A stretch of 64,000 nt of DNA. Source: an uncultured Solibacteraceae bacterium (lineage in GTDB: Bacteria; Acidobacteriota; Terriglobia; 20CM-2-55-15). Shown piece by piece: positions 1 through 64,000 of the stretch; the first letter of the stretch is position 1; each line of letters begins with the position of its first letter. Made by a program: the position numbers and the translations under genes. Below the pieces are notes generated by a model. That model was not told the DNA's origin, searched no databases, and saw nothing but the letters and a program-made list of their open reading frames with translations. Location: assembly GCA_964633285.1 (NCBI GenBank), contig CAZWGA010000001.1, positions 60,950 to 124,949 of the forward strand. The letters are read 5' to 3'.

Positions 1-2
1 AT

Positions 3-188
3 CTGGATGTTTATCACTGCGGCGTCATCGTACGGAGCGGCGATCGAGTGCTCCTGCGTCACGCTTCGCGGAGCCGCGCAGCCGTCGTCGAACAGGAATT
101 GAGCGAGTTTTTGAAAGCCAACCGCATGGCGGGCGTGATCGTTGTTCGCCCGGCCGAGACAGCGCGCGGAACCAGGGCACGAAGTTGA
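3..188 (+). CDS. 3' end of an upstream CDS (5'-truncated by the window edge), unknown product
   Basis: Frame 3 is open from the window start to TGA at 186-188 and translates protein-like (..VIVRSGDRVLLRH..LSEFLKANRMAGVIVVRPAE..). The stop overlaps the TTG start of the next gene (TTGA). Confidence 0.3.
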   Translation: MDVYHCGVIVRSGDRVLLRHASRSRAAVVEQELSEFLKANRMAGVIVVRPAETARGTRARS

Positions 189-1471
189 AAATCGTTTTCC
201 CGAAGGATCATTCGTCCAGTGCGATTCGAGAACTGATCGGCAGCGCCGATGGCGAAGCGATTTTCATCGGCGATCCGCGCGTTCGCATCGAACCGGTTCC
301 GGACATGTTCGATCGCATGATGGAATCGATCCGGGAGGATGATGCGGGCTGGGTCTACTCGGATGCGGCAGACCGGCCCCGAGTGGATTATCAATCGGGC
401 AGTATTCGCGACACCTTCGACTTCGGTCCCGTTGTGGGGGTATCGGTGGCAGCGGCGCGGGCGGCCAATCTCGAGAGCGATTGGAAATGGGGCGGCCTTT
501 ACGATCTGCGTCTGAGGATTTCGGAAACGCATTCCATCATCAGAATTCCCGAACCACTTTACGCCGCTTCGTTGCATGATTCGCGTCCTACCGGTGAAAA
601 ACAATTCGATTACGTCGATCCGCGCAATCGCGATTATCAAATCGAAATGGAGCAAATTGCGACATCGCATTTGAAGCGAGCCGGCGCCTGGCTCGAGCCG
701 AAATTCAAGAATGTTCCACCTCCGAAGGAACAGTTTGCTGTGAAGGCGAGCGTTGTCATTCCTGTTCGAAATCGCGAACGAACGATTTGGGATGCCGTGC
801 ACAGCGCGCTCCGCCAGCGTGTGAATTTCGAATACAACGTTATTGTTGTTGATAACCATTCAACGGATAAGACCTCGGAGATTTTGCGAAGCGCCGGCGA
901 CGCGAGGTTGGTGCATCTTATTCCGGATCAGACCGGCCTCGGGATCGGCGGCTGCTGGAATGAAGCGGTGTATTCAATGCACTGCGGGCGTTACGCGGTT
1001 CAACTGGATTCCGATGATCTGTATTCCGATGACTCGGTCCTCGGCAGGCTTGTCGCTCAGCTTGAGGCCGGCCCTTACGCAATGGTTGTCGGCTCGTACA
1101 CGATGGTTGATTTTTCGCTGCAATCGATCCCGCCCGGTCTGATCGATCATCGGGAGTGGACCCGCGAAAACGGAAGGAACAATCTGCTGCGCGTTAACGG
1201 AATGGGGGCGCCGCGCGCGTTCGACACATCTATCTTGAGAGGGATCGGCTTTCCCGATGTGAGTTACGGAGAGGACTACGCAGTTGCGCTGCGCATCAGC
1301 CGCGAATATGAGATCGGCCGGATCTACGACTCGATCTATCTTTGCCGCCGCTGGGAAGGTAACACCGACAGCGCGTTACCGCATGAGACCGCGAATCGTT
1401 ACGATGCATACAAAGACTGGTTGCGAACCGTCGAGCTTCAAGCGCGAATTTCAACTTCTTATGCTGGATGA
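185..1471 (+). CDS. Family 2 glycosyltransferase (GT-A fold)
   Basis: Motifs VVIPVRNRERTIWDAVHSALRQ..YNVIVVDNHSTDKTSEIL and a downstream DSDD-type motif (QLDSDDLYS). The TTG start overlaps the previous stop. Its stop TGA at 1469-1471 overlaps the next ATG (ATGCTGGATGA). Confidence 0.65.
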   Translation: MKIVFPKDHSSSAIRELIGSADGEAIFIGDPRVRIEPVPDMFDRMMESIREDDAGWVYSDAADRPRVDYQSGSIRDTFDFGPVVGVSVAAARAANLESDWKWGGLYDLRLRISETHSIIRIPEPLYAASLHDSRPTGEKQFDYVDPRNRDYQIEMEQIATSHLKRAGAWLEPKFKNVPPPKEQFAVKASVVIPVRNRERTIWDAVHSALRQRVNFEYNVIVVDNHSTDKTSEILRSAGDARLVHLIPDQTGLGIGGCWNEAVYSMHCGRYAVQLDSDDLYSDDSVLGRLVAQLEAGPYAMVVGSYTMVDFSLQSIPPGLIDHREWTRENGRNNLLRVNGMGAPRAFDTSILRGIGFPDVSYGEDYAVALRISREYEIGRIYDSIYLCRRWEGNTDSALPHETANRYDAYKDWLRTVELQARISTSYAG

Positions 1472-2351
1472 AATTGAAAATCTATTTGCGCGGCAGGCTA
1501 AAGCCTGGCCACGACTGACGAAAGGCCTTGAAGGTCTTGCGCGCGCGCAGACCCGGCGTGTACGCGCGGGTTGGTTCGATGTGTTTGTGCGGCACATTCC
1601 GCATCGTGCCGGCAGTACAACGGCGGCGGTCGATCCGGAATCGATTTCGAAGCGGCCGTGTTTCCTGTGCGCAGGCAATCTTGATCCTGAGCAGGAGGGA
1701 ATTGCGTTCAGCCGGGACTCCACCATTTATTGCAATCCTTTTCCGATCGTCGATCGTCATCTCACAATTGTTCATCGCGATCACGGGCTTCAGCAGATTG
1801 CCGGACAATTCGACGGCATGCTCGATTTAGCGCGTGCGTTGCCTGGATATTTTGTGATCTACAACGGTCCTGAATGCGGGGCGTCTGCGCCCGATCACAT
1901 GCACTTTCAGGCAGGTTCGCGGCAATTGTTTCCGATTGAAAACGATATGACCCACCTCGACGGCATCACCATCCCGCATTACTCGAGGAATGTGTTTGTA
2001 TTTCGCGGCGGCGACAAAAAAAGCCTGGAGACTCGAGTCGGCTTCGCCATCAGTTTGTTGCCGGTGGCCGGCAAGCAGGCCGAGCCTTTGATCAACATCG
2101 TTACGTTTTATGATGCTGAACAATGGACCGTGTTTTTGTTTCCCCGCGGCAAGCACCGGCCGGAAGTTTTTCACACGGGTGAATTGACGGTGAGCCCGGC
2201 ATCCATTGATTTGTGCGGGATCTTCGTCGCGCCATTTGAAAGGGACTTTGAGCGTATCAGCGGGAACGATATCGATTCGATATTCCGTGAAGTCACACTG
2301 CCGGATGAAATGTTTGCCGAGATCGTCCAGAAACTGGAGGCGAGGCGATGA
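1461..2351 (+). CDS. HIT/GalT-like nucleotidyl-transferase/phosphorylase-fold protein (DUF4922-like)
   Basis: H-x-H-x-Q motif in ..APDHMHFQAG.. (GalT / Ap4A-phosphorylase / GDP-hexose phosphorylase branch of the HIT superfamily). ATG at 1461 was chosen because the longer TTG-1284 ORF would overlap the GT2 gene in another frame. The stop overlaps the next gene (ATGA at 2348-2351). Confidence 0.55.
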   Translation: MLDEIENLFARQAKAWPRLTKGLEGLARAQTRRVRAGWFDVFVRHIPHRAGSTTAAVDPESISKRPCFLCAGNLDPEQEGIAFSRDSTIYCNPFPIVDRHLTIVHRDHGLQQIAGQFDGMLDLARALPGYFVIYNGPECGASAPDHMHFQAGSRQLFPIENDMTHLDGITIPHYSRNVFVFRGGDKKSLETRVGFAISLLPVAGKQAEPLINIVTFYDAEQWTVFLFPRGKHRPEVFHTGELTVSPASIDLCGIFVAPFERDFERISGNDIDSIFREVTLPDEMFAEIVQKLEARR

Positions 2352-3589
2352 ATGTGGCCGTAGGTCTGGCCGAAGGCCTCAACGTCATCGAGACGGAACT
2401 GATTGGATCGTTCAGGGATGATGCCGGGAACACGTTCGGTCCGGGCCGGCAGACATTCATGCGCGAAACGGCTCTCTATCCGGTTGAGGTTTCATCGTGC
2501 GCGTTTGCCATCGACGACATCACGATTGGGATTGGGTTTCATTGGGAGCGAAAAGAGAGGCAGGTTTTTCGGGGCTCGCTGAGGATCGTAAGAACGGAAA
2601 GAGGACTCACCGCCATTAACGACGTTTCACTTGAGGAATATGTAGCGAGTGTCATTTCATCGGAGATGAGCGCGTCTTGTCCAATGGAGTTGCTGAAAGC
2701 GCATGCCGTGATTTCGCGAAGCTGGATGTGGTTTCCGAAGGAACAATCCCACGCTCTCCAGGAGAGAGCGGCGGGTCAGTCGCAGCTTGGCACGGCGGGT
2801 GAAAGCCGGGAAATCATTCGCTGGTACGGCCGCGAGGCGCATCCGGGCTTTGACGTCTGCGCCGACGATCACTGCCAGCGTTACCAGGGAATCACGAAAG
2901 CGTTTTCGCCGTCCGTCTCGGATGCCGTTCGGGCTACAGCCGGTGAGTTCCTCTTTTATGACGGATCCATCTGCGATGCGCGATTTTCGAAATCCTGTGG
3001 CGCAATGACGGAGGTGTACTCGACCGCATGGGATGATCAGGATATTCCCTATCTGACTTCGTTGTACGACGGCCCGGGCCCATCCCCTTCCCTTGATTCC
3101 GAAACACTCATTCGATCAAATGTCCGGGCGTACTGCAATACTCGGGATTCAAAGCTGCTCAGCATCATCCTTCCCGGTTTTGATCAGGAGACTCAGGATT
3201 TCTATCGATGGTGTGTGGAATACACTCCGGAAGAAACTCAGCGGTTGATCCAATCGAAGCTGAACGTGGATCTCGGCCCGATAACCGGATTGCAGCCGCT
3301 CTCCCGTGGTCCTTCGGGGCGAATTCACCGATTGAAAATTACCGGTGAACGCGGCGATCTCGTTATCGGAAAGGAACTGGAGATACGTCGCGCGTTATCG
3401 CCATCGCATCTTTACAGTTCGGCATTCGTGGTCGACAGAGAAGCCGGTAAGTTTATTCTTCGTGGCGCGGGTTGGGGACATGGAGTAGGTCTCTGCCAGA
3501 TCGGAGCGGCAGTCATGGCAACACAGGGAAAGAATTACAGAGAAATTCTCGGACACTACTATCGTGGTGCCGGTGTTGCTACCTTCTGA
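2348..3589 (+). CDS. SpoIID/LytB domain protein (putative peptidoglycan hydrolase or amidase enhancer)
   Basis: Long SpoIID-like central/C-terminal region (..HCQRYQG.., ..GAGWGHGVGLCQIGAAVMA..). Translationally coupled to the two upstream genes. Confidence 0.7.
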   Translation: MNVAVGLAEGLNVIETELIGSFRDDAGNTFGPGRQTFMRETALYPVEVSSCAFAIDDITIGIGFHWERKERQVFRGSLRIVRTERGLTAINDVSLEEYVASVISSEMSASCPMELLKAHAVISRSWMWFPKEQSHALQERAAGQSQLGTAGESREIIRWYGREAHPGFDVCADDHCQRYQGITKAFSPSVSDAVRATAGEFLFYDGSICDARFSKSCGAMTEVYSTAWDDQDIPYLTSLYDGPGPSPSLDSETLIRSNVRAYCNTRDSKLLSIILPGFDQETQDFYRWCVEYTPEETQRLIQSKLNVDLGPITGLQPLSRGPSGRIHRLKITGERGDLVIGKELEIRRALSPSHLYSSAFVVDREAGKFILRGAGWGHGVGLCQIGAAVMATQGKNYREILGHYYRGAGVATF

Positions 3590-4415
3590 CGTTGGTCGCG
3601 AGTCCGACGGCCTCCAGGCCTCGAATGACATACCATCCGATATCGACCTGCCACCAATGCCGGCTGAAGCGGGCGGATACTGGGCGCGAATGATGATTGC
3701 CGTGCCAGTTTTCGCCCCAGGCCGTCATTTGCAGAGGGCCAAGCCACCAGATGTTCTGGCTGGAGTCGACGCCTTCAGGCAAACCGGGCTTAAGGTGAAG
3801 CAGACTGTTCACGAAGCATTGCATGTGCAGGCAATAAAGAAGCCGTAGAGTTCCGAGCCAGAAGAAACCTGCCCATCCGAAAACGAAATATCCGAAGCAA
3901 AGGGAAATCGCGACGAGGGGAATTTGCAGTTTGGCCCAGAACATGTATCGAGGCTTCATCATGTCCGGGCACCACTTCGACATACTGGATGGTTCCCATT
4001 GATAGAGCCATCGGAGGTGTGCCCACCAGAAACCGCCATGACGTGGACTGGAGACATCGTCCACGGTATCCGAGTTGGCGTGATGGTTTCGGTGATTTGC
4101 GATCCACGTGCTTGGCGCCCCGGAGGCATTGAATACCGCGAAGAAAATCAGGATCTGCTCGACAACGGGATTCACTTTCACGGCCCGGTGCGCGAGGCCG
4201 CGATGATAAGCCAGCGTGGTTCCAAGACCGCCGGCTGACGCTATTGCAAGAGCAGAGAGAAAAATCCTCCAGCCGGGAAGCGGATAAAGAATTAAGCCGA
4301 TAACACCTAAAATATGGATTGAAACCAGGAAGATCATGACCCAGAAGTTTTCGCCGTCGGCTTTCCACCACGGGAGTGTCCAGGGATGTTTTTCGGCTAA
4401 TGCCGATCTACTCAT
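3579..4415 (-). CDS. Membrane fatty-acid desaturase (acyl-CoA/acyl-lipid delta9-type, three His-box)
   Basis: His boxes HRGLAH, HRNHH and HGNHH, plus several TM segments. ATG at 4415 is preceded by AGGAGG (4430..4425) with a 9-nt spacer. The longer ORF to 4622 was rejected. Confidence 0.8.
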   Translation of the reverse strand: MSRSALAEKHPWTLPWWKADGENFWVMIFLVSIHILGVIGLILYPLPGWRIFLSALAIASAGGLGTTLAYHRGLAHRAVKVNPVVEQILIFFAVFNASGAPSTWIANHRNHHANSDTVDDVSSPRHGGFWWAHLRWLYQWEPSSMSKWCPDMMKPRYMFWAKLQIPLVAISLCFGYFVFGWAGFFWLGTLRLLYCLHMQCFVNSLLHLKPGLPEGVDSSQNIWWLGPLQMTAWGENWHGNHHSRPVSARFSRHWWQVDIGWYVIRGLEAVGLATNVRR

Positions 4416-4525
4416 TCGCAGATTCCTCCTCAAGCACAAAGACGGAAATACTAGCATGTCCAAGGGTTTCTGCAGGGAGAAAACTTTTGTGATATGAACA
4501 GTTTTTGTGTTTGACTTACCCTGCC

Positions 4526-5320
4526 ATGCGCATCGACCCACAAAAATGTGTCGCCTGCGGCAACTGCGTGCCGGTCTGCCCGATGGGCGCCATTTCGATC
4601 GACCCGGAAAAGAACAGGGCATTCGTCAACGCCGATGAATGCGTTGAATGCTACTCGTGTTTTCGCGGTATGAGCATGGAGAAGCTCAATCCGACCCTGG
4701 TTCGCGGGATCCGGCGGGTTCTGAAGACGCTTCGATTGCGCTTTGATCCTGAGCCGGATGTCTGTCCCACGTCAGCCATCACGCCTGAAGAACTGGCCTG
4801 GCCGCGCATTGTGCGGCGCGCCTTCAGTGATCCGATCGTGACGCATGAAAGTACGGGTGTCCATGGACGCGGAACCGAAGAAGTGAAGACAAATGATGTC
4901 ACGAACCGGGTGGGAAGGGGGGAAGTCGGATACGTCGTCGAATTCGGCCGGCCGACTGTCGGAGTTCGCTTCCGGGATATCGAAAAAATGACGAAGGCGC
5001 TCGCGGCGCTGGGTATCGAATTCGAGCCGAAGAATCCGGTGACTCATATGATGACCGACAAAAGGATCGGCAAGCTGCGCGACGATATTCTCGACGAAAA
5101 GATTCTGTCGGCCATTGTCGAATTCAAAACGAAAATCGAAAACGTGCCGGCGGTTTTGAGGCGCGTTGATGAAGTTTCGAAGACGCTGAACACCGTTGTA
5201 TCCGTCGGTGTAGCGACGCGCTGCGATGAGCGCGGAGACAGCGCGCTGGACGCTGTTCTGGCTGAAGAAGGATTTTCGTTCTCCCGGGGTAAAACCAACC
5301 TGGGGCTGGGGCGCGCATGA
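4526..5320 (+). CDS. 4Fe-4S dicluster ferredoxin-domain protein with a C-terminal domain of unknown function
   Basis: N-terminal CxxCxxCxxxCP ... CxxCxxC (CVACGNCVPVCP, CVECYSC). Start ambiguous (TTG 4505 or ATG 4526). Its stop overlaps the next ATG (ATGA at 5317). Confidence 0.5.
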   Translation: MRIDPQKCVACGNCVPVCPMGAISIDPEKNRAFVNADECVECYSCFRGMSMEKLNPTLVRGIRRVLKTLRLRFDPEPDVCPTSAITPEELAWPRIVRRAFSDPIVTHESTGVHGRGTEEVKTNDVTNRVGRGEVGYVVEFGRPTVGVRFRDIEKMTKALAALGIEFEPKNPVTHMMTDKRIGKLRDDILDEKILSAIVEFKTKIENVPAVLRRVDEVSKTLNTVVSVGVATRCDERGDSALDAVLAEEGFSFSRGKTNLGLGRA

Positions 5321-5976
5321 CGAATACGCTTCACCGGTACGGAACGGCGGAAAGCTTTGACGACGACTTCATCGTATTCGCGATTCCGGCGCGAGGCATC
5401 AACGACGGAAATGCGGTCGAACAACAGCGCCGGTTTCTCGAAATCGCACGAAAGCACAAGCCCGTCAATATGGGCGATGCCAGTCATGGCGCGATCTTTC
5501 ATCCTTCAAAGGAATTAAATCCGCTTGTCCATTGGCAGCGCGAAACCGCGCCTGACATCGAGGGCGTAGTGCAGTGCGTATCATGCCCATCGACAGTCGC
5601 AGCCGTCTTTGATTCGCAGGAAAACGTTGTCGCCTTCATCAGGGAACTGCGACAGGCGGATCTGGGCCTGTCCATCAATATCAGCGCCGCACTCGACAAA
5701 GCTCAGGAGTGCGCCCGCCGCGCGGGTATTGAGCGGCACAGTGTGGAGTATTCGCTGGGATTTTTCGGTCAAACGGATCGTATGGCGGAACGGCAGACCC
5801 TGGAACTCGCCACAATGTGCGGTCACGGCATGCTGTCATTCAATTTTGTCCGGAAGCTGGTTGAATGGGTCAAACAGGGCCGCCGGACACCCGAAGAAGC
5901 TTCCGCCGCCATGGCCCGCTTCTGCAGTTGCGGAGTCTTCAATCCAGCCCGCGCCTGCCGCCTGCTGAGGAAGTAA
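5317..5976 (+). CDS. Hypothetical Cys-containing protein, co-operonic with the ferredoxin-domain protein
   Basis: 219-aa ORF with protein-like composition and coupled start/stop. Contains CVSC, CGHGM and CSCG..C motifs. No recognisable family. Confidence 0.45.
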   Translation: MTNTLHRYGTAESFDDDFIVFAIPARGINDGNAVEQQRRFLEIARKHKPVNMGDASHGAIFHPSKELNPLVHWQRETAPDIEGVVQCVSCPSTVAAVFDSQENVVAFIRELRQADLGLSINISAALDKAQECARRAGIERHSVEYSLGFFGQTDRMAERQTLELATMCGHGMLSFNFVRKLVEWVKQGRRTPEEASAAMARFCSCGVFNPARACRLLRK

Positions 5977-5991
5977 TTCAGTGCCCTCGAA

Positions 5992-6234
5992 TTATTTCTT
6001 CTTGGCGTATTTGTCGGGTTCTTTCTTGAATTTTTCCATGTCTGCTTTGGAGCAGAAGTAGTACGTCTCGCCCTTGTAGCTGGTGGAAAGATTCGGATCC
6101 TTATCAACCATGATTCCGCAGACGGGATCTTTGGCTTTTTCTGGAGCTTTCTTTCCCTGAGTTTGAGCCAGAACTGCCATGGATGTGGCCGCCAGAACCA
6201 CGATCAACGCTACGGCCAGAATATTTCGTCTCAT
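5992..6234 (-). CDS. Small secreted YHS/TRASH-domain (metal-binding) protein
   Basis: Signal peptide MRRNILAVALIVVLAATSMAVLAQ. YHS-like motif PVCGIMVDKD...ETYYFCS. Confidence 0.55.
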   Translation of the reverse strand: MRRNILAVALIVVLAATSMAVLAQTQGKKAPEKAKDPVCGIMVDKDPNLSTSYKGETYYFCSKADMEKFKKEPDKYAKKK

Positions 6235-6336
6235 TTACAACTACCTCCGGTTTATCAAGCCTAATGAAATAACTTTAAAAATGCTCATTCTTCAAGAAGA
6301 ATCTCTTCGTCCAGACCCAAAAGGAGGAGAGGGTTT

Positions 6337-7413
6337 ATGCGCATAGGGATATTGACGGGCGGTGGAGATTGCCCTGCCCTGAACGCCGTGATCCGTGCTG
6401 CGGTTAAAACCAGCGTGGGTTTCGGATGGGAGGTTCTCGGTATCGAGGAGGGCTTCGACGGACTCGTGCACTGCCGGACACGAACGATGACCACGTCGAG
6501 CGTTTCCGGAATTCTTCATCTGGGCGGCACCATCCTGGGGACAACGAATGCGGCAAATCCTTTTTCGTATCCCATGCCCGGCGAAGGGGGCAAGACCGTC
6601 GAGCGGGATATTTCGGATACGGTTGTCGCCAATTTCACGAAGCTTGGCCTGGATGCTTTGATTGTCATCGGTGGCGACGGAACGCTGGGGATCGCCGACA
6701 AATTCTACGAGAAGGGAATCCCTCTTGTTGGAGTTCCGAAGACGATCGACAACGATATCGGCGGCACGGTCATCACATTTGGTTTCGATACCGCGGTCAA
6801 TACCGCACGCGATGCTCTCGATAAACTTCATACGACCGCGGAGAGTCATCGCCGCGTAATGGTCGTCGAAGTGATGGGCCGGCATGCGGGATGGATTGCA
6901 ATGCATTCGGGAATTGCCGGCGGAGCCGACATAATTCTGATTCCCGAGATTCCTTATGATGCCGAGAAGGTTGCCGAGAGCATTATGCATCGTGAACGAT
7001 TGGGTAAACATTTCAGTATTGTTGTTGTCGCCGAAGGCGCATTTCCCCGCGGCGGATCGCTGACTCACGCCGAAGGAAAACACGCCGGCCGCGAACAGCG
7101 TCTTGGAGGCGTCGGTGACCGTGTGGGTTCCTTTATCACCGAATTGACGGGGAAAGAAACTCGGGTCGTTGTCCTCGGTCACCTTCAAAGAGGGGGACCG
7201 CCGACAACGTTCGATCGCGTCCTGGGTACTCGTTTCGGAGCTGCTGCCGCCCGATTGATTCGCAAAGGCGCTTTTGGCCGCATGGTCGCGCTGATGCCTC
7301 CGGATGTCGAATCGGTCCCCATCCGGGAAGCCATCGGAAAGATGAAAACCGTTCCAATCGATAACGACATCATTGAATCCGCGCGCGAAATCGGGATCTG
7401 CTTTGGCGACTGA
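6337..7413 (+). CDS. pfkA: 6-phosphofructokinase (ATP- or PPi-dependent)
   Basis: MRIGILTGGGDCPALNAVIRA.., IVIGGDGTLG, MGRHAGWIA. RBS AAGGAGGAG lies upstream. Confidence 0.9.
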   Translation: MRIGILTGGGDCPALNAVIRAAVKTSVGFGWEVLGIEEGFDGLVHCRTRTMTTSSVSGILHLGGTILGTTNAANPFSYPMPGEGGKTVERDISDTVVANFTKLGLDALIVIGGDGTLGIADKFYEKGIPLVGVPKTIDNDIGGTVITFGFDTAVNTARDALDKLHTTAESHRRVMVVEVMGRHAGWIAMHSGIAGGADIILIPEIPYDAEKVAESIMHRERLGKHFSIVVVAEGAFPRGGSLTHAEGKHAGREQRLGGVGDRVGSFITELTGKETRVVVLGHLQRGGPPTTFDRVLGTRFGAAAARLIRKGAFGRMVALMPPDVESVPIREAIGKMKTVPIDNDIIESAREIGICFGD

Positions 7414-7455
7414 ATCGCGGCTACCGGCTGCAGCTACACCTGTTTTGGACGGCGG

Positions 7456-8634
7456 TCAATGCCTGACGTTTCGATAAACAAAGGCAATCATCAGTAAATA
7501 GACCACAGCATTGAAGATAAAGATTGCCCGGATGCTGAGGCCCGCGATGGATCCTGCGATGATCGGTCCGGCTGCGCCTCCCAGCATGCTTGTTCCTGAC
7601 AGCATGGCGAACCCGGTTCCCCGGTGTTCTCCGGGAATCACATGATGTGCCGCGCTCAATGCCAATGTCAGCGTGCCTCCTGCCAGCAAAGCCAGAGCGA
7701 CCCGCAGAATCGAGAATTCCCCGGTTGACCGGACGGCGACCATCGGCACCAGAACCAGGATACTCAGCACAAGCCGGACTGTAATCAGCCGGCGCAGCGA
7801 TACGCGCGCAGCGAGTTTTCCCGACATCCATGACGAAAGCGCTTCGCCAAATGCGGCAATCGAAATTAGTGCGCCCGAGATCAGCTCAAGACGGAATCGC
7901 GGAGTACCCAGTTCCTCGAGGAACAGCGGAATAATCGGCCCGAACGTGCGATCCGCCATGTTCACGAAAAAGAGAATCATCAGCGTTGTGAAATATTCAG
8001 GGCGTTTCCAGAAGCCGGCTGTCGCTGCGTGCTGTTCGTCGCGTTCCGCCGAATGGGGCAACCGCTCATCGCGATAAAGAAGAAGGATGCTGAGAAACGA
8101 TCCGAAGTTGATGATCCCGGTAATCAGAAACGTATTCCGGATGCCGATGTAGTGTGCGAGATATCCGCCGAAAAAAGGTCCGAGAGCGGCGCTGAGAATC
8201 TGGACTGACTGCAGCGTTCCGATGATCGACGGAACCTTCTCCTTCGGCGCCAGTTGAGTGACAAGCGCGACCGCGACGTTGGTGAAACCGCCGAGCAGGC
8301 CAAGGAGAATCCGAAGAATAAAGAGCTGCCAGACATTGTGCACGAAGCCCATCAGAAACCAGAACACGCTGTTGGCGAGCGTCGCGCGCGTGGCGATGAT
8401 TTTCATGCCGCGGCGGTCGCCGATTCGTCCCCACAAGGGTCCCATCAGAGCGGCCATCAACGGACTGGCGCTCAGGATCAATCCGCTCCAGAAAGCGATC
8501 CCTCCGGTGGATTCAACGCCAAGCTCGCGAACGTAAATCGGGAGAAACGACATGACGAGCGTGTATCCGAAATTCATGAACGCGCCCGAAATCGTGACGG
8601 CGATTTGGTTTTTTCGCCACTGTGGCTGAGCCAT
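7456..8634 (-). CDS. MFS transporter
   Basis: About 12 predicted TM helices. MFS-like loop motif G..GDRRGMK. Confidence 0.8.
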   Translation of the reverse strand: MAQPQWRKNQIAVTISGAFMNFGYTLVMSFLPIYVRELGVESTGGIAFWSGLILSASPLMAALMGPLWGRIGDRRGMKIIATRATLANSVFWFLMGFVHNVWQLFILRILLGLLGGFTNVAVALVTQLAPKEKVPSIIGTLQSVQILSAALGPFFGGYLAHYIGIRNTFLITGIINFGSFLSILLLYRDERLPHSAERDEQHAATAGFWKRPEYFTTLMILFFVNMADRTFGPIIPLFLEELGTPRFRLELISGALISIAAFGEALSSWMSGKLAARVSLRRLITVRLVLSILVLVPMVAVRSTGEFSILRVALALLAGGTLTLALSAAHHVIPGEHRGTGFAMLSGTSMLGGAAGPIIAGSIAGLSIRAIFIFNAVVYLLMIAFVYRNVRH

Positions 8635-8637
8635 CAG

Positions 8638-9156
8638 CTATCGGAGGATTCGGAGGAGACCGAGAATAGACTTCGCATCCTGAATGCGGCCGTCGTCCAC
8701 CATTTGAAGCGCCTGCGAACGGCTGATGATGTCCACTTCGATGACTTCATCTTCGTCGGGATTGATCTGTGTTTTTGTAAGGCCGGAAGCCTCGTAAAGA
8801 TACATGAACTCGGAGGTGAATCCTGGGGTGGTCCAGAATTTTGAAATCTCGGTCATGGTTGAAGCGAGATATCCGGTTTCTTCTTCGAGTTCCCGGATGG
8901 CGCATTCCCGCGGATCTTCGCCTTTGTGCAGGGTGCCGGCGGGAATCTCAAGCAACTCGCGGCCGATGGCATGCCGATATTGCCGAATCAGGATGACCTG
9001 ATCCGGAGCCGGCCTTGCCACGATGCACACCGCGCCGGGGTGAACCACAAGTTCGCGCGACGTTTCGTGTCCGGCCGGTTCGATCACGCGATCTTTCCGC
9101 ACCTGAATGTAGCCGTTGTAAACAATCTCCTGCTGGAGGATCTTCGCCTCGCTCAT
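8638..9156 (-). CDS. NUDIX hydrolase (ADP-ribose pyrophosphatase-like)
   Basis: Nudix box GTLHKGEDPRECAIRELEEETGY. Overlaps argD by 4 nt. Confidence 0.85.
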   Translation of the reverse strand: MSEAKILQQEIVYNGYIQVRKDRVIEPAGHETSRELVVHPGAVCIVARPAPDQVILIRQYRHAIGRELLEIPAGTLHKGEDPRECAIRELEEETGYLASTMTEISKFWTTPGFTSEFMYLYEASGLTKTQINPDEDEVIEVDIISRSQALQMVDDGRIQDAKSILGLLRILR

Positions 9157-10349
9157 ACTTTCTGAGCTTCCAGGATCGGCTGCAGCGCGCGTATGAATTT
9201 ATCGATCTGTTTTTCGGTAATGATGAAGGGGGGCAGCATCCGCAGCACGGTTTCGTGAGTGCAGTTCAAAATGAACCCCTCGTGCAGAAGCTGTTTCACG
9301 ATTTCTTTTCCCGAAATCTTCAGCTCGACTGCAAGCATCAGGCCCTCGCCGCGAACGTCTTTGACGACAGGCAGGGACTTCAACTCTTCGAGCCGCTTTT
9401 TGAAATACGCGCCAAGCGCGCGTATGCGCGCGAGCATTTTTTCATCTTCGAGAATACTGAAGTATTCGAGACTGGCGCGGCAGGCCAAAGGTCCGCCGCC
9501 GAACGTCGTCCCGTGCTGGCCTGCCTGAATCGCAGCAGCTACTTTTTCATTCAGAACGATCGCACCAAGCGGAATTCCCAGCCCGAGAGGCTTTGCGAGC
9601 GCGACCATGTCGGGGAACAGTTCTTTTTTGGATGGTGGCGCAAAACGGTGAAATGCAAGCCACTGTCCGGTGCGGCCAAGGCCGCATTGAATCTCATCCG
9701 CAATCAAAAGAGCGCCTCGCTTCGCAGTCAATTCGCGGGCAGCGAGATAGAACTTTTCGGATATCGGATTGATGCCGCCTTCACCCTGAATCGTTTCGAC
9801 AAGGACGGCGCAGACGTCATCGGTCAACTTACGCTCGAGATCCGCGGTATCGTCGAACTTGACGAAATCAAAACCGGGAACGAGGGGTTCAAATTGTTCG
9901 CGGTATTGTTTCTGTCCGGTTGCCGAAAGAGCGCCGAATGTGCGTCCGTGAAAGGATTGATCGAGCGAGAGCACTCGAAACTTCGGTTTTGCAAACGCCC
10001 TGGCAAACTTCAGACATCCCTCAATCGATTCGGTTCCGCTGTTTGTAAAGAAAGCCCGATCCAGACCCGAGACCTGACACAGCTTTTGCGCAAGCCGCCC
10101 CTGATATTCGTGGTAAATCAGATTCGAAACGTGTATCGGCCGTTTGATTTGTTTGCGAAGAACCTGCTTCACGCGCGGATGGTTATAGCCGAGCGTATTG
10201 ACGCCAATACCTGCAAGCAAATCGAGATATCGCTTGTTTGATTTATCGATGAGATAAGCGCCGCTTCCGCGGTCTGCCAGAAGTTCGTAACGCGCGTACG
10301 CTCCAAGCAAATACTTCTTTTCCAATTCCTTGACGTTCGCAAGTTGCAT
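9153..10349 (-). CDS. argD: Acetylornithine/class-III aminotransferase
   Basis: Class III PLP aminotransferase motifs (..LLIADEIQCGLGRTG.., ..FTNSGTE..). Confidence 0.85.
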   Translation of the reverse strand: MQLANVKELEKKYLLGAYARYELLADRGSGAYLIDKSNKRYLDLLAGIGVNTLGYNHPRVKQVLRKQIKRPIHVSNLIYHEYQGRLAQKLCQVSGLDRAFFTNSGTESIEGCLKFARAFAKPKFRVLSLDQSFHGRTFGALSATGQKQYREQFEPLVPGFDFVKFDDTADLERKLTDDVCAVLVETIQGEGGINPISEKFYLAARELTAKRGALLIADEIQCGLGRTGQWLAFHRFAPPSKKELFPDMVALAKPLGLGIPLGAIVLNEKVAAAIQAGQHGTTFGGGPLACRASLEYFSILEDEKMLARIRALGAYFKKRLEELKSLPVVKDVRGEGLMLAVELKISGKEIVKQLLHEGFILNCTHETVLRMLPPFIITEKQIDKFIRALQPILEAQKV

Positions 10350-10417
10350 AAGGCGAAAAGCTTAGCATAAGATCGGCGTGCGCATTTGGTTTGAAAACCA
10401 TCAACGGGAGTACAGAA

Positions 10418-10969
10418 ATGAAGAAAACTTTGGTTTTGCTTCTCCCTCTGGCGGTGCTGTCGATCGCAATTTCGGGCTACGCTCAGCTTCAGGTTCCCGG
10501 CGCCGACAACACACCAAAACTGGGAGAAAAACCGCCGGATTTCGAGTTGCCGAAGGGCCTTGGGCCGCAGGCAGGCACACTCGGAATGAAGGATTTTGCC
10601 GGCAAGAAAAAGGTGCTTCTCGCCTTTTTCCCCGCGGCATTCACCGCCGGTTGAACGCGTGAATTTACCGAGTTCGGTAATAACCAACAAAAGTTCGATG
10701 AAATGAATATTGAAGTGATCGGCATCTCGAGAGACCTGGCCGCGTCACAACAGAAGTTCAAGGAGACCGTCAACGCGAAGAATACCTTCCTCAGCGATCC
10801 TGAAGCGAAAGTCATTGCCGCATACGGAGCGTTGAACGCCGCGAAAATCTCAAGCCGTTATTACTTCCTGATCGACGAAAACGGAAAACTCATCTGGAAG
10901 AGCGTTAACAATCAGCTCATCCCGGTCGAGAAGCTGGTTTCCGATCTGGCAGAGGTTGTGAAAAAATAG
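10418..10969 (+). CDS. Secreted peroxiredoxin (AhpC/TSA/Bcp-like) with an in-frame UGA at the peroxidatic Cys position; candidate selenoprotein (alternatively a pseudogene)
   Basis: ORFs 10391..10654 and 10703..10969 are in the same frame and separated only by TGA 10652-10654. The joined protein reads ..VLLAFFPAAFTAG[U]TREFTEF..IEVIGIS.., matching the Prx active-site motif FTxxCxTE with Sec in place of Cys. It has a signal peptide and GGGAG RBS with ATG at 10418. A hairpin lies 10 nt downstream of the UGA (10665-10680). Confidence 0.5.
10665..10680 (+). promoter_or_regulatory. Candidate bacterial SECIS-like hairpin downstream of UGA
   Basis: UUACCG-AGUU-CGGUAA: a 6-bp stem with a G/U-containing tetraloop, starting 10 nt after the UGA at 10652. 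Confidence 0.25.
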
Positions 10970-10983
10970 CGCGCTAACTCAGA

Positions 10984-11080
10984 GGTAATTCGGTGTCAGA
11001 GGCCTAAATCACCCAAATTATTTGTTAGCGGCCACGTGGTTCATAATTTGGGTGATTTAGGCCTCTGACACCGAATTACC
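10984..11080. repeat. Perfect 38-bp inverted repeat with a 21-nt spacer containing the palindrome CCACGTGG
   Basis: 10984-11021 GGTAATTCGGTGTCAGAGGCCTAAATCACCCAAATTAT is the exact reverse complement of 11043-11080. It is intergenic between the Prx stop (10969) and the nnr start (11096). No U-tract follows. Confidence 0.8.
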
Positions 11081-11095
11081 GGAATAGCACGTTTC

Positions 11096-12592
11096 ATGAA
11101 AATACTGACGCCGGAACAACTGCGGGAAGTCGATCGTCTTTCCACTGAAAAGTACGGGATACCGAGTCTCTTGTTGATGGAGAACGCGGGCATGCGTGTC
11201 GCGGAGGTTCTCGATAACCAGTTCGAGAATCTGGAAAGCCTCACGATCGCGATTCTGTGCGGCAAGGGAAACAACGGCGGCGACGGATTTGCCGTTGCGC
11301 GGCAGCTTATTCAGAAAGGCTGCTTCCCATTCGTGTTTCTCTTCGCCGCTGAGGACGACGTCAAAGGCGATGCTAAAACCAACCTCAATATCCTGAAAGC
11401 TCTCGGGTACCCGCCGACCGTGATTGACGACGAACACGATTGGAATGAAGAAAGACTCGAACTGATCGATGCGGATATTGTTGTCGACGCATTGCTGGGA
11501 ACCGGCGCCCGCAAGCCGATACAGGGCCTGTACCGGGCGGTCATTGAGAGTCTGGGGGAAGGTTTTCCCAGAGCCACCATCGTTGCCGTCGATGTTCCTT
11601 CGCCGGGTATTCAAGCCGGCATCACGGTGACATTTTCCGCGTTGAAGCCAGCGCTCGTTCTCTATCCTGAATGCGAGGACGCCGGCGATGTGATTCTCTC
11701 CGACATCGGTAATCCTGCCCAACTTTTCGAAAATGAGAACTATAAACTTCAACTCATTGAGCCTCAAGAGTTGCCGGCGCGGGTCGCGGACAGCAACAAA
11801 GGCAACTATGGCCGCGTTCTCATTCTGGGTGGTTCGCGCGGAAAGACGGGTGCTGCGGCGATGGCGGGTCAGGCCGCGCTCCGGGCGGGCGCCGGTCTTG
11901 TGACCGTCGCTACAGCAGGGAGCGTCTTGCCGCTTGTGGCTGTTTCCATGCCCGAGTTGATGACGGAGGCGCTGGCCGAAACATCAGATGGAACGATTGC
12001 GAATCAACCGATCGCACATTTGCTCAAGGACAAGGACGTTGTTGCGATCGGGCCCGGTTTGACGACGAACATTGAGACAAGCGCATTCGTCCGCCGTGTC
12101 GGCGCCGAATGCCGCTCCCAAATGGTGATCGATGCCGATGGCTTAAACGCGCTTGCCGGTTTCGACGGTGATCTCGGAGGTGCTGTGCTGACTCCTCATC
12201 CCGGCGAAATGTCGCGGCTGATCGGAAAGACAGTCGATGATGTGATCGCAAACCGGATCGGCGTTGCTGAGGAGTTTGCACGCACTCGGAACGCGTATGT
12301 CGTCCTGAAAGGTCATCGAACCGTGGTCGCGTGTCCGAATGGGATGGTCTATATCAACCCGACCGGCAATCCGGGGATGGCCACAGGAGGCACCGGAGAT
12401 ATTCTTACCGGCATCATCGCCGCTCTTCTTGCTCAGGAACATCTCGGCGCCTTCATCGATCGTCTTTGCCTCGCGGTATATCTCCACGGCCTTGCAGGTG
12501 ACCTGGCAGCCGAAGAACTCGGAGAAGAGAGTCTCGTAGCCACCGACCTGCTTCGATTCCTGCACAAGGCGTGGGAGAATCTCAGGGAGTAG
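11096..12592 (+). CDS. nnr: Bifunctional NAD(P)H-hydrate epimerase/ADP-dependent dehydratase (YjeF N+C)
   Basis: ..CGKGNNGGDGFAVARQL.. (YjeF-N) and ..GPGL../GTGDILTG.. carbohydrate-kinase-like C-terminal motifs. Confidence 0.9.
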   Translation: MKILTPEQLREVDRLSTEKYGIPSLLLMENAGMRVAEVLDNQFENLESLTIAILCGKGNNGGDGFAVARQLIQKGCFPFVFLFAAEDDVKGDAKTNLNILKALGYPPTVIDDEHDWNEERLELIDADIVVDALLGTGARKPIQGLYRAVIESLGEGFPRATIVAVDVPSPGIQAGITVTFSALKPALVLYPECEDAGDVILSDIGNPAQLFENENYKLQLIEPQELPARVADSNKGNYGRVLILGGSRGKTGAAAMAGQAALRAGAGLVTVATAGSVLPLVAVSMPELMTEALAETSDGTIANQPIAHLLKDKDVVAIGPGLTTNIETSAFVRRVGAECRSQMVIDADGLNALAGFDGDLGGAVLTPHPGEMSRLIGKTVDDVIANRIGVAEEFARTRNAYVVLKGHRTVVACPNGMVYINPTGNPGMATGGTGDILTGIIAALLAQEHLGAFIDRLCLAVYLHGLAGDLAAEELGEESLVATDLLRFLHKAWENLRE

Positions 12593-12601
12593 GTTTTCGT
12601 C

Positions 12602-13009
12602 ATGATTTCCACTTCCGAACAGCAGACCTTCGATTTCGCCAGGACTCTTGCCGAGGGACTCCAATTCCCGGCACACATTCTGCTTTATGGAGATCTGGGT
12701 GCAGGCAAGACCGTGTTTGCCAGGGGATTGGCGGATGGCTTCGGTGTCAACGATGTGGATGAAGTATCGAGCCCGACGTTTACCTTGATCAATCAATACG
12801 CCGGACAGAGCCGAATCTACCACATCGATCTGTACCGGATAGAGACCGGCGCGCTCGACGGGTTGGGTTTGGAAGAAGTATTCGATGATCCGGGCGCCGC
12901 GGTCATTGTGGAATGGGCCGAGCGGCTCGGACGATTTGAAACGCCCGGCGCCGTGCGGGTATTTCTGTCTTACGTCGATGATCATTCCCGTAAAATAGAC
13001 GTATGTTGA
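12602..13009 (+). CDS. tsaE: tRNA t6A biosynthesis protein TsaE (YjeE ATPase)
   Basis: LYGDLGAGKTVFARGLADGFGV.. SPTFTLINQY. Confidence 0.85.
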   Translation: MISTSEQQTFDFARTLAEGLQFPAHILLYGDLGAGKTVFARGLADGFGVNDVDEVSSPTFTLINQYAGQSRIYHIDLYRIETGALDGLGLEEVFDDPGAAVIVEWAERLGRFETPGAVRVFLSYVDDHSRKIDVC

Positions 13010-15687
13010 TGGCGTTAATTCTCTTCCTTCAGGTGAATCAAATCGTGGAACCGTACACTTTTCGAGAGGACCACGGACAGACGACGAAGGTCATTTTGAA
13101 AAATGGACTGACGGTGATTGTCCGGGAGCAACAGGCTGTACCGCTGGTAAGCATCAATACTTTTGTCAAAGCAGGATATTTCGACGAAGACGACAGGATT
13201 TCCGGCATTTCCCACGTCATCGAACACATGTTCTTCAAAGGAACGATGAAACGGCCTGTCGGCGCCATCGCCCGCGACACACAGGCGCTCGGCGGATACC
13301 TGAATGCGTATACCTATTACGATCGCACGGTGTATCACACGGAAGTTCCTTTTGAGAATTTCAAACAGGCACTCGAGATTCAGGCGGATGCGTTGTGGAA
13401 TTCTTCATTTGATGCGGCGGAGCTGAAGAAAGAAATCGAAGTTGTCCTACAGGAAAACAATCGGAAACTCGACAATCCGCCTGCTGTGGCTTCCGAAAAA
13501 CTCTATGCGACGGCATTCCAGCAGCATCGTATGCGGCGTTGGCGCATCGGCGCGCCCGAAGGGCTGCGTGCGCTGACCCGCGATGATGTAGTCGGGTACT
13601 TCAAGAAATACTATCGGCCGTCCAACATCATTCTTTCAATTGCAGGCCGCATCAACATTGAAGACACGATCTCGGAAGTTGCGAAAGTGTATGGCGCCGT
13701 TCCTGACGATGACGCACAGCCGCTGGAGAGAGACAAGGGAGCCGCTGAGCCTGCGCAGACCAGTGTCCGGTACGGTTCACAGCATGGACCGATCGAACAG
13801 AGTCACGTAGCGATCGGATTCCACACGCCGGGTGCGCTCGGCGAGGATGCACGCGCTTTGGAAGTTTTGGCCGCCATTCTCAGCGAGGGACGAGCGTCGG
13901 TTCTGAATCAGCGTGTGCGCGACGAGAAGGGTCTGATGACGTCGGGTTCGGCCGGTGTTCAGGAGTTTCGCGATCTCGGTTACTTCGAAATCGATATCGA
14001 AACCGCGAAGCCGATTGAAGCACAGATTGCGGTGATCGCCGAATTGGAAAACATCAAGAAATACGGAGTCACGAAAGAACAGCTTGCCCGCGCAAAAGCG
14101 CTGATGGCCCAGAATCGCTATCATCATCTCGAGACGGTGGACGGCCTTGCGCAGGAAGTGGCCTACTACGAGTCTCTCGGTGATTGGAAGAGATCGCTTT
14201 CCTATCTGAGCTCCGTGCAGAAAGTCACATCGGACGATATCGCCCGCGTCGCGAAGAAGTATCTGACATTCGAGAATCTCTCGTCGTTTGAATACTCGCC
14301 CGAATCCGTGGCGCGAAGCCTGAACGGCGCCGACTATCGTCAGGGAGTGCTCGAGAAGGTTGCTGCTGCGACAGAACAACGATCGGTTCAGGAACTGCCG
14401 GTCGTCGCGGAAATACCGCCCGGCGATGACGAAATTGCGCATGATCTTGTGAAGCCGATTGAGAAGAGATCGATCCTGCGCGGGCCTGACGTCTACATCC
14501 TGGAAGACAACCGGCTCCCGCTGGTTTCGTTCGGGATCTTTTATCCGGGCGGCCGCCTGTACGAATCCGCAAAGAATGCCGGCATCACCGAATTGATGTT
14601 GCGTTCCGCCATCAGGGGAACAAAGCGATTCAACTCGGAAGATATTTCGCGGCGCCTTGAAAACGCCGGCGCCCGGATCCACGTGGTGAACGAAGCCGAC
14701 TTCTTCGGTTACGTGCTGGACGGCCTGAGCGGAAAGATGGATCAGGCGCTCGAAGTTCTGATGGATGTCCTTCAACAGCCCGCGTTTCAGGACGACGATA
14801 TTCAGAAAGAAAAAGTCCTCCAACTGGCCCGCCTCAAGAAGCTGCGCGAAAACAATTATTCGTACCCGGTAAGTCTCTTCATGGGGATGCTGTTCGGCGA
14901 ACACTCCTACGCAAGGCCGTCAATCGGGGCGGACGCATCGTTGCAGGCGGTTACGAAAGAGGATCTTCAGGCCTGGTTCAAGACGAATGAGCGCCAGTTG
15001 ATTCCAACAATCGTCATCGCCGGTGACACTCATGGCACCGGCCTTATCGCTCCTCTTGCCGATGTCCTGACGAACGAGGACCTCCATGAACGTGAGATTG
15101 CATCGTTGCCTGCGCCGGCACTCAAGGCGGAAAGCAGGGAGACGATCGAGATTGTTTCGCGACAGCAGACGGCTTTGGTTTACGGATTTCCCGGTGTGAC
15201 TCGATCCGGCAACGATCGATACCCTTTGATTGTCCTGCGGAACATTGTTTCCGGCCTTGGTGGGCGTTTCTTCGATGCGATTCGCGAGAAGCAGGGACTT
15301 GCGTACACTGTTCGAACAACGAATACATTTCTATCCAAGGGGGGTGCGATTTTTACTTACGCCGCTTTCTCACCGGAGAACGAAACTCAAGTGAAGGAAT
15401 CGCTGGAGAAAGAGATGGACCGGCTCCGGAAAGATGGCGTCACCGCCGACGAAGTGAAGAAGGCCGTTGCCTATTCGATTGGTGAACACGAAATCGGTCT
15501 CCAGACCCGCACAGGTACTGTCCTTGAATATGCCCGGGCCGTGTACAGCGGTGAGGGCGTGAGCGGGGTTTCCAACTACAGCCGATTCATCCGCGGCGTG
15601 ACGCCGGATCAGGTCAGGAAAGCAGCGCAGACTTATCTGGATCCGAAGCTGCTCCGAATCGCGATTGTTCGTGGCGCGAAGAAGTAA
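13003..15687 (+). CDS. M16 family zinc peptidase with two tandem M16 units (PqqL/insulinase-like)
   Basis: Inverted zinc motif HVIEHMFFKGT in the first unit and a second inactive-type M16 repeat. 894 aa. Confidence 0.85.
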   Translation: MLMALILFLQVNQIVEPYTFREDHGQTTKVILKNGLTVIVREQQAVPLVSINTFVKAGYFDEDDRISGISHVIEHMFFKGTMKRPVGAIARDTQALGGYLNAYTYYDRTVYHTEVPFENFKQALEIQADALWNSSFDAAELKKEIEVVLQENNRKLDNPPAVASEKLYATAFQQHRMRRWRIGAPEGLRALTRDDVVGYFKKYYRPSNIILSIAGRINIEDTISEVAKVYGAVPDDDAQPLERDKGAAEPAQTSVRYGSQHGPIEQSHVAIGFHTPGALGEDARALEVLAAILSEGRASVLNQRVRDEKGLMTSGSAGVQEFRDLGYFEIDIETAKPIEAQIAVIAELENIKKYGVTKEQLARAKALMAQNRYHHLETVDGLAQEVAYYESLGDWKRSLSYLSSVQKVTSDDIARVAKKYLTFENLSSFEYSPESVARSLNGADYRQGVLEKVAAATEQRSVQELPVVAEIPPGDDEIAHDLVKPIEKRSILRGPDVYILEDNRLPLVSFGIFYPGGRLYESAKNAGITELMLRSAIRGTKRFNSEDISRRLENAGARIHVVNEADFFGYVLDGLSGKMDQALEVLMDVLQQPAFQDDDIQKEKVLQLARLKKLRENNYSYPVSLFMGMLFGEHSYARPSIGADASLQAVTKEDLQAWFKTNERQLIPTIVIAGDTHGTGLIAPLADVLTNEDLHEREIASLPAPALKAESRETIEIVSRQQTALVYGFPGVTRSGNDRYPLIVLRNIVSGLGGRFFDAIREKQGLAYTVRTTNTFLSKGGAIFTYAAFSPENETQVKESLEKEMDRLRKDGVTADEVKKAVAYSIGEHEIGLQTRTGTVLEYARAVYSGEGVSGVSNYSRFIRGVTPDQVRKAAQTYLDPKLLRIAIVRGAKK

Positions 15688-15706
15688 CGCGGGTATAAGA
15701 CCCGCG
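15688..15706. terminator. GC-rich hairpin between convergent genes (possible bidirectional terminator)
   Basis: CGCGGGT-ATAAG-ACCCGCG, 7-bp stem, immediately after the M16 stop (15687). The DUF4097 gene ends at 15767 on the other strand. No clear U-tract. Confidence 0.3.
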
Positions 15707-15766
15707 AGTACACACTCAGGATGACCCTTCCATCAATTATGCAGTTGTGGGTTTTATATCCGCGTT

Positions 15767-16897
15767 CTACTGTCTGCGGATGACGATCTTGCCTAATGAG
15801 GTGTGCAGCGTGATGCTGTTTCCGCCGCCGTTCAATAAAGATTGGGAGTGAGTCGGCGCATAGAACCGATTCGGTATGAGTCCTTGAGGGGGCCGGGCTA
15901 CCGCCGCGAGACCATTCATCGGAAAATCTGAAACGATTTGTTGCTGCAATGCCGGACGCTGAATACTGGCATCGATTGTTGCTTTCATGCGTTGAGGAAC
16001 ATAAACGGTAATGTCGCCGATGCCGGCCTGAAGATCCATGTGCAGGTCGCCATCAATGTTCTCCGGGACAAGATGAACAACAATTTTGCCGTTACCCGTC
16101 GATGCTTCGACCCAGGCGGCAGCGCTGTCGAGAAGGATATCGCCGGATTCGGTATGGCCCTGGAAGGGACCGCGTACCCGCCGGCTCGTGATATTACCGC
16201 CGGAGGTTTTGGCGTTGATCCGGGCAGCATCGCCGATTGAAATATCTCCGGCATTCGTTGTTGCCTGAACTTCGCCGGCCCTCGTGATCGTGATGGTTCG
16301 GCCTCCGACGGCTATGACTGAGCCGCCGACAATGCCTGCTCGAATCTGTCCGGCGGTCGTATGGAATTCCGCTTTGCCGCCGACATCGCCGACTTCGAGA
16401 GTTCCACCCTGACTGCGGAGTTCGGCGTTGCCGCCGATGTTTCCCGCCTTGATCACGCCGCCCTGTGTGCTGATCGAGGCATCGCCTTTGATCTGGCCGG
16501 TTGTGATCGATCCTCCTGCCGTCCGCGCGACAACAGTTCCATTGACGTCACCGGTTGTGATTCCGCCGGAAAGCGTTACCAGATCGAGATCCACGGTCTT
16601 CGGTGTCACGATTTTCCATACGATCGATCCGCGAATCTGAGCAGGATCCGGAGTATTGCTTGTGTATTCGGCATGATCCTTCAAGCAGGTTTCCTGAAGT
16701 TGAATCAGGTTGCTGTCGACCAGGACGTCGATGAATGACTCACGCGAAGTCGTATCCACCTGCAAATCACCGAGAGGAGCTCGAACGACAACCGTAGCTC
16801 CATCGGTTACGGGACACTTCGCAAAAGCACCGGGAATATTAAAAGAAAGAAGGACAACGGCCAGAGCGACGCAGATCCCGCGGGCGGCTGGAATCAT
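15767..16897 (-). CDS. DUF4097-type putative adhesin/beta-repeat protein, co-operonic with the anti-sigma factor
   Basis: Signal peptide. Repetitive G-rich beta-strand repeats (..GGSITTGQIKGDASISTQGGVIKAGNIGGNAELRSQGG..). Start overlaps the anti-sigma stop (ATGA). Confidence 0.65.
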   Translation of the reverse strand: MIPAARGICVALAVVLLSFNIPGAFAKCPVTDGATVVVRAPLGDLQVDTTSRESFIDVLVDSNLIQLQETCLKDHAEYTSNTPDPAQIRGSIVWKIVTPKTVDLDLVTLSGGITTGDVNGTVVARTAGGSITTGQIKGDASISTQGGVIKAGNIGGNAELRSQGGTLEVGDVGGKAEFHTTAGQIRAGIVGGSVIAVGGRTITITRAGEVQATTNAGDISIGDAARINAKTSGGNITSRRVRGPFQGHTESGDILLDSAAAWVEASTGNGKIVVHLVPENIDGDLHMDLQAGIGDITVYVPQRMKATIDASIQRPALQQQIVSDFPMNGLAAVARPPQGLIPNRFYAPTHSQSLLNGGGNSITLHTSLGKIVIRRQ

Positions 16898-17823
16898 TTT
16901 GCGTTCCCCACAAACTGCAGAACCTTCGTTCTAATGTATGGATTGTCGTCTTTCTTTGTCGCTTCCTGAAGGCCTTTGGCCAGTTCGCGATCGTTTGCAT
17001 TGTGCTGCATCAGCGCATTGATCGCTTCGATCCGGATTCCGGAATTCTCATCATTTTCGAGAGTGTTCATGAAGGCTGCGCGAACATGCTGCTCATCTGC
17101 AAATTTCTTCAATGCTTCGAGAGCGCGCATGCGAACACCGGCATCGGGATCGTAGATCAGCGCATTAATCAAAGCTTCCTCGAATGATTCGTCCCTCGGT
17201 TTCTGGGACAAAACCTCGACGGCTTTCAGCCTCGAACCGGGATTATCCGCATCGCGAAGGGCATTGAACAAAACGCTGCGAACCATATCGTCGTCGATTT
17301 TTCCCTGGAACCGCATGGGCCGGGAAACTTCAGCAGCCAATTCAACCTGGCCTGTTGCGGCGTCTGCTTGTACCACTTGCAGATTGGAAATTGTTCCATC
17401 GCGCGGAATCGCCGAAAGCGCGCTCTCGGCGCCGGCATTGCTTGCAACTCTTGCCGTTAACTGATGCTGGTTACTGACATACACGCCCAGGGCCAGTCCC
17501 ATCGCGATCAGTGCAGCCGACTCCAGCAAGCGCATGGGCGTAAAGACAACCGAAAAGGCGGGGACTCGCCACCAGGACCGTTTCTTCTCGATGCGGTCCA
17601 GTTCATCAGCCAATGCTTTGCGGGATTCAACAAGCAGGTCGGCCGGTGTATCCCAGTGTGACGCATCTTCCGCCAGGACACCGTGCATGGTCTTTTCCGA
17701 CTCATAAGCGTCGTGGCAGTTCGCGCATTCGCGAAGGTGCGTTTCCAGTTCGACGCGTGTGTCCTCGGCCAACTCTTCGTAAAGCAACAGAGTAATTTGA
17801 TGTTGATAATCTCGACAGTTCAT
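16894..17823 (-). CDS. Anti-sigma factor (zf-HC2 N-terminus, TM, C-terminal HEAT-like repeats)
   Basis: ..HLRECANCHDAYE.. zf-HC2 motif. One TM helix. C-terminal HEAT-like repeats. Start overlaps the sigma stop (ATGA). Confidence 0.7.
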   Translation of the reverse strand: MNCRDYQHQITLLLYEELAEDTRVELETHLRECANCHDAYESEKTMHGVLAEDASHWDTPADLLVESRKALADELDRIEKKRSWWRVPAFSVVFTPMRLLESAALIAMGLALGVYVSNQHQLTARVASNAGAESALSAIPRDGTISNLQVVQADAATGQVELAAEVSRPMRFQGKIDDDMVRSVLFNALRDADNPGSRLKAVEVLSQKPRDESFEEALINALIYDPDAGVRMRALEALKKFADEQHVRAAFMNTLENDENSGIRIEAINALMQHNANDRELAKGLQEATKKDDNPYIRTKVLQFVGNAK

Positions 17824-18440
17824 ACGTTCGTTAAATACGCTCTCAGTTTTTGAGTTGCTCGAAAGAGATAGTTCTTGGCAGTTTCTTCGGTACTGCCCAT
17901 GATCTCGCCTATCATCTTGAGCCGTAGTCCCTGATAGTGCCTTAATTCAAATACAAGACGCTCTTTTTCGGAAAGGGTTTTTAGAGCCTCTTTGATCTTT
18001 TCGCCGACTTCTCTTCCGTAAAGCCGCCGTTCGGGATTGCTGTAGTAGGTTGTTGCCGCCAGCGTATCTTTCAGTGCCGGGCGGTCGGGATGACTCTCGG
18101 TATCGGATTCGTAAGAGATCTCCTCTTTCAACGTCTGGCGTTTGCGGAGGTGATCGAGGCTGACATTCGTGGCGATTCTATAAATCCAGGTGTAAAAGCT
18201 GGACTCGAAGCGAAATCGCCCCAGTGAACGGTAAGCTTTGAGGAAAGTCTCCTGGAAAACTTCTCGCGCCTCTTCGCGATTTCCCAGCATGTGGAACGCT
18301 AAACGGAGAATGTCCCGGTCATGCCTTCGGACCAACTGCTCAAATGCTTCACGATCACCACTTTGAGCTTGCTCAATCAGAAGCTTCTCATCTTCTGATT
18401 CATGAACTCGTTGTGCGGTCCTTTTCAATACTGTTTCCAT
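17820..18440 (-). CDS. ECF (sigma-70 family group IV) RNA polymerase sigma factor
   Basis: Region 2 ..LVRRHDRDILRLAFHMLGNREEAREVFQETFLKAYRSL.. and a region 4 HTH. ATG 18440 was chosen (METVLK..) because it avoids overlap with the upstream MltD gene. Confidence 0.85.
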   Translation of the reverse strand: METVLKRTAQRVHESEDEKLLIEQAQSGDREAFEQLVRRHDRDILRLAFHMLGNREEAREVFQETFLKAYRSLGRFRFESSFYTWIYRIATNVSLDHLRKRQTLKEEISYESDTESHPDRPALKDTLAATTYYSNPERRLYGREVGEKIKEALKTLSEKERLVFELRHYQGLRLKMIGEIMGSTEETAKNYLFRATQKLRAYLTNV

Positions 18441-18486
18441 GGTCACGAGCAATTTAGACGCCCGTAAACCCAAAAGGTCTTGGAGG

Positions 18487-20358
18487 TTAATTCTCGTCGC
18501 CCAGGAATATGGTGATGCGGTCTCCCGGGTGGATGACGGAGAGATCTTCGGTGTCGTTCCAGGAGAGTATAGCATTCACACTTGTCTTATAGGCCGTCGC
18601 GATCTTGTCCAGAGTTTCACCGGGCTGGACCTTGTGGACGACTTTGCGGGCCTGAGGCAGCTCCGCAACCACCAGTCTCTTGCCGACCGCAAGGCGGGTC
18701 GAAGACAGGTGATTCCACGTCTTGAGCTTGTCGACTGTCGTATTAAAGCGGGCGGCAATTTTGGAAAGGGTGTCGCCCGATCTCACCGTGTAGGACGTGG
18801 TTGTTGCCCGTGGGGTCGCACCCGCCGAAGTGCTGCCGGACACCCGTCGAACCGGAGCCGAATTCCGCGCGGTGAGCTGCGGAGGCGGGGTCACACCGCT
18901 CATCGGTATGATCAGCGATCGTCCTGTTTGAAGGACCGGGTTTTTGCCCAGATTGTTCGCCTGCGTCAACTGAGAGACCGTCGTTCCGTATTTCTTCGCG
19001 ATAGCCCCCAACGTGTCGCCCTTACGTACGACATGTTCTCTGAAAAGGACGCGCTTGCTCTCCGGCAATGAAGCGATTTGCTCGTTGAATTTTTCAGCGT
19101 AGCCCCTGGGCAGCACCAGTTGAAATTCAGGATCGTCGGGAGGCGTTGTCCACCGCAGGACTTGTGCATTGAGATCCCGAAGCTCTTCGACCGGCACATT
19201 GATCGCTTCCGCAATCACCCGGAGGTCCGTCGCTTTTTCAACAGGCACACGTTCAGTTTCGACGGGCTTCGCAGCAACGACGGTGAAGCCGTATTTTTCA
19301 GGATTTTTCCCGATGATCGTCAGGGCGAGGATATTCGGAACGTAGTTGATCGTTTCCTTCGGGAGGGCTTTCTTTTCGGCCAGCGTCCAGAAGTTATCGG
19401 CGCCCGTTTTGGCCAGAGCGCGCTCGACGCGGAACGGGCCGCTGTTGTATGCCGCCATCGCCAGATACCAATCCCCAAACTGCTGGTAAAGATCTTTGAG
19501 ATGGCGAGCTGCGGCACGCGTCGATTTTTCGGGATCGGACCGTTCATCAATCCACCAGGTCTGGCGAAGTCCGTACTCCTTGCCGCGCGACGAGATGAAT
19601 TGCCACATTCCCTTAGCCTGCGCTCGCGACAGGGCCTTCGGTTCAAACGCGCTTTCCGCCTGGCAAAGGAAGATCAGATCCAGCGGCACACCTTCTTCCT
19701 TGAGGATTCGCTCAATCATGGGTTGGTAGCGCCCGGCACGCTCCAGTCCTGTTTCCATGGCGCCTCGGCCGCGGCCATTCTGGTAATAATCCAGAAATCC
19801 GAGGACACGATCATTGATTTCGATGGGAAGGTCATGAGCCAGTTCTTTGACTTCCTCTTCCACAGCCTTCTTGAGTTTGGGATCGATCAGAGCCGGAAAA
19901 GTTTCAACGTGCTCCAGATCATCGATGGCGGCGTGTTCCTGGCCGGGGTCGTCGGTAAAGCCATCACCTTCCCGAAGCGCGGCCAGTTCCAGCGCATGGA
20001 CCTTGACGACCAGATCGTTCAGTTCCCGCTGAAGACGGGCTTCTTTCGTATAAGTGCCGGATGTTTCCAAAAGGAGATCGATGGCGCCGTCGAATTCCTG
20101 TTTGGATTGTTTCAGGTAACCCTGCTTATAAAGATCTTCGCCGTGCTCAAACCGCATTTGGGCTTCGACGATCGCCAGTTCCACGGGATCATTCCAGTTG
20201 ACCTGCTGAAGTTGCGTCGGAAGTGGCATCGGCAGAGGCTCGGGATGGGCTTCGATTCGGGGCAGCGGTGGGGGAGCAACTTTCACCAGTTTGGGTGGTG
20301 GCGCTGTGCACCCAGCCAGAAGACCGAGGACGGCCAGACCCTTAAATAAAGGTTTCAA
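18487..20358 (-). CDS. mltD: Membrane-bound lytic murein transglycosylase D-like lipoprotein (SLT domain + 3 LysM)
   Basis: Lipobox LLAGC. SLT motif ..ESAFEPKALSRAQAKGMWQF..AYNSGP... Three LysM repeats (..HVVRKGDTLGAIAKKYG.., ..YTVRSGDTLSKIAARF.., ..HKVQPGETLDKIATAY..). Confidence 0.85.
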   Translation of the reverse strand: MKPLFKGLAVLGLLAGCTAPPPKLVKVAPPPLPRIEAHPEPLPMPLPTQLQQVNWNDPVELAIVEAQMRFEHGEDLYKQGYLKQSKQEFDGAIDLLLETSGTYTKEARLQRELNDLVVKVHALELAALREGDGFTDDPGQEHAAIDDLEHVETFPALIDPKLKKAVEEEVKELAHDLPIEINDRVLGFLDYYQNGRGRGAMETGLERAGRYQPMIERILKEEGVPLDLIFLCQAESAFEPKALSRAQAKGMWQFISSRGKEYGLRQTWWIDERSDPEKSTRAAARHLKDLYQQFGDWYLAMAAYNSGPFRVERALAKTGADNFWTLAEKKALPKETINYVPNILALTIIGKNPEKYGFTVVAAKPVETERVPVEKATDLRVIAEAINVPVEELRDLNAQVLRWTTPPDDPEFQLVLPRGYAEKFNEQIASLPESKRVLFREHVVRKGDTLGAIAKKYGTTVSQLTQANNLGKNPVLQTGRSLIIPMSGVTPPPQLTARNSAPVRRVSGSTSAGATPRATTTSYTVRSGDTLSKIAARFNTTVDKLKTWNHLSSTRLAVGKRLVVAELPQARKVVHKVQPGETLDKIATAYKTSVNAILSWNDTEDLSVIHPGDRITIFLGDEN

Positions 20359-20400
20359 TAAACCCCCCTATAAAATCAAAAGCCACTAATCCGCAGATTT

Positions 20401-22842
20401 TTAAGGTCTTTGTGAATAGTGGCTCTCGAAAAGAAGTGCCAGCTTACACGAGCAGCGCGAATCCGTCAACGTTGACGCTACCTGTGGCTGCCGGCCGGTT
20501 AACGTTACGGTAATGGCCCCCAATTGATCCGTCCGCAAGGCCGGCAGGGCCGACTCATTCGGGTGGCCGAACGGGTTATTGGCTCCGACGGAGATAACCC
20601 GCACGGCAGCCTGAGGGCGGATCCGGACGCCTTTGCTGCCGTGATGGGGAACCTTCAGGACATCGACCTGATCCGGAACGGCGATCCTTCGTTCGATATC
20701 TCCAGTCAGCAACGCCGTTTTTCCTCCCGAATTCAGCAACAGAACCACGGAATCGTCATTCTGATCGTTCCTTCGAGGGATCCAATCCGCCGGTGGATGG
20801 AGAACCGTGAAGGGACCGATGGTGTCGCCGGCAGCAACCCATCGGATGGGGATCTGCTTCTCCTGGATTTGTTCGATGAATTCCCTGTATCTCGGAATCA
20901 TTGGATTACGTCCCAGCCAGAATTCGCCTACTTTGAAATTCTCGATCACGCTGAATAACCCATCCATGTGATCGTGATGCGCGTGAGTCAGGACCACCGC
21001 GTCGAGCCGCCGGATTCCGCGCGAAAACAAGTAAGGAGAGAGGACACTTTCGCCAATGGAGAACGTGCTCTCGTCGCGGAGATCGAGAAATCGTCCGGAG
21101 GCGACTCCTCCGCCATCGATCAGCATTCGATAGCCGCTCGGAAATTCGATCAACGCCGAATCGCCCTGGCCGACATCCAGAAACGTCAGAGTTGTCGCGT
21201 CCGGCGGCTTCGGTGACCAGTCTTTCAAAGCAATCGCGCTCTGGATCGCCAGCAGAGTTCCAACGCTTCCAAGGCAGACACCCGTCCACCTTTTTCGGAT
21301 GGCCAGAATGAAGACAATCATCACCGCCGCATAAAAGAACCAAATCCATGCAGGCGGCGACGGAACACGCAACGTTGAGCCCGGCAAAGCCAGCGCCGTA
21401 TCCAGAATCTTCAGCAGCCCTGCAAGGAGGCTTTCGATGATCCACGCTGTCGCACGCGCCGGCATTCCCGGCAGGATGATGAGCAGCAAACCGAGTGGAG
21501 TGACCAGGCCGGCGATGATTCCAGCGGGGACGTTGATCAGCGGCGAGACCGGTGAAATTCGATGGAAGGACTCCACCATGAAAATCACCAGAACCAGTTC
21601 GACGACGATCGACACCATAAGCGCTTCGCACGTGACAAGCGCAATTCGCCAGGGAATCGTGACCATCCAGCTCGGGAATCGGCGATGTTCGCACCAGATC
21701 CGCCGTGAGACACGCCAGTCCGATGCGCGGACGCTGAGCCTGCCGTCTTTGGCCGCATCGTTGAAGTCGGTCAAAGCTTCCCGCAGCCAGCCGAACGCCC
21801 ACAGGCTTGCGGGCATCCCGATTCCGATCACTGCGAGGACGGCTGCAAACGTCATTTGAAAACTGGGATCTTCGAGCGAGGTAGGATCGATCAGCAGAAT
21901 GATGAATGCTGAACCGGCAACGGCGTTCAAGGCGGAGTATCCGCGGTCCAGCAACCGTCCAATGACCATGAACGCGGTCATGAGCACTGCCCGATAAACC
22001 GGTGTTTGGCCGTCGATCATGGCCGTGTACGCCAGAGCGGATGCCAGAACGGCAATCAGTCGCGTCCTTCTTTTCCATGGAAGAAATCCACAAATCCAAA
22101 ACGCCGCGCCTGCTACGACAGCCAGATTGAATCCGGAAACAACGACGAGGTGATAAAGCCCGCCTGCCTGAAACCGGTGTTCGACGGAGGCGCTCAATCC
22201 ATACTTCCGGCCAAGCACCATTCCCATGACGATCCCTTGAATTTCGGGAGCGTTCGCAAATGGTGCTTCCACTCGTCGTTGAATCCAGGTCTTGATGCGA
22301 TCGTGTCCGTGCCACCCTCGGTCCAGAACCGTGATGAGGCGGGGGTTCCGGATCGTGCCGGTCCAATAGATACCTTGTCGCTCCAGGTGGCGCCGGTAAT
22401 CAAACACGCCGGGGTCTTGATAGACCACCGGCCGGTGCAATTTCGCCACGATCTCCAGCCGATCTCCGGATCCAAGAGCCAGCGCGTCAAACAAGCGCCG
22501 CTGTTCCGGATCGTCCAGAAACTCCGTGAGACGTGCCCGTCCGCGGTAGGGCTGCGCATCCATCATTTGCAATTCCACATCCAAATACGTTCCCAATCCA
22601 CGCCACTCGGGAGCGCGGGCAAGCCGGCCGATGAGCCGAACGGTGGCATCCGGCGGATCCGTAGGGGGAAGAGCTTGAAAGGATGCGACGGCGGCGCCGC
22701 CTAGAAAGACGGCAAGAAGTCCGCACCAACGGCGCGCGAAGGACAGGAGAATTGAGAAAGGCAGACACAGCCACACGTATCCCGCATCGAGACATGGAGA
22801 CAGCAGAATTCCAGCGAGTAGTGCAATAAGGGGAAGAAACAC
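20401..22842 (-). CDS. comEC: DNA internalization competence protein ComEC/Rec2 (with metallo-beta-lactamase domain)
   Basis: Polytopic competence domain plus C-terminal MBL motif VLTHAHHDHMDGL. Confidence 0.85.
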   Translation of the reverse strand: MFLPLIALLAGILLSPCLDAGYVWLCLPFSILLSFARRWCGLLAVFLGGAAVASFQALPPTDPPDATVRLIGRLARAPEWRGLGTYLDVELQMMDAQPYRGRARLTEFLDDPEQRRLFDALALGSGDRLEIVAKLHRPVVYQDPGVFDYRRHLERQGIYWTGTIRNPRLITVLDRGWHGHDRIKTWIQRRVEAPFANAPEIQGIVMGMVLGRKYGLSASVEHRFQAGGLYHLVVVSGFNLAVVAGAAFWICGFLPWKRRTRLIAVLASALAYTAMIDGQTPVYRAVLMTAFMVIGRLLDRGYSALNAVAGSAFIILLIDPTSLEDPSFQMTFAAVLAVIGIGMPASLWAFGWLREALTDFNDAAKDGRLSVRASDWRVSRRIWCEHRRFPSWMVTIPWRIALVTCEALMVSIVVELVLVIFMVESFHRISPVSPLINVPAGIIAGLVTPLGLLLIILPGMPARATAWIIESLLAGLLKILDTALALPGSTLRVPSPPAWIWFFYAAVMIVFILAIRKRWTGVCLGSVGTLLAIQSAIALKDWSPKPPDATTLTFLDVGQGDSALIEFPSGYRMLIDGGGVASGRFLDLRDESTFSIGESVLSPYLFSRGIRRLDAVVLTHAHHDHMDGLFSVIENFKVGEFWLGRNPMIPRYREFIEQIQEKQIPIRWVAAGDTIGPFTVLHPPADWIPRRNDQNDDSVVLLLNSGGKTALLTGDIERRIAVPDQVDVLKVPHHGSKGVRIRPQAAVRVISVGANNPFGHPNESALPALRTDQLGAITVTLTGRQPQVASTLTDSRCSCKLALLFESHYSQRP

Positions 22843-22873
22843 GCTGCAGTCCGATCGACTGCAAAGGGCGTCC

Positions 22874-24004
22874 TTATCTTACCTCAAACAGAGCAACCAA
22901 CTCGATGTGATACGTGTTGGGAAACTGATCAATGAGCGTGAGCCGCCGTAACGAATAATTCCTGCTCGAAAGAACCGCCGCCTCACGGGCGAACGTGGCC
23001 GGATTGCAGGAAACGTAAACGATACGATTCGGACCCGCCGCCGCAATCTCGGCAGCCGTCCTGGCGCCGCAGCCGGTACGGGGAGGATCCAGGACCACCA
23101 CGTCGGGTTTCAACTCCGAGTTACGCAAAGTGGTATCCACCTGCCCTTCCACGGACCTCAGTTGCCAGGTCTCGTTCAGGCGGGCGTTTTCCTGAGCCAG
23201 TCGAACGGCGGTCCGGTTGGATTCGACGGCGATGACCTCGCGGGCTGCTTTCGCCAGGGGAATCGAAAAGAAACCCGTGCCCGAATAGAGTTCCAGGACG
23301 TTCGCGCCTGAGGTACGAGCCTGATCGAGAACCTCATTGATGAATGGCGCGAGCAGAAATCGATTAGCCTGGAAAAACGCATCCGCCGTAACCCGGTATC
23401 GAAAGCCGGCGGCTTGAATCATCGCGCGCGCTGTTCGCTTGACGCTGCCGTCCGGCAAAACAAAAGTTGCTGCGACTTCCGGCGTGCTGATCGCATGAAC
23501 CTCACGCGCGCCCGTCGCGTCCGTGGATTCGATAAATTGATTCAGCTCGGGCACCAGCGATGCGCATTCGCGAACAGGCACGACGATGTGCGTGTCTTCA
23601 CGCATGAAACCCAGGCGGCCGTTCGTCACGTGGAATGTTGCGCGAAGCCGATAGTTTCGATCCGGGCTTGTGATGCGTTGAATGGGCCCGTCCCATTCGA
23701 GATGTCCCAAACGCTTCAGGCTTTCGCGTGTGATGGTTTCCTTATGATCGAGCTGGCGTTCATAGCGGATGTGTTGCCAGTGGCAGCATCCCGCAGATTC
23801 GTAATTCGGACAATAGGGTTGCTGGCGATCGGTTGACGGCTCGAAGATCTGAATGACGCGCCCCACGGCGTAGTCTTTTCTTTGTTGAACAATTTCCGCT
23901 TCGATGACGTCGCCGGGCGCTGTCCTCGGCACAAAGACGACACCCTGATCCGTCCGCGCGAGACCTGCGCCTCCATAAACGAGTTTTTCAATGGTGAGCC
24001 GCAT
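22874..24004 (-). CDS. rlmD: 23S rRNA (uracil-C5)-methyltransferase RlmD/RumA family (TRAM + SAM MTase)
   Basis: N-terminal TRAM (..GGAGLARTDQGVVFVPRTAPGDVIEAEI..) and a 4-Cys cluster. ATG at 24004 overlaps the upstream stop (ATGA). Confidence 0.8.
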   Translation of the reverse strand: MRLTIEKLVYGGAGLARTDQGVVFVPRTAPGDVIEAEIVQQRKDYAVGRVIQIFEPSTDRQQPYCPNYESAGCCHWQHIRYERQLDHKETITRESLKRLGHLEWDGPIQRITSPDRNYRLRATFHVTNGRLGFMREDTHIVVPVRECASLVPELNQFIESTDATGAREVHAISTPEVAATFVLPDGSVKRTARAMIQAAGFRYRVTADAFFQANRFLLAPFINEVLDQARTSGANVLELYSGTGFFSIPLAKAAREVIAVESNRTAVRLAQENARLNETWQLRSVEGQVDTTLRNSELKPDVVVLDPPRTGCGARTAAEIAAAGPNRIVYVSCNPATFAREAAVLSSRNYSLRRLTLIDQFPNTYHIELVALFEVR

Positions 24005-24633
24005 CAAATCAGATAAAAGAAACTCAAGCGGGGGATTCCAAATCGCTCGAGCAATTTTCTGCGCCACATCTGCTGCTCGAACATGGAGAGCTGGGCAGCG
24101 GTCATGGTGGATCGGAATGGATTCAATTCGCCATCGACTTCCTTTTTCACTTCGATCATCGTCTTGTCATCGGCTGTGAATTTCAGCTTTGCGATCAGTT
24201 TCTCTTCGAGCGCGCCGAGAGTCTGCTCGGCGCTGCGAAGTTCCGTCAAATCCGCAGCTCGAATCGATGCGGCGATTCCCGCATCCAGTTTCTCAACATG
24301 AGCTGCGAGCTTCTGAACATAAGCCGCCACCTCGTCCTGCTGGAAATCCGGCATCGGCGCCTGTCCCGCCGGTTCCTTTTGTTCCTCGCAAACTTCCTCA
24401 ACTGCCTTGACGCAATAAGCAAGGTGCGTGATATCGCGCTTTGCGCGAGAGAATGCGCGGTCAATGCCCTTGAGAACGAGTTCGAGGGGTACACCACGCT
24501 CCTGCCAGTTTTCAATAAGGATCCAATCCAGGCAGGTGATCAGCGTCCAGCTTTTGCGCTTTGTCTGGTAGAAGCTTTCGATTTCCGTGAAGTAGTTCGA
24601 ATAGTGTTCCATGCCGGCATTTACATGATCCAT
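24004..24633 (-). CDS. Hypothetical protein (helical, acidic) inserted between rlmD and mnmA
   Basis: 209-aa ORF, protein-like, coupled to rlmD by an ATGA overlap. No confident family. Faint DnaD-like feel only. Confidence 0.45.
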
Positions 24634-25655
24634 CCGCCGCCGATCACGACGTCACTCCAATAAAACACTGCGGCCTGTCCGGGAGTGATGGCTCTCTGTG
24701 GTTCGTCGAATTCCACCATGATTTGATCGTCGATGGAGGAAACAGTAGCCGGCTTTGGCTCGAAACGATTTCGAATTTGAACTTCGCAGCGGACGGGTTG
24801 GGTGATGTTTTCGATGGCAATCCAATTGTGATCGCGAATCGCGAATGAAGTCCGCCTGGGATCTTCGCCGATAACGATGCGATTGAGCTGTGGCTCGATG
24901 CGAACCACATATTGGGGCTTGCCTGCTGCAACCAGGCCCTTTCGCTGGCCTACTGTGTACTTGTGAATGCCGGAATGAGTGCCCACAACCTCGCCGCTTT
25001 CATTGACGATTTCGCCTGCGCTTGGGGTCAGGCTGCCTGCATATCGTTCCACGAAGTCCGCGTACGAATGGCCTTCCACAAAACAGATTTCCTGTGATTC
25101 GGCCTTCTCCGATGTCGGCAAACCGTAGCGCCGGGCGATCTCGCGAACTTCAGGCTTCGTCAAATCTCCAAGAGGGAATACCGTTTTCGAGAGCTGTTCC
25201 TGAGTCAGGCCGAAAAGAAAATAAGACTGGTCCTTGTTTCGGTCCTTGCCGCGAAGGAGAACCCATCGGCCGAGCGCATCATCGTACTTGACGCGCGCGT
25301 AATGTCCCGTCGCGACACGATCCGCGCCAATGCCAGCGGCTTTCTCGACCAGGTGATGAAACTTGACGTAGTTGTTGCACAGGATGCATGGACTGGGAGT
25401 TTCGCCTCGAAGATACGTCTCAACGAACGGCGCCACGACCGTATTTTCAAAGTCCTTCTCGAGATTCAGAACGTAGTAGGGAATCGCGAGCTGCGTTGCA
25501 ACGCGGCGTGCATCCAAGAGATCGTCAAGCGAACAACATCGTCCGTTGTCTCTCCAGAGTTGCATCGAGAGACCAACGATTTCTTCGCCCGACTCCTTTA
25601 ATAAAACGGCGGCAGCCGATGAATCAACGCCACCGCTCATGGCAACAGCTATCAT
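24621..25655 (-). CDS. mnmA: tRNA-specific 2-thiouridylase
   Basis: PP-loop [13 protein letters not shown]. Catalytic Cys-containing C-terminus. ATG 25655 preferred over upstream GTG 25697. Confidence 0.88.
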
Positions 25656-25746
25656 TTCTTTAACGCCGGGCCCACCGGCCAGCCGTAGTTGGTACACCCG
25701 CTGCGCGGGCCTTCTTGAGAGGCAATGGCCGGTTCCCCCACGTCTC

Positions 25747-26103
25747 CTAAAATCCTTTCAAAACTTTCTTAATGGCGTCCGATGCCAGAACACTGCAATG
25801 GATCTTCGATGCCGGCAGTCCGCCGAGCGCTTCCGCAATCTGTTCCTTCTGAATTTGACGCGCATCATTGACGCTCATGCCAATCAGCAGTTCGGTTGCG
25901 TATGAACTGTTGGCAATCGCGGCGCTGCAGCCCTGCGCCTTGAACTTCGCGTCGAGAATGCGTCCCTCACCGACTTTGACCCAGAGTTTCATGACGTCGC
26001 CGCACACCGGGTTCGAGACTTCTGCCACGGCATCCGCGTCCGGAAGTTCGCCAACGCATCTCGGGTTCTGGAAGTAATCGAGCAGCTTTTCGGAATATGC
26101 CAT
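25747..26103 (-). CDS. iscU: Fe-S cluster assembly scaffold (IscU/NifU N-terminal type)
   Basis: ..[10 protein letters not shown].. ..[10 protein letters not shown].. ..HCSVLA.. with the conserved three Cys. ATG 26103 lies 7 nt after the nifS stop. Confidence 0.85.
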
Positions 26104-26110
26104 GCGCCGG

Positions 26111-27274
26111 TCAAACTTTCTTGTAGTGCGGAGAGATCTCACGCAAACGTTCCACGATTCCCGGCAACACACTCAACACATAATCCACGTCTGCGTCGGT
26201 TGTCATTGAACTCAGGCTGAATCGCAAGCTGCCGTGCGCTTCGTCCGGAGTTTTTCCAATGGCGGTCAATACGTGAGAAGGTTCAAGCGATCCGGAGGAA
26301 CAAGCCGAACCGGTGGATACGGCGACGCCCTTCAGATCGAGCGAGATCACGAGGCCTTCGCCTTCCGCGAAATCCACCATGACGTTCGATGTGTTGGGCA
26401 ATCGTGGCGCGTTTTCCGAATTGACATGAATCCGTTCGATTCGAGATTTCAAGCCGGACTCCAGCCTGTCGCGCAACTCACGCACTCGGGGCATTTCAGC
26501 CGCTAAACCTTCGCGTGCCAACCGGGCCGCTTCGCCGAAACCCACAATGCCGGCCACATTCTCGGTGCCCGATCGGCGGTTCCTCTCGTGGCCGCCTCCA
26601 GTCATCAGGGGTTTCAGCATTGTTCCTTTCCTGACGAACAAAGCCCCAACGCCCTTCGGGCCATGAATTTTGTGCGCCGAAATCGAATAGAGATCCACTC
26701 CCAGAGCTTTGACATCGACAGGGATCTTTCCGGTTGCCTGGACGCCATCGGAATGGAAATACACATCCGCCTCCGCGGCGATCCTGCCGATTTCCTCAAC
26801 AGGCTGCACGGTTCCGATCTCGTTGTTCGCATGCATGATTGAAATCAGAATCGTGCCTGGCCGCAGCGCGTTGCGCACTTGTTCGGGATCGACGAGGCCT
26901 TCGCGCGATACCGGGAGCCACGTGATTTCAAATCCCTGTTTCTCGAGGTCCCTGCAGGTGTGCATGACAGCATGATGTTCGATTCGAGATGTGATGATGT
27001 GCCGGCCCTTTTCCTTTTGAGATTCGGCAATGCCTCGAACCGCAAAGTTGTCCGCTTCCGTTCCCCCGCTCAGAAACACAATTTCGGAAGTTTCTGCGTT
27101 GATCAGCCCGGCGACGTGCTTTCGGGCGTCATCAATCAATGTTTTCGCATGTTGCCCAAACCAGTGAATGGACGAAGCATTTCCGAAATGATCCGTAAAC
27201 ACCGGTATCATCGCGGCCACAACCTCTGGCCGCATCGGAGTCGTTGCGTTACTATCGAGATACACACGCTGCAT
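26111..27274 (-). CDS. nifS: Cysteine desulfurase (NifS/IscS class V aminotransferase)
   Basis: ..MQRVYLDSNATTPM.., ..SISAHKIHGPKGVGALFV.., ..STGSACSS... Confidence 0.9.
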   Translation of the reverse strand: MQRVYLDSNATTPMRPEVVAAMIPVFTDHFGNASSIHWFGQHAKTLIDDARKHVAGLINAETSEIVFLSGGTEADNFAVRGIAESQKEKGRHIITSRIEHHAVMHTCRDLEKQGFEITWLPVSREGLVDPEQVRNALRPGTILISIMHANNEIGTVQPVEEIGRIAAEADVYFHSDGVQATGKIPVDVKALGVDLYSISAHKIHGPKGVGALFVRKGTMLKPLMTGGGHERNRRSGTENVAGIVGFGEAARLAREGLAAEMPRVRELRDRLESGLKSRIERIHVNSENAPRLPNTSNVMVDFAEGEGLVISLDLKGVAVSTGSACSSGSLEPSHVLTAIGKTPDEAHGSLRFSLSSMTTDADVDYVLSVLPGIVERLREISPHYKKV

Positions 27275-27300
27275 ATGCTTATGGTCGCCGCGCGAACGGA

Positions 27301-28089
27301 ATGATTATAACGCTCACCACAGACTTTGGCCTTGAAGATCCCTTCGTTGGAATCATGAAAGGAGTGATTCTCGGCATCGCTCCCGAAGCTCAACTCGTAG
27401 ACATCACGCATGAAATCCATTCATACGACATTCTTGAAGCGGCCTTCGTGGTGGATTCTATCTATCGGTACTTTCCGCCAGGGACCGTACACGTCGTGGT
27501 GGTCGATCCTGGGGTGGGATCGGCGCGGCGTCCCATGGCTGCAGCCGCAGAGGGACAGTTCTTTGTCGCGCCCGACAATGGGGTTCTCTCTCCTGTTTTG
27601 CATACAGATCGGTCCGCGGCCGTTCCCCAGGTTTATCGCATCACGAACGAAAGCCTTTTTCTGGATTCGGTCAGCCGCACATTTCATGGGCGTGACATAT
27701 TTGCGCCTGTCGCCGCGCACCTGGCAAGAGGTACTCCCATCGAATCTGTCGGGCCGCGCATTCTTGATTTCGCAATCAGAGCTTTCCCGAGACCTCGGCC
27801 ACAAGGGGACAAACTCGTTGGAATCGTTCTCCGAATCGACAAATTCGGCAACATCATTACGAACTTCAGGCGCGAGCACCTTCGAAAGGATTTCACGATC
27901 CGCATTGCCGGTCTCTCCATAACGCGGCTCTGTGACAGTTTTTCCGAAGCAGAACCGGGTGAGTTCTTCGCGATCGAGGGAAGCGCGGGCTACATTGAGC
28001 TTGCTTTAAATCAGGGATCGGCGGCAGAGCGCTTGAATGTCGGTCTTGGCAACGAAATCGAGGTAGAAAGTGATTCCGCAAATCAATAA
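27301..28089 (+). CDS. SAM hydroxide adenosyltransferase / SAM hydrolase family (DUF62)
   Basis: MIITLTTDFG..DPFVG..., VVVVDPGVG. ATG at 27301. Confidence 0.75.
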   Translation: MIITLTTDFGLEDPFVGIMKGVILGIAPEAQLVDITHEIHSYDILEAAFVVDSIYRYFPPGTVHVVVVDPGVGSARRPMAAAAEGQFFVAPDNGVLSPVLHTDRSAAVPQVYRITNESLFLDSVSRTFHGRDIFAPVAAHLARGTPIESVGPRILDFAIRAFPRPRPQGDKLVGIVLRIDKFGNIITNFRREHLRKDFTIRIAGLSITRLCDSFSEAEPGEFFAIEGSAGYIELALNQGSAAERLNVGLGNEIEVESDSANQ

Positions 28090-28100
28090 AATGCGCATTT
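28089..28100. promoter_or_regulatory. 12-bp perfect palindrome AAATGCGCATTT upstream of citrate synthase
   Basis: Seen directly. It lies in the 52-bp gap between the DUF62 stop and the gltA ATG (28142). Could be an operator or a small hairpin. Confidence 0.2.
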
Positions 28101-28141
28101 GCGTTTCACAAAGCTACGGAAGACGAGGATAACGACAAAGA

Positions 28142-29257
28142 ATGAAAGCGGGACTGGAAGACGTTATAGCAGGCGAATCTGGAATTTGTTACATCGATGG
28201 TGACAAAGGAATCCTCGCCTATCGCGGATACAGCATTCACGAGCTTGCCACGAACTGTACATTCGAAGAAACCTGTCATCTTTTATGGTTCGGAAGGTTG
28301 CCTAAACAGGCAGAGCTTGACGATACATTGAAGAAACTGGTTGCGGCGCGAACGATCCCTCACCAGGTCATCGATGCGTTGAAGGCATTGCCGAAGAAAG
28401 CGTTGCCGATGGAGGCATTGCGCACGGCCCTGTCCATGTTGTCCATGTACGATGCAGAGGCGGAGGACATGTCTCCGGAAGCCAACCTCAGAAAGGCAAT
28501 CCGGCTGACCGCTCAGATTCCGGTCATTGTGACGGCTTTCGATCGGATTCGGAACGGAAAGGAGCCCGTGTCACCGCGAGCCGACCTCAGTCATGCGGCA
28601 AATTATTCATACATGCTGAATGGCACAGAGCCGAACGACACCATGATCCGCGCTTTGGATATCGCCTTGATCCTTCATGCCGACCACGAACTCAACGCTT
28701 CCACATTTGCGGGACGCGTTACTGCGGCTACGCTCTCCGATATCTATTCCGCGGTCACGTCCGCCATCGGCGCGTTGAAAGGCCCGCTCCATGGCGGCGC
28801 AAACGAAGCTGTGATGAGAATGCTTCAGCAGATCGGCGATGTATCCAAAGTCGACACCTACGTGCACGACGTGTTCGCCGCCAAGAAAAAGATTCCCGGT
28901 TTCGGACATCGCGTTTATCACACGGAAGACCCGCGGGCCACTCACCTGCGCCGTATGTCGAAGGAAGCCTGCGAGCGCGCCGGCCAATCGAAGTGGTACG
29001 AAATGTCGATACGGATTGAAGAACTCGTGAAGGCAGAGAAGAAACTGAACCCCAATGTCGATTTCTATTCGGCGAGCACATATCACGTGATCGGGATGCC
29101 CATCGATTTGTTTACACCGTTCTTTGCCATCAGCCGTATGTCGGGCTGGACCGCCCATATTCTGGAACAATATTCCAATAATCGCCTGATACGTCCGCGC
29201 GCCGAATACATTGGTCCCGAGCCAAACTTGAAATGGGTACCGATTCAGCAAAGGTAA
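28142..29257 (+). CDS. gltA: Citrate synthase
   Basis: ..GYSIHELA.., ..GFGHRVYHTEDPRA.., ..LHGGANEA... GAGGA RBS. Confidence 0.9.
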   Translation: MKAGLEDVIAGESGICYIDGDKGILAYRGYSIHELATNCTFEETCHLLWFGRLPKQAELDDTLKKLVAARTIPHQVIDALKALPKKALPMEALRTALSMLSMYDAEAEDMSPEANLRKAIRLTAQIPVIVTAFDRIRNGKEPVSPRADLSHAANYSYMLNGTEPNDTMIRALDIALILHADHELNASTFAGRVTAATLSDIYSAVTSAIGALKGPLHGGANEAVMRMLQQIGDVSKVDTYVHDVFAAKKKIPGFGHRVYHTEDPRATHLRRMSKEACERAGQSKWYEMSIRIEELVKAEKKLNPNVDFYSASTYHVIGMPIDLFTPFFAISRMSGWTAHILEQYSNNRLIRPRAEYIGPEPNLKWVPIQQR

Positions 29258-30570
29258 GGAATTTTTCTTTGGTCAAGGGCGAACGGCCCACCGTGCAGGA
29301 TTCCCCCAACCCCGAAACCCGCCGGTGGGAAATTCGCGTCGATACCTGGGCCCGAAAACTGATTGTGATCCTGATTGTGCTGTCGGCGTCGGGAGTATTG
29401 GTCTACAGGACGTGGTGGTTGTTCATGGGGGCCTGGATCACTCGCAATCCACCTATTACCAATCCGGCCATCTATGAACAGGCGATCAAATACGATCCTC
29501 AGAACGCCGACTACCATTTCGCACTGGCTCAAATTTACAACTACTCGACTCAGTATTTGAACATCCCGCGCGCCGGGGAAGAATACAACGCCGCCGTGCG
29601 CTTGAATCCCGACCGTTCGCAGCATTGGCTGGAGTTGTCGAAGTATTACGAACAATTAAGGGATGTGGAAGGCAGCAAGAATGCCATGAGGACGGCGCTG
29701 GAGAAGGATCCGAATTTTGCCCAGACGCATTGGGCAGCCGCGAATCTTTATATCCGGCTGAACGATCTCAAGGCTGCAGATTTTGAATTGCGGCGAACTG
29801 CCGACCTGGACATTAACTATGTGGCTGAGGTTCTGGATCTGGTCTGGCGTTTTTATGAAGATCCGGATCGCATCATGTCCACTCATGTTCCGAATACAAA
29901 GGACTGCGACCTGGCGGCGCTGGATTATTTTGTCGGAAGAAAGAGCGAGCGTGGAACCGCTCTCGCGTGGGCGAAGCTTAAAACATTTGAAACAAAGCGG
30001 CTCGAGCGTTTCAATTACACGGATTATCTGGTTGAGATTGGAAAACCTCACGAAGCGTGGAGCGTTTTCTCACATCCCGCGATCGGGGACGCCAGTCCTG
30101 CCGGCGTAGCCGCGGACAACCTTATTTATAACCCGAGCTTTGAAACAGAGCCCTCCAATGGGGGCTTCGACTGGCGTATCACGCCAAACGATCACGCGGA
30201 ACTTCACCGCGATGTCTCAACGGCGAAAGACGGGCTGGCCTCTTTTCTTGTGACCTTCGACGGCAAGGAGAATCTCAATTACGCCGATTTCTGGCATTGG
30301 ATACCCGTGACGAAGGGGCAAAGTTACGAACTCAGTTTCTGGATGAAAACAGAGGCCATCTCCAGCACTGAAGGAGTATTTATCGATGTCGATGGCCAGT
30401 CTTCCGAAAAGCAGATCGGCAGTACGTATTGGCAACAATTGAAAATCCGGTTTAAGGCAGCATCCGATCTGGCGACCATCCGTCTCAAACGCATTCCCTC
30501 GAAAAAGTTCGACAACCTGCTGAAGGGGAAAGTCTGGCTGGACGGGTTCAACGTCACTGCTGTACGCTAA
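29233..30570 (+). CDS. Membrane-anchored TPR-repeat protein with a C-terminal carbohydrate-binding (CBM4/9 / galactose-binding-like) domain
   Basis: TM helix LIVILIVLSASGVLVY. TPR-like helical repeats. C-terminal ..NLIYNPSFE..GGFDWRI..WLDGF.. Start uncertain (ATG 29233 overlaps gltA by 25 nt; TTG 29269 is an alternative). Confidence 0.5.
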   Translation: MGTDSAKVRNFSLVKGERPTVQDSPNPETRRWEIRVDTWARKLIVILIVLSASGVLVYRTWWLFMGAWITRNPPITNPAIYEQAIKYDPQNADYHFALAQIYNYSTQYLNIPRAGEEYNAAVRLNPDRSQHWLELSKYYEQLRDVEGSKNAMRTALEKDPNFAQTHWAAANLYIRLNDLKAADFELRRTADLDINYVAEVLDLVWRFYEDPDRIMSTHVPNTKDCDLAALDYFVGRKSERGTALAWAKLKTFETKRLERFNYTDYLVEIGKPHEAWSVFSHPAIGDASPAGVAADNLIYNPSFETEPSNGGFDWRITPNDHAELHRDVSTAKDGLASFLVTFDGKENLNYADFWHWIPVTKGQSYELSFWMKTEAISSTEGVFIDVDGQSSEKQIGSTYWQQLKIRFKAASDLATIRLKRIPSKKFDNLLKGKVWLDGFNVTAVR

Positions 30571-30581
30571 AAGCCGGCTGG

Positions 30582-31084
30582 ATGCCACGAAGTTATATGT
30601 CGGATTGGTACGCTCTGTACACACGCCCGCGCCACGAAAGACAGGTTTTTCACGAACTGTCGAGCAAAAGCATTTCGGCATTTCTCCCGACATACAAGGT
30701 CCGCCGCCGGTGGAGCGACCGGTACAAGGTGATCGAAGAGCCCCTCTTCAAAAACTACATCTTTGTCAACGTCGACTACGACGGCCGTTATCGCGATACG
30801 CTTCGTCCTTATGGCGCTGTGGCTTTTGTAATGTTCGACGGCAAGCCCGCACAGATTCCCGAACACGAGATCGATTCGATCCGGCGATTGATTACATCGG
30901 AGTTGCCCTACAATCCGCATCCGTACCTGAAAATTGGACGGCGCGTTCGCGTTCGTTCAGGGCCTCTTGCCGGATGCGAAGGCATCCTGACTCGAAAGAA
31001 AGGACTGGCGCGCCTCGTGCTGAGTGTCAATCTTCTTCAACAATCGGTCAGCGCTGAAGTCGACGCAGATTGCATTGAACCCGC

Positions 31085-31088
<4 letters not shown>
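30582..31088 (+). CDS. NusG-family specialised paralog (UpxY/RfaH-like transcription antiterminator; NGN + KOW)
   Basis: ..WYALYTRPRHERQV..FLPTYKV..EPLFKNYIFV.. NGN domain and a KOW (KIGRRVRVRSGPLAGCEGIL). Immediately upstream of cpsB. Confidence 0.7.
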
Positions 31089-33783
<2,695 letters not shown>

Positions 33784-33784
33784 C

Positions 33785-34717
33785 CTACCTGTATCTTGTC
33801 GTGAAACTGGTGTTCACAACATTATCGGGATAGATGTTTGCCGGCCCCGGATTGATGTTGCCCTGGTTCTCGACGCCGGTGCGCCCGGATAGAGGCTCCG
33901 CGTAAACCGTGTACGCGCCTGCATCCAATCCTTCAATCGTGTACGCTCCGCTCGGATCAGTTATCACGCTTGCGACCGGCACGCCACTCGCATTCACCGC
34001 TACAACGATGGCGCCAAACACGCCGGCGTTGGCTGTTGTGCGCACGGTTCCTGAGATTTTTCCTTTCGCCGCAAAAGATGCCGCAGGATACACCGTGGAG
34101 ATTCCGGCGATGTCATCCGCGGACAAGGTTCGCGGATACGTGAAACCGCGATCCACAACCCAGAACATGGTTGATGACATGTTTGTGGCGTGATCCATTC
34201 CCAGGAAATGCCCGGCTTCATGAGTAGCGACCGATTGAAGATCCGCGTTGTTCCCAATACCCGTGGCATTCGTACTGAATTGTTCCGTGGGGTTAAAGAA
34301 CATGTCCGCTTCCGTGATCGTGCCGTTGTCGAGGAAGCTCACAAACGTTTTTGCAAGAACGCCGGTGGGCAACGTTTGAAGCGCCGAGTTGCCGGGTACG
34401 GTGGTTATCACATTGAATCCATCGATTTTGACACCGAGCGATTTGTCGACGTCGGCGCCCTGAGTCAGGGAAACCGACGCTGTACTTGCCGATTGCCAAG
34501 CCTGAAAGCTCTGAACGATGATTTCGGCCTGCGTTCTCGATCCCGTTACGTTCGATCCCTGGGATGGATTCAGTTGCCATGTCACCGGAAACGATTTCCA
34601 CTTCACTGTCAGAATCTGTCCATTTGTAAGCGTCTTGAAAGTGTCATAAGCGCGAATCGGGATTGAGACCAGAATGGCGCACACCATAAGAACTGCTGAA
34701 ACACAAATCTTCTTCAT
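33785..34717 (-). CDS. Secreted matrixin-family (M10) zinc metalloprotease with a C-terminal CarbopepD_reg-like domain
   Basis: Signal peptide. [11 protein letters not shown] zinc motif. C-terminal ..[19 protein letters not shown].. beta-sandwich. Confidence 0.75.
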
Positions 34718-35244
34718 TTCGCTAGCTCCCTGATTCTTGCTTTAAATGCATCGAGCGGTACCTTCTGAACGCTCGGCGTCTCGGACATGCGTCCCGTTTT
34801 CGGATCGACGATGGTCGCTCCCGCTGAATTCGAGATCGCAAGGTTGTCGACGAGATCGTACTTTCCCTGGCCGAGGCCCACGATATCGAACGTTCCGTTT
34901 GATTGATTCTGGAGGAAGACAATGACGCGGTCGCCCGCCTTGAACTGTGGCGTTCCGGAGACAGTCAAATTCAGCGCGCCTAGTTTCCCGCCAGGCTGTC
35001 TGATGAGCAGCGCCCGCCGTGGCGCTCCCTTGAAAGATTCATCCACGCGAATCGACGCATAAGTAAAGATGAGGTCACTCTCCCAGCGCGCTTCGACGGA
35101 CTCGACAGTGCCTTGCACTACCGAGTCTGACTTGGAGACCATCTCAGGCAATTCCATCTTTCTCACGCTCGATGCGAGCGCCGGCACGGCAAGGACAAGC
35201 GCCGTCAGAATCATGAAGCTTCGATTACGTATTAGTGTGCTCAT
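34714..35244 (-). CDS. Hypothetical secreted protein
   Basis: Signal peptide (MILTALVLAVPALASS). Coupled by ATGA overlaps to both neighbours. Confidence 0.5.
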   Translation of the reverse strand: MSTLIRNRSFMILTALVLAVPALASSVRKMELPEMVSKSDSVVQGTVESVEARWESDLIFTYASIRVDESFKGAPRRALLIRQPGGKLGALNLTVSGTPQFKAGDRVIVFLQNQSNGTFDIVGLGQGKYDLVDNLAISNSAGATIVDPKTGRMSETPSVQKVPLDAFKARIRELAK

Positions 35245-37349
35245 CGGATGAATACTCCTCCCGTCAATATGGACGTATCCAGATTGGAATTCGTCACGAT
35301 GACATTTCTTGGCCCGAGCGCCGCAGTTGCGTCCACGGTGACTTTCACAAGAACGAAGTTGTCCTGGAAGACGTAGTTACTCACCGTTACGCCGCCGCCG
35401 CTCACGGAAACCGTCGTCCCGGCTGCTGAGCCCAAACCCGTACCGACAATTCCCATTAATTTGGATGTTCCTCGCGGAAGATCACCGCTGGAAACGTTAA
35501 ACGCAATTTCCGTTGCGGCCAGCTCGACAATTCCGATTCTCGTCACGCTCAATCCCGCAACGGCTGGTGCAACGTAGATGTCGGCGTTGGCCGTCGTTGC
35601 TCCGCCGGTCACCGTTACCGTGCTCTGTACGAGCGCGCCGGTTGACGTCACCTGAAGAATCTTCGAACTTGAACTTTGTCCTCCGGTCTGCACGAACACG
35701 GGTCCGGAAATTGCGGCGGAAGGAACAGTAACGGTCAATGATGTTGACGATCCGGCGGATGGTGTTGCGTTTACTGTGCCGTTGGCGCTGGTAAAGACCA
35801 CGGTGTTGTTCGCGAAAGTCGAATCGAACCCCGAGCCCGCCAGCGTGATCGCGGAACCACGGTTCTGGCTTGACGGCGAAACGGAAGTCAACACCAGCGG
35901 CTGAACCGCGACATTCGACGTCAACGTCAGCGACAGCGTGCTTGCATTCTGTTTGAAGAATCGCAGACTGCCGCTTGCGCTCTGTCCCGAACTGCCGCTG
36001 TAAAGCACGAACTGCGTTGTATAACCGCCGCCGTTGACAATGTGGGGAAAATCGAACTCCGCGGTTGACGCTGCCGTCGCTTCATTGGACGGCGGTGTGG
36101 TGGTAATCAGAAAATCACCGCGTTCGTTCGTGCGCGTGCGCAATCCGACAACGGAAATGCCGGAAGACGTGGTCGTAATTCGAACCAGCCCCGTGAAAGG
36201 CAGAGTCAGGTTCGGAAACAACTCATTCAGAAACTTTGCCGTCTGGCCCTGGCCTGCAACGGTGATGGAGTTCGTGAGTCCCGTTGAAGCTCCACTGGCA
36301 TTGAACGCTTCGAACGTGACCGTCGCCTGCGAACTCGATCCATTCGCCACGGCGATTCCGGTTTGAATGGATGACGAACCCTCCGCATAAACGCGGAAAG
36401 CCGTTCCGAGATTCGTGGGCACGCCCGCCTGCGTTACAGTGACGCTCCCCGGCTTGTAGGAAAACACAACGAGCGGTACGGGAGTGCTGCTCCCGGATGA
36501 GGGAGCGATGGAAACGGATCCGCTGCTTGTGTTCGCGCCCGCGCCGCTGGTCGTGAGTTTGAACGATCCTCTTCGCGGGAGCGAATAACTGAAACTGGCG
36601 CTGCTTTGTCCGTTCGCAGTGAGTGGGGATGCCGCGCCGGCGCCATTGCGGAACTGGATGGTTCCCGTCATTGCCGTGTCGGTCGGATTCACAAGAATCA
36701 CCGAAGTCGTCCATCCGCCCCCGTCGGCAAAATGCGGCAGGAGAACTGAAGAAGTGCCTGCGGCAACGGACGTGTCGATGACCGGCAGCGTTGTGATCAG
36801 GAAATCGCCGCGTTCGTTAGTGAAGCCCTGCAGCGCCACCACCGAAATCGGTACATTGCTGCTGAACGAAAACGTGCCCTGAATGCCCGTTCCACCGTTG
36901 TATGGAGCCTGGTCCAGAAACTCTGCTACCTGGCCTCCAGCGGGGATCGTACGCGACCCCGACCCGAAATCGGTTCCATCGAATTTCGTAAACGAAAACG
37001 TCACGGTTGCCGCCGTGGAATTGGGGTTGGCGATCGCCAGGCCGATATCCAGCCCGCCGTTGACTTCCGCATAAATGCGGCCCGTGCGCAACAGCGGCGA
37101 GGCAGGAACACCCGCTTCCGCGACAAGCACATTGTTCGTTCGAAAACCGAAAATGGCGACCCCCGAAGGAGTGGTGGACCCGCTGTCGGCGACAATCCTC
37201 GCATATCCCACATTCAAATCGCCCGCGCCATCCGTAGACAGGGAATTCGCGCTGCGATCGGTGAGGGAATAGGAGCGAGTTGCCGCCTGGCTCCACGCCA
37301 GCCTGGGTAATGCCAGGACAAGCATGAAAAACGCAATTCTTACTTTCAT
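35241..37349 (-). CDS. Large secreted protein with internal about-100-aa repeats and C-terminal IPT/TIG-like beta-sandwich domains
   Basis: Signal peptide MKVRIAFFMLVLALPRLAWSQ. Motif ..TNERGDFLITT.. repeated, ..FP/LPHFADGGGWTT.. repeated. Ser/Thr/Gly-rich C-terminal Ig-like segments. Confidence 0.6.
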   Translation of the reverse strand: MKVRIAFFMLVLALPRLAWSQAATRSYSLTDRSANSLSTDGAGDLNVGYARIVADSGSTTPSGVAIFGFRTNNVLVAEAGVPASPLLRTGRIYAEVNGGLDIGLAIANPNSTAATVTFSFTKFDGTDFGSGSRTIPAGGQVAEFLDQAPYNGGTGIQGTFSFSSNVPISVVALQGFTNERGDFLITTLPVIDTSVAAGTSSVLLPHFADGGGWTTSVILVNPTDTAMTGTIQFRNGAGAASPLTANGQSSASFSYSLPRRGSFKLTTSGAGANTSSGSVSIAPSSGSSTPVPLVVFSYKPGSVTVTQAGVPTNLGTAFRVYAEGSSSIQTGIAVANGSSSQATVTFEAFNASGASTGLTNSITVAGQGQTAKFLNELFPNLTLPFTGLVRITTTSSGISVVGLRTRTNERGDFLITTTPPSNEATAASTAEFDFPHIVNGGGYTTQFVLYSGSSGQSASGSLRFFKQNASTLSLTLTSNVAVQPLVLTSVSPSSQNRGSAITLAGSGFDSTFANNTVVFTSANGTVNATPSAGSSTSLTVTVPSAAISGPVFVQTGGQSSSSKILQVTSTGALVQSTVTVTGGATTANADIYVAPAVAGLSVTRIGIVELAATEIAFNVSSGDLPRGTSKLMGIVGTGLGSAAGTTVSVSGGGVTVSNYVFQDNFVLVKVTVDATAALGPRNVIVTNSNLDTSILTGGVFIR

Positions 37350-37573
37350 GAATTACTCCGGCGAAAAAATCGCGCTACATCGTACCCAGAAGGCGTCCAG
37401 CCCGCAAGGGCAGTGATTATCAGGCTGGTTGGAATCGGGAATTCATTGGCAGTCGGGCCGTACAGGCGCCAAGATTCCCAACGTCAGTTGCCTTCCGGCT
37501 ACGTATCGGCAGGAATCCGGCGAATGTGTATACGCGTCTGCCGGCCGGGCGGACTCTATGTCTTTCCTAATTG

Positions 37574-39172
37574 TTATTTAGGCGCCATGACAATCCACGT
37601 TACGGTGTCATTTGCTTTGATTCCTGTGATTGTGAAGGAGTTTTGTGTAACGGAAGTCGCTCTGGTGGCGATACTGTTCGTTTGGTCCTGGATGATGACG
37701 TGGGGGACTTGTGAAAACGTCGTTGCGAATCTGACGATGCAGTCATCATTTTCACCGTGGATTTGACCTGAGAAATCTGTGGACCCGGTCTCAACGACGG
37801 CCTTATCACCACAGCTCGAGGCATCAGGAGTCGGAGTCAACTGCGGGTCTTTCTTACCGCCATAATGCACGAACTGGCCTCGAAGCGGATCGAGTACGGT
37901 TGCGGCCGCGGTGCCGCCAATCTCAGTAGGCGAAACGGGAACGGTGTTCGTGATAAACGCGCCGCCCAGAACCGTCAATTGCGCAGCGTTTGCGTCACTG
38001 ATCTTGAAATTTGTTGTATTGCCTTCCATATGAGGGAAAAGGAAGTCATAGCCGCCGGAGCTTTGCGGATTCGGATCTATATAGACTCCCACGTCGCACG
38101 ATTCGATTGTAGGTTTCACGAAAACGTTGCTGGAAATGGCTCCGTTCCAGCCTGCCGAGCTGATGCTGATTCCCACACGGCCCGCGCGCGGACCGTCACA
38201 AATCGCTTCAAGGTTGTCAAACTCATTCGACGTAACAAATGAACCGGTTCCATTCACAGCTATCGCCAGCGGCGTTTTGGCTATTGGAATATTGAACGCG
38301 AATCGGCATAAGGTAATCGGACTGGAGCCGGAAGTGGAAATCAGCTTGATTCCCGATGCGAAACCGTTCGCCGCGATTTCCATCGTTGACCTGGTGCATG
38401 CTTCGATTTGCACTCCCGTCGAGGGCTCCGACAAGAGGGTGCCACTTTTCACCAGACTCATTCCCCGGATGACGTTTGCCTGCGACCGGTAAATGCGAAT
38501 CGCTGTGCCTGAACCGGTGTATTTCAGTACTGCGTTTCCGCCGCAGAAGTCATAGACGGCACCCCCGTTGAGGTCAAGTTGCGATGCGAAGTAATAAGTA
38601 TGGCCACATGGCCATGCGACGGAATGTCTGGTGTTGATGGCGGCTTGCATTGAGGAGGTATTGTCGGTCGTTGGATCGTCTGCGGTGATCCCCCACCATT
38701 GGGGATACACCCAGCCGCTGAACTCGCGTCCCAATGTGGCTATGCCGGAGCCTGTGAATAACTGTTGAGTAGGTAACGCGATCGGTTCTGATCTTGAAGT
38801 GAATGTCAGTCCGGAGTTAATCGACAGGCGGGCTCCTCCACTGAAATCCAGCTTGACGTTCGAGGGTACGGTGGCATCAGCCGAGAAAACATAAGTCGTG
38901 GCGCCCAGCAAGACCGTCACCGATTTTGTGACTTCCTTAAAAGGATCGGACGCGATGGCCTCCGATTCCCTGAAGCCTCTGGCGTCCGCGATTCCGCCGG
39001 AGGGGGGCAAAGCCGCAATGCAGGCAACGATTTTCGCTCCCGCATCCGTTCCCGCAAATTCGTCGCAACGCCCCACCATGTCGTTCTGTTGAGCTTGAGT
39101 TCGTATGGGAGATAGCAACTCGGTAAGGGTGATCAGTACGGCCAGAGTTCGTCCCCAATGTGCTTTTTTCAT
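37574..39172 (-). CDS. Secreted right-handed beta-helix protein of the pectate-lyase superfamily (putative glycoside hydrolase / polysaccharide depolymerase)
   Basis: Signal peptide. ..WWGITADDPTTDNTSSMQAAIN.. matches the Pectate_lyase_3 N-terminal motif. ATG 39172 with GAGAGG RBS. Confidence 0.55.
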   Translation of the reverse strand: MKKAHWGRTLAVLITLTELLSPIRTQAQQNDMVGRCDEFAGTDAGAKIVACIAALPPSGGIADARGFRESEAIASDPFKEVTKSVTVLLGATTYVFSADATVPSNVKLDFSGGARLSINSGLTFTSRSEPIALPTQQLFTGSGIATLGREFSGWVYPQWWGITADDPTTDNTSSMQAAINTRHSVAWPCGHTYYFASQLDLNGGAVYDFCGGNAVLKYTGSGTAIRIYRSQANVIRGMSLVKSGTLLSEPSTGVQIEACTRSTMEIAANGFASGIKLISTSGSSPITLCRFAFNIPIAKTPLAIAVNGTGSFVTSNEFDNLEAICDGPRAGRVGISISSAGWNGAISSNVFVKPTIESCDVGVYIDPNPQSSGGYDFLFPHMEGNTTNFKISDANAAQLTVLGGAFITNTVPVSPTEIGGTAAATVLDPLRGQFVHYGGKKDPQLTPTPDASSCGDKAVVETGSTDFSGQIHGENDDCIVRFATTFSQVPHVIIQDQTNSIATRATSVTQNSFTITGIKANDTVTWIVMAPK

Positions 39173-39446
39173 TTTCAGCAAACCTCTCGGTCCTGATTTC
39201 AACAGACCTTCCACGAATTCTACCCCCCTGAGACGTGCCTAAACGAAACGTAATCCGATGATGTTGCGAGCATTTATGGCCATCGGAAGGGAGTTTCTTC
39301 ATTGACACCATATCGGCTCCCTTCGTAATCTTCTTGGGTTCTCTTGTCTGCAAACAGCCAGTTGTGCGAAATGACGTAATTCTCTCCTTTTTTCTTTGTC
39401 GCATTCCGATTGTGGAGCATTATTTCGTGCAGTGGATTCTAATAAC

Positions 39447-39464
39447 TCGCTGATTTATCAGCGA
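39447..39464. promoter_or_regulatory. Palindrome TCGCTGAT-TT-ATCAGCGA about 40 bp upstream of the first gene of the polysaccharide locus
   Basis: 8-bp arms with a 2-nt spacer, seen directly in the 330-bp divergent intergenic region 39173-39502. Confidence 0.2.
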
Positions 39465-39502
39465 AATACGCAGTTTCGTCTTGTGAGTATGAGGGCATTC
39501 GT

Positions 39503-40483
39503 GTGAAAACTTTTGATCAGTTCAAGATCGGCTTTGATACGAGAGACCGTCAAACGGTCCAGCGTTATTGGGACGAGATCTTTTCAACACAGAAATGGAC
39601 GGAAGGTAAGTTCACCAGGCTGTTTGAAGAAAAGTGGTCGGAATGGAACGGGGCTCCTGGAGTTGCGATGTCCAGTTGGGCCGGTGGTGCATTGACCGCC
39701 CTCGAATTCTTCAACCTTCGTGGAAAGAAAGTTTTGTGTCCTACGAATACGTTCATGGCCACACCATTTTCAGTTCTAAAAGTGGGTGGGGAGGTCGTTT
39801 TCGGCGACTGCAACAAAGAAGATTTGTGCCTCAGTTTGGACTCCGTAAGAAGGGCGGTTGAGGATCAAGGCGTGGCGGCGGTCTGGCTGGTTCATATCGG
39901 CGGCCACATCGCGTTCGATACTCCGAAGATCGCCGATTTCTGCCGGCAAAAAGGAGTGATCCTCCTGGAGGATTGCGCCCACGCGCATGGCGCGAAATGG
40001 CAGGGACGAAAAGCAGGAACCTGGGGTGACTGCGGCGTGTACTCGTTCTACGCCACGAAATCCATTTCGACCGGCGAGGGTGGAATGCTGGTATCCAACA
40101 ATCCTGCCCTGATTGAGTACGCTCAGCGATACAGGAACTACGGGAAGATGGATTACAAAGTCGAAGGGCTGAACTATCGGATGTCGGAATTCACTGCCGC
40201 CCTCGGTGTTGTTCAGATTGACCGGATGGAAGAAATTACAGCCTGGAAAAACATGATTGCCCGGGAATACCTGGATCCGAAATACAAACGCAGAGTCATT
40301 CTTCCGGACGGCATGACTTCAGGTTTCTACAAGTACATTGTCTTTGAACCCATTGAAAAATCCACGGGCAAGGTTTACGACACCCTGTGTCATTCGATTC
40401 TCGGCGCCCCCGGATCGTTCCCCAACTCGGAATGGGTCGCGCAAAATCACTGGTGTGTTCCTTTGTATTACAACCCGTCATAA
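39503..40483 (+). CDS. DegT/DnrJ/EryC1/StrS-family PLP-dependent sugar aminotransferase/dehydratase
   Basis: GTG start with GAGGG RBS. ..CAHAHGA.., ..SFYATKSISTGEGGML.. (PLP-Lys region). Confidence 0.8.
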   Translation: MKTFDQFKIGFDTRDRQTVQRYWDEIFSTQKWTEGKFTRLFEEKWSEWNGAPGVAMSSWAGGALTALEFFNLRGKKVLCPTNTFMATPFSVLKVGGEVVFGDCNKEDLCLSLDSVRRAVEDQGVAAVWLVHIGGHIAFDTPKIADFCRQKGVILLEDCAHAHGAKWQGRKAGTWGDCGVYSFYATKSISTGEGGMLVSNNPALIEYAQRYRNYGKMDYKVEGLNYRMSEFTAALGVVQIDRMEEITAWKNMIAREYLDPKYKRRVILPDGMTSGFYKYIVFEPIEKSTGKVYDTLCHSILGAPGSFPNSEWVAQNHWCVPLYYNPS

Positions 40484-40522
40484 GTTTTCATTCCAGCTAA
40501 CTAAAAAGGAGATTTCGATATC

Positions 40523-41503
40523 ATGAAAGCCCTCGTAACAGGAGGTTCCGGCTTTATCGGATCACACGTCGTCGACAAACTTCGCGACCGAGGTGTTCAA
40601 GTCCGAGTGTTCGACATGGTCATGCCGACATTCCGCACCGATATTGAGTTCTATCAAGGCAGTTTGCTCAGCCTGGAGCATCTGAGGATGGCGTTGAGCG
40701 GCATCGATATCATTTATCATCTCGCCGCCGTAGCAGACGTTAAGGATGTTTTTGAAGATCCACACTATGCCGAAAGCATCAATGTGCGGGGAACAATCAA
40801 TGTTCTTGAAGCTGCTCGAAAAGCCAAGATTCAGCGGTTGGTCTACGGAAGCACAACCTGGGTCTACAGCGAATGTACGGAAGAACTGGTGAACGAGACC
40901 ACAGCGCTTCGACCGCCGTCTCATCTCTACACGGCAACAAAGGTGGCTTCGGAATACTACTGTCTTTCTTACAGCAAACTCTATTCGCTGCCGGTGACGA
41001 TTCTTCGCTACGGCATTCCATACGGTCCCCGGGCTCGAGACGGCGCCGTGGTTCCCATTTTTATTCGAAAAGCGCTAAACGGTGAACCTCTCACGATTGC
41101 CGGCGATGGCTCGCAGTTTCGCAAGTTCGTCTATGTGGAAGATCTTGCGGAAGGCAACGTTCTGGCACTGAAACAAATCGCCGCGAACAAGACTTATAAC
41201 CTCGACGGAAGTGAAAAAGTCACGATTCGGCAAATTGCGGAGACCATCAAAGAGATCGTCGGAAACGTCGAGATTCAATATGTGGTCGGGCGGCCGGGTG
41301 ATTTTTCAGGTAAGGAGATATCGAGCGATTTGGCGCGGCGAGAGTTGGAGTGGCAGCCCAAAGTGAGTTTCAAAGACGGCGTACGAAAATATCTGAAGTG
41401 GTACAAAGATCGCGAAGATCGGAGAACTGCGGAATGGGAGCAACTGGATCAGAATCTGCGCGGCAATCGCGAGACGGACGGTAAAGCCCGGTCGGCCGGT
41501 TAA
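40523..41503 (+). CDS. NAD-dependent nucleotide-sugar epimerase/dehydratase (SDR extended family)
   Basis: MKALVTGGSGFIGSHVV.., YxxxK (YTATK). Confidence 0.85.
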   Translation: MKALVTGGSGFIGSHVVDKLRDRGVQVRVFDMVMPTFRTDIEFYQGSLLSLEHLRMALSGIDIIYHLAAVADVKDVFEDPHYAESINVRGTINVLEAARKAKIQRLVYGSTTWVYSECTEELVNETTALRPPSHLYTATKVASEYYCLSYSKLYSLPVTILRYGIPYGPRARDGAVVPIFIRKALNGEPLTIAGDGSQFRKFVYVEDLAEGNVLALKQIAANKTYNLDGSEKVTIRQIAETIKEIVGNVEIQYVVGRPGDFSGKEISSDLARRELEWQPKVSFKDGVRKYLKWYKDREDRRTAEWEQLDQNLRGNRETDGKARSAG

Positions 41504-41521
41504 GTCCCGTTTCCGCGATTA

Positions 41522-42241
41522 ATGAGAGTCACCATCCACCAACCGGAGCATTGGCCATGGTTGGGGTTTTTTGACAAGGCTCAGCGGGCGGACGTTCTGG
41601 TCATTCTGGACAACGTCCCATTTCGCAAGAACTACTTTCAGAATCGAAATCGAATTCGTTCGGCCGCCGGCGCTCAGTGGCTCACCGTCCCAGTCCTCAT
41701 CAGCGGTCACACGGGGCAGTTGATCAACGAGGTTGTCATCAACAATGCCGGGGAGCCGCATTGGCGGAAGAAACACTTCGTTGCACTACGACAAAACTAC
41801 GGTCGGGCGGAGTTCTGGAGAAGCCACGAGGACTTTATAGCGCAGCTCTATGAGCGTGAGTGGGCGCTCTTATCCGAACTGAACGTTCACATCGTTTCCT
41901 ATCTCTTGAAGTGCCTGAGCATCGAGACGGCTGTTGTCAGATCTTCGGAACTCGCGGTCAGCGGGACCAAATCCGAATTGCTGCTGGATGTATGCAAAAA
42001 GCTGGACGCGACGGAATATCTGTCGGGGATTTCCGGGCAGGAATACTTGAATCTGAAAGCGTTTGAAAATGCCGGTGTCGGAATCCAGTTTCAGGAGTTT
42101 CATCATCCCATCTATAAGCAATGCTATTCGCCCTTCGTTCCGTGCTTGTCTGTTCTTGACCTGCTTCTGAACCACGGTCCTGCATCGGGCGACATCATTA
42201 ATGGAATCGGTGTTGAAACCATCGACGAGGTGTTCAAATGA
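41522..42241 (+). CDS. WbqC-like family protein
   Basis: ..IHQPEHWPWLGFFDK.. characteristic WbqC N-terminus. Confidence 0.65.
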   Translation: MRVTIHQPEHWPWLGFFDKAQRADVLVILDNVPFRKNYFQNRNRIRSAAGAQWLTVPVLISGHTGQLINEVVINNAGEPHWRKKHFVALRQNYGRAEFWRSHEDFIAQLYEREWALLSELNVHIVSYLLKCLSIETAVVRSSELAVSGTKSELLLDVCKKLDATEYLSGISGQEYLNLKAFENAGVGIQFQEFHHPIYKQCYSPFVPCLSVLDLLLNHGPASGDIINGIGVETIDEVFK

Positions 42242-43119
42242 CGGCTGAACACGTGGTGGTCATCGCCGAAGTCGGCGAATGCTGGAATGGCGACTTTTCA
42301 TCGGCCGAAAGGTTGATAGATGTGGCCGCTTCAGCCGGTTGCGATTATGTGAAGTTTCAGACACTCGACAGGGAAGGTATAGCTGAAGACGATCCGGAGC
42401 GTGAATGGTTCCTGAAGATCGCTCTGGACGAACCGCAACTCCAGCGTCTGCGCCGGCGCGCCGCTGATGCAGGCATTCAGTTTCTGGCGACGCCGGAAAA
42501 GGCGCACAACGCGGATATCTTGAAAGCCATCGGTTGTGATGAAATCAAAATCGCTTCGTCCTGCCTCATCGATCGCGAATTGATCGAACGCGCGACCCTG
42601 TTCTCAACGGTCTTTTTATCGACAGGGCTCGCCACGCTTGATGAAGTGGATGCGGCTGTGGCAGGGCTTTCCCGCGTTGCCAATCTGTTTTTGCTGCATT
42701 GCATTGCGGAGTACCCGACAGGTCCTCTGTTGGAAGAACGCGGATTGGTTGCCCTGGATGACGAGGAAGTTCACATTTCTATGATGCGCGTTCTGGCCGA
42801 ACGCTACCCGCATGCCAGGGTGGGATATTCGGATCACACCTCCGGTCTCACAGCGCCCCTGGTCGCGGTTGCCGCCGGCGCAAAAGTGATCGAGAAGCAC
42901 ATCACTCTTGACCGCCGCACTCCCGTACAGAATTTCAAAAACGGCGGAGCTTATATGGGCACGGATCATGTGCTTTCCCTGGAACCGGATGAGCTTAAAG
43001 AAATGGTCCGTTCGATCCGCAAAGTCGAGAGAATGCTCGGCAACAAAGTCTGGGAACGATCGGCGGGCGAAAAAAAATTGCGCACCTTCCTGCGCGAACG
43101 TTTTCATCAGGCAAGCTGA
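42238..43119 (+). CDS. N-acylneuraminate-type (NeuB/PseI-like) nonulosonic acid synthase
   Basis: ..VIAEVGECWNGDFSSAERLIDVAASAGCDYVKFQT.. NeuB TIM-barrel. 293 aa (apparently no SAF domain). Confidence 0.75.
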   Translation: MTAEHVVVIAEVGECWNGDFSSAERLIDVAASAGCDYVKFQTLDREGIAEDDPEREWFLKIALDEPQLQRLRRRAADAGIQFLATPEKAHNADILKAIGCDEIKIASSCLIDRELIERATLFSTVFLSTGLATLDEVDAAVAGLSRVANLFLLHCIAEYPTGPLLEERGLVALDDEEVHISMMRVLAERYPHARVGYSDHTSGLTAPLVAVAAGAKVIEKHITLDRRTPVQNFKNGGAYMGTDHVLSLEPDELKEMVRSIRKVERMLGNKVWERSAGEKKLRTFLRERFHQAS

Positions 43120-43125
43120 TTTTAC

Positions 43126-44106
43126 ATGCGAACGATTCTTCTTTTTGCCGAGGCAGATTCAGAAATCGGATTTGGCCACCTCGGCGAGATTCGCGCCATC
43201 AGCCGGGCGCTGACCGCGCGAGACGATATTCGGACGCGCGTTTTCGCCGTTGGAACTCCGTGCGACACCGGCAGCGATATGGCTTGCGACTGGCTTACGG
43301 ATTCCACGGGCGTCATCCAGGTCATGAACTCGATCGAAGCTGACGCCACAGTGTGGAGCTTTCGGCGGCCACTGGCTCCGGGTGTATGGGAGGCCCTCGA
43401 GACTTCGTGCGCATTCAAGGTGTGGCTGGCGGACATGCCCGAACGGATTCCCCATGTGGATTTGTTCATCATGCCCACTCTGGTGAAGGAATGGCAGCGG
43501 CATCCGCATGAAGCAAAGAGTGCCTTGCTGGGTCCCAGCTATATGACGCTCGATCCGGTTTTTGAAGCCGAGCCTGAGCCAATCCATGGCCGTACCCGCG
43601 ATGTGTTACTCAGTCTGGGAGGAGCGGACCGATCGCACGCAACGCTTCGCGTCCTTCGTGCGTTGGAGGGACTCTCCGCAACAGTGGTCATCGGTCCGGG
43701 TTTCAATCACGATCAGGAAGTCAGGCGGCTTGCGAGTGCATTAAGAATCAATGTGGAGGAAAAGCCTTCGGGGTTGAGGCCGCTTCTGATCTGCCATCGA
43801 ATTGTGATTTCGGCCGGCGGAAACACGCTCTGTGAAGCCGCGGCTTCCGGCACTCCGGCACTTGTCGCATGGGAAGATCCTCACGAACGCGCCGCCGGCA
43901 CCGCTCTTGAAGAAGCAGGCGGGGCCCTTGTTCTCGGGCAAGGGATCGCTTTGCAGCCTGATAAAGTCAGAGAGGAAATCGATCGCGCGCTCCGGACGCC
44001 GGGCCTGTTGGATTCCATGGCTCGTGCTGGGCGAAGATTGATCGACGGCAAGGGAGCGCATCGAGTTGTCGATGCCATTCGTGAACGAATGATGGCGGCC
44101 GTTTGA
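43126..44106 (+). CDS. PseG-like UDP-sugar hydrolase (GT28 C-terminal-like; pseudaminic acid pathway)
   Basis: ..ADSEIGFGHLGEIRAISRAL.. N-terminus typical of PseG. C-terminal GT-B-like half. Confidence 0.6.
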   Translation: MRTILLFAEADSEIGFGHLGEIRAISRALTARDDIRTRVFAVGTPCDTGSDMACDWLTDSTGVIQVMNSIEADATVWSFRRPLAPGVWEALETSCAFKVWLADMPERIPHVDLFIMPTLVKEWQRHPHEAKSALLGPSYMTLDPVFEAEPEPIHGRTRDVLLSLGGADRSHATLRVLRALEGLSATVVIGPGFNHDQEVRRLASALRINVEEKPSGLRPLLICHRIVISAGGNTLCEAAASGTPALVAWEDPHERAAGTALEEAGGALVLGQGIALQPDKVREEIDRALRTPGLLDSMARAGRRLIDGKGAHRVVDAIRERMMAAV

Positions 44107-45161
44107 TTCCGCACTCCAAACCCAACATCCTCGAAGCGGACGTAGAGAAAGTTGCGTCCGTGGTGCGTTCACTTCACATCGCACAAGGGCAAGTCACCGA
44201 ACGGCTGGAACAGGAATGGTGCCGGCATACGGCTTCCACGGCAGCGGTCTGTGTCGGTTCCGGAGTTGCTGCCCTCCGTTTATCGTTGCTTGCGCTTGGA
44301 GTTGGGAAGGGCGATGAAGTCGTCGTTCCGGCGTATAGCTGCGTTGCGCTGCTCAACGCCGTTCTGGCTGTGGGGGCACAGCCTGTGCTTGCCGACGTTG
44401 AACTGGATACATGGGTCCTTTCCCGCGAGACCGTAGCCGCTGTTTCTACCATGCGCACGAAGGCCGTCATTGCCGTTCATCTCTTCGGATATCCGGCTCC
44501 GGTTCCCGGGATCACGGAACTGGGCGTTCCGGTCATCGAGGATTGTGCCCACGGTATCGGTGGAATGTATGACAAGCGTCCGTTTGGAAGCGCAGCCACG
44601 CTGAATGTGGCATCGTTTTACGCAACAAAAATGCTGGGTGGTGGCGAAGGCGGTATCGTCGGTTCCAGAGATCCCGGCCTGATCGCTTTTGTTAGAAACG
44701 CCCGCGGCTATGCGGATCAACTTCCGGATGGCCGGTATCTCAACGACAAGATGACGGACATGGAGGCATCTCTGGTTGAAAGCCAGTTAGCAAGATTGCC
44801 TGAGATTCTCCGCCGCCGTGATCAAACCGCTCAACGATACGCGGTATTCCTGGAGCCTCTTGAGAAACAAGGACTGATCAAATTGCCGCGCAATATCACC
44901 GGCCGAATCTGGTACCGATACGCAGTTCGGCTGGTTCATCATCAGTCGCATTTGCTTTCTTGCAGAATGCACGAATACGAAGTGTTTGCGGACCAACCGG
45001 TGTGGGATCTGAGATCCTCGCATTTCTGGTCAGACCGGCTCGTAAACTCCTCCACGGCATTTGAGCGGGTCATTTCCCTGCCGTTGTTTCCGGATCTCAG
45101 TGAAGCCGAACAGAAATTCGTATGCCATACTTTTGCGAACCTCCTTAACGCGACAAACTGA
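44103..45161 (+). CDS. DegT-family aminotransferase (PseC-like)
   Basis: ..KPNILEADVEKV..; ..DCAHGIG..; ..SFYATKMLGGGEGGIV... Confidence 0.75.
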   Translation: MIPHSKPNILEADVEKVASVVRSLHIAQGQVTERLEQEWCRHTASTAAVCVGSGVAALRLSLLALGVGKGDEVVVPAYSCVALLNAVLAVGAQPVLADVELDTWVLSRETVAAVSTMRTKAVIAVHLFGYPAPVPGITELGVPVIEDCAHGIGGMYDKRPFGSAATLNVASFYATKMLGGGEGGIVGSRDPGLIAFVRNARGYADQLPDGRYLNDKMTDMEASLVESQLARLPEILRRRDQTAQRYAVFLEPLEKQGLIKLPRNITGRIWYRYAVRLVHHQSHLLSCRMHEYEVFADQPVWDLRSSHFWSDRLVNSSTAFERVISLPLFPDLSEAEQKFVCHTFANLLNATN

Positions 45162-46297
45162 TGACACGCTTTCTAAAAGCAATGATGGATCGCCGCGAGC
45201 GCATCCTCCTTATGGATGCGATGAAACAGCACTGGATGTCGTTTGAGCACGACTACTTTTCGCTGAACCAGACGTTCGAGCAGATTCGATATTTCGTCAG
45301 GCGCGGCCACTTCTTTCGTCATTTGAAGGACCGTTTGTATTTTCGGATTTTCCCGAAGGTCAAAATCGTTCCGCCCTTTCCGACTCACGTCGAAGTCGAG
45401 ACTGCCAGCGCCTGCCAGATGCGTTGCCCCATGTGCTACACCACCTACATGGATGACGGGCTCAAGGGCGTCATGAAATGGGACCTTTACACCAGGGTCG
45501 TGGACGAATGCGCTGCGCGCGGTGTTTATTCCATCAAACTTTCCTGGCGTGGCGAGGCTTTGCTGAACAAGAACATCGTTCGAATGGTGAAGTATGCGAA
45601 GGACAAAGGCATTCCGGATGTCGCATTTCTTTCGAACGGCGAGCGCCTTACTCCGGAATTGTCCGATGAATTGATCGATGCCGGCCTGGACTGGATCAGC
45701 TTCAGCTTCGATGGTTTCAAGGAAACCTACGATGCGATTCGCGCACCTGCCAAGTTCGAGGAAACGATCGAACGCATCCGCGTGTTGCGCGAAAAACGTG
45801 ATGCGCGCGGATTGAGCAAGCCTTTGATTCGGGTGCAGTCGATATTCAGCGTGATCAAGCATGACCCGGATGGTTTTCGAAAGCTGTTCCACGGAGTTTC
45901 CGACAGCACGAACTTCATTACCGATCAGATTCGATCGTTCGAAGAAGGCCAGATCAACCACAATCCTTTTTATCAATGTCCAACTCCGTGGCAACGGATC
46001 GCTGTCGCTCATGATGGAAAGGTCCATCAGTGCATTTCGGATTACGCGGGGATGAACATTCTGGGAGATGTGAATCAGAAGTCCCTTTACAAAATCTGGC
46101 ACGATAAGCCTTTCCGCGAACTGAGAAAGTCCTTCAATCAATTCCGATATCTCGAGAATGCCGCATGCCGGATCTGTTCCGACGGAGCCGTGACGGAAAA
46201 AGTGAAGTTGCAAATCGACGGGCACGAGAGGGAAATATCCGCCTACAAGGGTATTCAAGCGAAGATCACTCCAGTGGGAAAACGGCCGCGCAAATAG
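45161..46297 (+). CDS. Radical SAM enzyme with C-terminal SPASM-like Cys cluster
   Basis: CxxxCxxC: ..ETASACQMRCPMCYT... C-terminal ..YQCPTPW..HQCISD..AACRICS... Paralog of 52203..53354. Confidence 0.75.
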   Translation: MTRFLKAMMDRRERILLMDAMKQHWMSFEHDYFSLNQTFEQIRYFVRRGHFFRHLKDRLYFRIFPKVKIVPPFPTHVEVETASACQMRCPMCYTTYMDDGLKGVMKWDLYTRVVDECAARGVYSIKLSWRGEALLNKNIVRMVKYAKDKGIPDVAFLSNGERLTPELSDELIDAGLDWISFSFDGFKETYDAIRAPAKFEETIERIRVLREKRDARGLSKPLIRVQSIFSVIKHDPDGFRKLFHGVSDSTNFITDQIRSFEEGQINHNPFYQCPTPWQRIAVAHDGKVHQCISDYAGMNILGDVNQKSLYKIWHDKPFRELRKSFNQFRYLENAACRICSDGAVTEKVKLQIDGHEREISAYKGIQAKITPVGKRPRK

Positions 46298-46963
46298 ATG
46301 AAGGTTCTCGTCATCTCAGCGCATATGGACGACGAGATTCTCGGCATGGGCGGCACCATTGCCAAGCACGTTGCCTCCGGAGACTCCGTCACCGTTTGTG
46401 TTGTGTGCAAGCGAGCGTACAACCACCAGTTCAATCCTGTAGTCGTTCAGGAGGAAAAAGACGCCTGCATTCGGGCATCGGAAGTGATCGGCTACAGCGA
46501 TGTGCGTTTTCTTGATTTGCGGGACGAACTCCTCGATGAGCGGTTGCTCGATGTGATTGTTCCTGTCGAAGAATGCGTCCAGGATGTCCGGCCGGACGTT
46601 GTGTATACACACCATCGAGGAGATTCAAATCAGGATCACCGCGCTGTTTTTCAGGCTTCGATGGTTGCGTGCCGCAGTCTTGCCGAACCCAAAGTCCCGC
46701 GTATTCTCGCGTATGAAGTTCCGTCTTCCACCGACATTGCACCTCCTTTTCCGGAGTACTCATTTCAACCCAACTATTATGTGAATGTTGCTCCCTATCT
46801 CGACCTGAAAGTGAAAGCGATGACTGCTTACATGCGCGAGTTGAAAAAGTTTCCCCATCCACGTTCGGCCAAAGGAATTCAAACGCTCGCCTGGAAACGC
46901 GGCATGGAAATCTCCTTTGAAGCGGCGGAAGCGTTTGTGGTCGTCCGCGACCAATGGGAATAG
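46298..46963 (+). CDS. PIG-L/LmbE-family N-acetyl-sugar deacetylase
   Basis: MKVLVISAHMDDEILGMGGTI.. ..HHRGDSNQDH... Confidence 0.8.
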   Translation: MKVLVISAHMDDEILGMGGTIAKHVASGDSVTVCVVCKRAYNHQFNPVVVQEEKDACIRASEVIGYSDVRFLDLRDELLDERLLDVIVPVEECVQDVRPDVVYTHHRGDSNQDHRAVFQASMVACRSLAEPKVPRILAYEVPSSTDIAPPFPEYSFQPNYYVNVAPYLDLKVKAMTAYMRELKKFPHPRSAKGIQTLAWKRGMEISFEAAEAFVVVRDQWE

Positions 46964-47667
46964 GAATGCCGGCAAAGGCAAAAACGGCAAAATCGAAAGA
47001 GCAATTTTCAGCCGACTATCACGATTATGTGATCAAGGACGGCAGGTTGATCGGCGATTTCGACAACATGTACAGGTACTCAGCGGAGGTACCCTGGCAT
47101 CAGGACGAGCGCTGCAAACACTGGTACACCACCGTAGGACTCGCGATGATCAAGGAGCGCGCGCCTTACGACAGCATTCTCGAGGCCGGATGCGGTCTTG
47201 GATACATCTCAGCGCGTCTCAAGAAGATGACATCGCGGATTGACGCGTTCGACGTCAGCAAAGAGGCCATTCGCGTCGCTCGCGCGACTCACGAAGGAAT
47301 TCATTTCTATACGGCAGATATACGCCGCGAGACATTTGAGCCGAAGCGAAAATACGCGCTGGTCGTGATCCGGGATGTGTTCTGGTATGTGTTTCCCGAG
47401 ATGAAGACGGTGACTGAAAATATTTCCAAATGTATCCGTCCGGGCGGCTTCCTTTATATCGGTCAGTCCTTTCCGGCGCTGGAAAGCAACTTCACGGGGA
47501 AGGATGTGATTCCCGATCCCGATGCGTTGTTATCGTTTTTCCCCGAGTACCGTCCTGTTTTCAGCGCCCGGCTTCGCAATCACGAATTTGCCGGCGATGG
47601 GCCCACTTTACATTTTCTCGGAGAACGTTCGGTTGATTCTCGGAATCACACCCGCACGCGGCGGTAG
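46954..47667 (+). CDS. Class I SAM-dependent methyltransferase
   Basis: ..ILEAGCGLGYISARL.. motif I. Confidence 0.7.
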   Translation: MGIGMPAKAKTAKSKEQFSADYHDYVIKDGRLIGDFDNMYRYSAEVPWHQDERCKHWYTTVGLAMIKERAPYDSILEAGCGLGYISARLKKMTSRIDAFDVSKEAIRVARATHEGIHFYTADIRRETFEPKRKYALVVIRDVFWYVFPEMKTVTENISKCIRPGGFLYIGQSFPALESNFTGKDVIPDPDALLSFFPEYRPVFSARLRNHEFAGDGPTLHFLGERSVDSRNHTRTRR

Positions 47668-48283
47668 CAAAGGTGTGCCGCGGAAAAATCTCCGATTGGT
47701 TGCGGGCCTTCCTCTGCTCGCGTGGACGATCCGGGCCGCAAAAGAATCCCGGCTTGTCGATCGTTACGTTGTTTCGACCGAAGACGATGAAATCGCATCG
47801 GTTGCGAAAGCCCACGGGGCCGAGGTTGTGAAGCGTCCAGCAGAATTGGCGACGGATGATGCGACGACACTGAGCGTCCTTCAGCATGTTTTATCCGAAG
47901 TGCCGGCCGACACCGTCGTCGTTCTGCAGGCCACATCTCCGGTTCGCGATAAGGGCTTGATCGATTCCTGCATCGAAAGATTTCAGAAGACGCGCGCGGA
48001 TTCCCTCGCGACTGGCTGGCACTGTACGTATACCGAGTACGGAACGAATGACCTGCGCCGCCAGGACATTAAAGGCTTCTTCTACGATGACGGCAACGTC
48101 TATGTGATCCGGGCGGACCTGATCGCCAAAGGCGACGCGTACGGAAAGAAAATCGAACGCGTGATGATCGACAAAGAACAAAACATCGACATCGATGATG
48201 AATTCGATTTTTGGCTGGCCGAACAAGTCCTTGAAAAAAGGTTACGCGATAGTAAAACGGGCAGTAGGGAGAGGGTTTCGTGA
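47633..48283 (+). CDS. CMP-nonulosonic acid synthetase (acylneuraminate cytidylyltransferase family; NeuA/PseF-like)
   Basis: ..[19 protein letters not shown].. TTG 47633 with GGAG RBS preferred over ATG 47522, which would overlap the methyltransferase by 146 nt. Confidence 0.65.
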
Positions 48284-48849
48284 ACGCCAAGCCGCCATTA
48301 GCCGACAAAGCAAGCGTAACTCACGCCACTTTAAGAGACCGGTTCAGACTGTGGCAGGCTCGGCGACATCCGGGTGTCACTATTGGACAAGGCGTCATTA
48401 TCAAGCCGCACGTTGAATTGCGTTTGACCGACAACGCCAGGCTGATTGTGGGAGATCACGTCACGATTGATTCCTACGCCTATTTGCAACTGACCAAGCC
48501 TGAACCTACAGTCATTCTTGGCAACTACGTCGGAATTGGTCGGCATTCGGTGATCGCCGCGAAGCGAAGCATTGTCATCGGAGACTACACACAGATGGGT
48601 CCATATTGTCAGATCAACGATCAGGATCATGGCGCTTCCAGAGACGATCTGATCATGAATCAGAGAGCGATCATCGAGCCCGTTACCATTGGCCGCGATT
48701 GCTGGTTTGGTTCCGGCGTCCGGGTGCTCAAGGGTGTGACGATCGGCGACGGGGCAATTATCGGAGCAGGCTCGATTGTCACGAAAGATGTTCCCCCTTA
48801 TGAAATCTGGGGCGGCGTTCCAGCACGGCGCCTGAAAGTTCGCGAATAA
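48280..48849 (+). CDS. Hexapeptide-repeat (LbH) sugar N-/O-acetyltransferase (PseH/WbbJ-like)
   Basis: Repeated [LIV]GxxxxI hexapeptides. ..[28 protein letters not shown]... Confidence 0.75.
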
Positions 48850-48859
48850 AAGCTTTCCC

Positions 48860-50665
48860 GTGTTTCTTGCAACAACAGCCCTTACCGACTTCTGGGATAA
48901 AGAGAGCAGCGGAGTTTTTCTTGGGGAATGGTGTAAGCGCCGGGACCGACGCGCCGATTGGGACGGGTTGAACTATACGACGTTGCAATGCATCTGGAAC
49001 GATCGTGTTCGTTACTATGAAGCAGCAGCTTACGTCACAAGTTGTTGCGAGCGAATACTGGAACGGCTCGCCAGATATCTCAACGTTGTCCACGGTCTCG
49101 ATAACAATATCCGATACTGGAATATTCTGATTGGCGCGTGGCTGATTCATTACGTGCACTGCATCTACGATCGATACGTCCACCTGTCGCAGGCCTTTTC
49201 ACTCTTTCCTGAACTCGAAACGATCGTTCTGGACAAACGCGATTTCAAGACCCCTGCAAAAACTCATGAAGCAATACTCTCTTTGTGCGAAGACCCTTAT
49301 AACCTTCAAGTCTGTTCACAACTCATAGAAGAAATGGGGTATCGCTTTCCCACAAAACGGTTCTCGGCGAAACTCGCTGAGCCAAACGCGGAAACTCAAC
49401 AGCCGACATTACGAGCGCATCTTCGCAACGCTGTTAGGGCTGCGAATTCGACGCTCACAAGAAGCCTTTCCTGGAAAAAGCGGGGAGTCGTTTGCGATTT
49501 GGATTGGCCAACACGAGATGTCGGCGAACTGGTTCGTCAGAGCCGTTTCAATATTCTCTCGCTGGAGAAACGCACGGCCCAATGGAAGATTCCCGCTGCA
49601 ACTTTCGACAACAAACGTGAGGGACTCCGAAACTTGAGCGCCGAGACCACTCTGGAGCGTCTGTGCGTTAACCTGCTTCCCCAGAATTTTCCTACGCTCT
49701 ATCTGGAGGGGTTCAAAGAAGGCCGGGAGCAAGGCATGCAGGCGTATTCCCAGCAATTTCCAAAATTCGCGATGTCGGCCGTGGGCTGGTCCTACAACGA
49801 GGAATTCAAGTTTTGGGCAGCAGAGGCGTCACAACATGGGACGCAGCTTATCGGTGTGCAGCACGGCGGCGGCTATGGCGTGTTTCGTTTTGCTCCGTAC
49901 GAAATTCACGAGAACAAATTGACGGACTTCTATGCCACGTGGGGATGGGGTGTTGACGGTTCTTCCAAATACGTGCCGCTTCCAAATCCGAAGCTTGCGA
50001 TCGTTCGCCGGGCACGAACGGACGCCGCGTCGAGTGGCAAGATTCTCTTTGCGGCACACGATGAGCCTCGTTATCTGTTCCGGTTTCACTCCGCGCCGGT
50101 TGGGCCCCAGGCCTCCGAACTTGCGGATCTGGAAATCCGGTTTCTGAAATCCATGCCCGCCACAGTCCTTTCGCGTATTGTTTTCAGGAAGTATCCCGGT
50201 GATTTTGGAAATGCTGTTCGTGAATACATCGGAAACAAATTTCCTGATTTGAAATGGGACCAGCAGTCCTCGTTCTATGCGAGCGTTGCGAATTGCGAAC
50301 TGGTCGTGTTCGATCACTGCGGAACAGGGTTCCTGGAGTCCCTGGCCGCGAATGTTCCCACTCTGATTTTTTGGGATCCCGAGCGATGGGAACTTCGGGG
50401 TGAGGCCGTGCCTTATTTTGAACTGCTCCATCAGGCAGGCATCCTCCACTTTACGCCGGAATCGGCAGCCTCCGCGCTCGCAGAGATCTCCTCGAATATC
50501 GGTTCTTGGTGGCTGACCCCGGCGGTTCAGGAAGCCCGGCGCCGGTTCGTGAAACAGTACGCGCTTGAAAGCGACGGTTGGGCCGGTCTTTGGCTTCAGA
50601 GTATTCGCGGCTGCGTTTCTGACCAACCTCCGGCAACAGCCAAATACAGGCGGGAATCGATATGA
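48860..50665 (+). CDS. Large hypothetical protein (about 600 aa), possibly a LIC12162-type putative transferase of nonulosonic-acid loci
   Basis: 601-aa ORF with good coding composition in the middle of the sugar locus. Family assignment is from memory only. Confidence 0.5.
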   Translation: MFLATTALTDFWDKESSGVFLGEWCKRRDRRADWDGLNYTTLQCIWNDRVRYYEAAAYVTSCCERILERLARYLNVVHGLDNNIRYWNILIGAWLIHYVHCIYDRYVHLSQAFSLFPELETIVLDKRDFKTPAKTHEAILSLCEDPYNLQVCSQLIEEMGYRFPTKRFSAKLAEPNAETQQPTLRAHLRNAVRAANSTLTRSLSWKKRGVVCDLDWPTRDVGELVRQSRFNILSLEKRTAQWKIPAATFDNKREGLRNLSAETTLERLCVNLLPQNFPTLYLEGFKEGREQGMQAYSQQFPKFAMSAVGWSYNEEFKFWAAEASQHGTQLIGVQHGGGYGVFRFAPYEIHENKLTDFYATWGWGVDGSSKYVPLPNPKLAIVRRARTDAASSGKILFAAHDEPRYLFRFHSAPVGPQASELADLEIRFLKSMPATVLSRIVFRKYPGDFGNAVREYIGNKFPDLKWDQQSSFYASVANCELVVFDHCGTGFLESLAANVPTLIFWDPERWELRGEAVPYFELLHQAGILHFTPESAASALAEISSNIGSWWLTPAVQEARRRFVKQYALESDGWAGLWLQSIRGCVSDQPPATAKYRRESI

Positions 50666-52197
50666 GGAATGGCGTCATCCATCGGTTCCTCGCGAGTTTT
50701 GTTGCCAACTTCTGCCGGATGGGAATATCCGTTTTCACGGGACTCGTCGTCGCACGAGGTCTGGGAGTCGAGCGTTTCGGCGACCTGAATTTTCTTCTGG
50801 CGAGCTTTGCGGCGATCTCTCAATTGGTTGAAATGGGAAGTGCGTCGGCCTTTTATACGCTGATTTCCCGAAGACCGCGGGAGCGCACCTTCTTCGGCGT
50901 TTATGTCGTGTGGGTTTCAATACAGTTCGTGATCATTGCGGCTCTAGTGCTTTTTCTCCCTTCGCAACTGTTCGGCCGGGTGTGGTTCGATCATCAGAGA
51001 GGTATTGTTTTGATGGCCCTGGCTGCAACGTTCTTTTCAACACAGATATGGGCCTTGATCAGCCAGCTTAGTGAAGCGTTGCGAAAAACGGTGCTGATCC
51101 AGACGGTGTCTGTCGTTCAGGCCGCTGCACACCTGTTGCTTATTGCCGCCCTCATTTACCTCAAAGCGTTGTCGGTCTGGACCGTACTGTTGCTTCTTGT
51201 TCTGGAATACGCGGTTATCGCATTAATTCTGGGGCCACGGCTGATTCTCGGAAACATCAATCCGTCGGCGATTCGCCAGGACAGTACAGCGATTTTGAAA
51301 GAATTTGTTACTTATTGCACGCCATTGGTTGTTTATGCAGGCGCAGGTTTTCTCTACGCGTTTGCGGATCGCTGGTTTCTCCAGTTGTACGGTGGTTCAC
51401 AGCAGCAGGGATTCTTTTCGCTCTCTCAACAAATATCGAGTGTGAGTCTCATTGCCACCACTTCGATGTCCAGAGTCTTCTGGAAAGAAGTTGCGGAGGC
51501 GCGCCATTTGGAGAATCACTCGCGAGTGACGGCATTGTATGACAACGTTTTGAGGGGCCTTTACTTTGCATCCGCATGGTTGAGTTGCCTGCTTATTCCC
51601 TACAGCAGAGAACTCCTGCGTACGTTTTTGGGACCTTCGTTCGAGCCCGCCTGGCTGGCATTCAGCATCATGCTGATTTACCCGATTCATCAGTCGATTG
51701 GGCAAGTGACCGGTTCATTTCTTTGGGCCAGCGCGGATACCGGCATGTACGCCCGCGTTGGAATTGCAACAATGCTGGTTGGTGTACCCGTCACATACTT
51801 TCTGTTGGCGCCTCCGAACGCTCGCATTCCGGGATTCTCGCTCGGGGCGACCGGCCTTGCCCTGAAGCTGGTTGTGCTTCAGCTTCTGGCGGTCAATGTA
51901 CAAATGTTCTTTATCGCAAGAAAAGACCGGACGCAGTCGCACATTTCCTATCAGTTCTTTGTGCTCCTGCTCTTGCTCGGTCTGAGCGCTTTGTGCAAGG
52001 CCGGAGTGGATTTCCTCTTCAAGCTTGTTTGGCCCGGAGCGCCGACATTGGGAATCGCGGCTGCCGGCGGTCTCGCGTACATCGCCATTTCATTGTCGGG
52101 CATCGCGGTGGCCCCGGGTCTTCTGGGAATGAGCCGTGATCAGCTACGAATCGCGATCAGCCGGGTTGGGAGCGCCCTCATGCCGTCGCAGGCCTGA
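50662..52197 (+). CDS. wzx: Wzx-type oligosaccharide flippase (MOP superfamily)
   Basis: About 12-14 TM helices. Polysaccharide-biosynthesis-protein N-terminal pattern. Confidence 0.7.
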   Translation: MRNGVIHRFLASFVANFCRMGISVFTGLVVARGLGVERFGDLNFLLASFAAISQLVEMGSASAFYTLISRRPRERTFFGVYVVWVSIQFVIIAALVLFLPSQLFGRVWFDHQRGIVLMALAATFFSTQIWALISQLSEALRKTVLIQTVSVVQAAAHLLLIAALIYLKALSVWTVLLLLVLEYAVIALILGPRLILGNINPSAIRQDSTAILKEFVTYCTPLVVYAGAGFLYAFADRWFLQLYGGSQQQGFFSLSQQISSVSLIATTSMSRVFWKEVAEARHLENHSRVTALYDNVLRGLYFASAWLSCLLIPYSRELLRTFLGPSFEPAWLAFSIMLIYPIHQSIGQVTGSFLWASADTGMYARVGIATMLVGVPVTYFLLAPPNARIPGFSLGATGLALKLVVLQLLAVNVQMFFIARKDRTQSHISYQFFVLLLLLGLSALCKAGVDFLFKLVWPGAPTLGIAAAGGLAYIAISLSGIAVAPGLLGMSRDQLRIAISRVGSALMPSQA

Positions 52198-52202
52198 AAA
52201 AC

Positions 52203-53354
52203 ATGTCTCAACAGAAAACAACGTTCGACAAGGCCAACAGTTTTGTAGCGATTCGGCATCACGACTCGGAGGCCGCCGACTGCTACGAACGAATACGCCG
52301 GTTGCGCGAGAGGATTCCGGCGGACGCCTCCGATTACCGATCGAGCGTCATTCTTCGCGCTTGCCGTGAAGCGCTGGGCGAGGAAACCGGCAGCGCCGGG
52401 ACGGCCTTCACACTTCGCGAACATGTCATCGAAGAACTGAAGCGTCTCGATGAGGAACAACTGCCGCGATACCTTTTTTATCGCTATCGCTATGACGTCT
52501 ATCCGGTGACGAAACAATTGGACACTTTCCCGCCGTGTCTTCAGGTGGAGCCGACGTCGATCTGCAATTATCGATGCGTATTCTGTTATCAAACCGACAC
52601 GGAGTTCACCGACCGCAAGAATGGGTTCATGGGCTCGATGACGCTTGACATGTTCAAGAGCATCGTCGATCAGGCCCAGGGAAATTGCGAAGCCCTCACC
52701 CTGGCATCGCGCGGCGAGCCGCTGCTGTGCCGCGATATCAAGAAGATGCTGAGCTATGCCGCCGGGAAATTCCTCGCGCTCAAAATCAATACCAATGCTT
52801 GGTACCTCGATGAGGCCAATGCGCACGCCATTCTTCAGGCAGATCCGAATACGGTCGTCTTCTCGGCGGATGCTGCGGCCGAACCCCTTTACAGCCAGTT
52901 GCGGGTTCGAGGTAATTTGAAGCGCGTTCTAACGAACATCGAAGCGTTTCATAACCTTCGGGAACGGGAATATCCGAAAACGAAGTTGATTACACGAGTT
53001 TCGGGCGTGCGATACACGGAGTCGCAGAATATCGATGAAATGGAAGGCTTCTGGGCCGGCTTTGTCGATCAGGTTGCGTTTGTCGATTACAACCCCTGGG
53101 AGAATACCTATATCAGTCCTGTGAATGAGATCGCCAAACCGTGCTCGGATCTCTGGAGACGCACGTTTGTCTGGTTCGACGGCACGGTGAATCCCTGCGA
53201 TGTGGATTACAAGTCGACTTTGAAAGTCGGCAATGTAGCTACGGAATCTCTTCAGGATATGTGGACGGGCGGGAAATACTCTGAATTGAGAAACGCTCAC
53301 CTGGAGCAGCGGCGCCAAGCGTCGTCGCCATGCAATCGCTGTACGGTCATTTGA
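52203..53354 (+). CDS. Radical SAM enzyme with SPASM-like C-terminal Cys cluster (paralog of 45161..46297)
   Basis: ..EPTSICNYRCVFCYQTD.. and C-terminal ..CSDLW..NPCDVD..SSPCNRC... Confidence 0.75.
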   Translation: MSQQKTTFDKANSFVAIRHHDSEAADCYERIRRLRERIPADASDYRSSVILRACREALGEETGSAGTAFTLREHVIEELKRLDEEQLPRYLFYRYRYDVYPVTKQLDTFPPCLQVEPTSICNYRCVFCYQTDTEFTDRKNGFMGSMTLDMFKSIVDQAQGNCEALTLASRGEPLLCRDIKKMLSYAAGKFLALKINTNAWYLDEANAHAILQADPNTVVFSADAAAEPLYSQLRVRGNLKRVLTNIEAFHNLREREYPKTKLITRVSGVRYTESQNIDEMEGFWAGFVDQVAFVDYNPWENTYISPVNEIAKPCSDLWRRTFVWFDGTVNPCDVDYKSTLKVGNVATESLQDMWTGGKYSELRNAHLEQRRQASSPCNRCTVI

Positions 53355-53363
53355 TCTGAAGCC

Positions 53364-54122
53364 ATGATTTGCTCACTCCTGCTTGGACGTGAAGGAAGCG
53401 CCGGATTTCCGGGCAAGAATGTTCTGCCTGTCCTCGGTCGGCCGCTGATGACGTACCCGTTGCTTGCGGCACTGCACACGAAAAAAATCGACCGCGTCTA
53501 CGTTTCAACGGATTCGGCGCGCATCAAAGAGATTTCGCGCGCGCACAATGCAATCGTCATCGATCGTCCGGCGTATCTGGCAACGAAGGAAGCGTTGGGC
53601 GAAGACGCTTACGTTCACGGATATCAGGTCATTCGCGATGAATTGCGCAAGGAAGGCCAGACCGTCGAGTTGATGGTCCTGCTTTTTTGTAATGCTCCGA
53701 CGATCGATCCCGCGCTGCTGGGACAGGGTATCGACGCCCTCCGCTCGAATCCTGATGCGGATTCCGCCGTTACCGTTTCCGTTTACAACATGTGGAGTCC
53801 GCTCCGCGCGAGAAAACTCGACAATGCCGGTTACCTCCAGCCATTCGTTCCGTTCGAAGTGTTTGGAGATCCCAAGACACTGAACTGCGACCGCGATTCG
53901 CAGGGGGACGTATTCTTTGCCGATATGAGTACATCCATCGTGCGTCCGCATTGTTTGGAGAAGTTGAAAGCGGGTCTCCTGCCTCAGCGATGGATGGGAC
54001 AAAAGATACTGCCCATCAAACAGTGGGGCGGCCTGGACATCGACTATGAGTGGCAGCTTCCTCAAGCGGAATTCTGGCTGCGCGCTCACGGTTTCACCGA
54101 AACCTCAACGCCGTATGACTGA
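53364..54122 (+). CDS. Second cytidylyltransferase (CMP-sugar synthetase, CTP_transf_3 family)
   Basis: ..LLGREGSAGFPGKNVLPVLGRPLMTYPL... Confidence 0.65.
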   Translation: MICSLLLGREGSAGFPGKNVLPVLGRPLMTYPLLAALHTKKIDRVYVSTDSARIKEISRAHNAIVIDRPAYLATKEALGEDAYVHGYQVIRDELRKEGQTVELMVLLFCNAPTIDPALLGQGIDALRSNPDADSAVTVSVYNMWSPLRARKLDNAGYLQPFVPFEVFGDPKTLNCDRDSQGDVFFADMSTSIVRPHCLEKLKAGLLPQRWMGQKILPIKQWGGLDIDYEWQLPQAEFWLRAHGFTETSTPYD

Positions 54123-54867
54123 CAGGGTGCCGCACACGGACAAACGGGTCCTGATCACCGGCGGCAGTTCCGGCATCGGCGCAGCCACCGCGCGATTGCT
54201 GGCATGCGGCGGCGCCCACGTCGCCGTTCACTACAACCGGCGAAAGAAAGAAGCCGAGCAGATCTGCAATGAAATGGAGCGAAGCGGAAGGCGAGCGATC
54301 CCGCTGCAGGCGGATCTAACCGATCCCGCATCAGCCCGAATTCTCATCGATGAGGCGATTCGACAACTGGGCGGTCTCGACAGTCTCGTCAACAATGCGG
54401 GTGGTATGAAGGTACGGCCCGTGATGGAATTGACTCACATGGAATGGCACGACGCGTTTGCCTTGAACGTTGAAGCGCCCTTTTTCCTTTCCCAGCGGGC
54501 CATCGAACACATGCGTGCTAACGGCGGTGGAAGGATTGTGAACATCAGTTCGATCGGCGTGAAATATGGAGGCTCGCCGACAAGCCTTCACTATTCGGCG
54601 GCCAAGGCGGCGTTGGAAGCGATTACAGGGAGCCTGGCAAAGTTCGGCGCTCCTTTCGGTATTCTGGTGAATGCGATTCGACCCGGAATCATCGATACCG
54701 CGTTTCATAGTGAAACCTCAGCCGAGCAGATGGAAAAACGAGTTGCGATGATTCCGTTGAAACGCGCAGGCCAGCCTGAAGAGGTAGCCGAGATGATTAA
54801 ATACCTGCTCTCGCCTGCCGGTGACTTCATCACCGGCCAGATTTTTGCAGTGAGCGGAGGCGATTGA
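54115..54867 (+). CDS. SDR-family NAD(P)-dependent oxidoreductase
   Basis: ..KRVLITGGSSGIGAA.. ..NNAG.. ..YSAAKAA... ATG 54115 overlaps the upstream stop. Confidence 0.8.
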   Translation: MTDRVPHTDKRVLITGGSSGIGAATARLLACGGAHVAVHYNRRKKEAEQICNEMERSGRRAIPLQADLTDPASARILIDEAIRQLGGLDSLVNNAGGMKVRPVMELTHMEWHDAFALNVEAPFFLSQRAIEHMRANGGGRIVNISSIGVKYGGSPTSLHYSAAKAALEAITGSLAKFGAPFGILVNAIRPGIIDTAFHSETSAEQMEKRVAMIPLKRAGQPEEVAEMIKYLLSPAGDFITGQIFAVSGGD

Positions 54868-55850
54868 ACACCCGGACTTTCATTTCAACCGTTCCATTCG
54901 GCAATCCGTACCGGGAGCCGCTGGATCTCCTGGAAACTGCCGGGATTGAGTATCGAATCAATCCCCTGGGCCGGCGGCTGAAGGAACATGAACTCGCGGA
55001 GATGCTGGCCGGATGCGGAGTTCTCATTGCGGGTACGGAGCCCATCACGGAACGCGTTTTTGAAGCAGCCCCGGATTTGCAATTGGTTGCCAGAGTGGGA
55101 ATCGGACTCGACAATGTCGATTTGATTTCCGCGCGAAAGAAGGGCATTACGGTTTCGTACACTCCGGATGCTCCATCTCCAGCGGTAGCCGAACTCACCG
55201 TTGGATTGATGTTGAGTCTCGTGCGGTCGATCCCGCTTGCGGACCGCCACATCCGCCGCGCGGATTGGCAACGCCTCATGGGCAGGCGGCTCGACGGCCT
55301 CACCGTGGGCCTCATCGGACTCGGCCGCGTCGGAAAGCGTGTGGCGCGCATCCTCAGAGGGGGATTTCCCAATACGGTATTGCTCGGCAACGATCTCTGT
55401 CCCGATCAGGAATTCGGTCAATCGTGCGGTATCGAGTGGGTTTCAAAGGTGAAACTGTTTGAGGAATCGGACATAATTTCATTCCACGTGCCCCTTACAC
55501 ATGAAACGCACCGCATGATCACGGCTCGCGAAATCGAACACATGAAGCGCGAAGTGTTTCTGATCAACACGTCGCGCGGCAACGTGATCGATGAAATGGA
55601 TCTGTTGCGCGCGCTTCGTTCCGAGCGCATTGCCGGCGCGGCATTGGATGTATTCGACTGTGAGCCTTATTCGGGCGAACTGGCGGCCGTCGAGCGATGC
55701 ATTTTGACCGCCCACATGGGTTCGATGTCGCTGGATTGCCGGGCGCGCATGGAACTCGAGGCCACACAGGAAGTCGTTCGTTTTTTGACTGCAGGCAGCG
55801 TGCAATGCCCCGTGCCGGATTGCGAATATGCAATGCGCGCCGGTAACTAG
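54864..55850 (+). CDS. D-isomer-specific 2-hydroxyacid dehydrogenase family (NAD-binding)
   Basis: ..GLIGLGRVGKRVARIL.. ..NTSRGNVIDE.. ..AALDVF... Confidence 0.8.
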   Translation: MNTRTFISTVPFGNPYREPLDLLETAGIEYRINPLGRRLKEHELAEMLAGCGVLIAGTEPITERVFEAAPDLQLVARVGIGLDNVDLISARKKGITVSYTPDAPSPAVAELTVGLMLSLVRSIPLADRHIRRADWQRLMGRRLDGLTVGLIGLGRVGKRVARILRGGFPNTVLLGNDLCPDQEFGQSCGIEWVSKVKLFEESDIISFHVPLTHETHRMITAREIEHMKREVFLINTSRGNVIDEMDLLRALRSERIAGAALDVFDCEPYSGELAAVERCILTAHMGSMSLDCRARMELEATQEVVRFLTAGSVQCPVPDCEYAMRAGN

Positions 55851-55868
55851 AATTTAGCGGAGGTTTTG

Positions 55869-57530
55869 ATGATCGATGCGAATCGAGACACAACGTTCTT
55901 CGAAGTAACCACAAAAGCGGTTCTGCCGCCTTTGCCGAAGGACCCCACTCCGAAGAATTTCAAGGTGCTTCTGGTTTACCCGAATTACTCGATGGTGAAC
56001 CTGCTGCCCACCAACATCGGCATTCTTACCGCCTGTTTGAAGCAGAACGGTTTTACGGTGGATTTATTTGACACGACGTTTTATCGAACATCCGAGCGAA
56101 CGCTCGATGAGATTCGCGTCGAGAATCTCCAGGTCCGCAAGTTCAATCTTGAAGAAGCCGGCGTACGATTCAAGACGACCAACTACGTCGACGATTTCAA
56201 AAAGAAAGTCGCAGCCTTCAAGCCCGATCTCATCGGTGTGACGACCGTCGAAGACACGTGGCCGCAAGGAAAAAAACTTATCGAAGCCGTCCGCGATTAT
56301 CCCGCGCCGGTGATCGTCGGCGGAGTGTTTCCGTCGCTGGCTCCCGAGTGCGTCATTGAACATCCCGATGTCGACATGATCTGTGTCGGCGAAGGCGAGT
56401 ATGCCCTCATCGAAGTCGCAACACGCCTGATGAATAACGAAGACTGCTCGACGATCCAGAATCTCTGGGTCAAGAAAGACGGCGAGATCCGCAAGAATCC
56501 GATGCGGCCGCCCATCAGCATGGACGAAGTACCGTTCGGCGATTTCGATCTTTTCGAAGTCGAACGCTTTTATCGTCCGATGCAGGGAAAGGTCGTTCGA
56601 ATGGCTCCCATCGAAACCGATCGCGGCTGTCCCTACAAATGCCGGTTCTGTGAAGCTCCGTCGCTGGTGGGCCTGTATCGGGAACAAACGGGTCAATATT
56701 ATTTCCGGCGGAAGAGCTGGACGAAGGTCCGGGAGGAAATCGATTTGTACCGGCGGAAATACAATGCGGAGTACATCTATTTCAATGCCGAAACTTTCCT
56801 GGCGATGAGCGAGGAAGAGTTCAAGGAATTCATTCGTGTGTATGAGAATGTCCGCCTTCCTTTCTGGATGCAGACTCGTATCGAGACGATCACGGAATCC
56901 AGAGTGAAGGAATTGGAACGGGTGAATTGCAATCGCATTTCATTCGGCCTGGAACACGGCAATGAAGAATTCCGGAAGAAGATCGTCGGGAAAGGTTTTG
57001 CAAACAGTCAGATCGTTTCCGTGTTTCAGATCATGGACCAGTATTCGATTCCGATCACGATCAACAACATTCTTGGATTTCCGGGCGAGACTCGAGATCT
57101 TGTCTTCGACACGATCGAGCTGAACCGGCAGCTCGGCACCGACAGCGTCAATGCATACGTATTCACGCCGTATCGGGGGACCGCCATGTACAACGACGCG
57201 GTGACGAAAGGTTATGTTGATCCGGACGCCGAGACGAATTCCATTATCACGGGATCGATTCTCGACATGCCGACCATCAGCAAAGACGAAATTCTGGGTC
57301 TTGTTCGCACATTCAGCCTTTATGTGAAGTTTCCGAAGGAAGAATGGCCCGACATTCGCAAGGCCGAAAAATTTACTCCCGAAGGAAACCGCAAGTTCGA
57401 AGAACTCTCAGCGCGTTATTACGAGAGGTTCTTCGATCACGATTTTAAATGGACCAAAAAGGCGTGCATTTCGACGCGCGTCTATGATGGTCCGGTGCGC
57501 AAACAAGTTACCGAAGACATCACGAATTAA
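55869..57530 (+). CDS. Cobalamin(B12)-binding-domain radical SAM enzyme (class B; putative C-methyltransferase or rearrangement enzyme)
   Basis: N-terminal B12-binding fold (..LLVYPNYSMVNLLPTNIGILTACLKQNGF.. ..DLIGVTT..). ..ETDRGCPYKCRFCEAP.. CxxxCxxC. GGAGG RBS before ATG 55869. Confidence 0.8.
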   Translation: MIDANRDTTFFEVTTKAVLPPLPKDPTPKNFKVLLVYPNYSMVNLLPTNIGILTACLKQNGFTVDLFDTTFYRTSERTLDEIRVENLQVRKFNLEEAGVRFKTTNYVDDFKKKVAAFKPDLIGVTTVEDTWPQGKKLIEAVRDYPAPVIVGGVFPSLAPECVIEHPDVDMICVGEGEYALIEVATRLMNNEDCSTIQNLWVKKDGEIRKNPMRPPISMDEVPFGDFDLFEVERFYRPMQGKVVRMAPIETDRGCPYKCRFCEAPSLVGLYREQTGQYYFRRKSWTKVREEIDLYRRKYNAEYIYFNAETFLAMSEEEFKEFIRVYENVRLPFWMQTRIETITESRVKELERVNCNRISFGLEHGNEEFRKKIVGKGFANSQIVSVFQIMDQYSIPITINNILGFPGETRDLVFDTIELNRQLGTDSVNAYVFTPYRGTAMYNDAVTKGYVDPDAETNSIITGSILDMPTISKDEILGLVRTFSLYVKFPKEEWPDIRKAEKFTPEGNRKFEELSARYYERFFDHDFKWTKKACISTRVYDGPVRKQVTEDITN

Positions 57531-57539
57531 ATCCAGCGT

Positions 57540-58460
57540 ATGAAGGTAATCGTTTTTGGCGGAGCGGGCTTCCTGGGCAGCTTTGTCGCGGATGCTCTCA
57601 CGGAGCAAGGCCACGAAGTCATTATTTTCGACAAGCGGCCGTCGCCGTACCTGAAGGACGGCCAGACCGGTGTGATTGGTGATGTCCTGAACAAGCAGGA
57701 CGTTCTGAATGTGCTCGATGGGTGCGATGTTGTCTACAACTTTGCGGGTGTGGCGGACATTGCCACGGCATCTGAAAATCCCGCCGATACGCTGTACGTC
57801 AATGTCATGGGTAACACGGTGCTCCTGGAGAGCGCGCGTCAGAGAAATGTGAAGCGGTTTGTATTCGCGAGCACGCTTTATGTTTACAGTGAATCCGGTT
57901 CGTTCTACCGCGTCAGTAAGCAATCGTGCGAACTGGTCATTGAGGAATACTGGCGAGCGTTTAGTCTGCCCTATACGATTCTTCGCTACGGATCCTTATA
58001 CGGGCCGCGCGCCGACGATTCGAACTGGATACACCGCACTTTGAAGCAGGCTTTGATCGAAGGAAAGATTGTGAGATACGGCGACGGAGAAGAGATCCGC
58101 GAGTATATCCATGTTTCGGATGCGGCACGAAGCAGCGTCGAAGTTCTTGCCGATGAATACAAGAACTCCCACATCATCATCAGCGGCCAGCAATCGCTGA
58201 GGATTCGCGACATGCTCACCATGATCAGCGAGATGCTTGGGCACCGGGTCTCGGTGGAGTATCGTGTGCCCGAAAATGAGAATTGTTCGGGAGGCGGCAG
58301 TTTGCATTATCAAATTACGCCATATTCATTCCGCCCGAATATCGCCAGGAAACTCGTGCGCAGTTCTTATCTCGATCTGGGACAGGGCATGCTCAGCCTG
58401 ATTAACGAGATTTACCGCGAGAACGCCGATAAGATTCACTCGATGAGCGCCAACTCGTAA
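57540..58460 (+). CDS. NAD-dependent epimerase/dehydratase (SDR extended)
   Basis: [17 protein letters not shown].. YxxxK (YRVSK). Confidence 0.8.
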   Translation: MKVIVFGGAGFLGSFVADALTEQGHEVIIFDKRPSPYLKDGQTGVIGDVLNKQDVLNVLDGCDVVYNFAGVADIATASENPADTLYVNVMGNTVLLESARQRNVKRFVFASTLYVYSESGSFYRVSKQSCELVIEEYWRAFSLPYTILRYGSLYGPRADDSNWIHRTLKQALIEGKIVRYGDGEEIREYIHVSDAARSSVEVLADEYKNSHIIISGQQSLRIRDMLTMISEMLGHRVSVEYRVPENENCSGGGSLHYQITPYSFRPNIARKLVRSSYLDLGQGMLSLINEIYRENADKIHSMSANS

Positions 58461-58487
58461 CTCTGCCTGTCTTTCGTTTCAACAGCC

Positions 58488-59111
58488 TTGTTCCGATTTT
58501 TTTCACGAATCCGAAAAGAATTCTATTTGTGGATCGATGGAATCGCCGCACAACTGCCGGGCAATGCCGGAATTATCCTGCGGCGAATCTGGGTAGCGAA
58601 ACGCGTCGCGAAACTCGGCGCCGGAGCGACGATCGAAACCGGAACGTTTTTTCGATGCGGTAACAATATTTCGCTTGGCGAGTCCTTCACGTTGTTACGC
58701 GGATCGATTCTGGGCGCGTGTGATGGAAAATTGACGATCGGCGATCGCGTCTCCATCAATTCGGGCAGTGTTGTTGACGCATCGGCCGGGGGAAATATCA
58801 CCATTCACAACGATGCCTTGATTGGACCCAACGTTGTGATTCGCGCGAGCAATCATGCTTTCGATGCCGTGAACGTTCCCATGAATCGGCAAGGCCATAC
58901 CGGCGGCCGGATCATCATCGAAGAAGATGTGTGGATTGGCGCAAACGCCACTATTGTTCCCGGCGTGACCATTGGCGCGCACGCCGTTGTGGGCGCCGGT
59001 GCGGTTGTTACTCAAAATGTAGAACCGTGGACCATTGTAGGCGGTGTTCCCGCGAGGTTGATAAGAAACCGCCGGCCCGCCGCTTCCATCGTTGGTAATT
59101 CCGCTCTATGA
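58488..59111 (+). CDS. Hexapeptide-repeat acetyltransferase
   Basis: LbH repeats ..IGANATIVPGVTIGAHAVVGAGAVV... Confidence 0.7.
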   Translation: MFRFFSRIRKEFYLWIDGIAAQLPGNAGIILRRIWVAKRVAKLGAGATIETGTFFRCGNNISLGESFTLLRGSILGACDGKLTIGDRVSINSGSVVDASAGGNITIHNDALIGPNVVIRASNHAFDAVNVPMNRQGHTGGRIIIEEDVWIGANATIVPGVTIGAHAVVGAGAVVTQNVEPWTIVGGVPARLIRNRRPAASIVGNSAL

Positions 59112-61009
59112 GTTCCATCAGCATCGTTTCGCGTTCCCGGTGCGGCCGTCTCAATCCTGATTCAAAGGACACCGTGTGGATTTACGCGGGGACCGATTGC
59201 CTTTTCTATTGGAAAGTTTCGAATGGCGTGTTCAGGAACGTGAAGTGTGCGATCGAGCCGGGAGATTTCCAGACGTTCGTCACAAGGCAGCGCGCCGATT
59301 TTGTTCGCTGGTCCAACCGGCACGTATCGGCCTTCTCTGCACAGAACTGGCTTAGTGATCCCTTCGATAGAAATCCCGAGAACAATCTCTTTCTTTATTT
59401 CTGCTGGCTGGCATGGATTCAGGAATGGTTGGCGAATCATTCCAGCCGCCTCATTGTTGTCGTCGACGATTGCGCGATGGCGGCGGCTGTGGCCAGGCTT
59501 TCTCGAAGGAATCAAATCGATCTCGTAACCGATTACGGTGATCTTGTTTTCGATTGTGTGAAACGGCTGATGAGGGTCCTCGCTGTTTCGGGTTTTCGGC
59601 TCGTCGAATGGATTTACCGAAGTGTTCTTGCAAAAACAATACTGCGAGCGCCAACGCTATCTTCAAAGCCTGCGATTCTGATTACGACATATTTTCTGGG
59701 TAACGGTTGCATTGATTCCAACGGTGTCTTCAGGGATCGTTACCTGCCGGGGTTGCTGGAACTTTACGAACGCAATGGATTCGATGTCATCGTAGCGCCC
59801 ACGTTTTATGACATTCCGTTGAAGCATTTTCCACGAATCTACACCTTCATGGCACGTTCGAAAACGAAGTTTATCGTTGCCGAACAATTCGTTCCGGTCC
59901 GAGGCCAGATCGCCGCTCTGCTGTCGTGGTTGGCTCTGGTATGGCGAACGTTGATTCCCGGCGGTCCTTCGAGATTTATCCGGAATGAGGATCTGTACGG
60001 GACTGTTCGGGATCTGGCGCTCAGGAATACGCTCATCGCCTTTCCATTTCTCGTCAGTGGCCAGGTTCCCCGGTTCGCTGCAAAACGGGGCATGAAGCTG
60101 GAAGCGATGATTCAATGGTACGAGAATCAGCCGAAGGACAAGTATGTGCTGCTGAATTTTCGCCGGTGTTACCCAAACGCTATCAGCATCGCAGCGCAGA
60201 GTTACTGCATTTGCGGCAATTACCTCAGTTTGCCGATTACACGGGAAGAGCGAGCTGCCGGCATCGCGCCCGATCAGATTTGGATTCCCGGCGCTGCGAC
60301 GATGAAGATTCACGCCGCTTATGATGGAGAAGCGATTTCGAAGTATCGTCCGATGCCGGCACTGCGCTATCAACAGATATTTGAAACCGCGAGAAAGCGG
60401 CAGCATCAGAACAGCGGAGGAAAATTCACAATGACGATTTTGCTTCCGCATTCTGTGCCGGATTCGATTTACATGCTGTGGTGCGCCGCCGCCGCTATAA
60501 CTCACGTGCAGGAGCACGGCGGTGAAGTCCGAATCAAAACGCATCCTATTGTCACGATGCATGACATTCAACAAAGTGCGAATTCGAACGGAGTGAGGCT
60601 TGATGGGGCGATGAAGTGGGTGGATCTGCCGGTCGAGCAACTCCTCGTCGATACGGATTTGGTTCTGACCGGCGGGAGTTCCGCTGCGCTGGAAGCCGTT
60701 GCATGCGGTGTCCCGGCGCTGGTCGTCGGGTTCGTCGCCGGGTTGGATCTGAATCCTCTGGAAGCTGCGGACAAGAGGCTTTGGAGTCTCGTCTACGATC
60801 AGGAGCAAGCAGTCCGGGCAGTGCAGAGGTGGATGTCGGCAGATGCCATGCCGTCCAAAGAAAGGCTTGAGGTAGCGCGGGAGATTTTGAAAACTCACTT
60901 TGTCGAGTTACGCAACGAAGATGAAAAACTGTTTTGCCGCATGCTCGGGAATCATGCGATGACGGATGCCGGGAGTTCCAGTGTGAATCTGGTTCACGCG
61001 GCTAACTGA
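59108..61009 (+). CDS. Large hypothetical protein (633 aa), possible GT-B-like glycosyltransferase / capsule-polysaccharide synthesis protein
   Basis: C-terminal ..LVLTGGSSAALEAVACGVPALVV.. resembles a GT-B nucleotide-sugar-binding half. No confident family. Confidence 0.5.
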   Translation: MSSISIVSRSRCGRLNPDSKDTVWIYAGTDCLFYWKVSNGVFRNVKCAIEPGDFQTFVTRQRADFVRWSNRHVSAFSAQNWLSDPFDRNPENNLFLYFCWLAWIQEWLANHSSRLIVVVDDCAMAAAVARLSRRNQIDLVTDYGDLVFDCVKRLMRVLAVSGFRLVEWIYRSVLAKTILRAPTLSSKPAILITTYFLGNGCIDSNGVFRDRYLPGLLELYERNGFDVIVAPTFYDIPLKHFPRIYTFMARSKTKFIVAEQFVPVRGQIAALLSWLALVWRTLIPGGPSRFIRNEDLYGTVRDLALRNTLIAFPFLVSGQVPRFAAKRGMKLEAMIQWYENQPKDKYVLLNFRRCYPNAISIAAQSYCICGNYLSLPITREERAAGIAPDQIWIPGAATMKIHAAYDGEAISKYRPMPALRYQQIFETARKRQHQNSGGKFTMTILLPHSVPDSIYMLWCAAAAITHVQEHGGEVRIKTHPIVTMHDIQQSANSNGVRLDGAMKWVDLPVEQLLVDTDLVLTGGSSAALEAVACGVPALVVGFVAGLDLNPLEAADKRLWSLVYDQEQAVRAVQRWMSADAMPSKERLEVAREILKTHFVELRNEDEKLFCRMLGNHAMTDAGSSSVNLVHAAN

Positions 61010-61022
61010 GGAAAGATCGACA

Positions 61023-62429
61023 ATGGGTAAATGGGCTTCTCCTTTCAAGACAGTAGGCGGCATCGGCTCCGCCGGCGGTGGTGTGCCGCACATCCTGAAC
61101 GCGACTCAACGTGTGCACGCCGTCATCGCGGGTGCATTGTTCTACGCGGTCGGCAATTTCGGATTCTTGAACATTTTCGGAATTCGCCGCGAAGCGCAAG
61201 CGGTGTTGTTTGTGCTGTTGATCCTGCTGCTTCCGAGGTTGTCCGGTGTTGGCAGAGTCCGACGCGAGCCGTTGTTGTACCTGACTCTTGTTTTCTTTAT
61301 GGCGCGGCTATTTTTGCGGGACTGGACGATTATCGATATTTTCGATTCGCTGACATCCATAGGGATCATTATCGTGATTTTCGGAATCGACATGAGAAAG
61401 AGCGAGGCCATCTTAAGGATGGTCATCTTGTTCTCGGCCGTATTCTCCACGATGGTGATTGTTCAGGCGGTCATTATCTGGTTCAATCCTTCGTTGATTG
61501 CGTTTGTCAACTACCGTCCGTACTCCTCGATGTCTTCCGACGATCTCATTCAACTCCAGCACCCCATTGAGTATCTGGGATTTACGACAGGAGACTACAT
61601 ACGTGTGCTCGGGCGAGACTTCGTCCGTTTCAATAGCTTTGCTTCCGAACCCTCGGTTCTCATTTATTCATTCCTTGTGCCTGGCATACTTGCTCTGACT
61701 TTCAAAAACCATCTCGTCCGGCTCCTGAGTATTCCGATTCTGTTCTTTGCCGTCGTTCTCGCTGCAGCCGGCACGGCCTGGTTGTCCCTCGCGGTAGGGA
61801 TGGCGGTGTTTCCGTTCTTCTATCTCTTCAAAAACAGACCCCGCTTTCTTCATTTCCTTCCGTACATTGCTATTGCGCTGTTTCTCTTTTTTGTGATTAA
61901 CGTGGACAGCCGGCAATTCATGGCCGACTTTGATACATTTTTCCAGTCCTTTTCGGAGATTCACTCGGACCCGTCGGAAAAATATAGTTCGGGGATCATA
62001 CGTATTGGCTCGATCAGGGATACTCTGGATCTCGTCCTCGAGTATCCGCTCGGAGTCCCATTCAGCATCGGGCGAATCGGCGGCTTGCTCCTGACAGCCG
62101 GATTTGACGGCGGTTTTCTGGGAGTCATTGTCTGTCTCATCCTGTCCTACAGAATGTTTCGTGTATTGACGGCAGCGGTTCTCGGGAGTTCCGGAATCAC
62201 TCGAATCGCCATGTCGCTCGTGTACGGAATCATGATTCAGGTACTCTGCTTTTCCGACTATGGCTGGACAACTTTCAGCGGAATCATGATGCTGGCTCTG
62301 CTTTTGACGCGAGCCGAATACCTCGTCGCGCGGAATGAGTGGGAAATGTCTCGCGGGCCTGTCTTCCGTCCAGTGCCTGTGCCGGTTGCAGTCTCTGCCG
62401 ATCCGGCTTATTTGATCGAGCAACGATGA
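61023..62429 (+). CDS. Polytopic membrane protein, Wzy/O-antigen-ligase-like candidate polymerase
   Basis: More than 10 TM helices and a large loop. Lower GC than its neighbours. Placed with the flippase and sugar genes. Confidence 0.5.
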   Translation: MGKWASPFKTVGGIGSAGGGVPHILNATQRVHAVIAGALFYAVGNFGFLNIFGIRREAQAVLFVLLILLLPRLSGVGRVRREPLLYLTLVFFMARLFLRDWTIIDIFDSLTSIGIIIVIFGIDMRKSEAILRMVILFSAVFSTMVIVQAVIIWFNPSLIAFVNYRPYSSMSSDDLIQLQHPIEYLGFTTGDYIRVLGRDFVRFNSFASEPSVLIYSFLVPGILALTFKNHLVRLLSIPILFFAVVLAAAGTAWLSLAVGMAVFPFFYLFKNRPRFLHFLPYIAIALFLFFVINVDSRQFMADFDTFFQSFSEIHSDPSEKYSSGIIRIGSIRDTLDLVLEYPLGVPFSIGRIGGLLLTAGFDGGFLGVIVCLILSYRMFRVLTAAVLGSSGITRIAMSLVYGIMIQVLCFSDYGWTTFSGIMMLALLLTRAEYLVARNEWEMSRGPVFRPVPVPVAVSADPAYLIEQR

Positions 62430-63202
62430 AAGTCGTCATCCTGTGCGGCGGAATGGGCACGCGGCTTCGCGAAGAGACCGAATTGCGGCCGAAGCCGATG
62501 CTCGAAATCGGCGGCATGCCGATCCTCTGGCACATCATGAAAACGTACAGCCGGCATGGCTTCAGAGAGTTTGTGCTGTGTCTCGGTTACAAAGGCGAGG
62601 TGATCAAGGATTTTTTTTATCACTATGAAATGCTCGCCAACGATTTCACAATCGAGCTGGGACCCCGCAACATCGAAATCATTCCTCGTCACACGGAATC
62701 CGGTTGGAAAATCACTTTGGCAGATACGGGCCCGAACTCCATGACGGGCGCGCGCGTGAAGCGGATCGAAAAATACATTAACGATGAAACGTTTCTCCTG
62801 ACGTACGGGGACGGCGTCACGGATCTCGATGTCTCGCGAGTGCTCGACTTTCACCGTGAACATGGAAAGATCGGCACCGTCACCGGCGTTCGGCCCCCAT
62901 CACGATACGGAGAGCTCTCTATTCACGGGGATGAGGTCACAGCGTTCGATGAAAAGCCCGTGAACCCTCATGACAACGTGATCAGTGGAGGTTACTTCAT
63001 CTTCAATCGCAACATTTTCGGGTATCTGAGTGACGATGACGATTGTGTTCTTGAAAAAGAGCCGCTCGAACGGCTGGCTGCCGATAACGAACTGAAGGTC
63101 TACCACCACGATGGTTTTTGGCAGTGCATGGATACTTACCGCGATTACCGCTACCTGAACGAGCTCTGGGACAAGAACAAAGCTCCCTGGAAAACTTGGT
63201 AA
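62426..63202 (+). CDS. rfbF: Glucose-1-phosphate cytidylyltransferase
   Basis: [38 protein letters not shown].. ATG 62426 overlaps the upstream stop (ATGA). Confidence 0.85.
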
Positions 63203-64000
63203 CCGACAGTCCCTGGCAAAATAAAAACGTTTTCATTACCGGCTGTACAGGTCTGCTTGGATCGCATCTGACGCGCCGCTTGTGTGATGCCGGAGCCAAC
63301 GTTGTCGGGTTGATCCGCGACTGGCTGCCGGAAGCCGAGTTGATTCGCGCCGGAACGCTATCGAAGATGCGAGTCGTTCGTGGAGCTGTTGAAGACTACA
63401 GTCTTCTGGAAAGAGTCGTCAACGAATACGAAGTCGGACACGTTTTTCATCTGGCTGCGCAGACGATTGTGGGGATCGCCAACAACAATCCGCTTTCAAC
63501 TTTTGAAACGAATGTCAAGGGCACATGGAATCTGCTGGAGGCGTGCAGGCGGAATGGAGTGAAAGGCGTCATTGTTGCGTCGAGCGATAAGGCGTATGGC
63601 GCTCACGAGCAATTGCCGTATATGGAGAACGCCCCGCTCAAAGGAACGCACCCCTACGATGTTTCGAAGAGTTGCGCCGACCTCATTTCGCAGGCGTATC
63701 ACGAGACCTATGGCCTTCCGGTGTGCGTAAGCCGCTGCGGAAATTTGTTTGGAGGCGGCGATCTCAATTTCAACAGGCTGATTCCCGGTACTATCCGGTC
63801 CGTTATCTTCAACGAGCGGCCGGTGATTCGCAGCGACGGCAAATTTATTCGCGACTACATCTACGTTGAAGACGCCGTGAATGCGCTTTTGCTTCTTTCT
63901 GAACGCATGACCGATTCGAAATTCCACGGAGAGGCATTCAATTTCAGCAATGAGATTCAACTTACTGCGATTGAGCTGGTCGATCGCATTCTGAAAATCA
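63196..64000 (+). CDS. rfbG: CDP-glucose 4,6-dehydratase (3'-truncated by the window end)
   Basis: (M)[24 protein letters not shown].. ..SSDKAYG.. (YxxxK). Open to the window end. TTG 63196 overlaps the rfbF stop. Confidence 0.65.

What the first reader, a model, noticed from the sequence alone, without database searches (positions are those of the whole stretch)
55869..57530. B12-binding radical SAM enzyme inside the glycan locus
The N-terminal cobalamin-binding fold plus a radical SAM core is the signature of class B radical SAM methyltransferases, such as those that C-methylate sugars in antibiotic pathways. Placed between a 2-hydroxyacid dehydrogenase and an epimerase, it predicts a C-methylated or rearranged sugar.
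Basis: partly seen in the sequence, partly recalled or inferred. Interest (0 to 1): 0.5.

Follow-up and report, generated by a model that had tools for sequence, protein, structure and literature searches.

The report
B12-type radical SAM enzyme, sugar-acid operon
The gene is a real cobalamin-type radical SAM enzyme from an uncharacterised but highly conserved family that travels with genes for CMP-activated sialic-acid-like sugars, so it probably adds a carbon to (or otherwise remodels) such a sugar; that reaction has not been shown.

Summary
ORF 55869-57530 (+) encodes 553 aa with a B12-binding domain (PF02310) and a radical SAM core (PF04055), both above Pfam cut-offs. The CX3CX2C motif (C254/C258/C261) is invariant. 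An AlphaFold model matches only class-B radical SAM structures at full length.

The protein reaches no curated family cut-off (best is HpnJ, 104 of 578 bits). It belongs to an unnamed orthologous group, 64-82% identical across Acidobacteriota, Nitrospirota and Chloroflexota MAGs.

It sits in a conserved operonic cassette:
- radical SAM/SPASM protein
- NeuA-like CMP-transferase
- FabG-like SDR
- PGDH-like dehydrogenase
- the B12 enzyme
- GalE-like SDR
- often a HAD phosphatase and a ~600-aa TIGR04326-like protein

Here and in several other loci the cassette adjoins or is embedded in NeuB/NeuC/NeuD-type nonulosonic-acid genes.

Most likely role: radical C-methylation of a CMP-activatable ulosonic acid or its precursor. 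This is inferred, not shown. Sequence cannot exclude a non-methylating reaction or a cobalamin-free AprD4-like reaction.

I rate it a new member of a known kind, of moderate interest. I found no paper linking radical SAM enzymes to nonulosonic acids.

The parts
55869..57530 (+). Class-B (B12-binding) radical SAM enzyme, 553 aa; this is the finding
   Evidence: PF02310 and PF04055 both score above cut-off. The AlphaFold model has pLDDT 83.5. Its full-length Foldseek matches are TsrM, MgmA, AprD4, CysS, OxsB and TokK. Orthologues are 64-82% identical.
55962..56438 (+). N-terminal Rossmann-type cobalamin-binding domain (about residues 32-190)
   Evidence: PF02310 matches residues 103-183. The GG (151-152) and GEGE (174-177) motifs are invariant. 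They align to the B12 domains of MgmA, TokK, OxsB, CysS and TsrM. The model shows beta/alpha repeats over residues 32-188.
56628..56651 (+). CX3CX2C motif (C254, C258, C261) for the radical SAM [4Fe-4S] cluster
   Evidence: The sequence reads RGCPYKCRFC. All three cysteines are invariant in 29 orthologues.
56622..57119 (+). Radical SAM core (Pfam residues 252-417)
   Evidence: PF04055 scores 67.9 bits. With the family profile, the best PDB match in this region is AprD4, E 4e-16.
52203..53354 (+). Radical SAM/SPASM protein, first gene of the conserved cassette
   Evidence: PF04055 and PF13186. Orthologues of at least 50% identity lie near the B12 enzyme in 10 of 31 other loci. The C-terminal domain resembles BtrN.
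53364..54122 (+). NeuA/PseF-like cytidylyltransferase (second one in the locus)
   Evidence: PF02348. Sub-threshold match to PseF, 65.9 bits. Best PDB hits are NeuA CMP-sialate synthetases. Orthologues of 57-78% identity occur in 11 loci, and a CTP_transf_3 gene of any type in 19 of 31.
54046..54867 (+). FabG-like short-chain dehydrogenase/reductase (true start probably near 54142)
   Evidence: adh_short_C2 scores 187.9 bits. PDB and NCBIfam hits are generic ketoreductases. Its end overlaps the next gene by 4 nt.
54864..55850 (+). D-2-hydroxyacid dehydrogenase, phosphoglycerate-dehydrogenase-like
   Evidence: PF02826 and PF00389. Best PDB hit is phosphoglycerate dehydrogenase 1wwk, E 9e-57. 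A homologue occurs in 19 of 31 loci. It is fused to a CTP_transf_3 domain in L009.
57540..58460 (+). GalE-like extended SDR (epimerase/reductase), the most frequent direct neighbour
   Evidence: PF01370. GxxGxxG and YxxxK motifs are present. Orthologues of at least 50% identity occur in 14 of 31 loci, usually immediately downstream.
58488..59111 (+). Hexapeptide-repeat acyltransferase
   Evidence: PF00132. Sub-threshold matches to WbbJ-type O-acetyltransferases. It is not a conserved partner: found in 1 of 31 loci.
59108..61009 (+). TIGR04326-like ~630-aa surface-carbohydrate protein (putative transferase)
   Evidence: Sub-threshold match to TIGR04326, 47.7 bits. Similar ~600-aa genes lie near the B12 enzyme in 18 of 31 loci.
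39503..50665 (+). Upstream nonulosonic-acid-type gene set of the same locus
   Evidence: It holds a DegT aminotransferase, a dehydratase, WbqC, NeuB, PseG-like and PseC-like genes, a radical SAM/SPASM protein, PIG-L, a methyltransferase, a PseF-like gene and a hexapeptide acyltransferase. The LIC12162-family transferase scores 457.6 bits against a cut-off of 225.
50662..52197 (+). Wzx-type flippase between the two gene sets
   Evidence: PF01943.
61023..62429 (+). Wzy/O-antigen-ligase-family membrane protein
   Evidence: Sub-threshold PF04932 Wzy_C match: 31.1 bits against a cut-off of 31.7, E 2.4e-07.
62339..63202 (+). Glucose-1-phosphate cytidylyltransferase (RfbF)
   Evidence: TIGR02623 scores 354 bits against a cut-off of 300. 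It is followed by a CDP-glucose 4,6-dehydratase-like ORF that runs to the window end. Orthologues lie near the B12 enzyme in 5 other loci.

Best explanation
The gene encodes a class-B radical SAM enzyme. It has an N-terminal Rossmann domain that most likely holds cobalamin base-off. It has a TIM-barrel core whose CX3CX2C cysteines hold the [4Fe-4S] cluster that cleaves SAM to a 5'-deoxyadenosyl radical. A helical C-terminal domain follows.

It is one step of a conserved operonic cassette, here 52203-61009:
- radical SAM/SPASM protein
- NeuA-like CMP-transferase
- FabG-like SDR
- PGDH-like 2-hydroxyacid dehydrogenase
- the B12 enzyme
- GalE-like SDR
- acyltransferase
- TIGR04326-like putative transferase

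The cassette tailors a sialic-acid-like (ulosonic) sugar, activates it with CMP and hands it to a dedicated transferase.

The most likely chemistry is as follows. The 5'-deoxyadenosyl radical abstracts a hydrogen from an unactivated sp3 carbon of the sugar, its precursor or its side chain. Methylcobalamin then delivers a methyl group, giving a C-methylated or chain-extended sugar acid.

Shown here: architecture, motifs, fold, family conservation, gene linkage.
Inferred: cobalamin use (about 0.75), methyl transfer (about 0.5), ulosonic-acid-type substrate (about 0.45).
For: **Domains and motifs.** Both Pfam domains score above cut-off. CX3CX2C, GG and GEGE are invariant in 29 orthologues with 72% mean column identity.

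**Fold.** The model has pLDDT 83.5. Every full-length PDB match is a class-B-type enzyme: TsrM 1.7e-23, MgmA 2.1e-20, AprD4, CysS, OxsB, TokK. The N-terminal domain aligns by sequence to proven cobalamin binders (MgmA, TokK, OxsB, CysS, TsrM). It does not align to AprD4, which matches only the core. The same holds for the NCBIfam AprD4 model, which aligns residues 227-455 only.

**Operon.** Gaps and overlaps between the cassette genes run from -4 to 27 nt. There is no enrichment of promoter- or terminator-like sites.

**Linkage in 31 other orthologue loci.** Partners at 50% identity or more: GalE-like SDR 14, 2HADH 13, CMP-transferase 11, SPASM protein 10. Partners of any type: CTP_transf_3 19, TIGR04326-like 18, HAD phosphatase 16. 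The gene order is colinear in Vicinamibacterales, Terriglobia and a Logan contig.

**Ulosonic-acid context.**
- NeuB, PseG-like, PseC-like and PseF-like genes lie 8-13 kb upstream here.
- NeuB with a SAF domain lies next to the cassette in L002.
- In L096 the orthologue and a paralogue sit among NeuC (431 bits, cut-off 236), NeuB (450, cut-off 400), NeuD (215, cut-off 161) and a KdsB-subfamily CMP-transferase (283, cut-off 255).
- A 27%-identical homologue of the same architecture follows an acylneuraminate cytidylyltransferase gene on an Azospirillum thermophilum plasmid. NeuB-family, HAD and LegB genes are nearby.

**Precedents for the neighbours.** ElaABC and EpaA/EpaB combine a CTP-transferase with two oxidoreductases, or a fusion of them, to tailor CMP-nonulosonic acids (PMC13656337; PMC12053666). 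A CTP_transf_3-2HADH fusion occurs in L009.

**Methylation as the default.** All class-B groups with a characterised member include C-methyltransferases (PMC12931638). Tandem paralogues occur in at least 6 loci. From my own knowledge, tandem paralogues are typical of multi-methylation pathways.
Against: **No curated family is reached.** The nearest model is HpnJ, a presumed non-methylating enzyme, at 104 of 577.6 bits.

**AprD4 similarity.** With the family profile the strongest PDB sequence match is AprD4, a cobalamin-free sugar diol dehydratase.

**Sequence cannot separate reaction types.** The review states that methylating and non-methylating members cannot be told apart by structural features. 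Mapping of the residue below the corrin is ambiguous: TokK W76 aligns with D129 and OxsB N186 with V127, inside the invariant VEDTW stretch.

**NeuB linkage is loose.** NeuB lies within 10 kb in only 3 of 31 tblastn-screened orthologue loci, plus L096 by Pfam annotation. Three Pfam-annotated loci (L010, L095, L097) show the CMP-transferase-2HADH pair with a GT2/Zn-ADH fusion and no NeuB in reach.

**A CDP-glucose pathway is also nearby.** It borders the cassette here and in 5 other loci, so a CDP-hexose substrate is possible.

**No cofactor evidence.** Nothing in the window bears on cobalamin supply.
Confidence: 0.45

Rival explanations
1. Same enzyme class and same cassette, but a non-methylating reaction. 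A cobalamin-assisted radical rearrangement, ring contraction or cyclisation of the sugar (as proposed for HpnJ and shown for OxsB, and BchE-type chemistry) would give a rearranged rather than a methylated sugar acid.
For: HpnJ is the top NCBIfam match, aligned over nearly its whole length (residues 120-491 against model positions 70-438 of 472, E 7e-30). The ladderane enzyme and BchE come next. OxsB is among the full-length fold matches. The review says non-methylating members cannot be distinguished structurally. The invariant polar E128-D129-T130 lies where OxsB and TsrM have polar lower-axial residues.
Against: All these scores are far below the family cut-offs (104 of 577.6). Characterised class-B enzymes are mostly methylases. 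Tandem paralogues and accompanying FkbM O-methyltransferases fit a decoration pathway better.
Confidence: 0.2
2. The enzyme is an AprD4-like, cobalamin-independent radical SAM dehydratase. The N-terminal Rossmann domain would be structural only. The enzyme would dehydrate a vicinal diol of the sugar to a keto-deoxy intermediate. The NAD(P)-dependent SDR encoded directly downstream (57540-58460) would then reduce it, giving an extra deoxy position.
For: AprD4 is the best PDB hit of the family profile (E 4e-16) and the second-best hit of the single sequence. It is also a full-length fold match (7e-19). AprD4 acts on a sugar (PDB title) and does not bind cobalamin. The B12 enzyme and the GalE-like SDR form the tightest gene pair in the family. 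From my own knowledge, this recalls the AprD4/AprD3 dehydratase-reductase pair.
Against: The sequence similarity to AprD4 covers only the radical SAM core. The N-terminal domain passes the PF02310 cut-off and aligns with proven cobalamin binders. The AprD4 model scores 53.5 of 500 bits.
Confidence: 0.15
3. The enzyme is a class-B methylase or remodeller whose substrate is not an ulosonic acid. The substrate could be a CDP-linked 6-deoxyhexose made by the adjacent RfbF/CDP-glucose dehydratase genes. It could also be an N-acyl side chain or a small hydroxy acid derived from 3-phosphoglycerate.
For: RfbF scores above cut-off and a CDP-glucose 4,6-dehydratase-like gene follows at 62339-64000. RfbF orthologues lie near the enzyme in 5 other loci. 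The PGDH-like dehydrogenase plus a HAD_2-type phosphatase in 16 of 31 loci suggests a phosphoglycerate-derived unit. NeuB is usually not within 10 kb. From my own knowledge, Fom3 shows that a class-B methylase can act on a CMP-linked small molecule.
Against: The most constant partner is a NeuA/KdsB-family CMP-transferase, found in 19 of 31 loci. From my own knowledge, the known substrates of that family are ulosonic acids. L096 embeds the enzyme among NeuC, NeuB and NeuD. RfbF is present in only a minority of loci.
Confidence: 0.2

Closest known systems
MgmA/QCMT, the methyl-coenzyme M reductase glutamine C-methyltransferase (PDB 9CCB)
   Same: It is the best single-sequence PDB hit (E 3e-15, residues 149-453). 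It has the same order of B12 domain then radical SAM core. The VGG...GEGE stretch and the CX3CX2C motif align.
   Different: Identity in the structural alignment is about 18%. Its substrate is a protein side chain. It has 450 aa, without the conserved C-terminal helical extension. The MgmA NCBIfam model scores 66.6 of 360 bits.
TsrM, TokK, CysS and OxsB (solved class-B radical SAM enzymes)
   Same: They are full-length fold matches, Foldseek E 1e-23 to 1e-15 and TM about 0.55-0.60. Their B12 domains align by sequence.
   Different: Identity is 15-20%. Their substrates are tryptophan, carbapenem or thioester intermediates and a nucleotide. TsrM is non-radical and OxsB contracts a ring (PMC12931638).
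GenK/GenD1 (gentamicin sugar C-methylases) and Fom3 (methylates cytidylyl-2-hydroxyethylphosphonate)
   Same: They are functional analogues. The review lists them as class-B Csp3 methylases. From my own knowledge, GenK and GenD1 act on sugars, and Fom3 acts on a CMP-linked substrate made by a cytidylyltransferase in the same pathway.
   Different: They were not compared by sequence here, because no model or sequence was available in the tools. Those pathways make antibiotics, not cell-surface glycans.
AprD4, radical SAM 1,2-diol dehydratase (PDB 6FD2)
   Same: It is the best PDB match of the family profile (E 4e-16) over the radical SAM core and C-terminal part. It acts on a sugar. It has a Rossmann-like N-terminal domain.
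   Different: It binds no cobalamin. Its N-terminal domain does not align by sequence with this protein. The AprD4 model scores 53.5 of 500 bits.
HpnJ (TIGR03471), hopanoid-associated B12 radical SAM protein
   Same: It is the top NCBIfam hit, aligned over almost the full model. It is listed among enzymes with 'other or unknown transformations'.
   Different: It scores 104 bits against a cut-off of 577.6. There are no hopanoid genes here.
ElaABC and EpaA/EpaB modules for C8-epimerisation of CMP-legionaminic or pseudaminic acid
   Same: They have the same composition as the genes around the B12 enzyme: a CTP_transf_3 cytidylyltransferase plus two NAD(P) oxidoreductases in a mobile module. EpaA is a cytidylyltransferase-reductase fusion, like the CTP_transf_3-2HADH fusion in L009.
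   Different: Those modules contain no radical SAM enzyme. Their reductases are an aldo-keto reductase and SDRs, not a 2-hydroxyacid dehydrogenase. The SDR here looks like generic FabG and no Ela entry appeared among its listed best 60 PDB hits.

Membership tests
Radical SAM superfamily | CX3CX2C motif that binds the [4Fe-4S] cluster | tested here: met
   C254-x3-C258-x2-C261 is invariant in 29 orthologues.
Radical SAM superfamily | PF04055 profile match above the gathering score, with a partial TIM-barrel fold | tested here: met
   67.9 bits against a cut-off of 29.5. The model matches radical SAM structures.
Radical SAM superfamily | Reductive cleavage of SAM to the 5'-deoxyadenosyl radical | not testable with these tools
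   This needs an anaerobic enzyme assay.
Class-B (cobalamin-dependent) radical SAM enzymes | Rossmann-type B12-binding domain fused N-terminally to the radical SAM core | tested here: met
   PF02310 scores 50.4 bits against a cut-off of 32.1. The domain aligns with the B12 domains of MgmA, TokK, OxsB, CysS and TsrM. Full-length fold matches agree.
Class-B (cobalamin-dependent) radical SAM enzymes | Actual binding of cobalamin (base-off) | not testable with these tools
   AprD4 and ArsL show that a related Rossmann domain does not guarantee binding.
Class-B radical SAM C-methyltransferases | [quoted passage not shown] | tested here: inconclusive
   HMM alignments place TokK W76 opposite D129 and OxsB N186 opposite V127, within the invariant V127-E128-D129-T130-W131 stretch. 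The register is uncertain by about 2 residues.
Class-B radical SAM C-methyltransferases | Methyl transfer from SAM via methylcobalamin to a substrate radical | not testable with these tools
   Inferred only from the prevalence of methylases in the class.
HpnJ (TIGR03471) | Score at or above the curated cut-off | tested here: not met
   104.3 bits against 577.6.
BchE, PhpK, MgmA, BzaD, HpnR, KedN5 and TIGR04013/TIGR04295 B12 radical SAM families | Score at or above the curated cut-off | tested here: not met
   All score 37-97 bits against cut-offs of 251-700.
AprD4 family diol dehydratases (NF033070) | Score at or above the curated cut-off over the full length | tested here: not met
   53.5 bits against 500. 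Only residues 227-455 align.
Nonulosonic-acid tailoring module (ElaABC/EpaAB type) | CTP_transf_3 cytidylyltransferase adjacent to two NAD(P) oxidoreductases, next to nonulosonic-acid synthesis genes | tested here: met
   Genes at 53364-55850. NeuB, PseG-like, PseC-like and PseF-like genes lie upstream. L002 and L096 show the same.
Nonulosonic-acid tailoring module (ElaABC/EpaAB type) | Sequence orthology of the oxidoreductases to ElaA/ElaC or EpaA/EpaB | tested here: inconclusive
   The best PDB hits of the SDR are generic FabG-type reductases. The other enzyme is a PGDH-like 2HADH, not an aldo-keto reductase.

The most novel reading that the evidence does not exclude
The B12 radical SAM enzyme, perhaps with its SPASM partner, alters the carbon skeleton of a nonulosonic acid. 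For example, it could methylate the C9 methyl of a 9-deoxy (legionaminic- or pseudaminic-type) sugar. That would give the ten-carbon, CMP-activated 'higher-carbon ulosonic acids' detected by mass spectrometry in Magnetospirillum gryphiswaldense, whose structure and biosynthesis are unassigned (PMC8157484; bioRxiv 10.64898/2026.04.20.719630). The cassette would then be the missing genetic basis, and such sugars would be widespread in Acidobacteriota, Nitrospirota and Chloroflexota.
Probability: 0.12. Interest if true: 0.75.

Novelty: new member of a known kind. Interest (0 to 1): 0.45.

Why it matters
Class-B radical SAM enzymes are a very large class that is mostly uncharacterised. A 2026 review counts more than 100 sequence groups and notes that the largest remain structurally unexplored.

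This orthologous group is unusually conserved, 64-82% identical across phyla. It has a clear and repeatable genetic context, which makes it a tractable target.

If it modifies a CMP-activated sialic-acid-like sugar, it would be the first radical SAM step described in nonulosonic-acid biosynthesis. I found no paper in the searchable library that mentions both topics. It could also explain unassigned methylated or chain-extended ulosonic acids seen in environmental bacteria.

In practical terms, the cassette (52203-61009) is a compact unit for heterologous expression together with a nonulosonic-acid pathway.

Tried and rejected
**Curated family.** I looked for a curated family for the protein. 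None of the 46 NCBIfam hits reaches its cut-off.

**Literature.** Searches for radical SAM or B12 enzymes in nonulosonic-acid, O-antigen or capsule pathways found nothing relevant.

**Reaction type from the lower-axial residue.** The alignment register is too uncertain to use.

**TIGR04326-like protein.** A homologue search found only the protein itself. No alignment could be built and no structure was attempted.

**AlphaFold-database fold search.** The afdb50 library was not available.

**Cobalamin supply.** There is no riboswitch and no tRNA in the window. No cob or btu genes appear among the annotated ORFs. A 64-kb window cannot settle this.

**Plasmid hits.** The matches in Solidesulfovibrio and Clostridium are generic distant class-B enzymes, one in a RiPP context and one in a transposon-rich context. 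I set them aside.

**Direct link to phosphoglycerate or serine metabolism.** I considered this because of the PGDH-like gene plus the HAD phosphatase. I could not develop it beyond co-occurrence.

Full report
**Observation.** The ORF listed at 55866..57530 (+) begins in practice at the ATG at 55869, 5 nt after a GGAGG. Its 553-aa product is identical to a database protein, P0001. Pfam finds a Radical_SAM core at residues 252-417 (67.9 bits, cut-off 29.5). It finds a B12-binding domain at residues 103-183 (50.4 bits, cut-off 32.1). The upstream gene (54864-55850) is a D-2-hydroxyacid dehydrogenase and the downstream gene (57540-58460) is an Epimerase-family SDR.

**Anatomy of the protein.** I aligned 29 orthologues of 64-82% identity, with 72% mean column identity. 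C254, C258 and C261 (CX3CX2C) are invariant. So are G151-G152 and G174-E-G-E177 in the Rossmann domain, and a V127-E-D-T130 stretch followed by a mostly conserved W131. An AlphaFold2 model built on this alignment has mean pLDDT 83.5 and pTM 0.85. It shows a beta/alpha domain (residues 32-190), a TIM-barrel-like core (about 240-445) and a helical C-terminal domain (472-516). The last roughly 27 residues are disordered.

**Fold and sequence matches to solved structures.**
- Foldseek against the PDB returns only class-B-type radical SAM enzymes at full length. These are TsrM (1.7e-23), MgmA (2.1e-20), AprD4 (7e-19), CysS, OxsB and TokK. Methylthiotransferases and other radical SAM enzymes follow at lower coverage.
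- By sequence, the N-terminal domain aligns with the B12 domains of MgmA, TokK, OxsB, CysS and TsrM. AprD4 aligns only over the core.
- 9CCB is MgmA/QCMT, a B12-dependent glutamine C-methylase.

**Family placement.** No NCBIfam model is reached. HpnJ scores 104 of 577.6 bits, the ladderane enzyme 97 of 360, BchE 90 of 481, PhpK 81.5 of 600, MgmA 66.6 of 360 and AprD4 53.5 of 500.

The word-indexed search gave 2,959 relatives at E <= 1e-10. The best 120 are all 64-100% identical to the query and carry both Pfam domains. Sources name them only generically, for example 'B12-binding domain-containing radical SAM protein', and sometimes wrongly, for example 'BchE' or 'YgiQ'. Named sources are MAGs of Chloroflexota, Nitrospirota, Vicinamibacterales, Terriglobia and Dehalococcoidia.

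An exhaustive HMMER scan of 50%-identity representatives gives 1,937 clusters at E <= 1e-30. More than 150 of them align over nearly the full length at 30-48% identity. The protein therefore belongs to a tight orthologous group inside a large uncharacterised clade. The window itself is probably acidobacterial, because its citrate synthase is 85% identical to a Terriglobia MAG protein.

**The locus.** From 39.5 kb to the window end, every gene is on the + strand.
- Upstream set: DegT-type aminotransferase, 4,6-dehydratase-like SDR, WbqC, NeuB, PseG-like, PseC-like, radical SAM/SPASM, PIG-L deacetylase, methyltransferase, PseF-like CMP-transferase, hexapeptide acyltransferase, and a LIC12162-family transferase (457.6 bits, cut-off 225).
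- Then Wzx.
- Then the cassette that holds the finding: radical SAM/SPASM (52203), NeuA-like cytidylyltransferase (53364), FabG-like SDR, PGDH-like 2HADH, the B12 enzyme, GalE-like SDR, hexapeptide acyltransferase and a TIGR04326-like 633-aa protein.
- Then Wzy, glucose-1-P cytidylyltransferase (354 bits, cut-off 300) and a CDP-glucose 4,6-dehydratase-like gene.

Gaps and overlaps within the cassette run from -4 to 27 nt. Promoter- and terminator-like sites are not enriched. This fits one long operon.

**Is the cassette conserved?** I fetched 7 genome loci and 80 metagenome loci, plus loci around individual homologues. In 31 other non-redundant loci that carry an orthologue of at least 64% identity, many of them truncated, tblastn finds the partners below.

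| Partner | Loci with an orthologue (>= 50% identity) | Loci with any homologue |
|---|---|---|
| GalE-like SDR | 14 | 19 |
| 2HADH | 13 | 19 |
| NeuA-like transferase / CTP_transf_3 | 11 | 19 |
| Radical SAM/SPASM protein | 10 | 12 |
| FabG-like SDR | 7 | 11 |
| RfbF | 5 | 9 |
| TIGR04326-like ~600-aa protein | 3 | 18 |
| HAD_2-type phosphatase (absent from the window) | 1 | 16 |
| FkbM O-methyltransferase | 1 | 11 |

Further points:
- De novo clustering of ORFs gave the same ranking.
- The gene order is colinear with the window in a Vicinamibacterales MAG, a Terriglobia MAG and a Logan contig.
- The B12 enzyme is the most conserved gene of the set.
- A second paralogue of 42-48% identity lies beside it in at least 6 loci, and L053 has three B12 radical SAM genes.
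- The 2HADH is fused to a CTP_transf_3 domain in L009 and apparently in L005. It is adjacent to one in L010, L035, L039, L040 and L095. This Rosetta-stone link suggests that the two act on the same metabolite.

**What the context says about the substrate.** From my own knowledge, the CTP_transf_3 family activates 2-keto-3-deoxy sugar acids (Kdo, sialic, legionaminic and pseudaminic acids). The best PDB hits of the cassette's transferase are NeuA enzymes.

Evidence for a nonulosonic-acid link:
- Nonulosonic-acid genes lie upstream in the window.
- A full NeuB with a SAF domain sits about 2.4 kb upstream of the cassette in L002.
- In L096 the orthologue and a paralogue are embedded among NeuC, NeuB, NeuD, a Maf-like gene, a CBS-nucleotidyltransferase and a KdsB-subfamily CMP-transferase. 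The NeuC, NeuB, NeuD and KdsB-subfamily assignments are above the curated cut-offs.
- A 27%-identical homologue of the same architecture follows an acylneuraminate cytidylyltransferase gene on an Azospirillum thermophilum plasmid, near NeuB-family, HAD and LegB genes.
- Published modules for tailoring CMP-nonulosonic acids have the same make-up as the genes around the B12 enzyme. ElaABC is a CTP-transferase plus two NAD(P) enzymes (PMC13656337). EpaA/EpaB is a CTP_transf_3-reductase fusion plus an SDR (PMC12053666).

Evidence against a strict link:
- NeuB is within 10 kb in only 3 of 31 tblastn-screened orthologue loci, plus L096 by Pfam annotation.
- Three Pfam-annotated loci (L010, L095, L097) pair the transferase and 2HADH with a GT2/Zn-ADH fusion instead.
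- A CDP-glucose pathway is nearby in a minority of loci.

I therefore put an ulosonic-acid-type substrate at about 0.45 and list other substrates as a rival.

**Mechanism.** The architecture supports reductive SAM cleavage at the [4Fe-4S] cluster and hydrogen abstraction from the substrate. In most characterised class-B enzymes, methylcobalamin then transfers a methyl group to the substrate radical. That is my best estimate, at about 0.5.

It is not demonstrated, for three reasons:
- The review states that non-methylating members cannot be recognised structurally, and that AprD4 and ArsL lack cobalamin.
- The family profile's best PDB match is the AprD4 core. The tight pairing with an NAD(P)-dependent SDR recalls, from my own knowledge, the AprD4/AprD3 dehydratase-reductase pair.
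- The lower-axial-residue test is ambiguous. Radical methylases have a hydrophobic residue there, while TsrM and OxsB have polar ones. TokK W76 aligns with D129 and OxsB N186 with V127, inside VEDTW.

**Comparison with what is known, and novelty.** The protein is a member of the radical SAM superfamily. By domain criteria it is also a member of the class-B subgroup. It is not a member of any named class-B family. It works most like the sugar-acting methylases GenK and GenD1. From my own knowledge, it also resembles Fom3 in having a cytidylylated substrate.

I found no paper in the searchable library that mentions radical SAM enzymes together with nonulosonic, legionaminic or pseudaminic acids. 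I rate it a new member of a known kind.

The most novel reading not excluded is that the cassette makes skeleton-modified ulosonic acids. CMP-linked alpha-keto sugar acids with a ten-carbon backbone marker have been reported in Magnetospirillum gryphiswaldense, along with a series of species that differ by CH2. No structure or genes have been assigned. I could not test whether that organism carries the family, so I give this reading about 0.12.

**Verdict.** Interest is 0.45. The annotation itself is ordinary. However, the family's conservation, its two-radical-SAM cassette and its link to CMP-activated sugar acids give a concrete, testable lead.

Noticed in passing
window 45161-46297 and 52203-53354: Two radical SAM/SPASM proteins sit in one sialic-acid-like sugar locus. 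They are only about 26% identical to each other's orthologues. Their best NCBIfam hits are metalloenzyme-maturase and 'spiro-SPASM' models, all far below cut-off. The C-terminal domain of the second resembles the sugar dehydrogenase BtrN. Their role in sugar biosynthesis is unknown.
   Followed up: partly
L009 8211-9965; L005 about 12905-14842: A CTP_transf_3 cytidylyltransferase domain is fused to the PGDH-like 2-hydroxyacid dehydrogenase. This is a Rosetta-stone link that parallels the published EpaA cytidylyltransferase-reductase fusion.
   Followed up: partly
L023, L028, L019, L021, L047 and others (about 220-aa ORF after the epimerase gene): A HAD_2-type phosphatase accompanies the cassette in 16 of 31 loci but is absent from the window. 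There a hexapeptide acyltransferase (58488-59111) occupies that position.
   Followed up: partly
window 48860-50665 and 59108-61009: Two large putative transferases are present: a LIC12162-family protein (above cut-off) and a TIGR04326-like protein. Each closes one sugar gene set. The second had no detectable homologue other than itself in the word-indexed protein search.
   Followed up: partly
window 62339-64000: Glucose-1-phosphate cytidylyltransferase (above cut-off) is followed by a CDP-glucose 4,6-dehydratase-like gene that is cut by the window end. A CDP-6-deoxyhexose pathway therefore begins right after Wzy.
   Followed up: partly
window 39503-40483: This DegT-type aminotransferase ORF of 326 aa matches only positions 5-251 of the 360-position Pfam model. 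It may be truncated or divergent. A second, full-length PseC-like gene lies at 44103-45161.
   Followed up: no
window 35241-37349 (-) and 37574-39214 (-): Two large ORFs (702 and 546 aa) with no Pfam match lie just upstream of the glycan operon on the opposite strand.
   Followed up: no
window 31085-33783: A CpsB/CapC-type phosphatase gene lies on the + strand. On the - strand are a GDP-mannose 4,6-dehydratase and a second epimerase/reductase (a GDP-6-deoxyhexose route). Glycan genes therefore start well before 39.5 kb.
   Followed up: no
L053 (5902-15187) and L096 (5543-11668): Up to three B12 radical SAM paralogues occur in one sugar locus. This suggests several successive radical steps on one substrate.
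   Followed up: partly
L010 13499-15436, L095 15314-17209, L096 17834-19729, L097 12689-14641: A recurrent ~630-650-aa fusion of a family-2 glycosyltransferase with a zinc alcohol dehydrogenase lies next to the cytidylyltransferase-2HADH pair in Chloroflexota-type loci.
   Followed up: no
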